From Vermamoeba vermiformis (lineage: Eukaryota): a DNA stretch of 64,000 nucleotides. Made by a program: the position numbers and the translations under genes. The DNA lies in the NCBI GenBank assembly GCA_045837725.1, contig JBEWZL010000232.1, positions 310,001-374,000 of the forward strand. The letters are read 5' to 3'. Shown here piece by piece: positions 1 to 64,000 of this stretch; positions within the stretch are counted from its first letter, which is position 1, and every line of letters starts with the position of its first letter. The notes under the pieces were generated by a model. It worked only from the letters and a program-made list of their open reading frames with translations, had not been told where the DNA came from and did no database searches.

Positions 1-408
1 TTTAACAATACTCAACGCAAGGTCTACGGCTAGATTAATAGCTGCACCAAGTCCGTGGATAACAACCTCGGCATCACTGCAAAAATGACAGATCAGTACT
101 TTTGCTTGAGATCGCAACTAACTTACGGGTCTTTATCGAAGATTTTGGCTACTCGCTTGCTTGCAACGACAAAATTTGTTTGTGTAGATACGTAAATCTC
201 GTTTTTCTTGCCGAACGTACGAATAGGCGGCCGTTTTACCATTCGATCTGCCAATAATTCCAAAAATTCAGAAAAAAATCGAATTAAATGCACTGAATAT
301 CATACATTTAGTAGGATCGACGTCGTGTATTTCTGGAAATTCCCAGCCCCAGGTTGCGTCACCTTCTTCCTCGATCTCCATGTTATCTTCGGTTTCTTGC
401 TTATCCAT
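1..408 (-). CDS. POP7: RNase P/MRP subunit Rpp20/Pop7 (Alba-like), 3' end outside the window
   Basis: Spliced translation MDKQETED...DPTKYRMVKRPPIRTFGKKNEIYVSTQTNF...VVIHGLGAAINLAVDLAL matches the Rpp20 motifs (N-E/D-IYV, IHGLGxAINxA). GT-AG introns near 306-250 and 126-78. Confidence 0.8.
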
Positions 409-728
409 GACTGAGTATGGACGTCAAAGCAGTTGGAATCGCAAGTATTTAGCCGTCAAGATAGCCTTGAGCCGTGGCAGTGGATGATAAGCACGTGGGT
501 TTGAGCTTTTATCAATTTTAGTTTGATTTTTGAACACGAAACTTTTGAATTTATTTGACTGCAGGAGCGAAGTAAAGAAAGACACAAAGGGCAGCTATCT
601 TATATATTTTTTTCATTGCTATTATTGGGCACCTAGCTCCTATCCAATGAACAACTAGAGGCTAGTTTACTTCCCGCATCAAAAAAAATCAAAAAATTAA
701 ATAAAAGCAGCGCAACGCATGAATTAAG

Positions 729-3700
729 ATGGCAATGATTCAACGTAGAGACATCCTTGATAAGAAGGATGAGGCCGAACATGTAAGTCGATATCAAAGC
801 TCAAAGGGCAACCCACATAAGATCGGATCGCTGCAGAAACATTCTCGTTTTCTGAAGAGCTGATTTAAGTGAAATTACATTATTCAACCATTTTTTGCTC
901 GGCACAGTATCTCAAACGTGATCCAGTGCCACTTCCAATCGAGCTACACAATGGTTGACTTTTTCCTTTTATGGAAGTCCCTGTCATTGCTAACGCAACA
1001 TTTTTAGTTTTGGTCCGAACACTTTCGAAAGCTGCTTGAAATGACAGCCGGCAAGAGCGAGCAAGAAACAAATTCAATTCTCGTCGGTCTGGTACGTACA
1101 TACATGTCACACTTCTAAAAATAGGCTCACACGTGATAGGTCTCTTCAATGGATCGACACAACGAGATCACTGAAGGAATCATGTACGGCATTATGACCG
1201 ACAAAACCAACGCGTTAAAGGTATGCGCATAATATCTTCGCTAAAAATATTATTAACCATTCTGATAGTACTTTCAATACTTGAATTTGGTGAATAGAGA
1301 CAAGTTCAGCTGCTGCATTCAACGACTTAGATTTCTATGCCTCGATCGATACGCAAAACTGACCGACACTGCAAGAGTTCAAGTACGTCCACTCAAACTG
1401 TAGTATACCAATACTAACCGTGCCTGTAGCTGTTATGGTTCGTGAACCGAATGATTGATCTCGATGTGCGCGAGACAGATGCGCTGTTCAACGCATTATT
1501 GCGACAAATTGTCACGGGGGATCTGACGCCAAAGAACATTTGGCTTATTCATCAAATGATGGACATGTGGACGAATCATCAAAGCTGGGTCTTAACTCAA
1601 CCCGCTTTGCTGCCACAATTGTTATACACCATTTTATCTGTCATGGTCGATCACTTTAAGCCTGGCTTTGAGGCCGTGAAAGATCGAGAAGTGGCCCTGT
1701 GTCTACAGATCTTAAAAGAACGGGCCAATGAAGTGAAGGTCATTGGACGCGATTTAATTCGACTCGTGCAACAAGTGGCGTATTATCCCGAGTTTGATGA
1801 CATTTGGCGCGACATTCTCAACAACAAACAGTCGCCGTTGTACTTCCCAGAACTCACTAAGATGCGCACGTCTCGGCTGTATTTCCAATTGCGGTCACAG
1901 CCTGAGATGGAATCGTTATTGCTCTTCATCATGAAACAGGTACGAGAAGCTTAACAGCCTTATCATAGCCGCGACTAATTGTGACGTTTAACAGGTCAAA
2001 CTTGGCAATCAAAAACGATATCAACAGTGGTTTCAAAACAAGTATTTTGCACGCATGGAGAACGAGTCAATATTGCCGGACGTCGTGAGATTTATTTGCG
2101 GCTGTTGGCACCCTCCCAATCAGATTCTCAGCTCTGACATCGTGCAACGCTGGGTCGTGATTGGCTGGCTGTTGAAATCAATCAAGGTACGTGTTAAGAG
2201 CTGCTGTAGTCTCATTACTAACGTGCTCTTTGAAGAATCAAATGGTGTTGACACATACAAAGCGAGCATTGATGTACGACTGGTTCTTTTTCGATCCAAA
2301 AAGCGATCATTTAATGAACTTGGAGCCTTCAATGCTGCTCATGTATCACTCGATTCCTAAATACGTCGACATCACATCAACTCTGATTGACTTTTTGAAC
2401 AACGAGTTCTTGGTCTTCCCGCAATTCAAAGATGAACTCAAGCGCGGCATCAACAGCGCGATCAAAGTCATTTTGGACAAAGGCGTCGTGCCGTAAGTTG
2501 CTTTTAAAGTTCAATTGGATTATAGCTAATGTCTTTTAGCACGATTGAGCCTATCTACACGTGTCAGTTGATCGAGCCACAACTCCGTGAAGCAATGAAA
2601 ACACTGTTTGCTCCTTATGTCCCAGCAGACGATCAGCTTCCAAGTCCACGTACTAACAACGCAGCCGATGTCCCTCAACCACCGCCTCGTCCTCCACACC
2701 GGCCTGATGAGCTCAAGCGTTCTGACTCATCACTGCGATCCTCACAAGGACCTGCCAGTCAACCGCAGACACAAACAGCCACAACCGTGCCTGTGAACCC
2801 TGTCAGTCTAGCACCCACAGCAGCTGTTAACACCGGCAATAGTCCGCCAGCCGCACGAGCCACAACCCCTCAAAAGCCACCCCTGCGCAAGTCAAGTGGA
2901 CCTCCGTCAGCACCCGTGTCCCAGGCCTCAACACCCTCACCTACACCGAGCACGCACACCACGACTAACACAGCCGCCCCCGCGCCATTGAATATCTCTG
3001 CTGCTGCCAACACGAGCAAAGATGTCACAGTTACAACTGCCGTCAAACCTCAAGCCCCAGGACCAGCAGCCCCTGTCAAACAAGCACCGAGGAATGATGC
3101 CTCGAATGATGATTGGATGGCTGCGTGGACGTCTAACATTCAAAAAGCCACGCGTGAAGGAGGACTAGTCGCACCTGCTGCCAACGCCAGTCCGTCACCC
3201 CTCACTTCACCACTGCTGAAACGTAAGTTGTTACGCTTAACAGAGGCCTGTGCCTAACAGTTGATTAGAAGCTGCAACAGACCCTTCACCGCCACCAGTG
3301 CCGCTGCGCAAGAGTGGCGAGGGCAAGTTCTTGAATGCATTCGGCAACATGTTGACGCAGCTGAAGAGTTCACAAAACAACATTGCCAATGCACGCAACG
3401 TACTGAAGAAGATCATTTCAACTTTCTTGCAACTCGTACGTAGTTGATTGTTATTTAAGTGCACTTATTCATTTATTTGTTCAGTGCGAGCACTTTGTGA
3501 ATGACGGCAACGAGAACGTCAAATCAATGACGTCAGACCTCGCCAAGGCCCTGCTCGACGTGATGATAGAAGAGTTCAAAGAGAGTCGTGCGGATCAGCT
3601 CTTCTCTGCCGCACACAACGAACAGACCTTGCACATCTTGCTGTTCGATACTTATGTGGAAAAGAAGGACAAGTCCGTGCTCTATCTCATCAAACAGCTG

Positions 3701-5281
3701 CGCAAGTTAGAGCCCTCGATTGGGTACCGCTTCATTTGCTACTTGATGGAGCGGAATAATGTGTTGCAGGGTGACAGTCACTTGGCCAAATTTGATCTGT
3801 TTGAAAAAGCAGTGACCTCGGAGGGCGAGGTAAGTGTCACATCCATATGGATCCACCCAGCGGAATAATTAATAATCGATTGACTCCATTAGGATAAGGC
3901 CCTAGCACACTTTTTGGCTCAATTAGACAAGCGTAAAGCGGACACAAGTCAACAAAAAGTGACGGCGCTGTTGCCTTATTTGGAACTCCTCAAGCTGAGC
4001 AAATCCAACTCCTCCAGCTGGACACCGCAGTCAATTTTCATCGGAGACTGCAAGACCTGTGCTGAGGCCGATGTCTTGCTCTTCGTGGACCTCGTGCCAC
4101 ATTTGTTCAGATTCGCCGAGCAAGCGCAGATTTCCTTAAAAGGCAATGTGGATTTCATCCAAGCCATCGTGTCCTCCGTGTACCCTGCACAGCTACAACA
4201 CTTGGCGCGGCAATTGATCACCAAAGAAGTGCAGCTGATTGGCGACACGACCAAAGAGTTGCTGCAGTCAGCATCGCAGTCCCTGAGCTGGGACAGTTTT
4301 CAACAGTATTGCTACTGGCAGCTCGTGGAAGCTGAGTGCGGTCATCACCAAGACATGCTCGAAGAAGCATTGCCGCTGTTGCTGGCCAAGATCAATCCGC
4401 TCACGCACTGCGAGGCCATCAGTGGCTTGACGTCAATTTTGCGCAACTTGAACCCGACTGAAGCCATGCTCGGTGCACTGCTCATGACTGCACTGCCCTT
4501 CGCGCCATTTGTCTCGACATTGCTGCACAGTTGGGGCTATCAGCTGGTCGATGAACAGCTCGGCGTCAACAAGATCAATCGCAGCTACGAGTTCTTGGAC
4601 TCACTCGCTCAGATCTTGAGTGGACTAGCCAAGGGCAAGGTCAACACGACACGCACGGTGCTGCGACACGTCACTGTGTGGCGAGCAGTGGACGGTGACA
4701 CGTGTCAAAAAGTGATCTTCAGCAACAAAGGCTTCAAAAAATTGTTCTTGACAGCCATCACGCAGCACAAGTTGGAGAGTGAATTCGACGCGCTGTTCAA
4801 AGTGTGTGCCAGTGACGCTGCGCCAGCGAGTGCCGTGACGAAGAAAGTGAAAGAAGAGAAAGAACACAAAGTGGCGCACAAGAACAACAATGGCACGAGC
4901 ACCAAGAAGGGCACAACGACAGCAGCGAACAGTACAGCCAACAAGAAGAAAGACGACAAACAACAGAAGAACAACAGCACGCGCAAAACTCAACGGGGCC
5001 AAGCATCATCGAGTTCGTCCGAGAGTTCATCTGAAAGTGAATCTGGCTCGGAGTCTGAGAGCGAGGAACAAGACAGTGAAAGCAGCAGCAGCAGTGGGGC
5101 TGATGACTTTCAGACCCCGAAAAAGAAAGTGACAGGTGTCAAACGGCGACGCGTGTCAAGCGAGTCAGCGAGTGACAGCGACAGCAGCGAAGAGAGCAGT
5201 GAAGAAGAGAGACCGACGAAAAAGACTAGCGCTAAAGTAGAGCACAAGAGGAAGAGGCGCAAGGTCGACCACGGCACGTGA
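729..5281 (+). CDS. INTS3: Integrator complex subunit 3 (multi-exon)
   Basis: Motifs LLRQIVTGDLTPKNIWL, IGRDLIRLVQQVA, VKLGNQKRYQQWF, DVVRFICGCWHPPNQILSSDIVQRWVVIGWLL, ALMYDWFFFDP, MNLEPSMLLM, IGYRFICYL, SLSWDSFQQYCYWQL. Pro/Thr-rich linker and Ser/Glu/Lys-rich tail. Confidence 0.88.
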
Positions 5282-5481
5282 TTTGCCTAAAAAGGAAATA
5301 ATATAATTTGGATGGCACCTTAATTTTGTGAATAATCAGCGGTAAATAAGAAACAGCTTCAATGTCAAATAAAATGTAAATAACGATTAAACATTAATAT
5401 ATGGACTCTTATTAGTTCTATTTACAAGTTTATTATTCATTTTAATTACAAGAAATTGTTTTCAGATCCGCTGCATCCAAT

Positions 5482-6869
5482 CTACCAACCGTATTTCTTT
5501 CTGGACTCAGCTCTGTTCTGTGCTTGTTGTGCGCGTATCTCCGAATGTTGCAGCTCTCTAGCCTTGTATTCAGCCACCAAATAACTGATGTGGTGTCTGG
5601 ATTTGCCCGTTCTGCTCACATCGGCACGTGCGGCTGAAGCTTCGAGCATCAATTTGGTCTGTTCTTTATTGTTCTTGCCCATAGACAGTAGTCGAGGGTC
5701 ACCCAAGTGCTCGCTAGCATTCACAGTCATAATTGGCGCTGATTCTAAGGCCCTTCTCAGCTAAAATAAACCACATCCGATCAGTTTCCAAGTAAAGCTT
5801 AGAATAAGAGTGATAGGCTTACCTCTGGGTTCTTGCGCATTAACTCTTCCATATTGTCGTCCCGTGCAGGCTGTTGGACTTGTTCTGACTCCGGATACGC
5901 TCCGTAAGCTGCGGGATCGTACTGGTAACCTTGTTGTGCGTAATAAGCAGCTGCATTAGGGTCGTAGTAATTGGCGTAGTATTGTTGATAGTACGCAGCA
6001 TATTCTGCACTGGCCTATCAATAGAAAATAAGCGTTCAAATTCGCATTCAATTCCGCATCTGAATACTTACTGGATCTGGTGGTGGCATTGCTGCAGGAC
6101 CGGCATCTTGTTGCGGTGTAGCCTCACTAGCACTATTATCAGCTAATGGTGCCTCAGGTGCCTTCTCTAAACAGAAATCAGGTCAGATCCGGTTGACTTT
6201 CCTCAGCAATCAGTGCTACGTACCAGTGCTAGTCTCGCTCTTCGCATTGATCGCTTTGATCATTTGGGCGCGCAAATTGGTGATTTGTTTCGGTGCGGCT
6301 TTGACTGCACTCGTTGTTGGCTTTTTGACTGGCGCAGGTACATCCTCTTCAGCTGATCCCTCATCGACTGCGGGTTTAATAGGCGCATTATTATTACTCA
6401 TGTTAGTAGTCTTGATTGGTGCACTAGAAGCAGGCTGGATCTGCTCTTCTTCCTCGTTTTCTTGTTCATCCACATCCTCGTCGCTGTCATATTGCGCTAA
6501 TAACGGTGCAGCAGCAGTGGTAGTGTTGGACTTGATAGGTAGTATAGGCTTGTCTTCTATTTGTTGTTTAGGCTTGGGCAAAAGCTGTGCTAATGACGCG
6601 CCGATCTTTTGTTTTTTTAGCGGTCTTTGGATCTCCTCTTCATCGTCAGGGGTGTCTTTAATCACCTTCAGGGGCACTACAAAATTAATTTTTCGTTTTT
6701 TTCCATCCGCTGGCTCGTCTGTATTAATTTTTGTATTTTGAATTTTATTTTCTTTCGCTGGTTGGATGGAGGGCTGAACTGTGGGTGCTAATGGTGCTGT
6801 GGGCCCTACATTATTATTTACATTATTGTCTTCATCGTCTGAACCATAATCAGCTGAAACTAAGCTCAT
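5482..6869 (-). CDS. PRCC: PRCC-like proline-rich splicing/mitotic checkpoint factor
   Basis: N-terminus MSLVSADYGSDDE and C-terminus HHISYLVAEYKARELQHSE...NRAESRKKYGW match the ends of the PRCC family. Confidence 0.8.
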
Positions 6870-7077
6870 CTGTGATAATTCTAAAATTATTCTTTGACAC
6901 GGCTAGATCCAACAAAAAATAATACAAATTCGCGTGTTAGATCATACACGAGCACTATTACAATAAAAACACCTCGCTAACCATATTTCTCCCGAATAAT
7001 TTTGATAAAAAGCCGAAAACCGAGATGGGAAACCGAAATTTTAGATAGAAACGAAAATACAGCTGTCAACTACCACA

Positions 7078-7911
7078 ATGTCATATGCCACAAATTGTCC
7101 GATATGTTTAGTTATATTAGACTATCAAAACGATATTATTGGAGGTCTGCTTGAAAAAGACCGAATAAATTTGCTCAAATCCACAAAGGCTGCCATTAAT
7201 GCCGCAAGAGCTCGCGCGATTCCAATTATATTTGTTAAAGTCGCATTTAGACCTGGCTATCCTGAGGTCAATTTGCGCAACAAAATGTTTGCTGGCATTG
7301 TAAAACAAAATGTGTTGACCGGTAAGCACTACATCTGCTTTTAAAATTATCAAAAATATTTGTAAATATTTTATAAATATGTAATTTTATCGTGTTGATT
7401 TATTTTGTAAATTTCGAATCGATGGTTGGCAAATTAAATTAATTTTGAAATTTTGGCGCGAGATGTACTTTAATTAACGAATTTGAACAGAGGGCAAGCA
7501 AGGCACTAATATTCACGAAGCAGTACATCCTGAAGAAGGTACGATTACACTAGCCTATTCTCTTCTTTTCTTTTCGAATTTTCTTCTCTCGGATGTAGCT
7601 CCGGAGCCTAATTCTTTGTACCATTAGGCGACATCGTGTTGACTAAGCGACGCCTTGGTGCATTCGCAGGCACCGAGCTCGAAGCATTGTTGCGCAGTCG
7701 TGGCGTGACAAAGCTCGTGCTGGCAGGCATTTCCACGAGTGGCGTGGTGCTCTCCACGCTCAGATGGGCCTCGGACCTGGACTACGATGTGACCGTGCTC
7801 TCGGACTGCTGCGGCGACAGAGATGAAGAAGTGCATTCGATGCTCATGGCGAAAGTGTTCCCGCGCCAAGCGACAGTGTTGAACAGCGCATCTTGGATTG
7901 ATTCACTGTAG
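7078..7911 (+). CDS. Isochorismatase-family hydrolase
   Basis: LVILDYQNDI, AARARAIPIIFVKV, KRRLGAFAGTELEALLRSRGV, LAGISTSGVVLST. Three exons (introns about 7322-7490 and 7539-7627). Confidence 0.88.
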
Positions 7912-7974
7912 TTTGTAAGATCTGCGTTACTTGTACAGCTTAGTTGTGATTAGTAATATAACTAAATACGATTA

Positions 7975-8800
7975 TTTATTGCCGCCTATTGCCACCTATT
8001 CTCGCTCAATTCTTTCTTGCATTGAACAGATTTGAATCCGCATGTAGCGCTGTTGCTGCTAGTCCAAACCGACGGTCTTAAACTTGCATCACCTAGATCA
8101 GGCTATTGTTCTATTCTTGCCACAGCCTCGGAGCAGTCCTCCACGCGGTGCAGGCCCACCAATCTCTGTTCACGCGAGATTAATTCCACTTTGTTTATTC
8201 CGCCAAAGTGAAAGCCACACCAGCACGCAGTTGGTGCTCCTCACGCGATCAATGATACCCGCGCGTGTTAATGCTTGGTTTATTAAGGTGTCGCCAAAGT
8301 AAGTCGTGATTTGGAGCTGTAAGCTGTGCAAATCTGTTTCAGAACATTCTTAAATCAAGCAAAAAGCAGACATTTCTGCCAGTAGCAGCTAATTTGACTA
8401 TACAGCTCGATTATAATAGCTATAGCCATCCTAGTTAACTGGGCCTTAGTGGATTGTTTTACGTTTCTTAAGAAATTAATTATTCCATCCAGTGTCTGAA
8501 GCAGATCCGCTCTTAATTATGCTCGGACAATATCACCGTATGAATGATTATGTACTAAATACCCTATTAATTATAGAAAAAAGAGCGTCAGACCGCGTCG
8601 AGTAATTGAAAACAAATCTGTCCAATACTCGCAGCTGCTCAGATTCATCTTCACCAAGTCGCTGTATTACATGTCAATAGACAATAGTGTATATACTCAA
8701 CAACAGCACCAATCTTGCAAACGAAAACGATGCGAAACAGAGCTCGATCAAGACACGGAACACCGAGTCAAGCGAATTAAAGCTGGCAGGTGACTGAACG
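7975..8800 (-). pseudogene. Possible decayed protein-coding gene
   Basis: Protein-like stretches (QITTYFGD...RSTNC / CWCGFHFGGINKVELISREQRLVGLHRVE) are broken by a frame change and stops. No intact ORF. Confidence 0.25.
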
Positions 8801-9999
8801 ATTAAGAAATTTTGTTATATATACCTCCCTTATAATTGCGCGGCTATTGTAAATACTCCTCGACTCTCCCTTGTAATATTTGTAATTAATTTTTGGATTC
8901 ACCCCTTTTATGGAGAAGAATAAAAATAATCTCTAAATAATCGCGTGCAGCCCGTGCTACACATATTATTATAATATACGAACCTAGTATATTATTTTAT
9001 GCCGATTGTCGCTTCGTTTGCGCCGTTTCTAAAGGATCTGATAAAAGATCGCAAAGCCATTCAATTTCGGCACCAGCGCCGTTTGAGAGATTTTAATAAT
9101 GATAGAATATAGGACGATACTAAGGACATATCAGGCCCAGTTTCATAACGGCAGCAAGTCCCGCTTAAATAATGTGAATCACTTTCTTATCGAAATTACT
9201 TAAGGTTTATCGCCCAGTAATCTATTCAATTAATTTTTATTCGTGCAATAGGATAACATATAACTATGCATACGATAAGTGTTTCGGCTGCTTTGTAAGA
9301 TATTTAGCGCGTGCTGTCGCATCTGCATTTTGGCGCGCTTTTAAACAGGTTTACAATTACGTGGTGATTGCAACGAGCAAATGGTACGAGCAATAATTGT
9401 TTTTATTATAATATCAATAATATGAAATTGCATTAGACGTTAATTATAGCAGCTGTGATGGGAGATCAGTTCTAATATTTTTCGTTAAAAATGAAACGCA
9501 TGATCACTTCGATATTATCTATGCATAGATTATGAATATTATACTCACCTATCGGACGTTCTTATTAATAAATATTCAGGTCGGAGCCAAAATCCGCTCA
9601 GGTCAACTTGCAAGTCCGGCCCACAAATTTGTCTGCTCGTCTAGCTCATTAATAGACCCGCTTTAAGGCATTTTCAATCATGCGAATAGTGCAGCGACAG
9701 TTCGTGTTGTGCACGGAGTCAGATTTAGTTGATTATTGCCTGAAAGGTACGCGCAATCGATTCCTTACGATCGAGCACAAAATGCTGCAATATTGTGACA
9801 AAAAGAATACATTTGGCACTGCTTATGTGTTAGTTGAGAAATATAATCGCTGAAAAGTGCGGTAGATCTGCTTGGCATTCGTTGTGGCCAAAGCTGATTT
9901 TTAACCTTTTTTCGTGCGCTGTAGCGTGACAATAGAGGCTTAAAAAAGATCACGTCGCTTAGTTTTAATCAATTTCAATTACCTTTAAACAATACAACC

Positions 10000-11033
10000 A
10001 TGGATTCTCTCAACAAACCTCTTACGACCGCATCTCCCTTGGATAAGCCTCTTTTGCAGAAAGAGCCTTTAAACAAGCCCCTCACTACCCCTAGCGACAC
10101 CCTCTTCGCTGGTCAAAGCAGTGCAGCAGGAGGCATTTCAAATCTGCCTGCCGCTACAGTGACTTACACCGAATCCAAGCTTGAGCCCATTATCACCATC
10201 AAGGAGGTCCCTACGTCTGCTCCCATCCTCTCCTCTTCCCTCACCACTACTACCTCATCGACTCTCTTGCCGGGCGAAAAGAAGCTCCGATCCGAATCTC
10301 CTCAGCTCGATCTAGAACGCGGCTTGAACAAGCCTGTGCTCGGTGAAAAGTCACCCATATTAGGGGGCGAAATAGGCGCCAAGTCCTACGAGCGCAAGTT
10401 GGACACGCACTTGGACCAGAAGCTTGAAGGCCCGTCCTTGTCGCGTCAAGCAGGCTCTGAACAGATGGGCAACAGCGGCGAGACTAAGCGACGGTCACCT
10501 ATCGAGCCCTCGCCTTATCCTACTGCTGTCGGCACGACCACTGTGGGGTTGATGCCAGGTGCTGAAGTCCCTGCAAATCTCGGTGGTAAGTGTTGCAAAT
10601 TTGACACTCGAAATTCTCACGTCGCTAACGAAATTTCAATGATTTAGCGACACCGGTAACCACTGGCTCTAGCTCTAGCGTGTACCCCACTGGCCACTCG
10701 ACTGGCATCGCGACCATCGATGAGCGCGCTCACTCGCCGTCCCGATTGACAACTGTCGCGGAAGATGTCAAAGTGTCAAAACACCACAAGCACCACAAGC
10801 ACTTGCACCACGAAAAGCTCTCGCACGAAGAGAAGAAGAGCCTGAGCAACGAAGAGAAGTACGCCTTGCACGAGCGTGAAGCTGCGCGCGCTGATGTTGA
10901 GGGCAAGGGCGTGAAGGCAGCCGTTGAAGACGTGAAGGCTGGCTATCGCAAGACTGAAGCCGAGACCGAGGTCAAGGAGAGCAAGCATCACAAGCACAAG
11001 CACGGTCACAAGAAGGACAAGACTATTGTTTAA
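10000..11033 (+). CDS. Hypothetical low-complexity hydrophilic protein with His/Lys-rich C-terminus
   Basis: Two long ORFs joined by a GT-AG intron about 10587-10647. Repeated L(N/D)KPL motif. Coding-like codon bias. Confidence 0.7.
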
Positions 11034-11157
11034 GACCTGTCCTCAGTGCTGCACTGTCAGATCCAAGCCCGCGTGAAGTGCACGACACTCACGTGTGACT
11101 GCATCTGACTTGAATTATTTATGAAGTAAAATAAATTAGTTAAGTATTAGTTTTATA

Positions 11158-13933
11158 TTAGCCTCCTATTAATATCATAGGCCTATTTGTTTGTTTGTTC
11201 TTCTCGATCTCGTACATCCCGTCGTGCGAGGCTTTCTTTCGTCGAACAGCAGCACGGACTGTAGTGCGCAGTTCATCGTCGGTAGCGCCTGCTCTAATTT
11301 GATCGCGCAGACTGACTTCATTGGCTCCGAATAGGCACACCTAAAAAAACAAAGCAGATCAGCACAACCTCGGTCAATAGATCGGATCTGGCGCAAAAAA
11401 AAAAGAGAAAGTGATTGCGTATCGCGCAACCTGTGACCAAGAGCACCAGACCTGCACCGCGGCAAATCTAGTGCCCTTAAATCCGAAGTATGTGAACACA
11501 CAACCCTTGGGTTTTTGTTGAAAACAACACGTTTTACGATGAAGCGCGGTTACAGAGCACCTTCTCAGTCTCAAAGATGAATTTCTGCTCACTGAATTGA
11601 CGGCACATCATGACACCCAGAAAATTATGGTTCTGTTGAAAGAAAGTGCGCCGAGGATTCTTGTGTCAATATTGTACTACATACTGCCAATGTACAATAT
11701 TTCGTCAGGCTGTGCATTTGACGCGTCAAAATTTTTTTCGTGGCTTCTCCAGCACCAAATTTTACGACCGAAGCATGGATGTGACCGCGTGTGCACGCTA
11801 AAATACACTTTGTTTTTTCATTCAAAACAAGGAAGTTTAAGAAGCACGATAATCTGTGCGTTGTGGTGTGCTGCAAACACCAAACAATCACTACCCAATT
11901 TGTGCACGGGCCTGATCTAGTAATTTTTTCGGGGACGTAATATTGTACTAATAAAAATTAAAAAAAAGATAGTAGGCCCGGGTGCGAGTTACACGCACAT
12001 CCACTCGAATTATCCTCTTCAAACGTAAATGTTGTTGGAATCACCGAAGTGACAGACGAGGGGGCTATTATTGCCCAACGCAGGCCTACATCCCGTGGAC
12101 AGGCGAACTGAGACTCATTTACCGCTGCATATATCTAACGGTACTTTGTTGTGGTATCAGCGCCACAATTGTCCACAAATAATATGGAGAATTCCAAAAA
12201 GCGGAAAAGAACCGGATGTGCCACCGATGGCGCACGATCAAAAAGTTGTAGTTATAATAAGTTATTACTTACCTTGAGTGAGCCATCAGCCATTAATCTG
12301 AGTCTATTGCACGAGCCACAAAAGTTATTGCTCATGGATGTGATGAATCCGACTTTGCCTCTGAATCCTTTGACGCCATAAGTCTTCGACGTATTATTAG
12401 GCACATCCTAGGTGTATTATAAGTTAATATCATCTATATCAAAGCAGTTTAAGGGGTCAACGTACCGGCAACCGTTCCAGCGGGAATTCTCGTTTGATAA
12501 TGTCAATCATCTCCAAATACGACAAAAACTTCTTATCATTCCATGTATTGCCTTCAAAGGGCATATATTCGATGAATCGGACCTCGATCTGATGCAGAAC
12601 CAGCAGTTAGTAAGTATACGCGTTCGTTCAGCAAGAGGCAGCCATATGGTTGTATAAATACTCGCAATAGATACTTACAGGTTGTTTTTCAGTCCAGCGC
12701 ACAAAGTCCAGTATTTCGCTGTCATTTACACCGCGCATCACCACGCAGTTCACTTTGACTGGATCGTACCTGCAGAACAATCAGAAAATGAGCGTTAGAT
12801 TGCTGCATTATATTTTGATTATGTAATCCATACCCCATCTCTAATGCTAAGTTAATTGATCGCATCACGTGGTCAAATCCGTCGCGGCGAGTAATGAGAG
12901 GAAATTTGAGCGGATCTAATGTGTCTAAACTGATATTTAACAGATTTAAGCCCGCTGCTTTCAATGCTGGTAATTTTCGAGCGAGTACTAGGCCATTAGA
13001 GGTCATGGCTAGTGTTTTAATACCCTCGATCCGACCGAGTTCTTGACAGAGCTCTACAATATCCTTTCTAATCTATAATACCAGCTATTAGAAGTCATAA
13101 TATTATATGTATGTACGTACGGTAGGTTCTCCACCGGTTAATCTAATCTTATCGACTCCTTCTGAAGCAAATAGTTTCGCGATCCGAATTATTTCGGATG
13201 TGGTTAACAGCTGATCATTAGGCGAAAGATCTACGCCCTATCATATAATATTACTACAAATGTTGATAATAGTGCTATCACATTAACGTACCTCTTCGGG
13301 CATACAATATTTACAACGGAGATTGCAGCGCTCAGTGATGGAGATCCGCAAGTAATTGTGATAACGACCAAAAGTATCTGTCAACATATTATCTGATAGC
13401 TTGTCTAGCTTCTATAATAATCGAATAGACAATTAGTACCCCATAAATATTTTCTCTAGAATTTGACAACACAGATCCACTCGATCGAGGTTAAACGACT
13501 TACTTTTAAATCTTGGGTGTCGGTATTAGGTTGTGTACTATTATTGTTTGCATTAGGCAGCTTGATTTGTTGCTTTTGCTTTCCCGCGTCACCCGGAAAC
13601 ACATCCGAAGTGTACGATCGACTCACAGGCTGAATAACCGTTTGAGGTTAATCGAAGATTATTTAAAATTAAATACACTGCACATGAATATGGAGTTGAT
13701 TGAATAATTATGATTGGGAATCTCGAGAGATAATTAATATTCGATTTCTATAAATAACTGAAATTGGAATCAATATTCGGCATTGATTACACGCTGTAAT
13801 AATCGTATAATAATATTATCTATAATATGCTTACCTTGCCGAACCGTTTCGCTGTATTTCGAGAGGAGATCAAGGTATTTTTCAGTTGGGATCCGCAACC
13901 CCTCCGCAGCGCGGTCAAAAATAAATTATTCAT
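11158..13933 (-). CDS. MOCS1: GTP 3',8-cyclase MOCS1A/Cnx2/MoaA (radical SAM)
   Basis: [29 protein letters not shown] (CX3CX2C), [32 protein letters not shown] (CX2CX13C), C-terminal RPMILIGG. Exon 1 (13933-13835, [14 protein letters not shown]...) looks like a mitochondrial presequence. Confidence 0.95.
11395..11566 (-). ncRNA. Structured intronic RNA element B (unclassified)
   Basis: Closing stem GAGAAGGUG/CACUUUCUC (11566-11558 with 11413-11405). 17-bp hairpin 11439-11478 with four G-U pairs valid only on the minus strand. 3' hairpin GUUGCG-CGAUA-CGCAAU, then a U10 tract. Confidence 0.45.
11560..11615 (-). ncRNA. Candidate intronic double-guide box C/D snoRNA (18S rRNA targets)
   Basis: Box C-like AUGAUGU (11611-11605). 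Guide CCGUCAAUUC is antisense to conserved SSU GAAUUGACGG, followed by D'-like GUGA. Guide AUCUUUGAGA is antisense to 18S UCUCAAAGAU, followed by box D CUGA (11568-11565). Confidence 0.55.
11692..11948. repeat. Inverted repeat enclosing a hairpin-rich segment inside the moaA intron
   Basis: GTACAATATTTCGTC (11692-11706) pairs with GACGTAATATTGTAC (11934-11948) at 14/15 positions. Inner stem TCAGGCTGTGCA/TGCACGGGCCTGA. 12-bp direct repeat AATATTGTACTA at 11668 and 11939. Confidence 0.45.
11960..12094 (-). ncRNA. Structured intronic RNA element A (cloverleaf-like, unclassified)
   Basis: Closing stem GUAGGCCUG/CGGGCCUAC (12089-12081 with 11980-11972). Hairpins GGGC-AAUAAUA-GCCC, UCAC-UUCG-GUGA (cUUCGg loop) and GUGCG-UGUAACU-CGCAC, then a U8 tract. 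Confidence 0.45.
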
Positions 13934-14329
13934 TTCTATGGTGATGCTATGTACAGCTATATACAGTCGATTAAACAATAGAACCTTCCTCTGTTTAATA
14001 GAAGGACGCCACGTGCCCCGAAAATTCACACGGCGCCGCAAAATTCCTCGTGGAACCTTCCTTGGTTTCGATTTGTGATTATAATCTGCCAACTAGCACC
14101 ACTGCGCACCTAGTCGTGGCACTATATTAGTTGTAAGTGTTTATTAGGGCGGTATTTGGCTTAGTATTGCCGTGCAATATTTACAACATTAAATACCCGA
14201 GTAATTGATTTTGAATAATATTTTGGGCACGTAATTAGGCTTTTATATCATATTTAGTGCATCATATTTAATGCACCATATTACAATCACGTTAATTTTT
14301 CAAATTTGTCTAATGGATCTGTTCAAAGG

Positions 14330-14581
14330 ATGCAGGTTCGCTGTCTTTATTTTGCAGAAGCGAAGGATTTAGTAGGCTGTCGCGAAGAGACTATCACATT
14401 AGAACAAGGAGCAGACACTGCACAGCTCAAAAAAGTCTTACTAGCCCTACATCCATCCCTTCAAAAAATTATTCAGCATTGCATATTCGCAGTCAATCTC
14501 GAATACGAATCAGCTGATACTAATACCTTATTAAATAACGGCGACGAAGTGGCATTAATTCCACCCATATCAGGAGGTTAA
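14330..14581 (+). CDS. MOCS2A: Molybdopterin synthase sulfur carrier subunit MOCS2A/MoaD
   Basis: MQVRCLYFAEAKDLVG...FAVNLEY...LNNGDEVALIPPISGG with C-terminal GG. Confidence 0.95.
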   Translation: MQVRCLYFAEAKDLVGCREETITLEQGADTAQLKKVLLALHPSLQKIIQHCIFAVNLEYESADTNTLLNNGDEVALIPPISGG

Positions 14582-14597
14582 AACAAAAATTTTCAAA

Positions 14598-15352
14598 ATG
14601 TCAGATCACGATCAACACCACGAACATCACCACCACGAGCCCCATCATCATCATCATACTCACCAACACAAAAAAGATACATTAGATCCCTCTATTCCTC
14701 GCAAAGATTTCGTTAAAGTCCAAGAAGACAAGTTAGATCTAGAGCAGATCAGCAACCTTGTTCGCTGCGACGAAGCAGGAGCGATTTCAACATTTAGCGG
14801 CACTACTAAGAGCATATTTAACGGCAAGAAGGTCCTCAAGCTCGAGTACGAGGCCTATATTCCTATGGCTGAAAAAGAAATGAAAAAGATTTGCGACAAG
14901 ATCCGCAGGTAAACACCACTGGAACTACGTTGTAAATAGCACTGCTAATGTCACATTGCATTAATAGCAAGTGGGATGTCGCTCACATCGCCATATACCA
15001 CAAGATAGGTGAAGTACCGATTGGCCAGACGAGCGTCCTCATTGCAATTTCATCGGTGCACCGCAGCGTAAGTATTTTTTGCATTATTATTGACCCACTA
15101 TACTTACTACTAAGTATTACATCGCAATATGAAATACTTAGAATACGTTAAATTATGTTACATAATGTTATTGCAAGCTGACAAATTACGAGTGTGCGTA
15201 CTCATGTTTTGAATGATTAGGACTCGCTAGAAGCACTTCACTTTGCGATTGATGAGTTAAAAGCGACAGTGCCCGTGTGGAAGCGCGAGTATTATGAAGA
15301 TGGCTCGGTGTGGAAAGAAAACGAAGAGTGGCGCAAGACTCACAAGTGTTGA
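14598..15352 (+). CDS. MOCS2B: Molybdopterin synthase catalytic subunit MOCS2B/MoaE with His-rich N-terminus
   Basis: [64 protein letters not shown]. Introns about 14909-14967 and 15068-15220. Confidence 0.95.
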
Positions 15353-15445
15353 GCGCAGATCTGCTTCAAATCTGACTTGTTTGTACATAGAAATGAATTT
15401 ACTACACTTCAAAGCAACGTGATCATACTATTATGATTATATTAG

Positions 15446-16697
15446 CTAATTAGAGCTTGGTGGATCAATGCCATAATTCTGTTCCAAATCCACGATCTGG
15501 TCGTTCTTGACCGTCACTAACGTGAAGGCAGAGCTCTCTTTTGTCGCTTCAGTCTCCCACTGCATGAATGTAGGCCACTCGTCGAATGCTATTTGATAGT
15601 TATTAATCTCAAATCTACAAGAGAAATAATCGCTGCTTACCAGTGCCGTTGTACCATATATGGAAATGACCTGGATCCGGATAAAAAACGGTAAGAATCT
15701 TGGTATAAGAATGTTATATTTGATATCATCGTTCTTACCTGCAAATACGCCCCAATATTTCTCAACAGGCATAATATTCGAGAGCATGGCGCGGTACTTA
15801 GCTTTCTCTTCGGACGTGAAGGTCATCAACCAGCTCGGACCCCACCAAGGAGTGCGGAATGGTTGATGTTGCAAAAATACAACTTGATTGAACTGATCTT
15901 GCGCTGCACTCAGCAATTTAAGGCGTTGTTGCAGCCACTGAAAAGTTCCTCCAGGAAAATTATACAAACTACCTCCAGGCATCGATCCCTTGTAGCCTAA
16001 TATGCTTAACGCATGTCTACGTGAATTCCAATCGAGTCCGTAAAACACTAATCGTCCGATCTTGATCTCGAAATTCTGGAAGTACGATTCCACGTTGTAA
16101 GTAGGATCCCAAGTAGGACCATCGGTATTATAGAACCAAGAAGAGCCAATTGTCACATTATTCAAGTCATCGGCCATTGTTTTAGCAAAGAGAACGTCGC
16201 CGTTAGGTCCCGGAGCCTCCCACGTTGAATTGTAAGGCCAAATATCGTGATTTCCTACAAAAAAATGGTAAACAAGTGCAAAATAACTTAATTCATGAAA
16301 TTACCTATGATTGGGAGGTAAGGCACATTGAGTTGATTTAAAATTTTCTTGGCTGCCGGCCATTGACTAAAATACGAGCTACTAGTCAAGTCACCAGTGA
16401 TAAATACGAATTTAATGTTCCTCTCCGTGATCAAGGAATTAATTTTCTGAACTGCAGCCAAGGTGTTCGTTGTGCTCTACGGAAAGGTGTCAAATAATTA
16501 TTTTAATTAAAACGAAATTAGTTAACCGCGGTGTCATTTAATTCACTTACTGCTGGACTTTCACCAATATGAATATCAGATAAAATAGCAAATGTGTATT
16601 GAGAGTCAGTTTGTTTCGTCGTTAAGATCTGATGTCTCGCTGCATGGGCGACTGCCATCAGCCCTAATACAATAAGCAATGAATATACTGCCTTCAT
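15446..16697 (-). CDS. Secreted calcineurin-like metallophosphoesterase
   Basis: Signal peptide MKAVYSLLIVLGLMAVAHA. Motifs SDIHIG, ITGDLT, IIGNHD, LQHQP, FAGHFH across exons. Confidence 0.85.
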
Positions 16698-16824
16698 TTT
16701 AAGGCGTGGTGCTAAAGATTAGGTGCTAAAAACAAAATTGCTAATAGCAAAACAGAAAATGACACTTTGACACGAAGAAATGTGAAGTAGTTTACATGTG
16801 CTGGTATTAATATACATCCTCTAT

Positions 16825-18072
16825 TTACATAGATCCGCCGGACAACAGCTCTTCATCTTCTGGCAGTGCATTGAGATCCTCGCTGAAGTGGTCCTCCATG
16901 GATTCAAATTCAACGCTGCTTGCGTTAGAACCATTCTGCGAATTATACGATGCCGAGCCATCTTCTTGACCCTCATTATCACTGTTATTATTATTGTCTC
17001 GATCTAGCTCCATCTTAATTTCAACTGGCCAAACCATCGTACCCACGGGAATAGGCAAGTTGACACCAAACAATCTCACCACACCCATGTAATCTAGTGC
17101 TAATTAGTATCACAATCATATTAGACTGCCGGTTACTTACATCTGTCATCAATGCCGTGGCCATTAGCGGGCCCAAAGGTCTGTTTGATGAGCGTGAATG
17201 AGCGCGCGGACTCGTGTTCTGCGTCAGTGGTGTAAACAGTCTTGTTGCTCGGTGACATGAGCGAGGTGGAAGTGAATTTAGTTGACGGTCTCGCTGAGCT
17301 AGTTGCTGCTTTCTGCTGGCTACTGTTGTGTGCCTGACGGCCTCGTAGTTTTTTCGGAGGTCGTCCTTTGCGTTTTGCTTCAAGTTGGCCTTGACTGGCC
17401 TTATTCCTCTCATATTTATCCGAATCACTGACGAGCTTTAAAAGTGGCACAGTGCGCTGTGTGTGGTACTAAAAATATTTTTAAATATTAATTCCGCTCC
17501 AATTGAAATTGTGACCAAAAAAATGTAAAATAACGAGATTAGGTGTAAGGAGACTGTGATTTAAATATTGCGTACCTTGGCTTCAATTATTTTTTTCAAT
17601 CCAGCCAAATTTTTGTATTGAGGGTTCACCACAGCACCCCTGCGGCTTACCAAAAGGTGATTTTCATCTCTAAGAAAATGCCCTATCTTGACACGAAGAT
17701 CCATGTTGGCAAATGACCGCGCAGGTAGGATACGAGTTTCATCTGGTCCTGTAGCAGCAATGCACGTGTCTATAAGGGCTAAAGATTGCTGAATGATGTC
17801 ATCTCCCATTACTGCTTAATATTCCAACGTAATGTTTAGCATGAATTGTGCTGTTGTGTCGCAGGACCTGATCAACAATAGAATACCAACAACGAACTTG
17901 ATATGGATGATCTAAGTCACATTCTACAATATGAGATATATCTTGCCATTTATGGCTTGTCTGGTGTAAATCTTTTGATTCATAACATTGAGCGCTTACA
18001 GATCCGATCCGATCAGCAACCGAAGAAGTAGACTTACCAGTGCCAAATCAATCCTACTCGAGTAAACGTCAT
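16825..18072 (-). CDS. Hypothetical protein, possibly nuclear (CxxC near N-terminus, RKGRPPKK AT-hook-like motif, acidic tail)
   Basis: A phase-consistent five-exon model can be built from ATG 18072 to the stop at 16825. No family recognised. Confidence 0.55.
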
Positions 18073-18261
18073 ATTGTTAAAGAATTCTAGCTTATCGGCA
18101 GGGTTCCAAGGCCACTTCAAATTTCCAACTTTTGACGAGCAAAATCTTATTGATTCGCCTAACAGCCAAAAAATTATTAGACCATTTATTTAACGATATA
18201 AGACCACTGCACGTCTAGTCTTTTATATTGTAGATAATATTTCTATCTGGACACATTAACA

Positions 18262-19861
18262 ATGGCAGATGCAGTAAGTAACGGTTTTGGTTTCTGATGT
18301 CGCATCAAAATTTATATATAAATATATTCCAATACAAATTATTAATAACGTGATATAAATATTACTACAGTAATTGTGACATCTAAATGCATCAATTATA
18401 ACTCACATCTAACGTTGTTGAAATTTGCTCAACTAATAATTCAAATTTACACCAGAACGAAGTAGTGGAATGGGCCAACAATTTAAAATGGGACAAATGT
18501 ATGCAGACTATAATATTTATACTTCAATACAGCCGGAGAAATGCTCGATCTCAAATTCGGTTTTTTATTGATGCTCTCTAACGAAAGATTTCTTGACCCG
18601 GTAAACTGATTCTTTTTGCATATAGATGCTGGAAATAAAGAAATTGTTGACGGATTGGCCGCTTTGCGACAAAAAATCACAGCTTTGGAAGGAGCTGAAG
18701 GTAGACCGTTATGAATTAAACCGCATCTCAACGAGAAAAACAAGATAAATCAATAATCACATCAATAGCATCGAGGAGATATTTATTAAATATGTTGAAC
18801 GAATAATAATACCGGTATTATTTTAATTTCGAACCCTTTTGCTGAATCTGTTTTTTTACATAGGCGGTGCTGGTGGCAATCAAAGAGTTAAATTAGTTGT
18901 TGTCGGTGATGGTGCCGTCGGTAAGTACATCAGGATTCCTCTATTTCAGCCCTTCTCGTAACATTTTCGATCACATCGACGAGAAAATCTTATTTAATTT
19001 GAATCACCAAATATTAATGTATTATTCTAGGCAAAACATCTTTGTTGATTTCATTCGCCGAAAACAAATTCCCTGAGGATTACGTCCCCACAGTCTTCGA
19101 AGTAAGCAAAGCCTCATGAAAATATTCCGTTTTTAGAAATTAGTGCAAAGACCAGCGAAAGCTCGTTATGCGAGGCTGATACTAATATTGTGATTATAGA
19201 ACTACACTTCTAGAATTACACGCGACGACGGTACACTTGTTTTGTTGCATTTGTGGGATACAGCCGGTCAAGAGGATTACGACCGATTGCGACCTTTGAG
19301 CTACCCTGGCGCTGACGTCATTTTGCTCTGTTTCTCGACTGTCACTGCCTCGTCATTTGCCTCCATTAAAGAAAAGGTGCGTAGTCTTTACTTGAGAGTT
19401 TTTGTTGTTTTTTGTCCCATGTCAAAACGACGTCTTAGCTGATCTTGTATGACATTTGCAATGGACTAATATATGCGTTATAGTGGTACCCCGAAGTCAA
19501 CCACTACGTGCCCGATGCTCCTTATATTTTGGTCGGCACCAAGCTCGACTTGCGTGAGGCTGGTCTGCCCGATCCCTCCACCGGCGAATCAGATCCCGTC
19601 ACGCCCGAGAAGGCTGAAGAGATGCGAAAGCAAATCAAAGCGTTGAAGTATATTGAAGTCTCAGCCAAGACACGAAAGAACTTGCAGACGTTGTTTTCAG
19701 AAGCCGTGGAAATTGTGTTGGCTGAACGACGTGCACACGAGCCTCCCAAGCCCAGTTCTCCGTCAACAGCGAACGGCGCTAACGGCACTAAGACTGACAC
19801 GCACACTCCGCGCGAAGAGCCCATCCGAAAGAAGAAGGAGCGTCGCTGCTTGTTGATGTAA
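18262..19861 (+). CDS. Rho-family small GTPase with N-terminal extension
   Basis: [54 protein letters not shown], polybasic region plus CAAX (RRCLLM). The first exon is a 12-nt micro-exon. Confidence 0.92.
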
Positions 19862-20176
19862 GAGCCCCTGAACGGTCCCTCAAAACATCGACTCGAGATC
19901 TGCACTATTACTATTTTATTTGTCGTTTTTAACTTATATTTAATTTCAAAAAACCTTTCAACCAATAAGCCACGATGCATCGTGCAGTCAAATTTTTTGG
20001 TAGCCGGATCTGCTATCGATCTTGTATTATCGACTTGTAATTAATAGGACTGTAACGGCATCGCGCTTCTTTATTTATTACAATAAAAACAAAAAATTAA
20101 AAAAAAAGCTGCTTAGATTGAGTCCTTAGAGTCTATTTTAAGCCTTGTAACTGGCTAGTTTGTCGCAGATCTCAAC

Positions 20177-23100
20177 ATGACAACACCACGCACGAGCGGT
20201 GCATTAGTGGTCACGGACCAAAAGACCAAACAGTTGTTTAGCACTAATTCAGTTGAGGAGATTAGGAAAATCGAACATCAAACGAGGTACGAGCTGCATC
20301 TAGTCAAATTGAATGTTGCGTTGTTTTTGGCTCAGAATTTAATGTGAAATATTCGTATTTAATTTTTACAACATAGAAATGAGATCGAAGTGAAGAAAGA
20401 AGACTTGAGAAAGCTGATCAGGTAATTATTGAAATTTGATATTTTTTTTCTAACACTACTGACGTAATCACATTTATCAGCTCTCGTTATCGCGATTTGA
20501 TTGAATCAGCAGACACCATATTTGAAATTCAACGAGCTGCAGAGGGTTTAGCAAGCAAATTGACATTTATTAAAGATCAATGCGCACACGTCGCAGATTC
20601 AAAGCCAAAAAGCAATGAATTGAGCGAAGGTAATGAATATATTGTGGTATATAATTATTTAACAATATAACAGCTCTGAAACAACAACAAACACGTGCCC
20701 AAGTCGCCAACAAGATCCGCACCCTTATTGAGACTCCTGAACAGGTATAGTTAAATAATTACGTGTAAGAAAATCATTTATGCTAATAAATTCAATATCT
20801 GCGTAGATCTGGACCGCTGTTGAAGACCACGACTATATTTCAGCGACAGTGTTGTACCTCACAGCGAAGCAGATCTACACTGACCTCACAACCTCTGAGG
20901 ACGAAGAGACTAAAAAGACTTTGGTAAGACTCTTGGACAGGACTTAATGCACGATAAGACTCACTCTTAATATAGAAATCATCACCAATTGTGGAGGAGC
21001 AATGGCGAGGTTTGCAACAGTTTCCAAAACGAATTCTTCGATTCAGCAAAAACAGATTAAAGTCCAGTCAATTGACTGAGAAGGTAGTGTCTATGTGAAT
21101 GATATGATAGCATAACGGTACTAATAGTGTTGTTACTAGGAACACGCAGGTGCACTCGTGTCGATCATGAAGCTCGAGGCCCGCACACCGATGCAAGTGT
21201 TGATGGACTTTTTGAGCGCACGTCGCACAGCACTAGAACAGATTGTTGATAAACTGCGCGACTGTGCAACGCGAACAGATTTGACAGATGTCACTAGAAG
21301 CGATGAAGTTGTGCGGCTGATCTGCTCTTTCTGTCGGTACGTACTAGGCTTGCATATTATACTGTGGCACATAGGGTTTTAACAAAGACTGCTTAGTTCG
21401 TTACAACTGACGGTCTATTTAATTGGCGCAATATTCTTGCCGGACTCGTTCAAGATTGCAGCCCTTGAAATAGCGCACAACAAGATCAGTCCCAGACCTG
21501 CTGAGACACCGCGTGACAAGCCGTTGATTTACGCACTGTTGGATGAAGTGTCTGAACGTATCGAAGGTACAATAATAACGGAATCACGTGCCTTCAGGTC
21601 GCTAATCCACCTCATGCTAGGCAAACAAGTCGAGTACAGCATGATTGCTGCAGCCAATGTGCAGAGTCTGTGCTACGAGTGGATCAAAAAGAACACTAAA
21701 ATGTTGCACGAAGGAGCGTTCAGTGCTGTTGTCACCGCGAAAGAGTTGACAGCGATTGAAACAGCGGTCATCAAACAAATCAGAAATCCATTCGTTAATA
21801 TCAACAAGTAAGTCAAACATATTATCTAGTATGCGAGGTACTAATATGGATCTATTAGGGAGGAGATGATTTTGGATCTGAAGGCCTCACAAGAGTTGCC
21901 TGCTTGGGACTCGGTAAGTTTATTATGGTAAAACTTTTCATTATTTTTTCATTAATTCTTGTTATAGATCGCAATGACAGTCACCAATCACTCGATTGAC
22001 TTGTGGGAGACATTCTTCCGTCACGCGTTCAACGACGCAGCACAACGCATCATCACGCTGTACTTTGAACAGGTGGATCTGGTCTCGAAGATTGAACACT
22101 CGTTAGCTGAGATTGCTGGTGATCGCACCAAAGGATTCGTGCCTGAAGGTAAGATAGCTCAAAACTAAGTAAAGAGCGTTCGATTCACTGACACATTGGC
22201 CGCAGAACATAATGTCTCAGAGTTCGTGTGGACTACAGTCTCAGAGGCATCAACAATCAACACGCGCAAGTTGACCAGTCGCGTTGTCGTGCCTCGAACG
22301 AACACTGTTCAACGTGCATTTGAGTCGCAGTTGAATCGTGTCATTGAGGACTTGAGCTCGTTGATCGAGCCCAAGGATAAAACCGCCGTCTTTCACAGCA
22401 GCAAATTCCAGTAAGTTCTGACCCATGCATTACGACTCTTTGCTAAACAAGTGCTATTAGGGACGTGCAAGGTCTTCGTGCATTTATTCGTCAATCGTGC
22501 ATGACCAAAGTCTCCAAGCTGATGCAAGAAATTGACACGCGCATTGAACAGTTCAGTCAACAAGTTCAACAAGACAACTCTGACTGGCTCACTAGCATTG
22601 CGACTCCAGTCGACTATTGCTTGTTCATTGGTCACACATTGCGCGTCATTGCCTCGTACTCGACACAACTTCAGACCATCTTAGCTGACTCAGTGGACAG
22701 CGCTCGATTGGCAGGACAATTGCACACTCAGATCAGTCCCTCGACCTTGTACATTCAAACCAAGAAAGTCATCGAGAAGACAGCAGCCAATGCATTCCAT
22801 GTCTGGGTGCAATGGCTGGTACGACAACTTGTGCTGCACGAGGGCAGATTTGCAGCTGACCCTAACGAGCTCGGAAGCGGCTCCTTGTTGACTCCTCACC
22901 TCGTGCCCGTAGCTGCCGTGAAGAAGTCGTGGATGGAAATTAAGATCAAGGCCGAGAGCGGCGCTGACACTGAAGAGTTTGTGCCACATCAACCTTCATC
23001 AGCTGTCAACAGCTTCTTGTTGTTTTTGGTCGAAGAGTTGAATCGTGTTGGCGCTCATGTCCTCAACAAGGTAAGAGCTACATCCATATATTAATATGAC

Positions 23101-24072
23101 CCTAATGTATTTTGACAGCACGTGATCCAACATCTTAACCACGAGTTGACCACAGCTCTGGTCGAGTTATTAGAAGGCTGGTTCAAGACTCACACGAATC
23201 TTTTGAGCAAAGAGCACGTGATCCAGTTCTGGTTTGACACGCGCTTCTTATTTGACGTGTTGAGTGGTCGAGTCGTCACTTCAGACACCGAGCACGGTGA
23301 TCACGAAGAAGACCCTGAAGTGCGCGAGATGATTGCTTGGAAGAAACGACTAGACAAGTTCTACAACATTGTTAAACAACAGGCAAGTTATATTAGAACC
23401 GTACTTCTTAACGTTGTTCTAATGTCATTCGTGCAGTTGGATCCCGTTGACATATCCTTCTACGAGCCTCACATCAAGACTAACATCAAGACATGCTACA
23501 GCCGTACACGTGTGTTGTACGGTGCCTTGACACAGCTCAATCGATTGTACTCTGAGACGTAAGCAACATGTCACTTTGCATCCCTTGACACGTGTCATTC
23601 TAATGTTACCACACAGCGTGCCCAAGTCCACTGATCGTCCTAACATTATTCCTCTCGTGTCTACTGGTGCGCGATTCAACTACTTGCCAGTCTCAGCGCC
23701 ACAACAACAGCTCACACCACGTGCTAGCAAAGAGAAGTCTTTGTCCTTTGTCGCCAGTCCTCGTGTCTCGATAACAAATGCTCCTTCAACCGATGCACCT
23801 GTAAGACTAATTCTGTCTTTGTTTATGCTTTATAATGCCTTAATTCTTAATACCTGCAGGCCCAGAGCAAGTTGAACAAATTAGGTGAAACTATCTGGGG
23901 CAAGATCTCGGAGATTTCACTCCCGTCAGTGCTTACTGGCGACAAGCAAGGTACTATAGTCATAAAACATATAATACCTTTGAAGTTTCTTTGACGCTGA
24001 CACGCTCGTTGTTTAGCATCCGGATCGACGACGACGCAAGCGAAGCCGAAGAAAAAGAGTTGGTTTTCTTAA
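20177..24072 (+). CDS. COG1: Conserved oligomeric Golgi complex subunit 1
   Basis: Vps51/COG1 N-terminus LFSTNSVEEIRKIE..TRNEIEVKKEDLRKLISSRYRDLIESADTI, PEQIW, C-terminal IQFWFDTRFL and LDPVDISFYEPHI...RTRVLYGAL. Confidence 0.82.
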
Positions 24073-24550
24073 GGTATCAGTTGGACTAGTAAATAATTTT
24101 CACCGCACAAACCATCGTGCATTTGAAGATTTGGTGCCGCGAAATGTCATACATGGTGACACAAATCCGATCTCTAACGATTCCCGTAAGTCCAAACTTA
24201 AACCGTATTAATTCATATGTATATATCGATTTAATTTTAATTACTGGAATATTTTTGCCTCCATGATGAAATTACATAACATATTTGATTTGATTGGGAT
24301 CTTGTTTTCGGTAATAGTTGCCTTTGCGTGAATTCTAGTCTATAGCCAATTAAGGAAATGAATAGCGAGATGTGGTGCGCTACATACATCTCCCGGCAAA
24401 ATAGTGATTCCCTTACGGAGTGACAGTTGTCATAAAATTGTTTTGGACTTTCTATATTAGGAAAAAACAAACCAATTACAGTAACGCGACCTTGGTTCGC
24501 ATTAATTATTTCGTTTACTAGTACGTAGGAGGCACCACAACTCCGTCAAA

Positions 24551-26809
24551 ATGTTGCGCCAGATCTGCTTAATATTTTTGATCGGCGTCTTCATCCCTTC
24601 TGCGCTCAGTTTCGCAACATTTAAGGGTGCGGATGAGCGTCAAGGCACTTGGTCGGCGACACCTATTATACTAGAGAACAATGCGCATGCCTATGATCAT
24701 ATATTTGAAGGCACAATTGTGGATGAAAATTGCAACTGCAATAAGACTGGATTAGTCGTGCTTGTAGGCTTCTTTCAACGCGCGTACCAGCATTTAACGA
24801 GGATACAACAAAATGCAGGTGCAGCAGCAGTATTATTGAGTGGCATGCCTAATGACGGTAAGTCAGCGAATCCGATCGAAAATTAACATTAATGAAAATT
24901 AGAATTAGTTACTTCTTGTATACGATTTCATTATTTTACACTTCGATTAATTTATTGCGAAGCGGAAGCTGATGATTTCGCAATTTTGTGCTGGATAGTG
25001 ATCCGTTGCAGATTCCGTTTCTTTTTCAAATATGATCGAACCCGATTTATTATACTAGCATCATCTTTACTTACTAGCAAATTATTGTGGGCTATTCGTT
25101 TCTATTTATTTTTAGTTGATAGAAAAAGTCTATAAAAGGCAATTCGATCTGCGGAATTTAACTAACTTCCTTGCAGACACGCCAGGACAGCCTAATTTCC
25201 AGCTCGATGGTACAGGGACTAGTGACATAGTCATACCTATGTATAGTCTGCTGAATAAGGATTATTTGGTCATCGCTCCGGTAATTCAACAAGCACCTCT
25301 TGGTAGCATTCGTGTACGATTGGATCCAAACGGTATGAAGTTATAATATTATAGATATAGTAACACTATCACGCATAATCATTTTTATACCTTGCTAATT
25401 CGCTCGGTAAATTCGGACGTAGATTCAGTATCGAATCGAATAATATCGCGACTATTTCAATTATTATCATACTATTAATATCGCACAATGATATTTAACG
25501 ATTCTTGCTTCGTTCACGGCTCGTGGCATTCATAGTATTTCAAATTTACAACTTTATCGTTAGGAAAATACACTCGTAATTCACTTTTGAAGATTTTCGG
25601 GCAAAATGATTAAGGATTTGTGTCATATTAAGAGTACGATAATATGGAGCTATTTATACATTCGAATGGTCGAAATTAATCGATTTAAAATTAACTTGTT
25701 CGATTGATTAATTTGATTTCTTTCCAATTATAGAGATTAATCAATGGGGAGTTGCTAATGATGCAGCATACACGTTGTTTATTCAAATATTTATTGCTGC
25801 GGGCTCTGGAGTCAATCTCGGCCTCTCCATCTGGAAGTTGGTGCTTTGGTTCAAATTCAAAACATCCAGTTCCCCATTAGTGCCGCTTAGTTTGGGACTT
25901 CTTATTATGGGCAATGCAGGTATGCTTTTCTTAGCTTATTTCAGCTCGGATCTAACAAGTTCCAGAACGCTTTATCTACTGGGCTGTAGATCCGCTCTGG
26001 ATTCGACGCAGATTCACTACACCTATTCAGAACTTGTTATTAACACTCTCCTTGCCATTTTCATTCTCAGCGATGATCTTAATCGTCATGTACTGGTACG
26101 TAGAGCTATAATTCCTAAAAAGGAAATTATTTTCTGAGATTCATTTAGGTACCATCTCTTGACTGAGAATGAAATTCGCAAGCTGCAATCGACGTTCTTG
26201 GGCAAGTTGAACACCCCTGCGATAGTAGTCATCACATTCCTGCTGATATCTGAGATTGGTATGGGTGTTACGAGGGCACTCCAGATTTACTTGCCTTTGA
26301 GCGGCACTTCCGACGCAATTTTCTCCGCCGTGTCTGGTGTAATATATGCGCTCACTGGTCTACTCCTAGCTATATTTTTCTTCATTACCGCCAATAAGCT
26401 TCGAATTTTCTTGCACGAAAAGGCAGAACGCTGGTCCATCCCGCGCGATCGACTTCGAAAGGTAAAGAAAAGCAGTTAATAACCCTATTTATATCATATT
26501 AATATATTATACTAGATTATGACGTGTTTTACGATTATTGGCATTGGATCTTGCATGTTTATCGCAATGGCTGCAGGCACGGGTATTGTGCGCGAGCCAA
26601 TGGCGTTCAGAGTGGTGTTTTTCCTGGCATTTGTGGGCATTAATATACAAGACATCGCCATGATCCTCATCTTCGAGTTCAATACTAAGCCCAACTCTTC
26701 TGGCCGCAGCAAAAGTTCCGGCAAAGCGAGCGGATCCAACGATCCGACACAGACACGCGGACTGACTACTAATACAGCGCTGACGCCAAGGGATAATAAC
26801 ATTGTTTAA
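24551..26809 (+). CDS. Membrane protein: signal peptide, PA (protease-associated)-like ectodomain, about 7 TM helices
   Basis: Signal peptide. QQNAGAAAVLL...DIVIPMYSL PA-like motifs. Successive hydrophobic helices at 25775-26680 and a Ser/Thr-rich cytoplasmic tail. Confidence 0.6.
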
Positions 26810-27104
26810 TAGCACTATTGTACATAATAATAATCATTAAAATATTAATACGTCAATGATTTTCGTTCGTGCCAATGTTTTGTTCGTTTGGTCCCGTTTT
26901 AGATCTAGCTTAAGGGCCTTAAAAATTAATTGCAGCAACACTCCTGCTCTCGACATCGCTTTGAACGATACGATCTCGTTCGATATCAACATATATTACT
27001 AGCATTTGTATAGAAGTACCTAGGTACCTCCTCCATAACTGCTGCAAGTCACTTGCTTGGACACGCGTCAACCTTATATTGATTATTTCTATTAAAGAAT
27101 TAAG

Positions 27105-28228
27105 ATGGAACACATTTATGTACTTCCCAACGAAGTTTGGTGCGAAATATTTAAATTAATTTCAGATGTGGCTGATCTAATTCGGTAATTATTATTATTA
27201 CAAAAATAGCAGTGATCATAGAAGTTGCCAGAAGAAGAAAATGCAATAATTAATCATTTAATGACTAAATTTTAAATAGAATTCAAGCTGTATCGCGAGT
27301 TTGGCGGGATCAAATCTGGAACACTATTACAGCGCTAAATCTATCACCAATACAAAGGAAGCTTGATGAAAAGATACTACGCAGCATATTCACACCAACA
27401 AGATCCTTGAGGAAGTTGGATTTGACAGGTTGCACAAGACTTTCGGACGACGGACTTGCAGCTCTTCAACTAGTTCCAAAATTGACCTCATTGACACTAG
27501 CGTTCTGTAGTAACTTCACTGCTGAAGGCTTGGAGCATATATCATCGCTAAGTCAACTCGAAGAATTGGATTGCAACGGCTTATTTCAGGTCTGGAAACA
27601 TTTCGCTGCAGAGCAAGATTTATTGCCCCATCTGAAGTTACAGCGAAGTACTCTTAAGCGGCTCAATCTAAGTGGGGCATTGATCCATGAAATGGAGCGC
27701 ATAGTTCAATTTTCAAATCTAACTTCGCTGAATCTGCGTGGCTGTCCTTTTCTGAACGAAGGCGTTAGTCCTTACTTACCATTGAAGAAGCTCACTAACC
27801 TTCGTGCCCTTGATCTTAGCCATATGAGCGCTCGAACACTCTCGAACAAAGCGTTGTTAGAGCTCTCGATCGCGTTAACAAATCTGCAACAATTAGTGCT
27901 GGAGAAACAGAGCAAGTTAGAAAGCGATGGATTTGCTAATATATCTTGCTTGCAACATTTAGAATTGATCAATATTATGGGCATTCGGGGTCTTAACACC
28001 AGCGAAGTCGTAGCACATCTGCGTCACTGCACGAAACTAAAGACCTTAATGATCACTCCCAAGACTAAGCTACATACCTTGCGATCCAATACACCGCCGA
28101 GCTCTGATGGCGATAACTTGCTGACAGTAAGCCGTATTGAGGACGAATCCAGTACAAAAGCGTTCGATGACTTCAAAGAGATCAAAGCAGCGTTTGTGCA
28201 AGACATATGCATCATCACTAAGAAATAA
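27105..28228 (+). CDS. F-box/LRR protein
   Basis: MEHIYVLPNEVWCEIFKLI...IQAVSRVWR F-box, then LRRs (LRKLDLTGC, LTSLNLRGC). Confidence 0.85.
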
Positions 28229-28321
28229 AGAATACAGGAGTTCGTTTTATGGTACATTATTTAATTTTCAAGATCTTTGATCTATAAACTTAATTACGGA
28301 TCAAGAATACTATTTTTGTTA

Positions 28322-30405
28322 TTAAGAAGTTGAATCATGACTAGCGCGCAGTGAGTCTCTGTTGTTCGTATTATTCGCTTGCTCCGAGCAGTTGTCGGAC
28401 GAGCTGTAAATGCTGTCTGCGTCTTGGGGGAAACTGATATATGCGTCAACGGCCACTGGAGACTGAACCTCTTGTAGCCCAAGGACCCCTTGTGGCTGGT
28501 GTTGGTTTGGAGCTCCAACTGATCTCGTAACTTCTTGCATCGTGTTGATCATCTCAGCGTTGTGCTGTTGAATGCCATTGAAGTTCATCTCCGCGTCCTC
28601 TGCTAGCTGAATGACGTATTTCAACCGCGGAATAATGGCCCAGCAGAAGTACACGGGGTCACTGATGGCCATGTTAGCCATGACTTGCAGCCACTCCCAG
28701 ACGAGTACGTTAGCCCCCTGAGTGAATTCAGTGTCCACTTGTTGCTCGGGCTCCGCTGGTGTCGTGGCAAAGGGCTCGCCTTGCTGGGGTGTCATTGGGT
28801 GTGTCAGCCGTCTTGACTTGCGTGGCACTGTGTCTTCGTCCGAATCAACGAGTGCGTAGCTGCGCTTTCTTGATGATAAGTTAGCAGCACTCGGGGTCTT
28901 GGGCTCGTCGCTCTCTTCGTGGATCCAAGAGGTGAAGTCTTCGTCAGTACTATCGTAGTACCACTCGTTAGTATTCGTGTTAGTGTTGTTCTGCGCATTA
29001 GTGTTGTTGTGCCACTCGTTAGTATTCGTGTGAGTGTTGTTCTGCATATCCATGTTGTTGTGCCACCACTCGTTAGTGTTATTTTCTGTCTGGTGCTCAT
29101 ATGCATTATTGAGATGCATGTTGACGTTGTAGCCCTGAATGTGAGTGTTGTTCTTTTCAGGCACAGGGTCCTCGCATATCTGCAGGTAGTGCGTGCTGCT
29201 GCTTCGGACTTTGTACTCGGGGAAGTAGCACGATGCAGCAGCCATGTTGTGCGCATTGGTGTTCGTGACAGGAGTGTAGGACGGCTCATTAGCGTTGTTG
29301 TTCTGAGTGAGAATGGCGTCCTCTGTAATGTAGTGCAGCTCATTGGTGTTGTGCGTGTTGTCAGCTGGTTCTTGTTGGACCTCAAAGTGCGTGTCAAGAG
29401 TACCTTCGTGCTTGTTGTTCGTACAAGCCTCAGTGTTGCTAGCTGTGCTCGTATCGTCCTTCGTGGATGTACTAATGTGCAGCATGTATTTAGCGAACTC
29501 TGCGTCGTTTGTCAAGCCCTTCAACGACGCATTCGGATCTTTCAGATCGGAGATTCGGTAGTCTTCTGTTTTCTTCTTGGCGTCTGGCTCATCGAGTTTG
29601 TAATATTTCTTAATGTTAACAGGCATACTTGCCAGATTTTGTCGGAGCTCCTCAGCGCTGAGTGTCGTCTTGTTGAGCAGTCTTTCTTTCTCTACAGATG
29701 TAAGGCCTTTCTTTCTTCTTCCACTGACAGTATGCCTACGCATGCAAGCCATAATGAATGAAATAGTCCTATACTGTTTCGGCGTCAGGGTGATGCATTC
29801 ACTAAAATTAGATCGGGTTAGCAACCGAACGAATCTGTTTCTTGTGCCTTAGACTTACTTGACGTTATTTGGGACGATTATATGACATAGTTTAAGTAAG
29901 CGGCCTTTATCTTGTTTCATATACGCAGGGCATCCATCAGTTTTGCTCAAGTTCCAGATTTGGTTATAGATGGCAACCAAAATCTCAGCTGTAATGAGGC
30001 TCCAATCAATGTTAGCGGCATCATCGGGATTAATGACCTTGTAGTTGTAGTAGAGCGCAGCGAAGAATAGCAGAAGGGCCACTGGACCTGCATTGAAAAC
30101 TGGCCTGTCGATCTCCTGCTTTAAAGCTTTGCTGGATTAGAATCGTTGCTTAAAGCAGATATTATGCCTATTAACGCTAAATACATACCTTGGTTGTATT
30201 CTTCTTCAGTCGGGTTAGGATTAAGAGCGACATCCTGAGCTGGTTGGGTCAGATTTGCTTCCGTGAGAGCATCTTGGACTTGAGCTACAAGGTCCAGTTG
30301 TGCATTAAGAGCATCGGCTTGAGGAGCTGCAGGTTGAGCCGGATCTAAACCACCAGGACTAGGCGGATTTGATTCTTCGTTCTTGACGCGTGGCTTGTTT
30401 GACAT
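28322..30405 (-). CDS. Unknown family, paralog A (conserved N-terminal domain plus Asn/Gln/acidic tail)
   Basis: Long ORFs. Phase-2 intron 29858-29802. Shares W..I....IY.QIW..S...P.YM..DKGR..KL and FIMACMR with paralogs B and C. Confidence 0.75.
28961..29080. repeat. In-frame 51-54 bp tandem repeat (NEWHNN...NNT unit) within paralog A
   Basis: CCACTCGTTAGT recurs at 28961, 29012 and 29066. Confidence 0.8.
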
Positions 30406-31127
30406 TTGTTGTTGCTGGTTTGAACGAGTATTCTTTTAAGACGAAAAAAAATATTTAAGCATTCTTAGACTAACAAATCAAGCCAACAAAACAAATCAGT
30501 TGATTCTTAAATCTCAGATTTTGTACGGAGTAAAATTGTGATTCAATAACAAATCAAACAACCAAACCAAACCAGTTGTGGCGAGTCGAAAAACGCTTGA
30601 ATATGCATATATGGAATAAAATACGTATTGCACTGCTTATTGTGGCTGTGTCAAATTGAGCAAGATCTACTCGTGTCACTTTAAAATCCAGGAAGAAAAT
30701 TAGCTAAGTAATTATGCAAGATATGTCTGATTTTTTCAATTATATGCACAGATACATACCATTCTCATAATTGAGTGGCCTAAAGATTCACGAAACAAAC
30801 AAAAATTTGATTTGATCTGCACTCTGAAACCAAAAAGTGCCGTATTAACTGGTAACCCGATCATGAATATTCTTCTATTTTTTGTCGCATTTTTAATTCG
30901 AAATATTGAGCTTGTGACCAAAAATGCAACAAATCTGCTAGCCAAATTGATATCTATACTCGCTGAGTCCTATAGCAATCACGTGCATTGTAACAAAAAA
31001 ATATAATAAATAAGATGGTAGCGATTGCTGCGTTGTGCGCGTTTGAAAAATTTCGATTTGAAAAGAATCTAGCGAGCAGCAAGAGCTAAAAGCACAACCA
31101 CAGCTCAAGGACCTAGTTATTTTTCTA

Positions 31128-31433
31128 ATGTCCTCAGTAAATAATGATCCAACCAGGAACTACGTGCCACCACCTCCACCACCCGGATCGAACAAAGCCA
31201 AACTTCATATTGCGGAAGACCAAGATCTCTACGGAGGTTGGGGCCTCTTCGAAGTAAAGGACCTTAATGCATTCTACGGCTTAGGCTTTGCAGTGGATAG
31301 TATTGAGATTCAAGGCCAAAAAGTGACTGGATCGCACATGTTTTTGGTCGAAGAACTTCCTCATATTACTTTGTCAGATATTAATTCTGCCATAGCGAGA
31401 GGCGTTATTGTACAAAGTCACGTAGAATTGTAG
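31128..31433 (+). CDS. Small intronless hypothetical protein (101 aa, polyproline tract)
   Basis: ATG-started ORF with protein-like composition, followed by an AATAAA-like signal. Confidence 0.5.
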   Translation: MSSVNNDPTRNYVPPPPPPGSNKAKLHIAEDQDLYGGWGLFEVKDLNAFYGLGFAVDSIEIQGQKVTGSHMFLVEELPHITLSDINSAIARGVIVQSHVEL

Positions 31434-31610
31434 ATGGAGAAGCTCATAATAAATTTTACTGGCAATGTTCCGGTCAAAAGAAGCGAATCTTGCCCATTTA
31501 GTATTATTAATAAGACAAGACAGTAATACTATTAACACGATGTTTATTTACAAGTACATTTACAGCGCACAACTTGATACGAGAGCCACGCAATCGCTGT
31601 TCAAAATTGG

Positions 31611-32162
31611 TTACTGCTTGACTTCTTGCGAGCCTGACAGCACTTCAGTGGCAGTGTAGTTGTTGTCATCGTGCACGGACTGAGGCACGACACTGTTGTA
31701 CAAGTTCAGGGCGCTGGGCATGTCGTGTGCTGACATCTGCGCGACAGAGGTGTCAAAGGCCTCGAGCGATGCTTCACTGACACGTGTCACTTCACTGACA
31801 GGTGTCATTTGAGCGACAGGGGCATAGGACTGACTGCGTTGAGGACTCGTGTCAAGTGTTGCGCGCAATGCCTTGCGAGGGCCTTGTTGACAATGTTCGT
31901 TCGAGTCGTCTCGTGCACGCTTGCCCAGAGCACGCTCTCTGTGTTCGAACAAGCTTTGAAGGATAATTCGTTGTTCAGCAATATCTTGCTCGTCCATGTT
32001 GTCAAACGGAGAGGGGTTGAGAGGTTCGAGCCGATCTGGCGTGAGAGGTTGTGGCGTGTGGTCGAGATGATCAGGGTTCTCCTTCATATCTTGTTCAATC
32101 ACGTGTTGCTCGAAGAGTTCTTGGACGTCGATGAGATCGGTAATAGGAGTAATTGGTTCCAT
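31611..32162 (-). CDS. Acidic protein resembling only the C-terminal half of the paralog family
   Basis: GKRARDDSNEHCQQGPRKALRATLDTSP aligns with KRK..SD...QGSCKSPRLTLATTP (B) and KKRR..GHGPHKSLRVGVETTP (C). Confidence 0.6.
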   Translation of the reverse strand: MEPITPITDLIDVQELFEQHVIEQDMKENPDHLDHTPQPLTPDRLEPLNPSPFDNMDEQDIAEQRIILQSLFEHRERALGKRARDDSNEHCQQGPRKALRATLDTSPQRSQSYAPVAQMTPVSEVTRVSEASLEAFDTSVAQMSAHDMPSALNLYNSVVPQSVHDDNNYTATEVLSGSQEVKQ

Positions 32163-32847
32163 GCTGATGAGTTAGATGTGAGTGGAGGTAGTTGCTCTTG
32201 TTGTTTATCAGTTGCGATTTGTATGAAAATAAATGTCACCCAAAACCTGTCTTTTAAAGCAATTCTACAATCAAATCAACAAATGAACCACAAAAGAATT
32301 CACAAAGTTGATCTTCAGATCAAATCACGAGGTTCGCAAAACAAAATTGACCAATAGGAAATCGTTAATTAACATCAAGATGCTTACTCGTTGCTAGCAA
32401 TTAATCGGCTCTAGTAGGCAAGCAATATCATGAATTTTAATTAATTATTTTTCGCTGGCATCCGTGGTTCTACTTTGCCAATAAATTCCTAATACTGACA
32501 GTGATTTTATGTGTTGAGTATGTTTTAAATCTTGGAGACCCGTCTACTTGATTTGTTTCAAAATAATACATCTGGCTCTCTTTGATGATAAACCAGTCAC
32601 TGCCATGGCACACCGCGGATAACATTTAATTAAGAGGTGAGTGGTGTTGTAACGCGTTATGATCAAGCAAAAAAACGGAAGGAAAATTCAAAACCGGCGC
32701 GTGTCTACAAAATTCATCGCTAGAACTAATGTAACACTATACCGAGCATGTCATAAATAATTTAATGATAAAACCTAAAGATATCTACAACTAATACTAC
32801 AATCTACAAACTAATCCGATAGTCAGATCTCCAAGCACAGCAGTGAA

Positions 32848-34627
32848 CTATAGCGAGTCTACTGGTTGATACTGCGAGCTCGTCGATGTATTTACATTCT
32901 CTGGCATCACGCCAGTGTCCACAAGGTCCAAAAAGTCAGGAAAACTAATGTCCAATGACTCGTCAACTGTCGTGTCATGCGGACTCGATGCTGATTCGTC
33001 AGTGACTGGCTGTTGTGCTTCTGCTTGTTGGTGACCAGTGCCGGTGTTCACTGCGTGTATGCCACCAAGTAACTCGTCAGAGGCTCGAGGAGACAGTGCC
33101 ACGGGGTACGTGTCGTGTGTTACCGTGCTCGCTTGCGTGTCATTTGTAAGCGATGGAGAGTGAGCCATCTGCGTGCTCTGAGTGGGTGTAGTGCATTGAG
33201 GCATTATTAGTGTGTTGAGTGAGGGCACAGCGGGTTGAGATGTGGCTGACATCGTGCCTTGTTCGGTCAGATCGTCACGTGCTTGGTACTGTGTTGGCAC
33301 GTAGTTGGCTTGCTGCAATTGAACCTCGAGCCATCGTGCTACACGAGGGTCGTCAACGAGCGATGGATCCACGATGAGTGTTATGGCCTCTGTTTCGCTC
33401 AAGCCTCTGCTCTGCAATGTGACTTGAAGCACAAGCATTAAATGGCGCGCGCAGTTGTAGTACTGATTAATATCTGACCCCTTGCATAGATCCAAGTGAT
33501 TTTGCAACTGTGTAGGCCAAGCTACTTTGCTTTCCTCGGAAGACGTGCGCAGGAGTGCAGGTTGGGTGGGCACGGGGGCAGGAGCAATTGCCTCGCTGCC
33601 GCGTGGAGTTGTTGCGAGCGTTAAACGAGGTGACTTGCACGAGCCTTGTTGCAAGACCTCTTCCGAATACGAATCATCACTATCGCTTGGGGGATACTTT
33701 CGTTTTGTTGCTTTTTGCACGCGTTGTGTAGTGTTTGAGATATTGTTATTATTAACTTTGATAGCATTCTCGCGCTTTTTCATGCTGCTCGGAGACAACA
33801 AGTTCACCATAAACGTGCTGAACTTGACGGGGTCGAACAACGGTTTGAAGGACTGTTTCTGCTTGTCAATGATCTCGACGCGTTGCTCAGTAATTATTAC
33901 GCAATAGTACTGCGCGATGTTGTAAGGCAGCTCTCGTTCAATGCGGTCCTTGATGTCGTCAGCAGTCAGTTGAACACATCTTACGCGCTGCATCTCCTTG
34001 AATTCTTCGTCCGTCAGCGTGGAATCTTTTTTTCTGTTGCCTCTTAGACTTTGCACGCGCATACAAGCCATCAGAAATATGACTGTGGCATACTCGCTTG
34101 GCTCCAAAATGATTGTGTCGCTAGAACAACACATTAAAATTACGCGATCCAGATGAAAGATGTTTCGATTCTTTTGAGACTTACTCGATCTTATGAGGAA
34201 AAAGTAATTGGCAGAGTTTGATCAAACGGCCCTTGTCTTCCGTCATATACTTTGGGCAATGTTCAGTACCGCTCAAGAACCAGATTTGGATGTAGATGTC
34301 TTCGACGTTCTTTTTGATAAGGTCCCAGTTGACTGTAGCAACAGTCCTAGCACAATGAATATTACATTGAGCGAGAATAGCTTCTAAGAATTGAAGAAAT
34401 ACGTTGGAGCCAGCATTGTAAGTCGGGATCAGCGTAGAAACAAGCTGATGCCTGCCTAGAACTGAAAATAAGTTCAATTTCCAAAGGCGAATAGGAAATT
34501 TGGTACCTGGGTTTGTCTCTTGAATTTGTTGTTCGGTATTAGGGTTCAACACGTTGAAGACTTCTTCCGGATCTTGGTGTCGAGAATGCGATCTGGTTGA
34601 TCGGGTGGTGCCTGCCTTGCGTGACAT
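32848..34627 (-). CDS. Unknown family, paralog B
   Basis: Two exons, phase-2 intron 34184-34121. VNWDLIKKNVEDIYIQIWFLS..CPKYMTEDKGRLIKLC, FLMACMRVQSLRGNRKK. Confidence 0.78.
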
Positions 34628-35318
34628 TATTTGAATTGAAAATTAAATTAAAAAAAGCCATTGCAATTGTGTTATTTATGTATTCTTGAACAGACAAATG
34701 ACCACCCCTTACTTGGGCAATCGACCACGTCAATCCTTCCTGCTCCAAATTTAGGTCCAACCACAAAATCTCCTTGAAAAACAAAGAGAGACCTACCGAC
34801 AATTGTCTGGCGACAAGTGTTTATCAAATTTATTAGCAAGGTGCGACCACACCAGCTGGATTTCGTCGGGTCAGATTCTGGCATTTTCGCTAATAAATAA
34901 GAATCTAATATATTTAGTATTACCTCCAAAAACACTTCATATTGATGGGAATATTCTATATTATGGCAAATAAAAATACGAGATCCAAGTATAAACTTAA
35001 AAAAAAACTAATTACGTAGAGTCATATTGGATTGATTCAAGCTACAGTGCATCACTAATATTCCTTTTGTTGATTTTTTTAAGCGAGTTGAAGTTATTTG
35101 ATTAAATCTGCCAGAAAAGGTGCTCGCCGCGTTGTGAATTCCTTAACTGCGCTGCCATTGAATTGGAACTGACTCTAATTTAAATATTGGTTGTGTGGGT
35201 GGGAAGTGGTCGTCAAAAATTAAAAATAAAATTTTTGGGGCTTTATTTACAAACTTTGACAATTATGCTGCGTGACTTAAAACGAGCAAATTGGAAGTTC
35301 AAAATAGAGTGCGATCGA

Positions 35319-36905
35319 TTAGTTCGTGGCGCTGATGCTGGCAGCTTGCGGATTTGCATAGCCCCCAACGAAATCGTTCGCACCGGACTCGAAGTCGTGC
35401 AATGGCTGGCTTGCAAGGGTTTCATCGAACGAAGTAAGTTGAACAGTACTTTGGGACAAGTCCTCGAAAGTTACGCCAAGCGGGTCGTCCTCGAAGGGCT
35501 GTGCATCTGCAGCAGGGACTTGAGCCGCGCAATAGTATTGCGTAGTGCCCAGTGTTGCAGTGTATCCTTGCTGGCTTGTGTCGTTGTTAATCGCTTGAAT
35601 ACCTTCGAGCAGTGTTTGTGTCGCAGGAGACTGCTGCACGTGCATGGTCGAGTGTTGAGTCGACCAGAGCTGATTGGCTGAATAGTCCTGAGAGGCAGGC
35701 ACTTGAGCCAAGGTCTGCTCGTATTGCATTGATGGAATGACATTAAAATCATCGCTTTGTGCGAGATTCACCACGACACGAGCTGCAGATCCGCGACTCT
35801 CCAACCAACTATTGAAGTCAAGCACCTCGTAGAGTGGCATGTACGGGTAAATTTCTTGGTAGAACTGCTTGGGGTCTGTTTCGAGAAGGTATTGTACATT
35901 CGCGAACCAATCCTCGAGGGTCGGCATTGAGGCTGCAGGGACGTTCACTTCAGGCTCTTGTTGTGTTGGTTGATCCTCTTGAATAGGCGCAAATGCCATT
36001 CCTTCATGAGGAGTGGTTTCGACACCAACACGCAATGACTTGTGCGGGCCATGTCCAACCACTCCTTCGTCACTCGGCTCCTCGCTCCAGTCGCACTCGC
36101 TGACACGACGCTTCTTTTGCGGTGACTTCTTTTGCTTCATGAACTCGTGGAACTTGACGTCGTTGAGCAGAGGTCTGAAGGGCTGGTTCTTCGTGTCAAT
36201 GATTTGCACGTACTCGTCGCTGATGATGACGCGGTAGTACTTGACAACGCTGCGTGGCAAGTCCTTTGTCATGCGCTCGGCAATGTCGCTGGCAGTCAAT
36301 TCATGGTTCTTTTTCAACTTCTCCTCTTTCATCTTCTGGTCCACCAACGTGTTCTTTGGCTTCTTAACGGGCTTGCTTTTCTTTTTGGCCTTGACAGTCT
36401 TCTTCGTGTCGTTGGGATCGGATTCGACCTTTCTCCCTTTAGTGCTTTGAATGCGAAGACAAGACATCACAAATAGAATTGTGTAGTATTGTTGCGGCGT
36501 AAGCATGATGGTGTACCTAGGTTTAAGCTCGTTAGATGCTGAGATCGCAGAACTTTTTAATTCTTGTAAGACTTACTGGACCTTATCCTCCGAAACAAAC
36601 AAAAAGGCTAGCTTGATTGAGCGACCTTTATCTTCTTTCATATGTTTGGGGCCATTTTGACTTACAAGCCAGATGTGGTTGAAAATGTCTGCAATCCGTT
36701 CCTTAATCAGCTCCCAGCTTACTTGAGCGACGACATCGGGATAGTGGAGCTCGCACTCATCGAAGAGCTCCTTCAAGAATTGAAGAACTTCTTCTGAAGT
36801 GGCCTCAGGGAGCTTGGGTTTCTGGACGATCTTAAAGGTGCGGATGCCATTCGAGAGACTCTTCTTCGTCTGGGCTTGATTGACCACGAGTGGTTTACTA
36901 AACAT
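35319..36905 (-). CDS. Unknown family, paralog C
   Basis: Two exons, phase-2 intron 36576-36517. VSWELIKERIADIFNHIWLVS..GPKHMKEDKGRSIKLA, FVMSCLRIQSTKGRK. Confidence 0.78.
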
Positions 36906-37549
36906 TTTGTTTGTTAATAATGACCTTCTATCGTGCAAAAAGCTAGGTTTTTAGCCATTCTTTTGACCGCGGACACCAACGAGTCAAACTTTTTTCTTGT
37001 CCGTCTATGGACTAAAGGGCAGGGACAATTGGCCACACTTACCAAAAGATTTTTAGTGCGATATTTACTCCAGATTTCACTTGCAAAATGCGATCCAAGC
37101 GAGATTGACCAACAGTCAACCAGACAACCCGATCAGTGTACGCAGAGCTAAACAATTGATGAGTACAAATTTAAATATAATCCTTATTTTGCTTTTGCAT
37201 TACCTAGAGTCTTATTAGACATTATGAGGTCAAGATTTGCTAAAATCCGGATTTCTTTTTGGAATCTCTTTGTCTGTTTTCAATTCTACACAGCTATTAA
37301 TAATTATTTTAGTTTTAACTTGTTGAGTGTAATTACTCACGAAGAGCCGTGGTTCAATTTTGGCACCACCTCCAAATAAATCTGCTTGACAACCAAAAGA
37401 TTCTGCATTGGGCAACTTATTGATACGAAAAGGTTGTCTGCATGATAGCGGTGAGATGCGTGTTGTGCATTACTAATAAGAAGTGCAAGAAAACTGAAAA
37501 CAAAACAATTTTCGTTATTCAATTGTCGAACAAACATAGATCAGCATGG

Positions 37550-39375
37550 ATGGACCCATTTGAAAGCTTGCCTTTTGAAATTAAAGCAGATATATTCGCT
37601 TTATTGACGCTGCCATCCGCATAGTACGTAGTAATTGGAGTAAAGTCAGATCTTGTTCAATTCAAATTCAACGCGTTGAAATATGGTTTAATTATTGTTA
37701 TTAAATCTATTTATTGCCATTTACGATGTAAATTGAGCAATTTAAACGACAAACAGATACGTTGAATATTACTAAAATATTTTACAAATAGCCACGCGTC
37801 ACAAGTGAACCACGAATGGTGCAAACAAGTTTGGTTGGGTCAATCCTCACTATATCTCACCTCGAAACAGAAAATAGGCTTCACTGATCCGCTACCGCAC
37901 TTCAGGAGGCTGTTTGCTCGACTGAATCCAGCTCGATTAAAAATATTCTCTATTGATTTGCAAAATTTCAACAACAGAATATGGGAGTACATTACGCGGC
38001 TCAATAACCTCGAAGTGTTGCAAATTACTCAGTGCGATCTAATCACCGACTATAAAGCGCTCACTTGCTTCTCCCGTCTGACTCGCCTAATTATTGAAAG
38101 TAAGTTACTATGATTTAATATTGCTATATTATTAATAAGCAAGGACTACAATGGTTTTAGTCTTTTGGATCTGACGAGTGTTTTTGTCAGGCGAGGATTG
38201 CGATCCAAGTATCATTTGCAAATGTACGACACTCAAAGAGTTAAAATTAGATCTCATGAGCAACGTTGCGGGCGCGGTGACAGGCTTCGATCACGTGTCA
38301 AGTTTGACAGCCTTGCGAGATCTCACTCTGGCACGCATGCCAATGATCGTTGTGCGCAGCTGTTACGAGCCACTGACCGTGTTGACAGCACTGACGGCAT
38401 TCTCATTTCATCCGCAGCTCGTTGACTGTGATTTGAGAATTGTCACGCACTTCGCACACCTCACTTATTTGAACACGAGTGCGTAGCCCAAGGATTCCTC
38501 ATAACATTCAATTATTAATAGGCCTATCGCAGATAAGGTCCCCTTGTACGGATTAGAATTTGAACAAGTCTTGCCGCACCTGACGCGACTGCAAGAGCTG
38601 CACATTGACCACGCACGATTGACGGCACAACAGTTCGCACAAGTGTCACTGTTGCTAGACCTACACACTTTGTCGTACAATTCCAGCAACTTTGCCGAGC
38701 TCAATGAGTTCTCTGCGATAGAGGCTTGCACGAAACTAACCGTAAGAACATCTTTTGAATACAAATCGGTTATTGACACGTGTCATTTAGCGACTCGATG
38801 TCAATGACTTCAATAGAGAACCAGCTGCCTTGTTTGCAACGATGAAGAAGTTGCCTTATTTGGCATCAGCTAGTCTCGAGGGCATCGCTGGTAAGTGCCA
38901 CCAATCGATTGATTCTCATTAACTCAACGACGTGCCAGATATTCGAGGTCTGTCAGGCATGACACAGCTTCGCTCGCTCAATCTCGACACGATCAAGTAC
39001 ACAGACGAGAGTTTAATCGTGTTGGCTTCGCTAGGACTGACGCGCCTGTCACTCAAAGCCAACAATTTTGCGCTGAGTGACTACGCTCTGTTCAACGCGT
39101 TTTCGTCTCTGCGCGTTTTGACGCTGCGCAATATCTCGAAGATCACTGAAAAGATTGCGCATGGTTGCGTGATGACATTGCCTAATTTGGAAGAATTGAA
39201 TGTTACAACGTCCTCGCCCTCAACGAGCAATATAATCAAAGATTCGCTATTCAAAGTTGTAAATACCAAGTTGCACAGCGCACAAATTGCCGTACGCCTC
39301 GTTGCAACACTTTATAAGAAAATTGATATCGGTGGTGGTCCTTATTGGAAGAAGTATCAAAAAATAACCTTGTAA
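37550..39375 (+). CDS. F-box/LRR protein
   Basis: MDPFESLPFEIKADIFALL...SQVNHEW F-box split by an intron. Multiple LRRs (LTRLQELHI, LRSLNLD, LPNLEELNV). Confidence 0.82.
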
Positions 39376-39811
39376 TATACTTGATGTAAATATACTTGAT
39401 TGTATGACCCCTGGATCACAAAAATTTGAGGAACATAGCGTGAGAGATCCGGGTATTAATGGAAAGCATGACTACGAGTACGAATTTACGAGGCTATTTG
39501 GCAGTACTTTTTGACAAGTTTGATACATCAAGCGAATTGACTGGATTTGCTAAAGATTCTCGTCAGTTAACGAAAATCGTGCAGTAAATCGTTGAGCACC
39601 ATCAGTGGATATTTTTCTCAATGTTTGGAAGCTAATTGAGGAAGTACACCCACCTGTCAAATCTAGTGCCAACAAAATTAGAAATTAAATAAGAACCGTA
39701 CAATCAATCAAAGCAGTTGGTAATTTATTAAATAAGGTTGAATTTAATTACATGATAATATTTCGAGTAAAAGGGAACTTCTCGTTGAGAGATCGAGACT
39801 CGGATGATGAT

Positions 39812-39997
39812 TTACAAGTATCTTCTGCCCTTCTTGGTGAGGATGACCCACAAACCGTGAATGATACCAGGGAGAACGATCAGGATCCACAGAATTAAGT
39901 TAATCCAGAAGTGCTTGGAGATGCCGACCTTGAAGAAGACAGCCAAGGGAGAAATGAAGATGCAGAGAATGATCAACAAAATGTCAATTCCGTCCAT
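39812..39997 (-). CDS. Pmp3/UPF0057 plasma-membrane proteolipid
   Basis: ILCIFISPLAVF.KVG....FWINLILWILIVLPGIIHGLWVI is the canonical Pmp3 signature. Confidence 0.92.
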   Translation of the reverse strand: MDGIDILLIILCIFISPLAVFFKVGISKHFWINLILWILIVLPGIIHGLWVILTKKGRRYL

Positions 39998-40307
39998 TGT
40001 TGCTAGTTTGTTTCGGTTGTTTTGAAATTAAATAAACCGTCGACATATCCCTTTAAAAAATGTTCCTCTTCCGCTTTCGCACATGCCGACGAATTTCAAA
40101 AGCAAAATCTCCACCGATTTAAGTCATGGAATGCCAAAAAGTACCATGTTCTTCTGTTAAAAGGGTTCAATGATCATAATCTAACCACTCGATCTACCAT
40201 AGTCCAACTTTTATTGTACATTTTTCGACATACTAACCATTCTACTATATTACAAGCGCAAATATAATGATATTTCCATCATTTGCGATTAACTTGGCGA
40301 GGTAGAT

Positions 40308-42986
40308 CTACCAACTGTTATCGAACACGGAGCCAGGACAACGTTGCTTCAGATCATACCCAGCCAATATCCAGCCAATACCGAACGGCCAAATAGCAAT
40401 AGCCAGTGTAGCGGTAATGAACGAGCTGAACACCAACAAATTCTTCATTGAGCCGCGCAATCTCGGGGGAGTTCTACATACACGCAAGAGCAAGTACTTG
40501 TAGACCAAATAACTATTGATAGTGCATTAGTAAGACTATATGATGGGTAGTATTAGCAAGTAGGTGCTGCTTACTCGATGAATGCACCGACAAAGGCGAA
40601 GACAGTGATGAAGGGGAAGATAGGAATGCCCAAATAAGTCACGTATTGGCGATACAACAACTCCATGTATTGTTCCGCAATATCAAACTCGGGCTATAAA
40701 TAGCATTAATTAACGCAACAACAAAGAAAACAGCGCAATGAATAACACGTACCCGACCGTTCTCAAGTGCCTTGCCAGTTTGCTTTCTCATGCTGCAGAA
40801 GCAATAATAGAGCTTATTGTAAATAAGATCGATCAACTCCGCACCCTAATGGTCTTCATTAGTGTATGTTCGATAATACTACTCATATGACTTACGAAGA
40901 CACTGATGATCATGATGTACAAGAACTGGTCACCGAGTGCCGCGAGACCGCACGTGGTAGTTTGAGAACCGGAGTTAGGAATCCAGCTAGAGCGGTGTTA
41001 GTACACTAATAGTAATAGATGATATTATGTCACTCACGAGAAGAGAGGCACGTCCACTAAGTACCCTCTGCGCGCCAAGAAACGAGTCAAGAAGATGACT
41101 GACACGCTCAGAACACGCCACATGTAGAACTTGAGCACGTGATGGAATCTACGCCAGCGATCAGCAACGTGAAATAATATGACCTAATTTAGTAATAACT
41201 ACGTACTTGAATTTACTCCACGTGTAGTGAGCCTCCAAGAGTGTCAAAAAGTAGCACATTTTCTTCCAGCCCAAATTGACCACGAACAAGAACGCAGAGA
41301 CGAGGAAGGCAGTACTGAGCGGAGAATTAGCGTACTTGCCTTATATGGCAATATTGACGTGAACTTACAGTGCTTGACCGAGGTTCTCTTGCGCGACGAT
41401 GAAGCCCATAGTAATGATAGCAGAGATCAAGAGCATGATCACGAAGAGAATGTAACTCAACACTAATCGACCACGTGATGTTTTGGGACGACTCTTCGGT
41501 CTGCCTTTCTTGTCCTAAAAAAGGCGGATTAGATCTGCCGTCGAGTCTTCAAGTTACTTTTATACGTCAAATAAGGTACCTTAATAATATCCATACTCTT
41601 CAAACGATATCGATCTTGATGATCAAAATAGCCAAATCGTTTGAACATGACAGTAATTCTGCGTCCGAGTGCTGGTCCAAAGGCATACCACGAGGCCGCT
41701 AATAAATGAAACAGCCCATTAGTACTAAATACTACGAGAGACTGCCGGGCACTATATAAGGATATTTCTATGTATATTGTACCTGATATAATAGTGCTCC
41801 ACCACCAATATTGATAGACACCTGGGCTGTAGCTCGACAAATAAAAGTTTTCAATTAAATGTGTCAGCGGCAAATCGCTGTTCCAACCATCGATTACAAA
41901 GTGCGCAATAACATTCACACAAGCTATATATAATGAGGTTATTAGCATAATATTGTTAAAAATTTGGATCAAGTTGGGCAAACTTACCGAGAGCGAATAA
42001 AATTAAATTCGCAATTCCAACAAATAAGATGAAATCGAAATATAAATATACGCCTTCTCCATATCTACAAACATTAACAATTAATGATCATAATTGACAA
42101 CATTTGTAAGTCACTTACACTTTTCTAATCCGCTCCAATGAAGTGCATGATTTGAGTTTGACTGCAGGTCGCAAATGTTCATCAGCTGCTTCTGATTCTA
42201 ACACTGCCTTCGAAACCGCGTCCCTAGATAACACCAATCAAATTTAGAAAATGACCGCCAAATTGGATCAGGCTTAGATCTTACTTGATTAAAAATGGAA
42301 CTTTGCTATGACCGGCAAATTGGACGGTATAACCAGCAGGTACATCAACGCGCCTATTAGAGACGTTAATTTCGTATTCAGGTGCGGAGGTTACATGCTT
42401 AATCATTGTTCAACCGTAAAGCTTGAAAATCGTGCTTGAGCATGTAAAATAATGCATTATATTAACTATCATGCAATTATATGCTTCAATTAATATATAA
42501 TAGCGTAGGTAAATTAAAATTGAAACTTACGGCTTGATGTTGACTCCAAAGAAGTTATTTAAGAAAATATCTTTTCTCTGTGGGTTAAAAATAACGTTAA
42601 TAATTATTATACGCAATGACCGCTGTAAAATTGAAATAAATTTGAAAATTCATGAAGAAAAACAGATTAATTACCGATTTTTCTTTCTGCATCGCCACAG
42701 GTGGATTATGTAATATGCTCGAGTCATTCAATACTGCTGCATCATTTGTTAAGCTTTTATCGAGTGCAATAGGCGTGATAGAGTTGGCGGTTGTAATTTG
42801 ATCAGATGTAACATCAAATGAAGGTTGAATTATTGGAGCAGGTGCTTCAATATCACTTTGAGTTTCATATTTTGAGCTGCTCGTTGAATTTTCTTCTTCT
42901 TCAACTTCAAACTGTTCTGCAGTCGATGTGGGATCTGATCCCTCAAAGCTTTGGGACGATTCCTTTGAGCTTGAGCTTTGCGACAT
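40308..42986 (-). CDS. TMC/OSCA/TMEM16-superfamily-like multi-pass membrane protein
   Basis: Exon near 40693-40575 reads PEFDIAEQYMELLYRQYVTYLGIPIFPFI, followed by KYLLLRVCRTPP, resembling the TMC domain. Many TM helices and an acidic N-terminus. Confidence 0.6.
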
Positions 42987-43316
42987 TACGGCCGCAGAGA
43001 CTATCAAAGGTTCGATTGTGCTTATGTGCTCGTTAAAAACAATAATTTAAACTGAATTCGCTTTATTTGGTAAAAACATCGAGTCTCCAGGATTAATCTC
43101 CGAGATTAGTTTTATTAAGCGTCACTTAGCTCTGAGAATAGGCATATTATGAGTACTAAACTTGATGATGGCAATATAGCTGCAATTTACGTCAAAGAGG
43201 GTATTTAATTACACTGTACAATTTTGTGGCGAAGATGCCGTCGCTGGATCTCACTTTGAAGAGCGATGAAGCGCAAAAATAGACCTATAGTTACCACTAC
43301 AGTCTAATATGCTGAT

Positions 43317-44308
43317 CTACATCTTTCTATTCGCTTGTAACGGGTCATCAGGATCTCCATTCTTTTGTAACGCATTCATTTCCTTCGTGTATTTGATGCA
43401 TTCTTTGGCTAAGCCATCAAATGTGTCTTTAATGCCATCTCTAATATGGGCATAATATTAATAACAAAGTATAAGAGCGGTTATTTGATTTGCGGTTATT
43501 GATCGGATCTTGATCGCAAAAAAGACAGTATTTAATTGAATTTAGCATTAATTTTAGTACTTACCCTGTAACAGCACTCATAGTCTTGTATATTATATGT
43601 TTGTTTCGTGGCAGTAATGCTTCTATATTAAATATCCGCCTAATTTCATCGAGAGTTCGACTTTCCTTAATGTCATTCTTATTAACTACTAGTACTATAG
43701 GGATTCGATCTAATATTCCTTCATCGACTAGCTCTTCTATAAATTAATTCGATAAATTAATAATAGACCGAAAATTAAAATTGTTGTCGGGATGTACCAA
43801 AAACTGATCTAGACTTCTCTATTCGGCTTATATCGCTTCCATCGACCACCCATATTAATGCATTAGCAGATTTGTAATAATTTGTCCAAATTGAGCGCAG
43901 TCCTTCTGCTCCACCAAGATCCCAAAACGTCAATTTTACTCCTTGAAGTTCTACAGCGCCCACTGCACCAAAATAATTAATTATATTTTTGTTTAATTAA
44001 ATTATGACACGAATGTGCGATAAAGCCGTGTAATAAATTTAAATTGAATAATTGAAAATTATTCATAAATTCAACTTACGATTTAATCCGACTGTAGGTG
44101 TAATTTTATCTAATGGCAAGCCAGGTTTTGATGTAAATAATGTCTTGCTTTTTTCTAGTAGTGTCTGGAAGCGAAAGTTAGATGCGATCGCGAGATCAAC
44201 GTCAGAGGCAATTACCGTTTTACCAGCACCATCTAGACCAAGAATAGGCACAAAATATTCTTGCTTTTCTAGCATATAATTAATAAATCCGTGCAGCAAG
44301 CTGAACAT
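43317..44308 (-). CDS. ARFRP1: ARF-related protein 1 (Arl3p-like)
   Basis: MFSLLHGF...EYFVPILGLDGAGKTTLLEKSK...LPLDKITPTVGLN, FWDLGG, NKND, SAVTG. Confidence 0.88.
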
Positions 44309-44560
44309 TTGTTGTTTGCACGATAAAAAAATAAGTGTAAATGGCACAACCACGGCGTCAACTAAATATAGCTTTATTTCCCTAAGAGACCTTTAAGGGT
44401 GAAGCTTATGATGGGTATTAATAAGAATTATTGTTGAAGTGGCACAAGATCAAGATTTTCAAGAAACAGGCGCTAAAATCATTTCAAATCGCTGTCACAA
44501 CCGTTAGAGCACAAGTCTAGTTGTCAATTTAATATAATATTATTTCTATTGTCAATATTG

Positions 44561-45931
44561 ATGGAGGCAAATGACTCTTTCACGTTGCCGCCAGAACTTT
44601 GGAGCCACATCTTGACTTACATTGATTTGGACGACATAATTAAGCTGAGACCTGTTTGTATAATATTCAACCATGAATTGAAGAATAGAAATCCTTTGGA
44701 TGGTATTAAAGACGTGAAGTGGAATAAAGGTAACGATATTAATTTTTAAAAAAGATTACGCTCGTAAATTGCGTGAGAAAATGCCATCTTTACGTGCAGC
44801 CTTCTGGATTAATTAAATGATATTGTTATTTAACGGTTGAATTGCGCCTTACTAATTTTTTGATGCAGATGTAATTTCGAAATTTCGTAGTAGCCGAGGG
44901 CCACACTTGACTGAGGCTCAAATAGTCGAACAGTAAGGAATAGGCCATATAAATGACATATTGGACCTAATTAAAACCAATTTCAAGCTTGTCTCGTGGA
45001 AATGGAAAAAATATCATAGAACGGGACGGAGAACGTTTTTACCGCTTTAAGGCGATACTAGTAGGACCGCTGCACACAGGAAAATCAACGTTGTGGGCCT
45101 CTTATAAGGTACGGCATTCATTTTCTTTGAGATCTGATCCAATTTTGATTGAAGCTAATTTTATTATTTTAGGAAGGCCGTTTTACTGAGCACAACAGAT
45201 TAGATGCTGATTTTGTAAGATTATTTGTTAGTTTACACCGTAATTTCGAGCTAATACAGAGTTTAGCTCATAAACACATCGTACGATCTGGGCGTTCAAA
45301 CAAAATTACAATTGGTAAGCATTTATTCGTGCGAATTAGCATCTCTAATAGTATCGTTATAGTGGGACACGGCTGGTGTAAGTAATTAACCTTATTTAAA
45401 GTGCGTTATATTCAAATTTTACTAGGCCGAGAGATTTCGCAGCTACCACCCCGCTGGATATTACAGAGGTGCATCAGGAGTGCTGTTTTGCTTCAACATT
45501 ACGGATAGAATGAGCTTTGTTGATTTGTTGAACATTTGTTTGGCTCCGACCATTCAAGTTTTGGAGCCAAATGTGATCTGTTACCTGGTTGGAACTAAAT
45601 CCGACTTGGAAGCAAGCCGAGCCGTGTCTAAAATGGAAGCTGAGGTCCGATCATATATATATTAATATTATTAATAAGTTATTAATGTCGTCGTAGATTG
45701 TGGCACAGGTATTCAAAATGAAATATTTTGAGGTGTCGGCGAAAGAGTTCAAAAACATCAACGAGATGTTTGTTAGTCTTCGAATTGATATGCTGCGCGC
45801 AATGATGTACGTATATAGAACGAATAATGATAGATATAATTTGATAGGAGCCTTTTATAATTAATTTTTGTAGCATCGATGTAGCGGATGCAAGTTCCTC
45901 AAAGAGCGATAGACGCTGTAATGTAATGTAA
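44561..45931 (+). CDS. F-box / Rab-like small GTPase fusion with CAAX
   Basis: Exon 1 F-box LPPELWSHILTYIDLDDIIKLRPVC splices in phase to FKAILVGPLHTGKST, WDTAGAERFRS, YYRGASG, GTKSDL, YFEVSAK, ending RRCNVM. Confidence 0.8.
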
Positions 45932-46193
45932 CCAGATAATGATTGCGTTGATTATATTGTAACGAATAGCAACTCTGGTAAAGTACTTAATTGGTTATAA
46001 ATGTTTATAAACGACAATGCATTTCGAAATAATTTCTGAGCACAGATCTTGCTTTAAAATAATCATTTCCTAAGGCCGAAATAGATATTATAGTATTACG
46101 ATGCTCACAGCTTGAAATCTCCCTATTAATCTCGGAATTTATTTGTAGCGCAAAGTGCTGCTACAAAAATTTTTCCGCGGTTAAGGGCACAAC

Positions 46194-48529
46194 ATGAAGC
46201 TACTTGTCGCAATATTACTAGTCATAGGAGTCTTTGGTAAGTCCTCGCATTTCCTTTTTTAATTGAAATTTGATTTTAAAATTTAAACTTGTTTAAAAAC
46301 CCAATCCAGCTTACTCCGAAGCTTTTTTCAGTTACCGTAGTTAAAATTAATAATAATAGTAATATTATTATGAATAGTGACCCTACCCTGCTTTGTTGCC
46401 GCTCAGATAGCAGACAATTTAATTTTCGAGCAAGTTGCTGTACTGCCTTTTCGTGGAACACCAGCCTTTGCATCAACAAATAGCAGCCGTGCTTATTTTT
46501 ATGGAGGAGCTCTAACTAAATCAGCTTACTTCGCGGATCTTGCCACAGGAAAAGTTTTTAATTCAACGGACGGTCTTTTTAATCTTGAAGGCGCTTGCGC
46601 CGTGATCAATTCTGTTAACGATATATTCGTAATGGGTACGTATAACAGACACTAATTGATTTATTTAAATCCAATTTCTAAATTTAATTTTTTTTCAGGA
46701 GGAGATCAGCTCGGCGATGGATCTGGCACTGCAGCGTTCCAATACTTGCAAACCGGTGCCGATGGATTTACTACCGCTAGTGGCATGCTTCAAACGCGTC
46801 AATATCATCGCTGCGTTTACGAGCCTGTAAAAGACCTGATCTACTCTCTCGGCGGCTACTTACAATCTCCGAGCTGGATAACGCTGATTACTATGGACTA
46901 TTATAAACCAGGTATTGGTTGGTCTGTTGCGCCTTATCCGATTTCGAATCCAGTGACCGGATTCGCGTTCATTTTGGACAACTCCCAAACCCTGTACATT
47001 CTGGGCGGAACTAACGAGTCTAACGTGCCCGTCGATTATATTCAAGTATTTAATCAAGACACTAGTGTTTTTAGTCGGCTACAAGACACTCTTGCAATTC
47101 CTCATAGCAACATGGGTACGGATCCAAATCCAGGCATAAATTTTTTTATTTCATGAACGGGTCTAATGTTATGATTATAGGTGCGGTACTAGTGCCCGAG
47201 TTCAATATGATCATATTGTGCGGAGGAGATGAAGCCAATTGTCAATATTTCCAGCCCGGCAGTACTCCCAAGACCGGTGTAATTACCACGAATTTGCAGC
47301 CATCCAATTTGACCTTCGCGCACGTGATTGGTCCAAATCTCTACCTCGTGCAAAAGACTGGTCAAATCTTAGTGGCTAAATGTGCCCTGGCGCTCTGTCC
47401 GCACGGCTGCATCGACGGAGTTTGTGCCGATGCCCCGACGCCCGTGTCAGTCGCGCCGTTCAGTGGCTGCGGCCAGTGCACTGGTGACACGGCGCTGTGT
47501 GTTCCTGAACGGGGCGTGTGTGTCGGTAACAGAGTGGTGCCCATCTTGCAGTGCATTGACACGCTGGACAACGGCAAGAAGAGAAGTCACTTCGCGTACA
47601 ACAATCTCGCGCCGGTCACTGTGAACATTGCCAGTAACACTGCCAACAATTTCATCGCGCCGAGTGGCACACCTATCGATAGTTTCACGCCTGGTCGCAG
47701 CTACTACTACCCGCTGGATGCCTTTACAGTGAGTCCTATTGTCATTGGCAATATTGTTCGAGTACTCACGCTGTTGAACACAGATTGACAGCACACCGAA
47801 CACAGTGGTCACGTGGTTTGTCGACGGCTATTTGATCTCATTTAACACCTCCGACACCTCGCTAGTCTGTCCAGACAGTAAGATTAATTATTACAGATGC
47901 TATCAATAACAATTACTAATGGCATACAGACGCCACATTCGGCATCAAAGTGTCGCCGGTACCATCAGACGTGCAAGCATTTCTCGACCGATTGAGGCAA
48001 GCTCTCGCCTCAGTGCTCGGCGTATTGGCCACGAGATTTCAAGCGGAGTTAGTGACGCAAAAGCGACAGAGCAATCTCGAAGCGGAGATTGAAGTGACAG
48101 TATCGAGCAGCGGTGACAGCACGGAGCCCTCGCCCGCTGAAATCGTCAGCAACTTTGTGACCAATCAGACCGCCGTTCAAAAAGTCCAAGAACAAGTCCC
48201 TGAAGTGCAAACTATCACTCCTCCCAAGCCGCTGCCCAGTACGTAATAACGCTCAATTTAAACTGCAAATATCTGATATTTTTCACAGCTGAGCTGAGCG
48301 GTCAAGTTGTACCTGGCGCTCCGACCGTTGCTCCTGGTAAGCACTTGTTTGCGATTGAATAGTAATACTGGCCTGTTCTAACAACTTTTTGCCCAATCAA
48401 ATAGTTGCGCCAAAAGTCCCTATCACGGCGTCTAGTTCAGTGAAAATCACCGAAAGAATTTTCTTGCCCATGAACGTACTGTGGATCTGCTTGTTCTCGG
48501 TGCTCTACGTGTGGATACAGTTTGGATAG
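46194..48529 (+). CDS. Cell-surface protein: signal peptide, Kelch-type propeller, Cys-rich segment, beta domain, GPI/TM tail
   Basis: MKLLVAILLVIGVF. Kelch motifs YFYGG, IFVMGG, IYSLGGY, LYILGG, IILCGG. Pro/Thr stalk and C-terminal hydrophobic segment. Confidence 0.75.
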
Positions 48530-48747
48530 TGATAATAGAAGTGAATGGCGAAGTTGTGGAGTTGGTGGGAAAGCATTAGTAAACCCAAGCGGACTGATAG
48601 GTCTGTGGTAGAGTCGGTCCAAAAAACGAACAAACCAACCAATTGTTCGCAAAAAGACGCACTTACACCCCAAATAGTTGTTCCGTCCATTGAATCGATT
48701 CAAACAATAAATTTTATTTATTTTGAACAAGAACACCAACAGCACAA

Positions 48748-49053
48748 ATGGAAGCTAACTACCCTAAAACCGTAGAAGAATTGGTCGAAGATATGATGAC
48801 GCTTTATCAATTGAAAAAGCAGGGTTTACAGGCGAACAATGCTGGTAACACTATTTCCATCAAACTTCCGGAATTAGTCAGCGCACTTAACTTGCCGGGC
48901 ATTTACGCTATTTCAGCTGGTGCGAAGAACTTCTCCGAAATCGCCGATGCCAAGGTTAGCGAAGCAATTAAGCTTTTCATTCAAAAACTCAAAACTTTAC
49001 ACCCCGGATGTGTTAAAGTAAGTGATTGGACCATTGAAGTTATTTTCAAATAA
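48748..49053 (+). CDS. Small intronless hypothetical protein (101 aa)
   Basis: ATG ORF with globular composition, AATAAA downstream. Confidence 0.5.
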   Translation: MEANYPKTVEELVEDMMTLYQLKKQGLQANNAGNTISIKLPELVSALNLPGIYAISAGAKNFSEIADAKVSEAIKLFIQKLKTLHPGCVKVSDWTIEVIFK

Positions 49054-49268
49054 TTAGGTAATTATGAGATAGACTAAAGTAATAAATTTTATTTGTTTTC
49101 ATCTTTTGGTTGGACGAAAAATTATTCGACACCTGACTGTATTTACGAGCAATGTTGGGTTAGACTGACGCACCCTGTACCAATTTTAACCGTGAATTTC
49201 AAAGTTGATGATAGTTTTACTTTGTACATTCATCGCAACATACTCGTAACGATTATTCAATCAAGATA

Positions 49269-51953
49269 TTATTTTTTGAAGTCAAACACGACGGCTGAAG
49301 CAGGACCTGGTCCAGTTTGGTAAGTGAAGTAGCGAGTGTTCGCACGAGGAGGGCCATAAGAACTTGAAACGCCTCCTATGATGCCTTGATGGTCTTGAAT
49401 GTAAAATCCACCGCTCCATTGACACGTGTTCAAGTCCCAAATATTCAAGATGCGATTTGTCATGGACAACACGCGCTGATTATTTGCATCGATGAGGTAA
49501 TTAGTATCAGCGTCAATAGTATTAGGGACCTGTAATAATCATATAATAAGCACCTTATTGTAGCATTCGAACGAGGTTTAAATTTACCGTTGAAACAATG
49601 CCGTTCATTTTTCTAATGTCAGCAATGTCGATTCTATTCCTGCTTGTAGCCACGACGCGATATTCGTCCAAAAATTTTGCCCAAGTGTATCGATGCACTA
49701 CATTAGTATCAAATAATTGACCAATCACTTCAAACTTGGCTGAATGCAATTGGATGCTGTGATCGGTTGGAGGATAACGATTGGTGGATATGAACATGTC
49801 GTTGAGGGGATTGACGTCTAGTAGCTCCGAGTCAATCTTTAGCACTTTTTGTGCAGGTAGTCGCTCGTCTAATGTATATACGTAACGGTCTGATTACAAA
49901 AAAAAATTAACGGATCTGCATAAAATTTAACTTTTGTCTGCTTACCGATGTATAGTTTATAATTGCAGCTATGCAAGTAATTAAATGAGTCGAATTTCAA
50001 TTGATGTTTTGAGATTAATTTGGTGCCGATAAACAGTTCGACTTCGTTTTGCATGACCACTGCCAGTGTGGGCTCAATCGCGTTCGAAGAATCAATAATA
50101 GCGACGCCTTGGGGCTTAAATCTCGCGCTGATCTGCAGGGACGATTCAGACAAATGATGTTTGGTCCTCGTGTCATCGTCCCAACGCATCCAAAAAAAAC
50201 CTGTCCTGTCGTAGTACCCGTATCCATATGTTTTTGCGAAAGATCCAACCACGATATTTTCATCCATCGCCTTAAACTCGCCGCCAATGACAAATTGACT
50301 ATATTTGCCGTGGTTCCATCGCGTTAGAATGCTACGAAGGAAGATCCGTTAATGACACTTTGACACTTTGACACTTTGACATGTCTTACGATGAATCGCG
50401 CCAATAGATCGACTCCCATGGAATAGATGCGTTGTCGGGTCTGCTGTGGATTTGGTGATATTTTCTCGGAAATTGAAATTTCATCAGTTGCTTTGCACCT
50501 GTTGACAGCGTTTTGAACCCAGTTGAGACGCATCTAAGTGCCAGCATGGAGTACATATCCAAATATAGTATGATGATCTCGATGATCTCTGTGGGCAGTT
50601 CCAAAAAAGGAAAAATCGTGTCCCCGACGAACTTGCTCAAATTCTTCGACTTTTGAGATTCTGTTAAACATTTCTTCAGCATTACCGTATATAATTGATA
50701 TCATTATAAATGTATACCGTAGATGACATTAATATAAGGGTACATCTGTTTGATAACTTGCGCCGGACTTGTTGATCGCAACGCTTTTTTGCTCTCTTCG
50801 TACACAGCTTTGTAAAAATCTGACAAATGCGAAAAAATAATTAATTTAATTAATTTTGTCATTATTAGACTATTAGTGTATATTTAATTACCGTTGAAGT
50901 CACTTAGTTTCACGGGCTCTACTTCGTACCACTCGAACTGTTCCAGCAGCGATGGATGCAAATATGCAAATGCAAAATCTGGTCGCGTGAGATCAATTTA
51001 ATGCGATTGCCTTATTTGGTAATAAATATTACGTGTAGTTACCGATGTGTGGGAATCTCAGCTTTGTTCGTTGCAAGAATTTCAAGCACCTTTTCAGCTC
51101 TAAGTCGAGCATGACCACTAACTCCGATAAATCACGTGATATTATATGACAAAAATCGTCTTTGTACGCGCCGTAAAGTGATTCTAAGAAATTATATCGA
51201 AATGGTCTGTAGTTCTTGAGCAGGACTTGAGTGACAACTGAATTGCCTAATCATATTTGTAAGTAACTGTATTGTCCGGACTAACGCAAAAAAACAGCGG
51301 AAATTAACTGCTTAGATCCGGTTCACAAAAGAAAAGTGGATTTAAATTTCTTGAGCCGGTGTACGATACTAAATTATAATGCATACCCTCTATTCTTTCC
51401 GACATCAGTTCATGCACGCTGATACGATGCGCCAATGCCGCTAACAACATGGGCTCTTGGATCAACTCCTTGAACGTTACGCGACGCACTTTGAACAGCT
51501 GGAAAATGCAATCGCGTGTAACTTGTCGCTTCTTAGTTGCAGTATTAAATATACCTATTAATCATGTTTATAAGTGGTGCTAAAAACGCGAGCGCATCCA
51601 ATAAACTTACGAAGACGCGCAAACCAACCAATATTGCTCAAATCGCTCGGAATATCGATGAGGCTATCGATATATTCTATATCCGTAGCACAATAGACTA
51701 ATAGGAGCAAAGCTTCGGTGCTCCATTGTGCTCGATCAGGACAGTTAAAATTCTAAAAGAAATTAAATATTTTCTACGATATTTCTCAAAATTATTTTGA
51801 ATGCGCCGTGATGAACAGTATAATGATTACCTTGGATAAATAATAGCTGGCCAATTTTTGAGTTTTAGATCCGAAATATTTGAATGAGAGTATTTCTGAG
51901 CGGATTAGCTCAAAGTCGTTGCTTAGCAGTGTCGATGGCGCTACCCAGTCCAT
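49269..51953 (-). CDS. Protein with N-terminal helical region, internal F-box and C-terminal WD40-like propeller
   Basis: Phase-consistent multi-exon model. FPFLELPTEIIEIIILYLD..SMLALRCVSTGF, RWNHGKY, ILNIWDLNT, VVFDF end. Confidence 0.72.
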
Positions 51954-52248
51954 ATTGTATATATTTCAAGACCTCGCTAACTAAAAGAAATCCGTGTATC
52001 TGTGCATAACGCCAAGATAGTAAATGAATTTGAAAGATTTTTCTTTGGTCCTTATTTGGAAATATCTGAGAATTGAAGAGGTACCCCTTTCATTTTACAA
52101 TTTTTACTAGTAATGAAGCCGATGGTGCGATGCTGACGTAGTTCTTAAGATTGAGAACCAATAATAATAATATTGCATAAATTTTTGCAAATGCCACATA
52201 TCAGGGTCAGTCAGCATAGTAAGAGAATCAATACTACTATATAATTTA

Positions 52249-54664
52249 TTATTGCATCAGTTTATCACGAATAATAAGCCACTGATCGGCCGGTGTTGTA
52301 ACCTTCCACTTGCCGTCAATAATTCTTTCGTAGATTACAAAACAATCACCATAGGCTGACATTGACAGTCTCGTATACGGCACATATCGCCCGCTTAGTG
52401 GCCCCAAGACACGCTGAATTGTAATAGCTTTGTGATTTGGTGTTTTGACTTTGCCTTGTTGCAACAATTTTGTCGCAAATTGGTTGTGTCTGACGTCATC
52501 TTTCGGCTCCACGACATGCACTAGTGAATATCTGCGAGGACTAATTAGCTCGATTATAATAAGGAGCCGGCAACTATAACCCAATAATAAGGAATTTAAG
52601 TTTGTTGGTACCTTTCATCAGCAGTTTCATGAACGAGAAGTGACGAGTACGAAAGCAACGATGAAAATTTTTCGTACAATAAGCCATGAATAAGTTTATG
52701 AACCTAAATGCCATTATTAATCAGTATATATATATTATTATAGTATAGTACCTTAGTCTCGCCTGTAGTGCTCACTTCAAGTATTTCGATTGGTCGGTAA
52801 ACATCTTCGTCTCGAAAACTCAACACGCTCACACTATTCCCTTCATTACTCATCACAAATTTGCCATTATAAGCCTAAAGAAGTTAATTAATTAATGACA
52901 GCAATTTCAGATGCAAATATGCGACGCATTTTACCTGCATCATGTTCGGATTGCCAGATCCCACGACCGTAATGCAGTTCAAATATGACCCGTCATTAGG
53001 ATCAATGAACCAAAATTTTTGATTAATTAGCAGCGCTATAACGCCATTAACGAGATAAATATGATATACCTAATAAGGAAATTGTTAAATACTGGTAATT
53101 TGACATTTGAATTACTACAAATAACGGATTCATATTCAATCCTGGCTCTATTAATATCTTTTTTTCTTCTTTTGTGCGTAAGTTATAGCGATAGATATGT
53201 TGTTCGTCAACCGAAATCATCTAACAAAAATAAATTAATTATTTACGATAGATCCGCTGTTTTGTTCTTACCTCTTCGTAAGTCGTAATTACATTAACTG
53301 CATACACTTTATCTTTAGTGCCACGAATAACATCAATGCGTTTAGCACGTTCATCTCCCTGGTCCTGAGCAAAAAAACCAGTTAATAATTTTAATATTCT
53401 AAATATATTCTAAATAAATGTCAGTTTAATTAGCTTACTCTTAAAAACAAGTCATTGCCGCATATTTCAGCACTATAGGGTATAGGAAGTGTCTTTTCAA
53501 ACACGGTTTTGCCAGTCGATAGATCAAGAACTGATGTTATTGCGCTACATTTGTTATTAAATTAATAATTAATAATTATTTTGATGAAAACAATTATTTT
53601 ATAATGTATTAGCGTGCGCTTTTTTACCATTTGTTGTGATATTGAATATTATGAACTACCACCAAGGAAGATCTGGCATCATAGTTTTCTTTAAGCTCTA
53701 TTAGCTGACCTGTGTAATAAACATGATGTAATTATATACAATTAAATATAAACCGATCCACGTACGCGTCGCATTTGGAGCCACAAATTGTTTAAATTGC
53801 AGATCGTTGTTCAAATCGAACGGTGCATGTTCTAATGTAACGTCTCCATACGGCAAAGCATCACCGCTAATAGGCTATAATAAATATTAATAAATCGCTG
53901 GTACTAATGCCACTCGATGAAACTTCTAAGAAAGACAAGACTACTTACACCCGATACAACGTAGCTGCCAAAGAATCTAAGCATCGGCTGTGCATAATTC
54001 TGTATTCGAAGAAATCGTTAATATTATTACATTATTATTAAAACTATTAATTAGCTTGCGTACTTTAATTTTTTGCTTAGATTCGAGATCCCAAAGCTCT
54101 GTCTCGTGAAAAGCATCAAATCCGCGAGTATCTCTATCATATTAATTACACATAAGGTACCATTAACCTTGGTATTACTCGCGTCGCTCAATGGAGTTCC
54201 ATACAATCAAGCAGTATTTGTCGTACACGGAGCACTTAGCAGGAAATATGTCCTTTCCCCAATTATCTACTGCTGGCGCACGCGCTGCAATAGTTTCTAA
54301 CGTGAATCTATTTCATACATTAATAGATTTGCGAAGAGAGTTGTAATTTGTCGGGATCTACCTGCCAGCAATTAGGTTTTTTCTTGTTTCAACAAAATTA
54401 CGGACAATATTGCGCCAATTTTCATTGTCACTACGCTGATAATAATGTGGAAAAGCTCCACTGAAAGCTAAGTCCTATAATTAAAGAAAAATTAGGTAAA
54501 TATTTTTTAATTAATTAATTCATTTGTTTACGTACCTTCCAGAGTGATTCGTAGTTTCGCATCTCATTCCAATATTTATTAATTGAGAGCGCTTTGAAAA
54601 CGTCATTGCAGCTCAGATTCAAAAATATGAGCGCCAGTATTTCCTTCGGAAGAGCCCAATCCAT
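52249..54664 (-). CDS. F-box protein with WD40-like C-terminal region (many short exons)
   Basis: Exon 1 MDWALPKEILALIFLNLSCNDVFKALSINKYWNEMRNYESLWK. Later ELWDLESKQ. Confidence 0.72.
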
Positions 54665-54858
54665 TCAATAACTTTATTTCCAACCCAATAACACGTTGTG
54701 AATTAGAGCAAATAAAAAATCAGTGGTGGCTCTGCATGCAACAAGATTTTGAAACAAAAAGTCGGATTCGGACAAGCCATTAAGTATCGGAGCAAGAACA
54801 TTAAAATTGAATATCAATTAGATTTAACAACTTTATTGTTTGGTACATTGTCTTGGTC

Positions 54859-57074
54859 TTAAATCAAAATAGCTAAAGCCATCATCAAACCAACACTAAC
54901 AGTACCCAAGGCAGCAGATGAGATACGTGCAGGGGTTCTTGACGGAGTTCTCGTCGGGGCAGCGAGAGGTGCAACAGGAGGCATCGGAGTTCTGTAATCA
55001 AAGTCCACAGCACGGACCAGCATGAAGCCTCTGTTGGTGTCGTTGACAATGCCGACAGCAAAGTACGACACGACAGTATCTGCGTCATCGTACAACGTGC
55101 CGTTGATAAGTGTAGCGCCGCCTTTGGTAGCAATGCGTGTTGCCAGTGGATTGCTGGCATTGACAGATGTGTAGCCGAACACTTCTGGATAGATGAGCGA
55201 AGCGACTGTCTGGCCATCGATGTCAAGCGTGACTTCGGGAGAGGTCGCGGAAGCATGGACTCCTCGAATGTAAGCAGTGCCTGCTGCAGGTTTGACAAAG
55301 TTATCGTTCAATTGCATGATTCTGGGGCTCAGAGCTCCGCCAATAAGTGCCGTGACGAAATTGCCAGCGTTAACGCGGATCGGACTGCGGAACAACTCTG
55401 TGTCGTCTGGGGCTGAGTGCACGCTCACTCGGTAGAGACCGGGAAGTACTTCTCCATAAACTGTGAAGTTCGTGTAGCTCATGTTTTGCACGAAGGGAGT
55501 GCCATCGATTTTGACGTTAACTGTAGGACCACCAAATGTAGCTAGGGCGTGGAAGGCACGCAAAGCTCCTGCACTTCCATATAAGGCATCGACACTCGGG
55601 AAAACAGTGAAAGTGGTGATTCCGTCTGAGTTCGGTAAACCTGCAGCAACTATAGTAATGACAGCCCCCGCGGGAATTTCCAACTGTGTTTGAAGAATGC
55701 GCGTCTGCGTGCCAGCAGCGTTGATAACGCCCGTGTAAGACCCAGCGGGAAGTTCAGCATAGCCACTTGCGAGGCCATAGGCAAGGTACGTAACCATGGC
55801 TACTCCGTTCACATAAACATCGACGGCGGAGGAGGTGGCTCCTGCGTGCATGATGCGCACACGAGAAGTTCCGTTCGTTGGCGCAGTGTTTCTGTCATAA
55901 ACAAGACGGCCCACGGGAACGGATCCGGTTTCGACAGGCACTGCGAACAACGTGGATTCAGTGAAGCCGTTCAGGAAAGCAGTGACGGAGATTATAACAG
56001 TGTTCTCAACTGCAACCGCGAGATCGTGAGCTCCCGCTGGAATGTTGAGGTAGTTTGTGATGTTCGTATACCTGCGGTAAAAGTAACAATTAGTTCGAGG
56101 ACTACAACGAAAACTACTGTCACATATAAAGTATGATATTATTATTCTATGGCGGGATTGTCCAAGCCAACCAAACTAAGGATCCACTTTCATCCGTAAC
56201 AGCATTTTTTCCGGATTTCAAAAATTTTAGGGGCAGAGTAAATTATTAAAGTTTACCTGATATTTCTGAAGAGATAGAAAAGGCTATCAGCAACGACGTT
56301 TACGACGAATTCCGCGGGAACAGCGTGTACAAAAGCCAAACGGGTTTCGATGGAGTAGTCGGTGAGTTCGTAGACGGCAATGTTTGGCAGTGGTCCTGCA
56401 GCGTCATTGCGACCGACAATAAGAACCAAATAACTTTTGAGGCTTTCGAACGTAACGGATTTGGAGATGTCGGGTGGGCTTGACGAACCGGCATTTCTTA
56501 CGTTAACAAATCCAGTTCCAGCGGTGCCTAAAGTAGGTGCAGATACGTTTGCATAGTCCAAGTTGTTAGCCAACGAAGTGAGTTCGGTTCCGGTTCCTAC
56601 ATCCACGTTACCAACACCAAAAGCGACGTGACTGACGGTAACGCGCGCCTGACCCGGGTCAAGTGGACTAACATTGTCGGCAATGCTACCCAACTGAACG
56701 CCTAAGTTGCTGAAGGCTACCAAAACGTAGGAAAGTTGGCTCACGACGAGAGTACCGTTTGTGTAAACGTCCGTGCCTCCAGCAGGCTTGACTTGGAAGT
56801 CGTATGAGTCATAGATAAGATAAAACCATTCGCTGGCATCCTACAATATTAGTTTAGATTCAAGTTTTGGTCACAAAGTCTAGATGCATCTTACCAAGTA
56901 CTTGATATTCCGCAAAGAATATGCGACGAAGCCGTCCTTTAAGAAGTATACGTCGAATGCAGTATCAGTATTAAAAGGATAGGCGTTGATAACCTTGATG
57001 CGACCGAAACTTTGGGCGAATACGGTTGCAGCGCCTATAATCAAGAACAAAGTCACCAAAAGAGTTCGGCTCAT
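54859..57074 (-). CDS. Multi-DUF4397 surface protein (signal peptide, GPI/TM tail)
   Basis: Repeated R.R..HA....VDVYV.G......L.Y...SGY..LPAG.Y units. Signal peptide MSRTLLVTLFLIIGAATVFA. Two introns. Confidence 0.82.
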
Positions 57075-57369
57075 TTGTAAACTGTAGGTGTTGTTGTTGT
57101 GCTAAAGCGCGAGACAAAAAAAGAGGTAAACCAACTGTAAACGAATTAATCTGGACCGGTGTTTTGTACAAAAAAAGAAAAGTTATTTTTAGAGAGTCTA
57201 AAGTTAGACCAATTTTATACTTAAATTTTTACTGTTTATGAATGACTTACCACAGCCGCGGACTGCTGTCATTCGTGCGGCATGATATTGTGCTGTTACA
57301 AAACCGTCCTGTTAATACTTGTTTTAGCGTGGTGTTTCATTGTATAACAGGTCTATCATCCCGATCGCG

Positions 57370-57747
57370 GCAATAGTTTCTAATGTGAATCTATTTCGTA
57401 CATTAATATAATTACGAAGAGAGTTGTAATTTGTCAGGATCTACCTGCCAGCAATCAGGTTTTTTCTTGTTTCGACAAAATTACGGACAATACTGCGCCA
57501 ATTTTCATTGTCACTTTGCTGATAATAATGTGGAAATGCTCCGCTGAAAACCAAGTCCTGTAATTAATTTTAAAATTATGTAAATATTTTTTAATTACAA
57601 TTCATTTGTTTACGTACCTTCCAGAGTGATTCGTAGTCTTGCATCTCATTCCGATATTTGGAAATTTGAGAGCACTTTGAAAACGTCATTGCAGCCCAGG
57701 TTCAAAAATATGAGCGCCAGTATTTCCTTCGGAAGAGCCCAATCCAT
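57370..57747 (-). pseudogene. Truncated, frameshifted copy of the 5' end of the F-box gene at 52249-54664
   Basis: Colinear high identity with 54287-54664 including both introns. One extra nt near 57660 gives SNFQISE*. Confidence 0.85.
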
Positions 57748-57912
57748 CCTTTATATGCACAGTACGTCAATACTGATATTTTGCACGCATTATTTATCAA
57801 TTTTGAAGCAATATTTTGTGGTGGTCCAATCAAAGTGTCGAAAAAATGCGATCGTGTTACAAAACGAGATAATCTTAATACTGCGTTTTGATTGTATTCT
57901 CCAACCACTCTT

Positions 57913-59901
57913 TTAATTATACAACATATCAAGAAGCTCAATGGTGTACTTTTCTTTGCGCTCAGGTGTCGAATTGATGTGTTTCTTGTACAGCGCAACA
58001 ATCTCGTCGTGTTCAGGCACGGAGGATTCAAAATCGAACGCGATTGGTCCACCGCTCGACTCGAAGACAGTGTGCAATAGGTCATATGCACCCTATTAAT
58101 GAAAAAATTAGTGGGATGGACTCCACAAACGGTTTTATATAGTTGGATCTGGCTTGCTCAACTGCTCATATAGAACGCCGATATTATATGTTATATAGTC
58201 CTGTACTTACTTGCAACACGTCATCGTCTACTTTGTCTTCTTTGAGTGCGCTCAACAGATCTCCGACCTTGATGCAATCCATCGCGGTGTAATCGATCAT
58301 GACGCTACAAGTATAGTGTTAATATAGAATCCATGCATAGTAAGATTTAGTATTGTTAATATTAAGCAATGTTACGTACTCGTTCTTGTAACCACGAGCC
58401 AGCAACCAACGTTTGAAAGCCTCGGGTAACTCCATAAATGAAGCAACCAACAAGCACACCTAACAATAGAATAACAGTTAGTACTATTTTAAATATAACG
58501 TTGAATATAAGCAATGAATGACGTTTGAAGGTATAAAAATTGTTCGAAAAAGACATCGTTAGACGTCACTTGGACACATAAGCTCAGTTATTAATCGTTC
58601 GAGACTTTAATAAAGCTGCTATATATGGTTACCTTGATGGCCATAATACGACCCCAGCCTCGGCTGCCAATAGCCATGTCCCACAACTCGGTCAATGGCT
58701 CATTGATGTTCGCGTACAAGAAGCGACAGCTGTTCATATATACACATTAGAATCGAGCGCGTCAAATTATAAAACGTTTGCCACTGCTCTTTGCGTCAAA
58801 TTGCAGCGCATTAGTGGCCTAATAGTGCTATAAATAGGACTCCAGTGATGCAGATCCGTACCTATACCAAGTGAACTCTTCATGTCGACCCAAGTCCATA
58901 GCCATATCAATCAAGTCATCGCGATAAGTGCTAGGAAACTGACCCAATCCGAGCATGATCAAACCAACTTTGACTGGGGTCTTATGAGCGGATTTGAAGG
59001 CTACGAAGGTTGTCAGATAAGTTCGTAGCTTCAAATTTACAATTTATATTATCCCTTATCAACGTACCTAAAGTAAGCGAAAGTTTCATATATCGCTCAA
59101 GCTGATCTTCAGGGAGAGAAGGTACGTAAGAGGACAGATTATTCAAAAATTTGAAGATCCAACCAATAACGGCCATTGTATATTTTTTGTCGGTGTCGCT
59201 AAAATAAGTAATGTTATTAATTAGGAAATTTTGTGGCACACGATTATTTAAATTAGAATCCGAATCCGGATTTCGTTTTAATTCGTTGCATCGGTTAATC
59301 TGTGATTACTTTCGCATATTAATACTTACTCGGATAGTGGTATAGCCAAGCCGTTAATCAGGAGGTTATACAAAGGCTCCAAGTTGTCATCCGAACCCTC
59401 AACAAACTCCTTGACCTTTTCTGTTACTTTAGTGGCGATCTCATTGGCCTTCTCCTCATCTTTAGGGCCATGATACCTAGAAGCAAATTATTTTAGCAAA
59501 TTGTGGAAGCTACATCCGTTGCTAATCCAAAAAAAAATTACCACTTCGGGCAAACGTATTAAATCACTACGATCTTACCAAAAATTACCATCTTGAGCAC
59601 CAGAAGCATAAGGGATGGCATCTTCAGTGTGTTCAAGGTCATCAAAATCGGGGATCTCAAATTTATAATTATTGTAGAGTTCTCGCTTGGCCGCAGGAGC
59701 TTTAGCCATAAGCTGCAAAAAAAATCGGTTAAATTATTGCATAATTGTTACGAATTAAGCAACACCCGAATCGATCCGATTTACCTTCGGGATCAGCTGA
59801 TAGCCAGGGACTTTTGGTCGTTGTCCTTCCACCGATTTATGAACAATCTCGTAAATAGGCTTGTTATCCTTGGTAACACTTGACAAATCGAAGAATTCCA
59901 T
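57913..59901 (-). CDS. Helical-repeat protein resembling an uncharacterised bacterial family
   Basis: Spliced translation: PIYEIV, YASGAQDG..YH, PVKVGLIMLG, LGRHEEFTWY, ELWDMAIGSRGWGRIMAI, KRWLLARGYKNDVMIDYTA, GDLLSALKEDKVDDDVL. Confidence 0.75.
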
Positions 59902-60093
59902 GTTGATAATATAAACTAGATGCGTGGTTGTCCTTTTGGGGTTGGTAAATTTAACTGACTGCGGTACTCCAACAAATTTGTTCGCCTGATTTTGTGGAGA
60001 TAATTGGTAAACTATAAACCGTAAAGTTGTGGTTGTGGTGTCGGCTGGAATTCCCGGTTGTGATTTGTCTCGCGCCCAAGTCCAATTAAGTCA

Positions 60094-61078
60094 ATGGACA
60101 GGACCGCGATATCTCATCGTTCTCACGCTATGCACGCTGCATACGACGATAGCCAGACCACAATCTGCGCATAAACAAGGCGATGATTGGGAAGTAAGTC
60201 AGATCACGTTTTTGATCTGTTAATTTTACCAATTAAATTGAAAATTTTTGGATGATAATAGTATTATAGAATATAATTATTACAATCAAATAGTATTAAA
60301 ATTAAAATTTTCAATGCAGTGGGATTGTCTCGGCGATTGCGATAATCCGATCTGCTATCGCCTCGCGGCAAACAATCAAATATCGGTGGATTCGTGGAGG
60401 AGGCACTGACGATGATCCCGCATTCAAGGTTAGTCTTACAGTTTGCATTGCGGTGGCCATTTTACGCTTTTGACACGTTCTTTAATCGTGCAGTGGATGT
60501 TCTGAAGAACCCGTATGACGCTACAATGAGCTTTGGCAGAGGCTTCTTGGACATCCCTATACTAAAGAACATCATCACTGACACCCACTTCGCTCAACGC
60601 GATCGTATGGGTCGTTCAATGGCTTTCTTAGCACGGATCTGGACTGACTATCCGATGGTACGTTTAACGTCCTGTGCCATCAAACTAATAGCCTCCGTAG
60701 TTCAAGTCGTTAAAGGCATCGCCTGTGACGAACAAACAGCTGTCTTGATTCAACAAGGCACCGGCAAAGTTGCTACAAGGATTGATAATGTGCAACCTAA
60801 GTGGCACGATAGTAAGCAGCCTTCAAGTTACTGTATGAGCTTTGGAGATAACTAACGGCGTTGCAGAGCATGTCGCGTACTTCTTCTTGTCAAAGAGACC
60901 ACCAGCAGTGTGTCAGCCAGACGCGCCGTTGACATTCGGCAAGATCTCAGTGTGGCGACTTCACAACAACCAAACATTCGATCTCATCAACTGGACGAGC
61001 AATCAAGGCGAGTACTATGAACTCGATGTCGAGAACGGTGATTTCATCGAGTGGAAACAGCAAGGTCATGTATGTTAA
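60094..61078 (+). pseudogene. Cyanophycinase-like (peptidase S51) pseudogene
   Basis: GGGTDDDPAFK|WM joins directly to LKNPYD..FGRGFL..IITDTHFAQRDRMGRSMAFLARI, GIACDEQTA. The catalytic GxSAG region is absent and there are several frameshifts. Confidence 0.75.
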
Positions 61079-61816
61079 AAGCGTCGTGCATCGTGAAGGA
61101 CGGGTATAATCTGAGGTTCATTTGAAACTTTGCTTGGAACGTGAGAAGTTAATTGCAAATCGACGTAAGCATATATAAAGCGAAAAAGCGTGCGATAGCT
61201 TAATTACTGCGTGATTACGGAAAGAACAAATCCACATGGAAAAACGGGTAAAATTATTATTTAAATAATTGGCAGAAAGGAAATGTAAGATGGAAATAAT
61301 ATTAATACTATAATATCAGATTTCCAAATTTGAAATATTATTATTGTAGGGATTTGATCAAAGCATTTTGCGGAGCTCAAACAGAGGACGTGCAATGTTA
61401 GAATGGTTTACGTACCAATGTATACACAAAATTTAATGAGTTGAGATAGGCTGGACGGAAGCGGTAGAAAGCGGGATGTCTTTTCCCGCTTCGGATGTGG
61501 TAGCTAAAACATTTCCACTTGCGTTTTATCTTCGTTTCTTTCTAACCACTGACCATAATTGGTAGTGCATTATTTGAATTTCGAATAAAAATGGTCAAAC
61601 TGCGGTACGGCGTAAAATCGTGTCCGTTTTAGTTTCGATCGAAAAACCAAATTTACTAATTATTTGTGATAAGTGACATCAACTACACCGCAAAGTTGCA
61701 ATTTACATTTGTATGCAGTGATTGGAACACACGAACACAACGACTGTCACTGCCCTTCCAACAGATTGATCTTCCCGTCTTTTATTGTCGAATAAGATTC
61801 CGTATCAATAACGAAG

Positions 61817-64000
61817 ATGGAGACGCTTAATCCACAAGGAGATCGAGTTGTTAAATTTGAGCAACAAATGATTGAGCGAGAAAAGCTCACGCAGCTAAAA
61901 CGCATCGCGCTGCTCTTGGTGACTCGGATGTTGGCCAAAATGCACCAGATCGAAAAAGACATTGAAGCCATAGTTACAGTTGAACTATTGATAGAAAAAA
62001 GAGAGGAATGCAAGAAGATTATTGATATTTCAAAGGTATTTAGAAATTTAATCCATTTTAACCCGCAGCGAAAGAGAATTGACGAAATTAATGATCTACA
62101 AATTAATAATTTGCATATTTTTGCTATATTTAATTTAAATATGCTCCTAAAAGAAATTTGTTTACCAACGCTTCTAGATTCGGTCGGATTCCACTTTTCT
62201 GAATCACACCGCACTGTTACGCTCAAAAATTATTATTACGCGAGATATAATATCTCCAACATTATATAACATCGTCTTTAATCTTAATTTTAACCTATTA
62301 AGCGATTAATTAGTTTGGATCAGTTTGTAGCCGTTTTAGTTAAAAGAGATAAAGCGGAGAATTATATATTAACGCTATTTATCCTATAGGAACTCGTTGA
62401 TTGGCCAGCAGGAGAGGATCCTTATGAGCCTAAAAAGTTGCCTGCAGTCTTTGCGCAACAGCCTAAGCTGATCGCTTTTCGTACCAACACCGATCAGCTT
62501 CTTTGGGAAATCAGTAAGTTACAATCCGAGTTTATAAGTACCGATAAGAATGTACTTCAATGTGTTTGCACGAGAAATTATACCAAACTCGAGTTTTTAA
62601 GACGAGTTTTCTAACGGATTTGATTTGTAGTCTCGAAGCTCTCGGTCTTACGAGATTTCCTAGTCATCTCAGACTCATTGCCCAAATGCATCACCATATC
62701 ATACACTCTCAATAGAATCAAAAAGGTAACTCTCCGATTATTCATTATTTAGGCGCGATCGCGTCGATTCTCGCCGGCGAGCTCCGATTTGTGGAGCCCT
62801 CGCCCACCTCCATCCTTTTTATACTTTTATGGAAAAGGAGTTAATCTGCCGTGTATATCACCTTTTTTGCCAAGTCTAACCATCTTTGAACTAGATTCTG
62901 TTCACCGATCCTAACGAGCCGCTCTATCCTCAACGAAGGCCTACTTTTCAATATGTAGAACCTCCTAGTGGTACCACTAATAACAACAATAGCACCGAGA
63001 ACAATACCAACAACGTACGGGACCGATCCTACACTACTCCCGATTTTCTGCCTGCGCAAGAGCCAAATTCTTCATGGGTGCCTGCCGCGGCTAAAGACGA
63101 CTCGTCGAGCCCTCCTAATAGTGCTGGTAATTTAGCTAGTCCTAGGTTAGCTAAAAGGCCAAGTACAAAGTCACCTCGTGGAAGGATCAAGGCAAAGGAT
63201 ATCCGAAAGCCGGAGCTATTACATGATGAAGTGGATGGTACGTACTATAGTTAAATATTGTGATTCTTCGCGAGCTAAATTAATCTCTGGATCCCTAAAA
63301 CGAATCCAGAGTAATCTTGGATTCGCGAATCCGAACCCAAGTTTTTTATTGCTTAAAGTTGCATTTTATAGACACTATTTATAATATAGTATGTTTTCAA
63401 TAGCTCAAGCTGTTATTTTAATTACAGGAGACCCGCAGAAGTGGGATCAAATATTTCAATCGCCTACAGACGGCAGATCGATGCTACGATCAAGCTCAAG
63501 AAAAAGAAATGAGGTGGACAACTTAATTATGAAGAGTAAGTCGTTTTTTTATACAAAGACCTTCCATAAGCAATTACTTCGGATTCGGACTGGATGTGCT
63601 AAAGAGGAAATTATTTTGAAACGATCAATAGTACTTAACAGTAAGGCAGTTTAAGGTTCTATCGCGTAACTTAATTAGCTTACGCGAGTAACTTGAGCAG
63701 GCCAAAGCCTTAAATACAAATGAATTTTCGAACAGGTGATCCGATTAACGCGGAACCAGAGCAAAAATTTTGGCTTTCAGTTCGAAAACTCGCGTCATTT
63801 TTAGTGATTTACTGAAATTTGTCCTATTGTGTGTTTCTCAGCATTCGTTTTCCGTTTTATTTCACTCTTTTCGTTCAATCAATCGACCACCGATCAGCTT
63901 ACTTTCGCTCGATCGGATCTTTATTTATTTGTACATAGTATTATTTATTTGTATATACGATGGAAGTCTATATCCAGCCTACCAGTTATGTAGTATATAA
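61817..64000 (+). CDS. Hypothetical multi-exon protein, continues beyond the window
   Basis: Coiled-coil-like exon 1. Further exons at about 62390-62513, 62631-62724, up to 63237, and 63428-63535 with GT-AG boundaries. Confidence 0.55.

Follow-up and report, generated by a model that had tools for sequence, protein, structure and literature searches.

The last intron of moaA/MOCS1A in the stretch of Vermamoeba vermiformis DNA analyzed here (64,000 nucleotides; hereafter the window) raises the question of why a gene whose remaining introns measure ∼48–200 nt should carry one of 932 nt, and what the additional sequence encodes. An oversized intron of ∼930 nt had been proposed from the letters alone, and this was borne out as a GT..AG intron on the minus strand. 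P0002, a 97%-identical, cDNA-like protein, spans the intron without interruption in tblastn, with residues K345 and V346 falling at 12273 and 11340, respectively. As also proposed, the intron divides the CX2CX13C motif ahead of its third Cys, such that CGSC...K is encoded by exon 7 and VC...ILIGG*, containing the third Cys and the C-terminal GG, by the last exon. The three best matches to a MoaA exon were metagenome or assembly proteins (97%, 78%, and 75% identity); among the 120 matches listed, the nearest named relatives were corals (72–73%, over one exon), with plants at 58–64% and a single fungal match at 62%. The window also encodes N- and C-terminal domains of INTS3, an exon of which returned no matches when used as a search query, and an orphan open reading frame with one match. 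ARAGORN detected no tRNA in the window, and the intron sequence has no second copy within these 64 kb. Features of the intron are collected in Table 1.

Table 1. Features of the last moaA intron and flanking exons, in window coordinates (L001, metagenome contig carrying homologues of A and B; see text)
Feature	Position	Strand	Basis
Penultimate moaA exon (exon 7; CGSC...K)	12273..12407	-	sequence and tblastn
Last intron of moaA/MOCS1A, 932 nt, GTAAGT...TTTTTAG	11341..12272	-	sequence and tblastn of P0002
Box TACCACAACA upstream of element A (start at −67), a putative PSE/DUSE-like promoter element	12147..12156	-	sequence comparison
Element A, inferred mature RNA, 120 nt	11970..12089	-	folds, alignment, RNAalifold, RNA-read ends
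T8 run located 2 nt past element A, a putative Pol III terminator	11960..11967	-	sequence
Spacer from A to the box of B; unalignable with L001, folds no better than shuffles	11633..11959	-	
Box AACCATAATT upstream of element B (start at −66); L001 has TACCATAATA at equal distance	11623..11632	-	
Element B, inferred RNA, 162 nt	11405..11566	-	folds, alignment, pair-by-pair comparison
T10 run directly after element B	11395..11404	-	sequence
Last moaA exon, VCLFGANE...PMILIGG + stop	11158..11340	-	tblastn of P0002

The intron had been described as carrying hairpins along almost its whole length, a description that did not survive comparison with dinucleotide shuffles in 21 sliding windows of 120 nt. 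Folding energies fell below those of shuffled sequence at 11552–11393 in the sense orientation (z of −4.5 and −4.8) and at 12272–12153 (z of −2.5), and the other 18 of the 21 windows were shuffle-like, with z between −1.1 and +1.4. For the intron as a whole, z was −2.48 in the sense and −3.89 in the antisense orientation (20 shuffles each). When folded in isolation, element B was strongly structured on both of its strands (z of −5.24 and −5.27), and element A was modestly so (z of −2.43, 5 of 200 shuffles folding equally well). The expectation of better-than-shuffled folding thus held for B and, to a modest degree, for A, and failed for the rest of the intron.

A metagenome scan with a 25-nt motif of A recovered homologues on three contigs (L001, L002, and L003), the first two of which are mutually 99.9% alike. 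Both elements are present on L001 and L002, where A is 86% and B 67% identical to the window and where they are ordered and oriented as in the window; in L001 the pair is flanked by the stop codon of a + strand gene (position 843) and by the end of a convergent RRM-containing gene (∼1776). The upstream gene appears, by eye, to be of NUDIX/Dcp2 type. L003 carries A without B; the host there is an acyl-CoA-oxidase-like gene, in which A lies, in sense orientation, in an intron of 346 nt. At all three independent loci, A is oriented as its host or upstream gene (n = 3). The 5′ module of A had no matches in prokaryote genome contigs or viral contigs, and the 3′ module of B had none in viral contigs.

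Both elements display the common architecture originally proposed for them, i.e., a 9-bp closing stem, a 3′-proximal GCG/CGC hairpin, and then T8 or T10. The closing stem of A comprises six pairs in the four-copy consensus; its 9-bp form (GUAGGCCUG/CGGGCCUAC) is intact in the window and L003 and contains a C·A mismatch in L001/L002. Besides this stem, A has an extended hairpin whose loop reads AAUAAUA, a hairpin capped by cUUCGg, a central hairpin that is variable, and, toward the 3′ end, a GUGCG/CGCAC hairpin whose loop is UGUAACU. Element B is composed of the closing stem (GAGAAGGUG/CACUUUCUC), conserved blocks, a long hairpin of 17 bp (11478–11439), and a 3′ UGCG/CGCA hairpin, and its L001 counterpart folds with a z of −3.82. 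G·U pairs and the cUUCGg tetraloop had been said to fit the moaA sense strand only, and we reached the same conclusion, as an antisense reading of the long hairpin of B would substitute A·C for 4 of the 17 pairs in the window and 5 of 17 in L001.

Covariation, the sign of a selected structure sought in relatives, was observed in both elements over the 2 to 4 distinct sequences on which the comparison rests. In the long hairpin of B, nine pairs are identical between the window and L001, five differ on one side, three have changed on both sides, and none is broken. The alignment of A yields 27 consensus pairs in RNAalifold, one of which is compensatory (U-A versus C-G) and one of which switches between G·U and A-U. 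In a close relative (X5 contigs), element B and its upstream region differ from the window at 3 of 144 nt versus 25 of 272 nt in the spacer (Fisher p = 0.006). This fast-evolving spacer, the shuffle-like folding of most of the intron, and a whole-intron z no better in the sense than in the antisense orientation would be expected of neutral intron filler in which hairpins are accidental or remnants of a decayed DNA transposon. Such an account is valid for the spacer only, however, as A and B are conserved at the 86% and 67% given above amid unalignable flanks, with compensatory changes, and as an explanation of the two elements it is scarcely credible.

Comparison with Rfam 15, a check proposed beforehand, matched no family, the models covered including those for the Moco RNA motif, TPP riboswitch, snRNAs, SRP, 7SK, Y, vault, RNase P/MRP, snoRNAs, and Dictyostelium Class I: there were 0 matches at the gathering threshold in the 64-kb window, and three weak, unrelated matches at E up to 10 within 11200–12400. 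Isolated A gave no match, isolated B matched two miRNA models at 13.6–14.5 bits, and the homologous loci (L001–L003) gave one chance match. Six strings of 16–18 nt from A and B were not found in a full-text literature search. Selenocysteine tRNA (tRNA-Sec), the SRP Alu domain (UGUAAC motif), U6atac, U11/U12, 7SK, and ciliate or plant telomerase RNA were each compared by eye with A and B, and none fits or has Rfam support. A Box C/D reading of 11612–11567 (AUGAUGU...CUGA), upstream of B, was rejected because the pair is absent in L001; within A and B themselves, no terminal C (RUGAUGA)/D (CUGA) boxes or H/ACA features (an ANANNA hinge, with ACA placed 3 nt before the 3′ end) occur in any copy. 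RNAduplex values for A against B were −77 and −50 kcal/mol, describing whole-molecule duplexes with large loops and ignoring internal folds, and the only contact common to both species is a 6-bp UAGGCC/GGUCUG pairing; these values carry no weight in what follows.

The sequence-only reading had offered, as one of two possibilities, a cis-regulatory structure analogous to the TPP or Moco riboswitches, i.e., a sensor (of Moco, MPT, or GTP) or a regulator of moaA splicing. The elements do sit in a Moco-pathway gene, at a point separating essential C-terminal residues, and local structure in B is strong. Conversely, A and B in L001/L002 and A in L003 are not at moaA and instead lie in or beside acyl-CoA-oxidase-like, RRM-containing, and NUDIX-looking genes; the moaA link is therefore not conserved, and the elements resemble lodgers rather than a molybdenum-cofactor switch. 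Models for Moco, TPP, or other riboswitches did not match isolated A or B, even at E up to 10. Both elements lie at least 54 nt from both splice sites, which they exclude, and each is equipped with its own box and T run. A cis-acting role is thus very improbable.

The upstream box, NACCAYAAYN, starts at −66 to −68 in all five genes available for comparison, three of them copies of A (window, L001, and L003) and two of them copies of B (window and L001). The individual starts for A are −67 in the window, −66 in L001, and −68 in L003, the surrounding flanks being otherwise diverged, and L001 and L003 can be aligned with one another from −1 onward only. An oligo-T run follows every copy. For A it is T8 in the window and T9, T9, and T11 in the homologues; B is followed by T10 in the window, and outside it by T4 plus T7. 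Runs of at least eight T number 12 in 128 kb of strand (the 64-kb window, both strands), and the run after B is the only one of at least ten on either strand. A/T-rich hexamers are found by eye at differing distances in the five upstream regions, with no common position near −30; since no consistent TATA-like element is present there, a classical type 3 Pol III promoter is not established. The exact box also occurs at 20640–20649 and 21921–21930 (minus strand) with nothing A- or B-like downstream, the sequence that follows appearing by eye to be exon/intron of + strand genes. Allowing one mismatch, the box 10-mer is not enriched in the window (22 matches versus 15.2 expected).

Expression of A-type RNA was observed in three RNA-seq runs from a related strain, ∼6% different in a moaA exon. 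In each run, reads pile up on 11970–12011 to a depth of 15–31, as compared to ≤4 on moaA exons, and poly(A) begins right after 11970 in 20, 13, and 20 reads, respectively. A-type reads match again at 12042–12089. None matches 12012–12041, the central segment differing from the window copy, and the reads therefore derive from paralogues or a diverged orthologue. A head-to-tail joint (12089 to 11970) in four reads delimits a unit of 120 nt that coincides exactly with the RNA predicted from stem to stem. Poly(A) tails are long (median 85–99 nt), and one joint has 17 A between copies. At least three sites in the A reads are polymorphic (11978, 11991, and an insertion at 11984) at frequencies of 15–65%, indicating that several A copies are expressed. 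In this strain, A-type RNA is accordingly expressed, ends at the base of the stem, and carries poly(A). Over the conserved ends of element B there are only 1–2 reads per run, and these could stem from pre-mRNA. The window's own A copy, and B, are presumed to be expressed as well.

Several of these observations would also suit a family of SINE-like retroposons that originated from a small Pol III RNA, in which case the genomic copies of A (perhaps also of B) would have arisen by insertion and the poly(A) reads would represent transcripts of the element. Poly(A) directly follows the unit, one read class consists of 17 A and then a 5′-shortened unit, the polymorphic sites (at least three) imply several expressed copies, and A is found in at least three unrelated genomic contexts. 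The genomic copies themselves point elsewhere, as all four are full length and end in a T run without a flanking direct repeat, and none of the four has an A-rich tail. No target-site duplication or terminal repeat was seen, an internal box A or box B promoter is not evident, and the upstream box, which is not expected on a retro-copy, is present at equal distance in every context. The A+B pair is moreover kept together across species, and a search of the 64-kb window with a covariance model of A yielded no additional copy; the best other match there (36829–36928) scored 16 bits (E = 0.11), and a 10-bit match inside the spacer (11777–11891) is not significant. Membership of a multi-copy transposon family had been named as a result that would undo an RNA-gene reading; for A this applies in part, with at least two genomic contexts in one metagenome and variant reads, but the copies lack transposon marks. 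A retroposon origin is therefore unlikely.

Alternatively, A and B could be stable RNAs excised from Pol II transcripts of their hosts, much as intronic snoRNAs or stable intronic RNAs are, with the stems blocking exonucleases and the box acting as a processing or assembly signal. The RNA ends at the base of the closing stem, the shared orientation of A and its host or upstream gene at three of three independent loci, and the intronic position of two of the three are consistent with this model. Under such processing, the conserved oligo-T after each RNA would have no role, and the L001/L002 cassette lies past a stop codon, between convergent genes, without a recognizable intron. Conserved C/D or H/ACA boxes are lacking (the AUGAUGU...CUGA pair upstream of B being absent in L001), as are Rfam snoRNA matches, and we consider host processing rather improbable.

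The probable explanation is that A (∼120 nt) and B (∼162 nt) are two nested, independent, sense-oriented small noncoding RNA genes, each with its own external promoter and oligo-T termination, and that the intron measures 932 nt because these two structured-RNA genes are nested within it. The other possibility put forward in the sequence-only reading, a cluster of unrecognized intronic noncoding RNAs, is thereby supported through conservation elsewhere, compensatory changes, a box at fixed distance, oligo-T runs, and RNA-seq of A-type RNA. An external promoter would drive each gene separately; its recognizable part would be NACCAYAAYN, starting 66–68 nt upstream of the first G, and transcription would end at the oligo-T directly after the RNA, a signature suggestive of Pol III with an upstream element of the snRNA or DUSE type. 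The two ends of the transcript would then pair in the closing stem, the U tail would be trimmed back to the stem, and a fraction would be polyadenylated. The A and B RNAs are probably protein-bound structured RNAs, i.e., RNP scaffolds, and would have no specific tie to molybdenum-cofactor synthesis, the moaA intron being the mere site of this copy of the cassette. Counting against transcription from separate genes, long poly(A) and the 17-A joint are atypical of Pol III RNAs and are reminiscent of transcripts of retroposons. The like orientation of A and its host at three loci (n = 3) is also what host-dependent processing predicts.

These results account for the anomaly of one 932-nt intron in a gene whose others measure 48–200 nt, and dispose of a tempting but wrong riboswitch reading. 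They add two conserved structured small RNAs that were previously undescribed and are unrecognized by any Rfam model, together with a candidate promoter box and terminator with which other small-RNA genes of this organism could be found. Pol III units lying within a Pol II intron, on its sense strand, would furthermore offer a natural setting in which to examine transcriptional interference. Should the box be a genuine relative of the DUSE, it would bear on the age of SNAPc-type upstream elements of small-RNA genes. A more far-reaching proposal, which we advance only tentatively and hold to be doubtful, is that A and B represent two new small-RNA families forming a conserved two-gene cassette of an under-sampled eukaryotic lineage, transcribed by Pol III from a DUSE-like box, with A as the counterpart of a vault- or Y-type RNP RNA. 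The latter view draws on the paired ends, variable center, several paralogues, and polyadenylated fraction of A. Were the proposal true, the DUSE promoter type, so far described for dictyostelids, would be older and more widespread.

Among known systems, the bacterial Moco RNA motif and eukaryotic intronic TPP riboswitches are similar in placing structured RNA in a cofactor-pathway gene. They differ in that A and B match none of the models, have no conserved association with the pathway, and carry a promoter-like box and a terminator-like run. Vertebrate type 3 Pol III genes (U6, 7SK, Y RNA, and RNase MRP) encode small structured RNAs with a purine start, a proximal element at ∼−55 to −65, and oligo-T; Y RNAs additionally have a 5′/3′ closing stem, and their genes are clustered. 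A and B share with this class a putative upstream element, the purine start, the oligo-T (T8 and T10 in the window; T9, T9, T11, and T4 plus T7 in homologues), and the small structured product, and with Y RNA the closing stem and the clustering, but have neither a consistent TATA-like box near −30 nor an Rfam match in sequence or structure to U6, 7SK, Y RNA, or RNase MRP. Vault RNAs are Pol III transcripts of about 100–140 nt with several paralogues, in which conserved regions at the 5′ and 3′ sides are paired with one another and enclose a central domain that is variable. Element A is alike in size range, in its paralogues, and in its paired ends around a variable center. In vault RNA genes, box A and box B are internal, as described in an account that also mentions the central domain (PMC7904556), whereas A, as read from its sequence, has a TTCGAG core only and no convincing box A or box B.

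A further resemblance is to DUSE-driven small noncoding RNA genes of dictyostelid amoebae, among them those for Class I RNAs and snRNAs. Class I RNAs of this group, as characterized in PMC7919456, are 42–65 nt long with a conserved 11-nt motif, which lies next to the 5′ strand of a short terminal stem. Membership of Class I was ruled out on this description, as A (120 nt) and B (162 nt) both lack the 11-nt motif and an Rfam match. The dictyostelid DUSE box is given in PMC3188802 as [AT]CCCA[AT]AA, about 60–63 nt before the RNA start, and two-C forms are reported for some dictyostelids in PMC7919456. All five genes compared here have a similarly short box, NACCAYAAYN at −66 to −68 versus ∼60–63, which conforms to the pattern [AT]CC(C)A[AT/CT]AA of that dictyostelid consensus and is a putative promoter element. 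Beyond the box, A and B are reminiscent of dictyostelid small noncoding RNA genes in the pairing of 5′ and 3′ ends in a stem and in the T runs found downstream of many of them, and dictyostelid families are likewise multi-copy, with conserved ends and a variable middle.

The oversized last intron of moaA/MOCS1A is best read as the site of two independent, nested small-RNA genes, A and B, as indicated by homologues, an upstream box, T runs and paired changes; the sequence-only reading had suggested an intronic ncRNA cluster as one of two alternatives, and this one is supported. The host gene encodes a eukaryotic MoaA/MOCS1A on the minus strand in eight coding blocks, delineated by tblastn of P0002, a 405-residue MoaA that is 97% identical across the largest exon and is taken to be cDNA-like because its source, a metagenome contig, spans only 1250 nt. 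In this alignment the pair K345|V346 maps to 12273|11340, and the stretch between runs from GTAAGT to TTTTTAG. Given this junction, these ends and the ∼48–200 nt of the remaining moaA introns, the 932-nt last intron is judged from sequence to be real and oversized, as had been noticed earlier, and it does separate CGSC...K from VC...ILIGG and the stop. The intron is not accounted for by any long open frame that matches a family. Among the matches listed for a MoaA exon, the nearest named relatives were corals (72–73%); plant matches lay at 58–64%. The neighboring convergent gene ends ∼130 nt from the moaA stop, has a His/Lys/Glu-rich C terminus and resembles a hydrophilic stress protein; its sole Pfam match, FAM199X, is sub-threshold (E = 0.0034).

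Coordinates of features in the window and in the homologous metagenome contig L001
Feature	Position	Strand	Detail
Last moaA intron	12272–11341	−	932 nt
A	12089–11970	−	120 nt
Variable center of A	12041–12012	−	
Inverted repeat at box of A	12175–12144		TTGTGG...CCACAA
B	11566–11405	−	162 nt
Hairpin of B	11478–11439	−	17 bp
B in L001	1469–1635		
Inverted repeat at box of A in L001	1035–1069		TTGTGG...CCACAA
Repeat ahead of box of B in L001	1365–1390		CCACAAAT + ATTTGTGG
RNA read pile	11970–12011		
Coding exon stretches compared with RNA reads	11152–11304; 12273–12351		
Convergent gene	9925–11030	+	
Ints3_N frame	1430–1951	+	E = 1.8e-45
Ints3-like C-terminal HEAT frame	3893–5281	+	E = 1e-23
Match to A covariance model	36829–36928	−	16 bits, E = 0.11
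DUF4397 frame	54862–56175	−	E = 1.3e-37
DUF4397 frame	56256–56840	−	E = 2.4e-12

Metagenome contigs were scanned with a 25-nt motif of A that is unique within the window, and three were recovered (L001, L002 and L003). L001 and L002, 99.9% alike, each contain a full A (86% identity to the window) and then a full B (67%) in the window's order and orientation. Their surroundings differ from those of the window: the pair lies downstream of a plus-strand gene, NUDIX/Dcp2-like as read by eye, whose stop codon is at position 843, and ahead of the point (∼1776) at which a convergent, RRM-containing gene ends. L003, from the same metagenome as L001, contains A alone (95.7% like that of L001), in the sense orientation within a 346-nt intron; the host gene matches Acyl-CoA_ox_N and Acyl-CoA_dh_M, both below the Pfam cut-offs (24.0 versus 25 bits and 22.1 versus 33.3 bits), a shortfall attributed to short exons. 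These contexts leave A and B without a tie to moaA or Moco, and they contradict the earlier proposal of a riboswitch or splicing switch acting on moaA. The motifs UGUAAC and ACUUCGG are invariant and common to A and B. In L001, the arms of the long hairpin of B (5′ UAGGCUUG and 3′ CGGGUCUG) resemble the two strands of the closing stem of A, a likeness that hints at common ancestry.

In five of five genes (the A copies of the window, L001 and L003, and the B copies of the window and L001), a NACCAYAAYN box begins 66–68 nt ahead of the first G. The sequence on either side of it has otherwise diverged, L001 and L003 being alignable from −1 onward only, and no TATA-like box common to the five upstream regions was seen. 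Oligo-T lies within 0–5 nt downstream of every copy (A: T8, T9, T9 and T11; B: T10, or T4 plus T7); 128 kb of strand contain just 12 runs of at least eight T, and the single run of at least 10 is the one after B. A and B are probably transcribed by Pol III, each with a DUSE/PSE-like box as external promoter element. Processing out of host transcripts would fit the orientation shared with the host or upstream gene at three of three loci, but accommodates neither the intergenic context in L001 nor the T runs. In both the window and L001, the box of A sits in the 3′ arm of an inverted repeat, and a similar repeat precedes the box of B in L001; such repeats may represent a two-sided binding site.

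In contigs of a close relative (sequencing run X5), which also cover 12226–12382, positions 11219–11407 were identical to the window, and 11490–11905 had 23 mismatched and 15 gapped letters. Listed differences amounted to three in 144 nt of B and its upstream region versus 25 events in 272 nt of the spacer between A and that region (Fisher p 0.006; 0.044 with the two unlisted differences counted in B as well), so that the spacer drifts and B does not.

The description of the intron as dense with structure proved too broad. The whole intron gave z −2.48 sense and −3.89 antisense (20 shuffles each), and 18 of 21 sliding 120-nt sense windows lay between z −1.1 and +1.4; structure stood out at 11552–11393 (z −4.5 and −4.8) and 12272–12153 (z −2.5). 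The anatomy ascribed to A and B was borne out, with a 9-bp closing stem, an adjoining GCG/CGC hairpin and then T8 or T10. At exact borders B folded with z −5.24 sense and −5.27 antisense (−3.82 for B of L001) and A with z −2.43, five of 200 shuffles folding equally well. Relative to L001, nine pairs of the B hairpin are identical, five are changed on one side and three on both, and none is broken; read from the antisense strand, 4 or 5 of the 17 would be A·C. RNAalifold of A, from four copies of which three are distinct beyond a single base, returned 27 pairs, one compensatory (C-G in the window, U-A in three copies) and one alternating between G·U and A-U; A is near-invariant at both ends and varies in its center. 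The structure of both elements is, to judge from these comparisons, under selection.

Three RNA-seq runs (X21–X23), whose species label is that of the best-matching DNA run, differ from the window at six sites in ∼100 nt of the last moaA exon and hence come from another strain or close species. Over the coding exon stretches examined, reads differ at ∼6–8 sites per 100 nt, and the label thus spans lineages, or gene copies, that are clearly diverged. Reads on the stretch were few (55, 44 and 34 by run), and most fitted only in part. Summed depth in the read pile at the 3′ end of A was 30.8, 24.2 and 15.5, versus at most 4 on moaA exons, and minus-sense poly(A) began immediately beyond 11970 in 20, 13 and 20 reads (median 99, 86 and 85 letters). 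Reads depart from the window upstream of 12011 and fit again at 12042–12089; five X21 reads extend across the T run into flanking sequence that differs from that of the window. Three polymorphic sites indicate that several A copies are expressed. A-type RNA is thus expressed in the RNA-seq strain with the ends of the predicted 120-nt stem-to-stem unit, and is polyadenylated in part; we read its source as paralogues or a diverged orthologue of the window copy. Four X21 reads join 11970 directly to 12089, from the 3′ end of the unit to its 5′ end, and in X21/X22 a 5′-shortened A unit follows 17 A in two reads, and some reads fold back on themselves. Possible explanations of the two joints are template switching, tandem copies, circular RNA or library artefacts. 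The conserved ends of B drew 1–2 reads per run, no more than pre-mRNA might give. That A is a SINE keeps some weight from the poly(A) on reads and the several copies; against it, four of four genomic copies are without A tails or duplications, and all four have the upstream box.

No known RNA family was recognized for A or B: Rfam at gathering thresholds gave no match in the 64-kb window, and at E up to 10 weak unrelated matches only on 11200–12400 and on B alone, with none on A alone. ARAGORN found no tRNA, and the intron had no match in the rest of the window. The weak covariance-model match to A elsewhere is probably chance. Two open frames match Ints3_N and an Ints3-like C-terminal HEAT domain, so the organism has Integrator subunit 3 (INTS3), which speaks against a dikaryan fungus. 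Two adjacent frames contain DUF4397 domains; this family is mostly bacterial, and the frames may therefore represent a transferred or lineage-specific gene.

As small-RNA genes, A and B are proposed to yield protein-bound scaffold RNAs. In Dictyostelium, PMC3188802 describes an upstream sequence element, [AT]CCCA[AT]AA, that precedes many ncRNA genes by ∼63 bp. For some dictyostelids PMC7919456 gives two-C forms of the element, and it notes that many Class I genes are followed by T runs. The box and its distance in the present genes (NACCAYAAYN, 66–68 nt) resemble the Dictyostelium element as described there.

Follow-up and report, generated by a model that had tools for sequence, protein, structure and literature searches.

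Lineage-specific expansion is the dominant pattern among eukaryotic transcription factors, according to the available part of PMC3537659. The ALOG-type factors described there are multi-copy and confined to one clade, and they combine a compact N-terminal helical domain with a basic, import-like stretch and low-complexity regions. As far as that part of the source goes, a family of tandem genes in the amoeba Vermamoeba vermiformis appears to resemble them in each of these respects. It differs in having neither a sequence match to the ALOG/recombinase N-terminal domains nor a conserved Cys/His insert, and its DNA binding and nuclear localisation are putative.

PCI-type domains, which consist of a helical bundle and a C-terminal winged helix, offer a second comparison. 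The amoeba domain has a similar length (~200 residues) and a similar predicted order of elements, i.e. helices followed by helix-helix-strand-strand-helix. The structural match is, however, not significant (E 0.58, TM ~0.2, low-confidence model) and there is no match to the Pfam PCI family. Furthermore, PCI proteins are conserved complex subunits, whereas the amoeba genes are orphans arranged in tandem, and their products carry long acidic tails.

In V. vermiformis itself, 32.1% of the predicted genes are ORFans according to the available part of PMC7125106. Like these, the family has no homolog outside its lineage. The GC content reported there (41.7%) is close to that of the window (~0.41), the window being the 64,000-nt stretch of contig JBEWZL010000232.1 analysed here. 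In contrast to a singleton prediction, the family is conserved and has several genes, which have an intron in common and are built from defined modules.

Gene array and shared N-terminal domain

The array lies on the minus strand of the window and comprises gene A (28322-30405, 657 residues), gene B (32848-34627, 556 residues), gene C (35319-36905, 508 residues) and a truncated fourth member D (31611-32165, an ORF of ~184 residues from its first Met). The neighbouring genes are housekeeping genes. An initial annotation had described A, B and C as co-oriented genes with a common N-terminal domain. Comparison of the spliced products with the window by tblastn identifies them as true paralogs (B-C, E 7e-36; A-B, 7e-22; A-C, 7e-14). 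The pairwise identity among the N-terminal domains is 33.2, 35.1 and 40.5%, and the conserved residue pattern first recognized by eye is present in the domain alignments.

The domain is longer than the ~170 residues originally estimated. It spans 197-218 residues (A 198, B 197, C 218) owing to a variable basic linker. Its description as basic applies only in part: the exon-3 portion carries net charges of +8, -1 and +14 in the three genes, the exon-2 portion +1, +2 and -2. The tails are strongly acidic (net charge -36, -15 and -27) and rich in S/T/Q/N/P. Upstream of A, D, B and C two 8-mers are shared, which is not significant compared to shuffled sequences (mean 0.77, maximum 6).

Gene A is composed of three exons (30405-30185, 30131-29859 and 29801-28322, stop codon included) that translate without internal stops, and of two predicted phase-2 introns (30184-30132, 53 nt, and 29858-29802, 57 nt). 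Similarity to P0007, a full-length homolog from a Trinity transcriptome of V. vermiformis that is marked as a complete ORF, backs the upstream start of exon 2 as well as exon 1. In the alignments, the N-terminal domain covers 29474..30130 and is interrupted by the 57-nt intron. The basic motif ending in TP that had been expected to follow the domain is present (RKR, acidic stretch and RKSRRL...TP, 28787..28873) and aligns with P0007, but in gene A it is found ~200 residues downstream. Domain and motif are separated by an N/T/H-rich insert, which is encoded by a 51-nt tandem repeat of 2.1 copies (28961..29066). The putatively helical patch of the initial annotation corresponds to a further conserved module (28589..28711), which is kept between A and P0007.

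In gene B, the predicted shared phase-2 intron (34184-34121, 64 nt) interrupts the N-terminal domain (33799..34459 in the alignments) and is followed by exon 3 (34120-32848). A putative first coding intron (34506-34462, 45 nt) is uncertain; unspliced, the product has 571 residues. The KRK, acidic Ser cluster and KSPRL...TTP motif (33604..33708) and the second conserved module W..L..HL...Q.Y...LM...L..RG.S..EA...DPR (33325..33525) are both kept in B, C, P0004 and P0006. A third short conserved motif, SP..TD.L.G..., is located at 33040..33093. Gene C has two coding exons (36905-36577 and 36516-35319) separated by a phase-2 intron of 60 nt (36576-36517). Its N-terminal domain (36129..36860) includes a 22-residue K-rich linker insert, and the KKRR, acidic and KSLRV...TTP motif is positioned at 36009..36119.

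Member D retains a KRAR, acidic and RKALRATLDTSP motif together with the acidic tail. Three-frame translation of 31500-32860 revealed no N-terminal domain upstream of it. D matches the motif region of B, C, P0001, P0002 and P0005 (tblastn E 0.002-0.06), and the relative P0005 has a D-like motif as well as the second half of the domain.

Introns, transcripts and conservation

The phase-2 intron occupies the same alignment column in A, B and C, as had been proposed, with GT..AG borders and lengths of 57, 64 and 60 nt. The sequence GTAAGTCT had been noted at the intron start. The window contains four copies, against 1.99 expected, and 14 of 100 shuffled versions contain at least as many. Three of the four copies are the minus-strand donors at 29858, 34184 and 36576.

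Gene C is transcribed and spliced in a related organism. A 558-nt contig of X7, a presumed RNA run of that organism, lacks exactly the 60 nt of the intron, with a depth of 10.6 and 208 nt on the shorter side; it also runs without a break from 36574 to 36908. The 5' leader of gene C (36906..37341, minus strand) contains two further introns (37148-37203 and about 37280-37340), the joints of which are seen in X7 (37147->37204, CT..AC, and 37279->37341), and an in-frame stop is present upstream of the ATG at 36905. In the leader of gene B, X7 reveals a 57-nt minus-strand intron at 34739-34795 (+/-1). Three raw RNA runs with the same species label (X17-X19) yielded 20, 12 and 29 reads over 12 kb, mostly partial and 90-95% alike, and as the flanking genes are equally bare, these runs are uninformative for expression. 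A silent locus had been named as grounds for abandoning the proposal; the spliced contig of C and the transcriptome-derived P0007 point to expression.

When 1.84 billion representatives were scanned in full with HMMER, using alignment A1 from the part of the domain outside its exon-2 half, seven proteins matched. All are apparently from relatives, in line with the lineage-specific character suggested at the outset, and three of the seven are orthologs with 86-89% identity. When the gene content of two genomes was compared, A, B and C each had such a counterpart in the second assembly. Ortholog identity in the three genes amounts to 97.8, 94.6 and 96.9% in the domain and to 88.5, 89.1 and 84.6% in the tail. 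Thus, the domain is the more strongly constrained part. The order of domain, KR cluster, acidic stretch, [RH]K.x[RK], TP/TS, second module and acidic tail is maintained across the seven homologs, and all seven, like truncated D, still carry the KR cluster, the acidic stretch and the TP module. A-like and B-like subfamilies occur in other sources as well, which suggests early duplications and not recent ones with rapid divergence.

Additional searches gave few matches. A word-indexed search with exon 3 of B (region 1-135) found one match among 62 candidates, P0001. Against longer proteins, the exon-2 alignment A2 matched none of 1371 candidates, in a weak search that also missed P0007, and alignment A6 matched four of 7996, none of them new. 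In the metagenome collection, none of the 595 pattern matches of alignment A5 and none of the 92 of A2 were confirmed, nor were any of the 22 of A2 in viral contigs.

Domain identity and candidate functions

The domain had been called unrecognised, and no known family matches it. The six exon pieces and the seven homologs all stayed below the curated gathering cut-off of Pfam-A (2025 copy), no PHROGs family matched, PDB sequence profiles gave nothing under E 0.78, and the ESM Atlas, searched twice, provided no usable neighbour. Likeness by eye to Forkhead, LEM/SAP, Myb, E2F and cyclin-box-like domains was not borne out by a Pfam match at E <= 1. No metal-binding Cys/His set is conserved in the alignment, which contains a single invariant Cys, and hhalign of the exon-2 against the exon-3 profile gave no internal duplication (probability 0.2).

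Two AlphaFold models (pLDDT 49.0 and 49.4, pTM 0.29) both place four long helices before a helix-helix-strand-strand-helix unit. At a pLDDT of 49 no fold is assignable, and the four-helix core and hairpin unit are not established. A Foldseek search of the PDB with a model of this confidence gave no matches at E <= 0.001; the best row, the PCI domain of eIF3a (4k51_B, E 0.58, TM 0.19-0.20), is not significant.

On the evidence of the sequences, A-D are a lineage-restricted orphan family. The locus is tentatively regarded as a small modular family whose products are most likely nuclear regulators of transcription or chromatin. The architecture of A, B and C fits a nuclear regulator with putative nuclear localisation, DNA or partner binding, phosphoregulation and activation, and from it we infer a candidate transcription-factor-like, DNA-binding role. 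The ~200-residue N-terminal domain, predicted to comprise a core of four helices, a basic linker and a small unit of helix and hairpin, would act as a specific binding module for DNA or a nuclear partner. The KR-rich cluster would direct nuclear import, and the adjoining acidic Ser cluster and the K-S-x-R...T-P site would be phosphoregulatory. The second conserved module may contact partners, and the long acidic S/T/Q/N/P-rich tail with its acidic-hydrophobic patches may serve as an activation-like effector. From their patterns, we take the KR cluster to be a putative nuclear localisation signal and the TP site to be a putative phosphosite. No signal peptide or membrane segment is obvious in the N-termini when the translations are inspected by eye. 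Searches of Pfam, PHROGs and PDB sequences gave no match to a DNA-binding or any other family, and the near-neutral domain of gene B (+2, -1) counts against a DNA-binding regulator.

It is possible, if somewhat doubtful, that the proteins are nuclear without binding DNA, either as a helical-plus-winged-helix protein-protein scaffold or as a chromatin or cell-cycle factor in which KR...TP is a regulated import or degradation signal. The architecture argues equally for this explanation and for the regulator, the domain is not consistently basic, and K-x-R-L/V...TP could represent a pair of kinase-docking site and phosphosite. The top Foldseek row also names a PCI domain, but that row is statistically meaningless, and no PCI or other scaffold family of Pfam was found at E <= 1.

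A non-nuclear or wholly different function is unlikely. The basic cluster would then be no import signal and the tail a fast-evolving disordered region. About one third of V. vermiformis genes are ORFans in the available part of PMC7125106, so proteins that are unassignable and have a disordered tail are common in this species and need not be regulators, and the ESM Atlas offered no usable neighbour. On the other hand, the retention of the three motif elements in every homolog and in D argues against this explanation, and a hydrophobic leader is not visible in the translations.

Relationship of the domain to a DNA-binding domain of recombinases or transposases (ALOG, SAM-like integrase type) is very unlikely. 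The predicted core of ~100 residues with four helices and a basic stretch behind it is similar to what the available part of PMC3537659 describes in general for such domains, and the family is multi-copy and lineage-restricted. However, the 13 sequences have no ALOG or integrase SAM-like match in Pfam at E <= 1, and no PHROGs integrase family was matched at E <= 1. There is no catalytic domain and no transposase, integrase or reverse transcriptase domain of Pfam, and neither terminal nor long repeats are present; apart from the internal coding repeat of gene A, no flanking repeats of at least 25 nt were found. The position of the spliceosomal intron is stable, the array is embedded among housekeeping genes, and seven matches in the full scan do not correspond to a dispersed repeat family. 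Likewise, the searches found no match to a transposon protein or a known non-nuclear family, either of which the initial annotation had listed as contrary evidence.

A mating-type or self/non-self locus with fast-diverging tandem members or strain idiomorphs, part of the original proposal, is highly improbable: the paralogs are strongly diverged (33-41% identity) and their tails evolve faster than the domain, but the orthologs of A, B and C in the second assembly show no presence/absence pattern between the two genomes, the domain (95-98%) is conserved above the tail (85-89%), and the subtypes in other sources imply old duplications.

Returning to the nuclear regulator, a more specific version is rather speculative. 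The N-terminal module may be an undescribed DNA-binding domain, and it would define a family of transcription factors that does not extend beyond Vermamoeba-like tubulinid amoebae. The A, B/C and D subtypes, ancient and kept in tandem, could then govern a programme specific to the lineage, for instance encystment.

To our knowledge, gene regulation in these amoebae is almost unstudied. They host giant viruses and intracellular bacteria. A-D provide a defined, conserved, expressed and modular orphan set that is open to direct experiment. If it is another disordered orphan family, the result is an ordinary one. Should the domain prove to be a new module for binding DNA or a nuclear partner, a clade-specific regulator family would be added for these amoebae.

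Paralogous genes and their shared intron

The three minus-strand genes A (28322-30405), B (32848-34627) and C (35319-36905) are paralogs. Comparison of their spliced products with the window by tblastn gives E-values of 7e-36 (B–C), 7e-22 (A–B) and 7e-14 (A–C), and the global identity of the N-terminal domain is 33.2% (A–B), 35.1% (A–C) and 40.5% (B–C). This similarity is far above chance, in agreement with the initial annotation of three co-oriented genes with a common N-terminal domain. The gene models (657 aa for A, 556 or 571 aa for B and 508 aa for C) are free of internal stops. The first exon and the 53-nt first intron of A are backed by the N-terminus of P0007, a homologous protein found outside the window.

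The domain is divided into an exon-2 half and an exon-3 half by an intron that cuts the identical alignment column in all three genes. This intron is 57 (A), 64 (B) and 60 nt (C) long, is preceded by two codon bases and ends in AG. The window contains four copies of GTAAGTCT, against an expectation of 1.99 (as many are reached in 14 of 100 shuffles), and three of these copies are the intron donors at 29858 (A), 34184 (B) and 36576 (C). This agrees with the proposed phase-2 intron with this start at a common position.

Transcripts were inspected in X7, a presumed RNA run whose source organism is 95–99% identical to the window. A 558-nt contig covers 36306-36513 and 36574-36908, omitting exactly the 60-nt intron of C. 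In the leaders, X7 reveals a 57-nt intron for B and two introns for C, with minus-strand GT..AG ends except for one with extra letters. Therefore, transcription of C and the splicing predicted for it are confirmed, as is splicing in the leader of B; for A and B, the second intron is predicted from sequence. With the spliced C transcript and with P0007 derived from a Trinity transcriptome (EukProt label Vermamoeba vermiformis), the lack of expression initially named as a possible objection is not observed. An X7 contig also runs from 36908, in the start region of C, directly to 15 letters matching ~37056-37070, ~150 nt upstream. No GT..AG boundary fits this jump (36909-37060, minus strand), which could be a ~150-nt indel between the organisms with a 5-nt identical flank, or an assembly or RT artefact.

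The ORF D (31611-32165, minus strand) between A and B carries the KRAR, acidic and RKALRATLDTSP motif with an acidic tail and nothing else of the family; no domain remnant is seen upstream in three frames. Since the D-like homolog P0005 has the same motif together with the second half of the domain, D is probably a truncated fourth member. A plus-strand ORF between A and D (31062-31430, 123 aa, with a proline run) has no Pfam match and may be a small unrelated gene within the array.

Domain, homologs and architecture

The domain is unrecognised, as first annotated. Pfam searches with six exon pieces, D and seven homologs yielded nothing at or near the curated cut-off, PHROGs gave no match for the family, PDB sequence profiles gave none below E 0.78 and the ESM Atlas no usable neighbour; for the exon-2 half, the searches comprised a word-indexed tool, Pfam and PDB. 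Structures were modelled for the exon-3 half (A1) and for the P0007 segment in which both halves adjoin, using window pieces as alignment rows (A6). Both models are poor (pLDDT 49.0 and 49.4, pTM 0.29) and agree on secondary structure alone: four long helices, a linker and H-H-strand-strand-H. In these low-confidence models the four helices match the conserved blocks L.F, W.LI....IY..IW, DKGR..KL and Y.T..F.MAC.R. The two halves show no internal duplication.

With the exon-3 half (A1) as query and a cut-off of E <= 0.001, a full HMMER scan of 1.84 billion representatives returned seven proteins, of which four reach <= 1e-10 and one reaches <= 1e-30. No match was confirmed by pattern scans of metagenome and viral contig collections. 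Close counterparts are P0003 for A (87.4% identity), P0001 for B (89.5%) and P0002 for C (86.3%). P0004 (28%) and P0006 (25%) are B-like. The A-like P0007 (618 aa) is 34% identical overall and 52% across the exon-2 part; it is the only homolog in which the domain halves are contiguous, with the last third absent (profile positions 6-70 only). Between the window genes and their closest counterparts the domain is 95–98% identical and the tail 85–89%, which points to a domain under purifying selection and a more loosely constrained tail.

The domain spans 197–218 aa rather than the ~170 aa first estimated, because a variable basic linker separates the two conserved halves; the linker of C has 22 additional K-rich residues. 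In contrast to the initial annotation, its charge is not uniformly basic. In the aligned homologs the domain is followed by a KR-rich cluster, an acidic Ser-rich stretch, [RH]K-x-x-[RK] and then TP/TS. The annotated basic motif ending in TP is present; in A it lies ~200 residues past the domain, after an N/T/H-rich insert. This insert holds a 51-nt tandem repeat (28961-29066, 2.1 copies, 89% matches) encoding ...NTNEW... units, and P0003, the counterpart of A, is different here. A second conserved module of ~60 aa reads W..L..HL...Q.Y...LM...L..RG.S..EA...DPR in the B/C type, which also has a subsequent short motif, SP..TD.L.G; the A type has a block related to the module. The tail is acidic and S/T/Q/N/P-rich (net charge -36 in A, -15 in B and -27 in C).

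Genomic surroundings

The window is eukaryotic sequence with GT..AG introns of 53–64 nt. Its GC content is ~0.41; 41.7% is reported for Vermamoeba vermiformis (PMC7125106). Given P0007, the one relative that carries a species label, the window probably derives from Vermamoeba or something closely related, and the GC content fits this inference. Pfam scans of the longer ORFs (one scan set n=54) identified ordinary chromosomal genes: Integrator subunit 3, isochorismatase, a radical-SAM enzyme, ThiS/MoaD, MoaE, a Ras GTPase, Kelch, F-box and LRR proteins and two DUF4397 ORFs. LRR genes lie on the opposite strand on either side of the array (27269-28225 and 37424-39372, both plus strand), an ORF from ~37540 resembles F-box by eye at its start, and Pfam-matched Kelch and F-box ORFs are located farther downstream (46656-47153, plus strand; 50389-50700, minus strand). 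This suggests that SCF-adaptor-type genes are locally abundant.

The ThiS/MoaD-like ORF (14258-14578) and the MoaE ORF (14559-14909), both on the plus strand, share 20 nt read in different frames, which could be an overlapping bicistronic MOCS2-like arrangement or simply an intron. A radical-SAM ORF adjoins this pair (12725-13072, minus strand), so that genes for the molybdenum cofactor are neighbours in this eukaryotic sequence. DUF4397 is found in two adjacent ORFs (54862-56840, minus strand; E 1e-37 and 2e-12). As this domain is mostly bacterial, horizontal acquisition is possible.

Possible role of the family

The most economical reading, which is held tentatively, is that the family comprises lineage-restricted nuclear regulators. 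The N-terminal domain would bind either DNA or a partner in the nucleus, with the acidic tail as the effector part. Going by their sequence patterns, the KR cluster may direct nuclear import, and the acidic Ser cluster with TP may serve phosphoregulation. A nuclear scaffold without DNA binding or a cell-cycle-regulated factor is possible and nearly as likely. A quite different, non-nuclear role is possible but less likely. That the domain derives from the DNA-binding domain of a mobile element, an origin described for ALOG proteins (PMC3537659), is rather improbable: sequence support is absent in the family, and no transposon hallmark or transposon-protein match was found in or around the array. 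The mating or self/non-self locus considered initially is disfavoured, because a second assembly also carries A, B and C, the subtypes look old and the conserved part is the domain.

Neither Pfam nor any other library searched contains the family, and the domain is thus formally undescribed. ORFans reportedly make up about a third of the predicted V. vermiformis genes (PMC7125106), so an unassignable amoebal family is in itself unsurprising. This one stands out in that several conserved, expressed and modular genes lie in tandem and share an intron, and it is therefore a tractable candidate.
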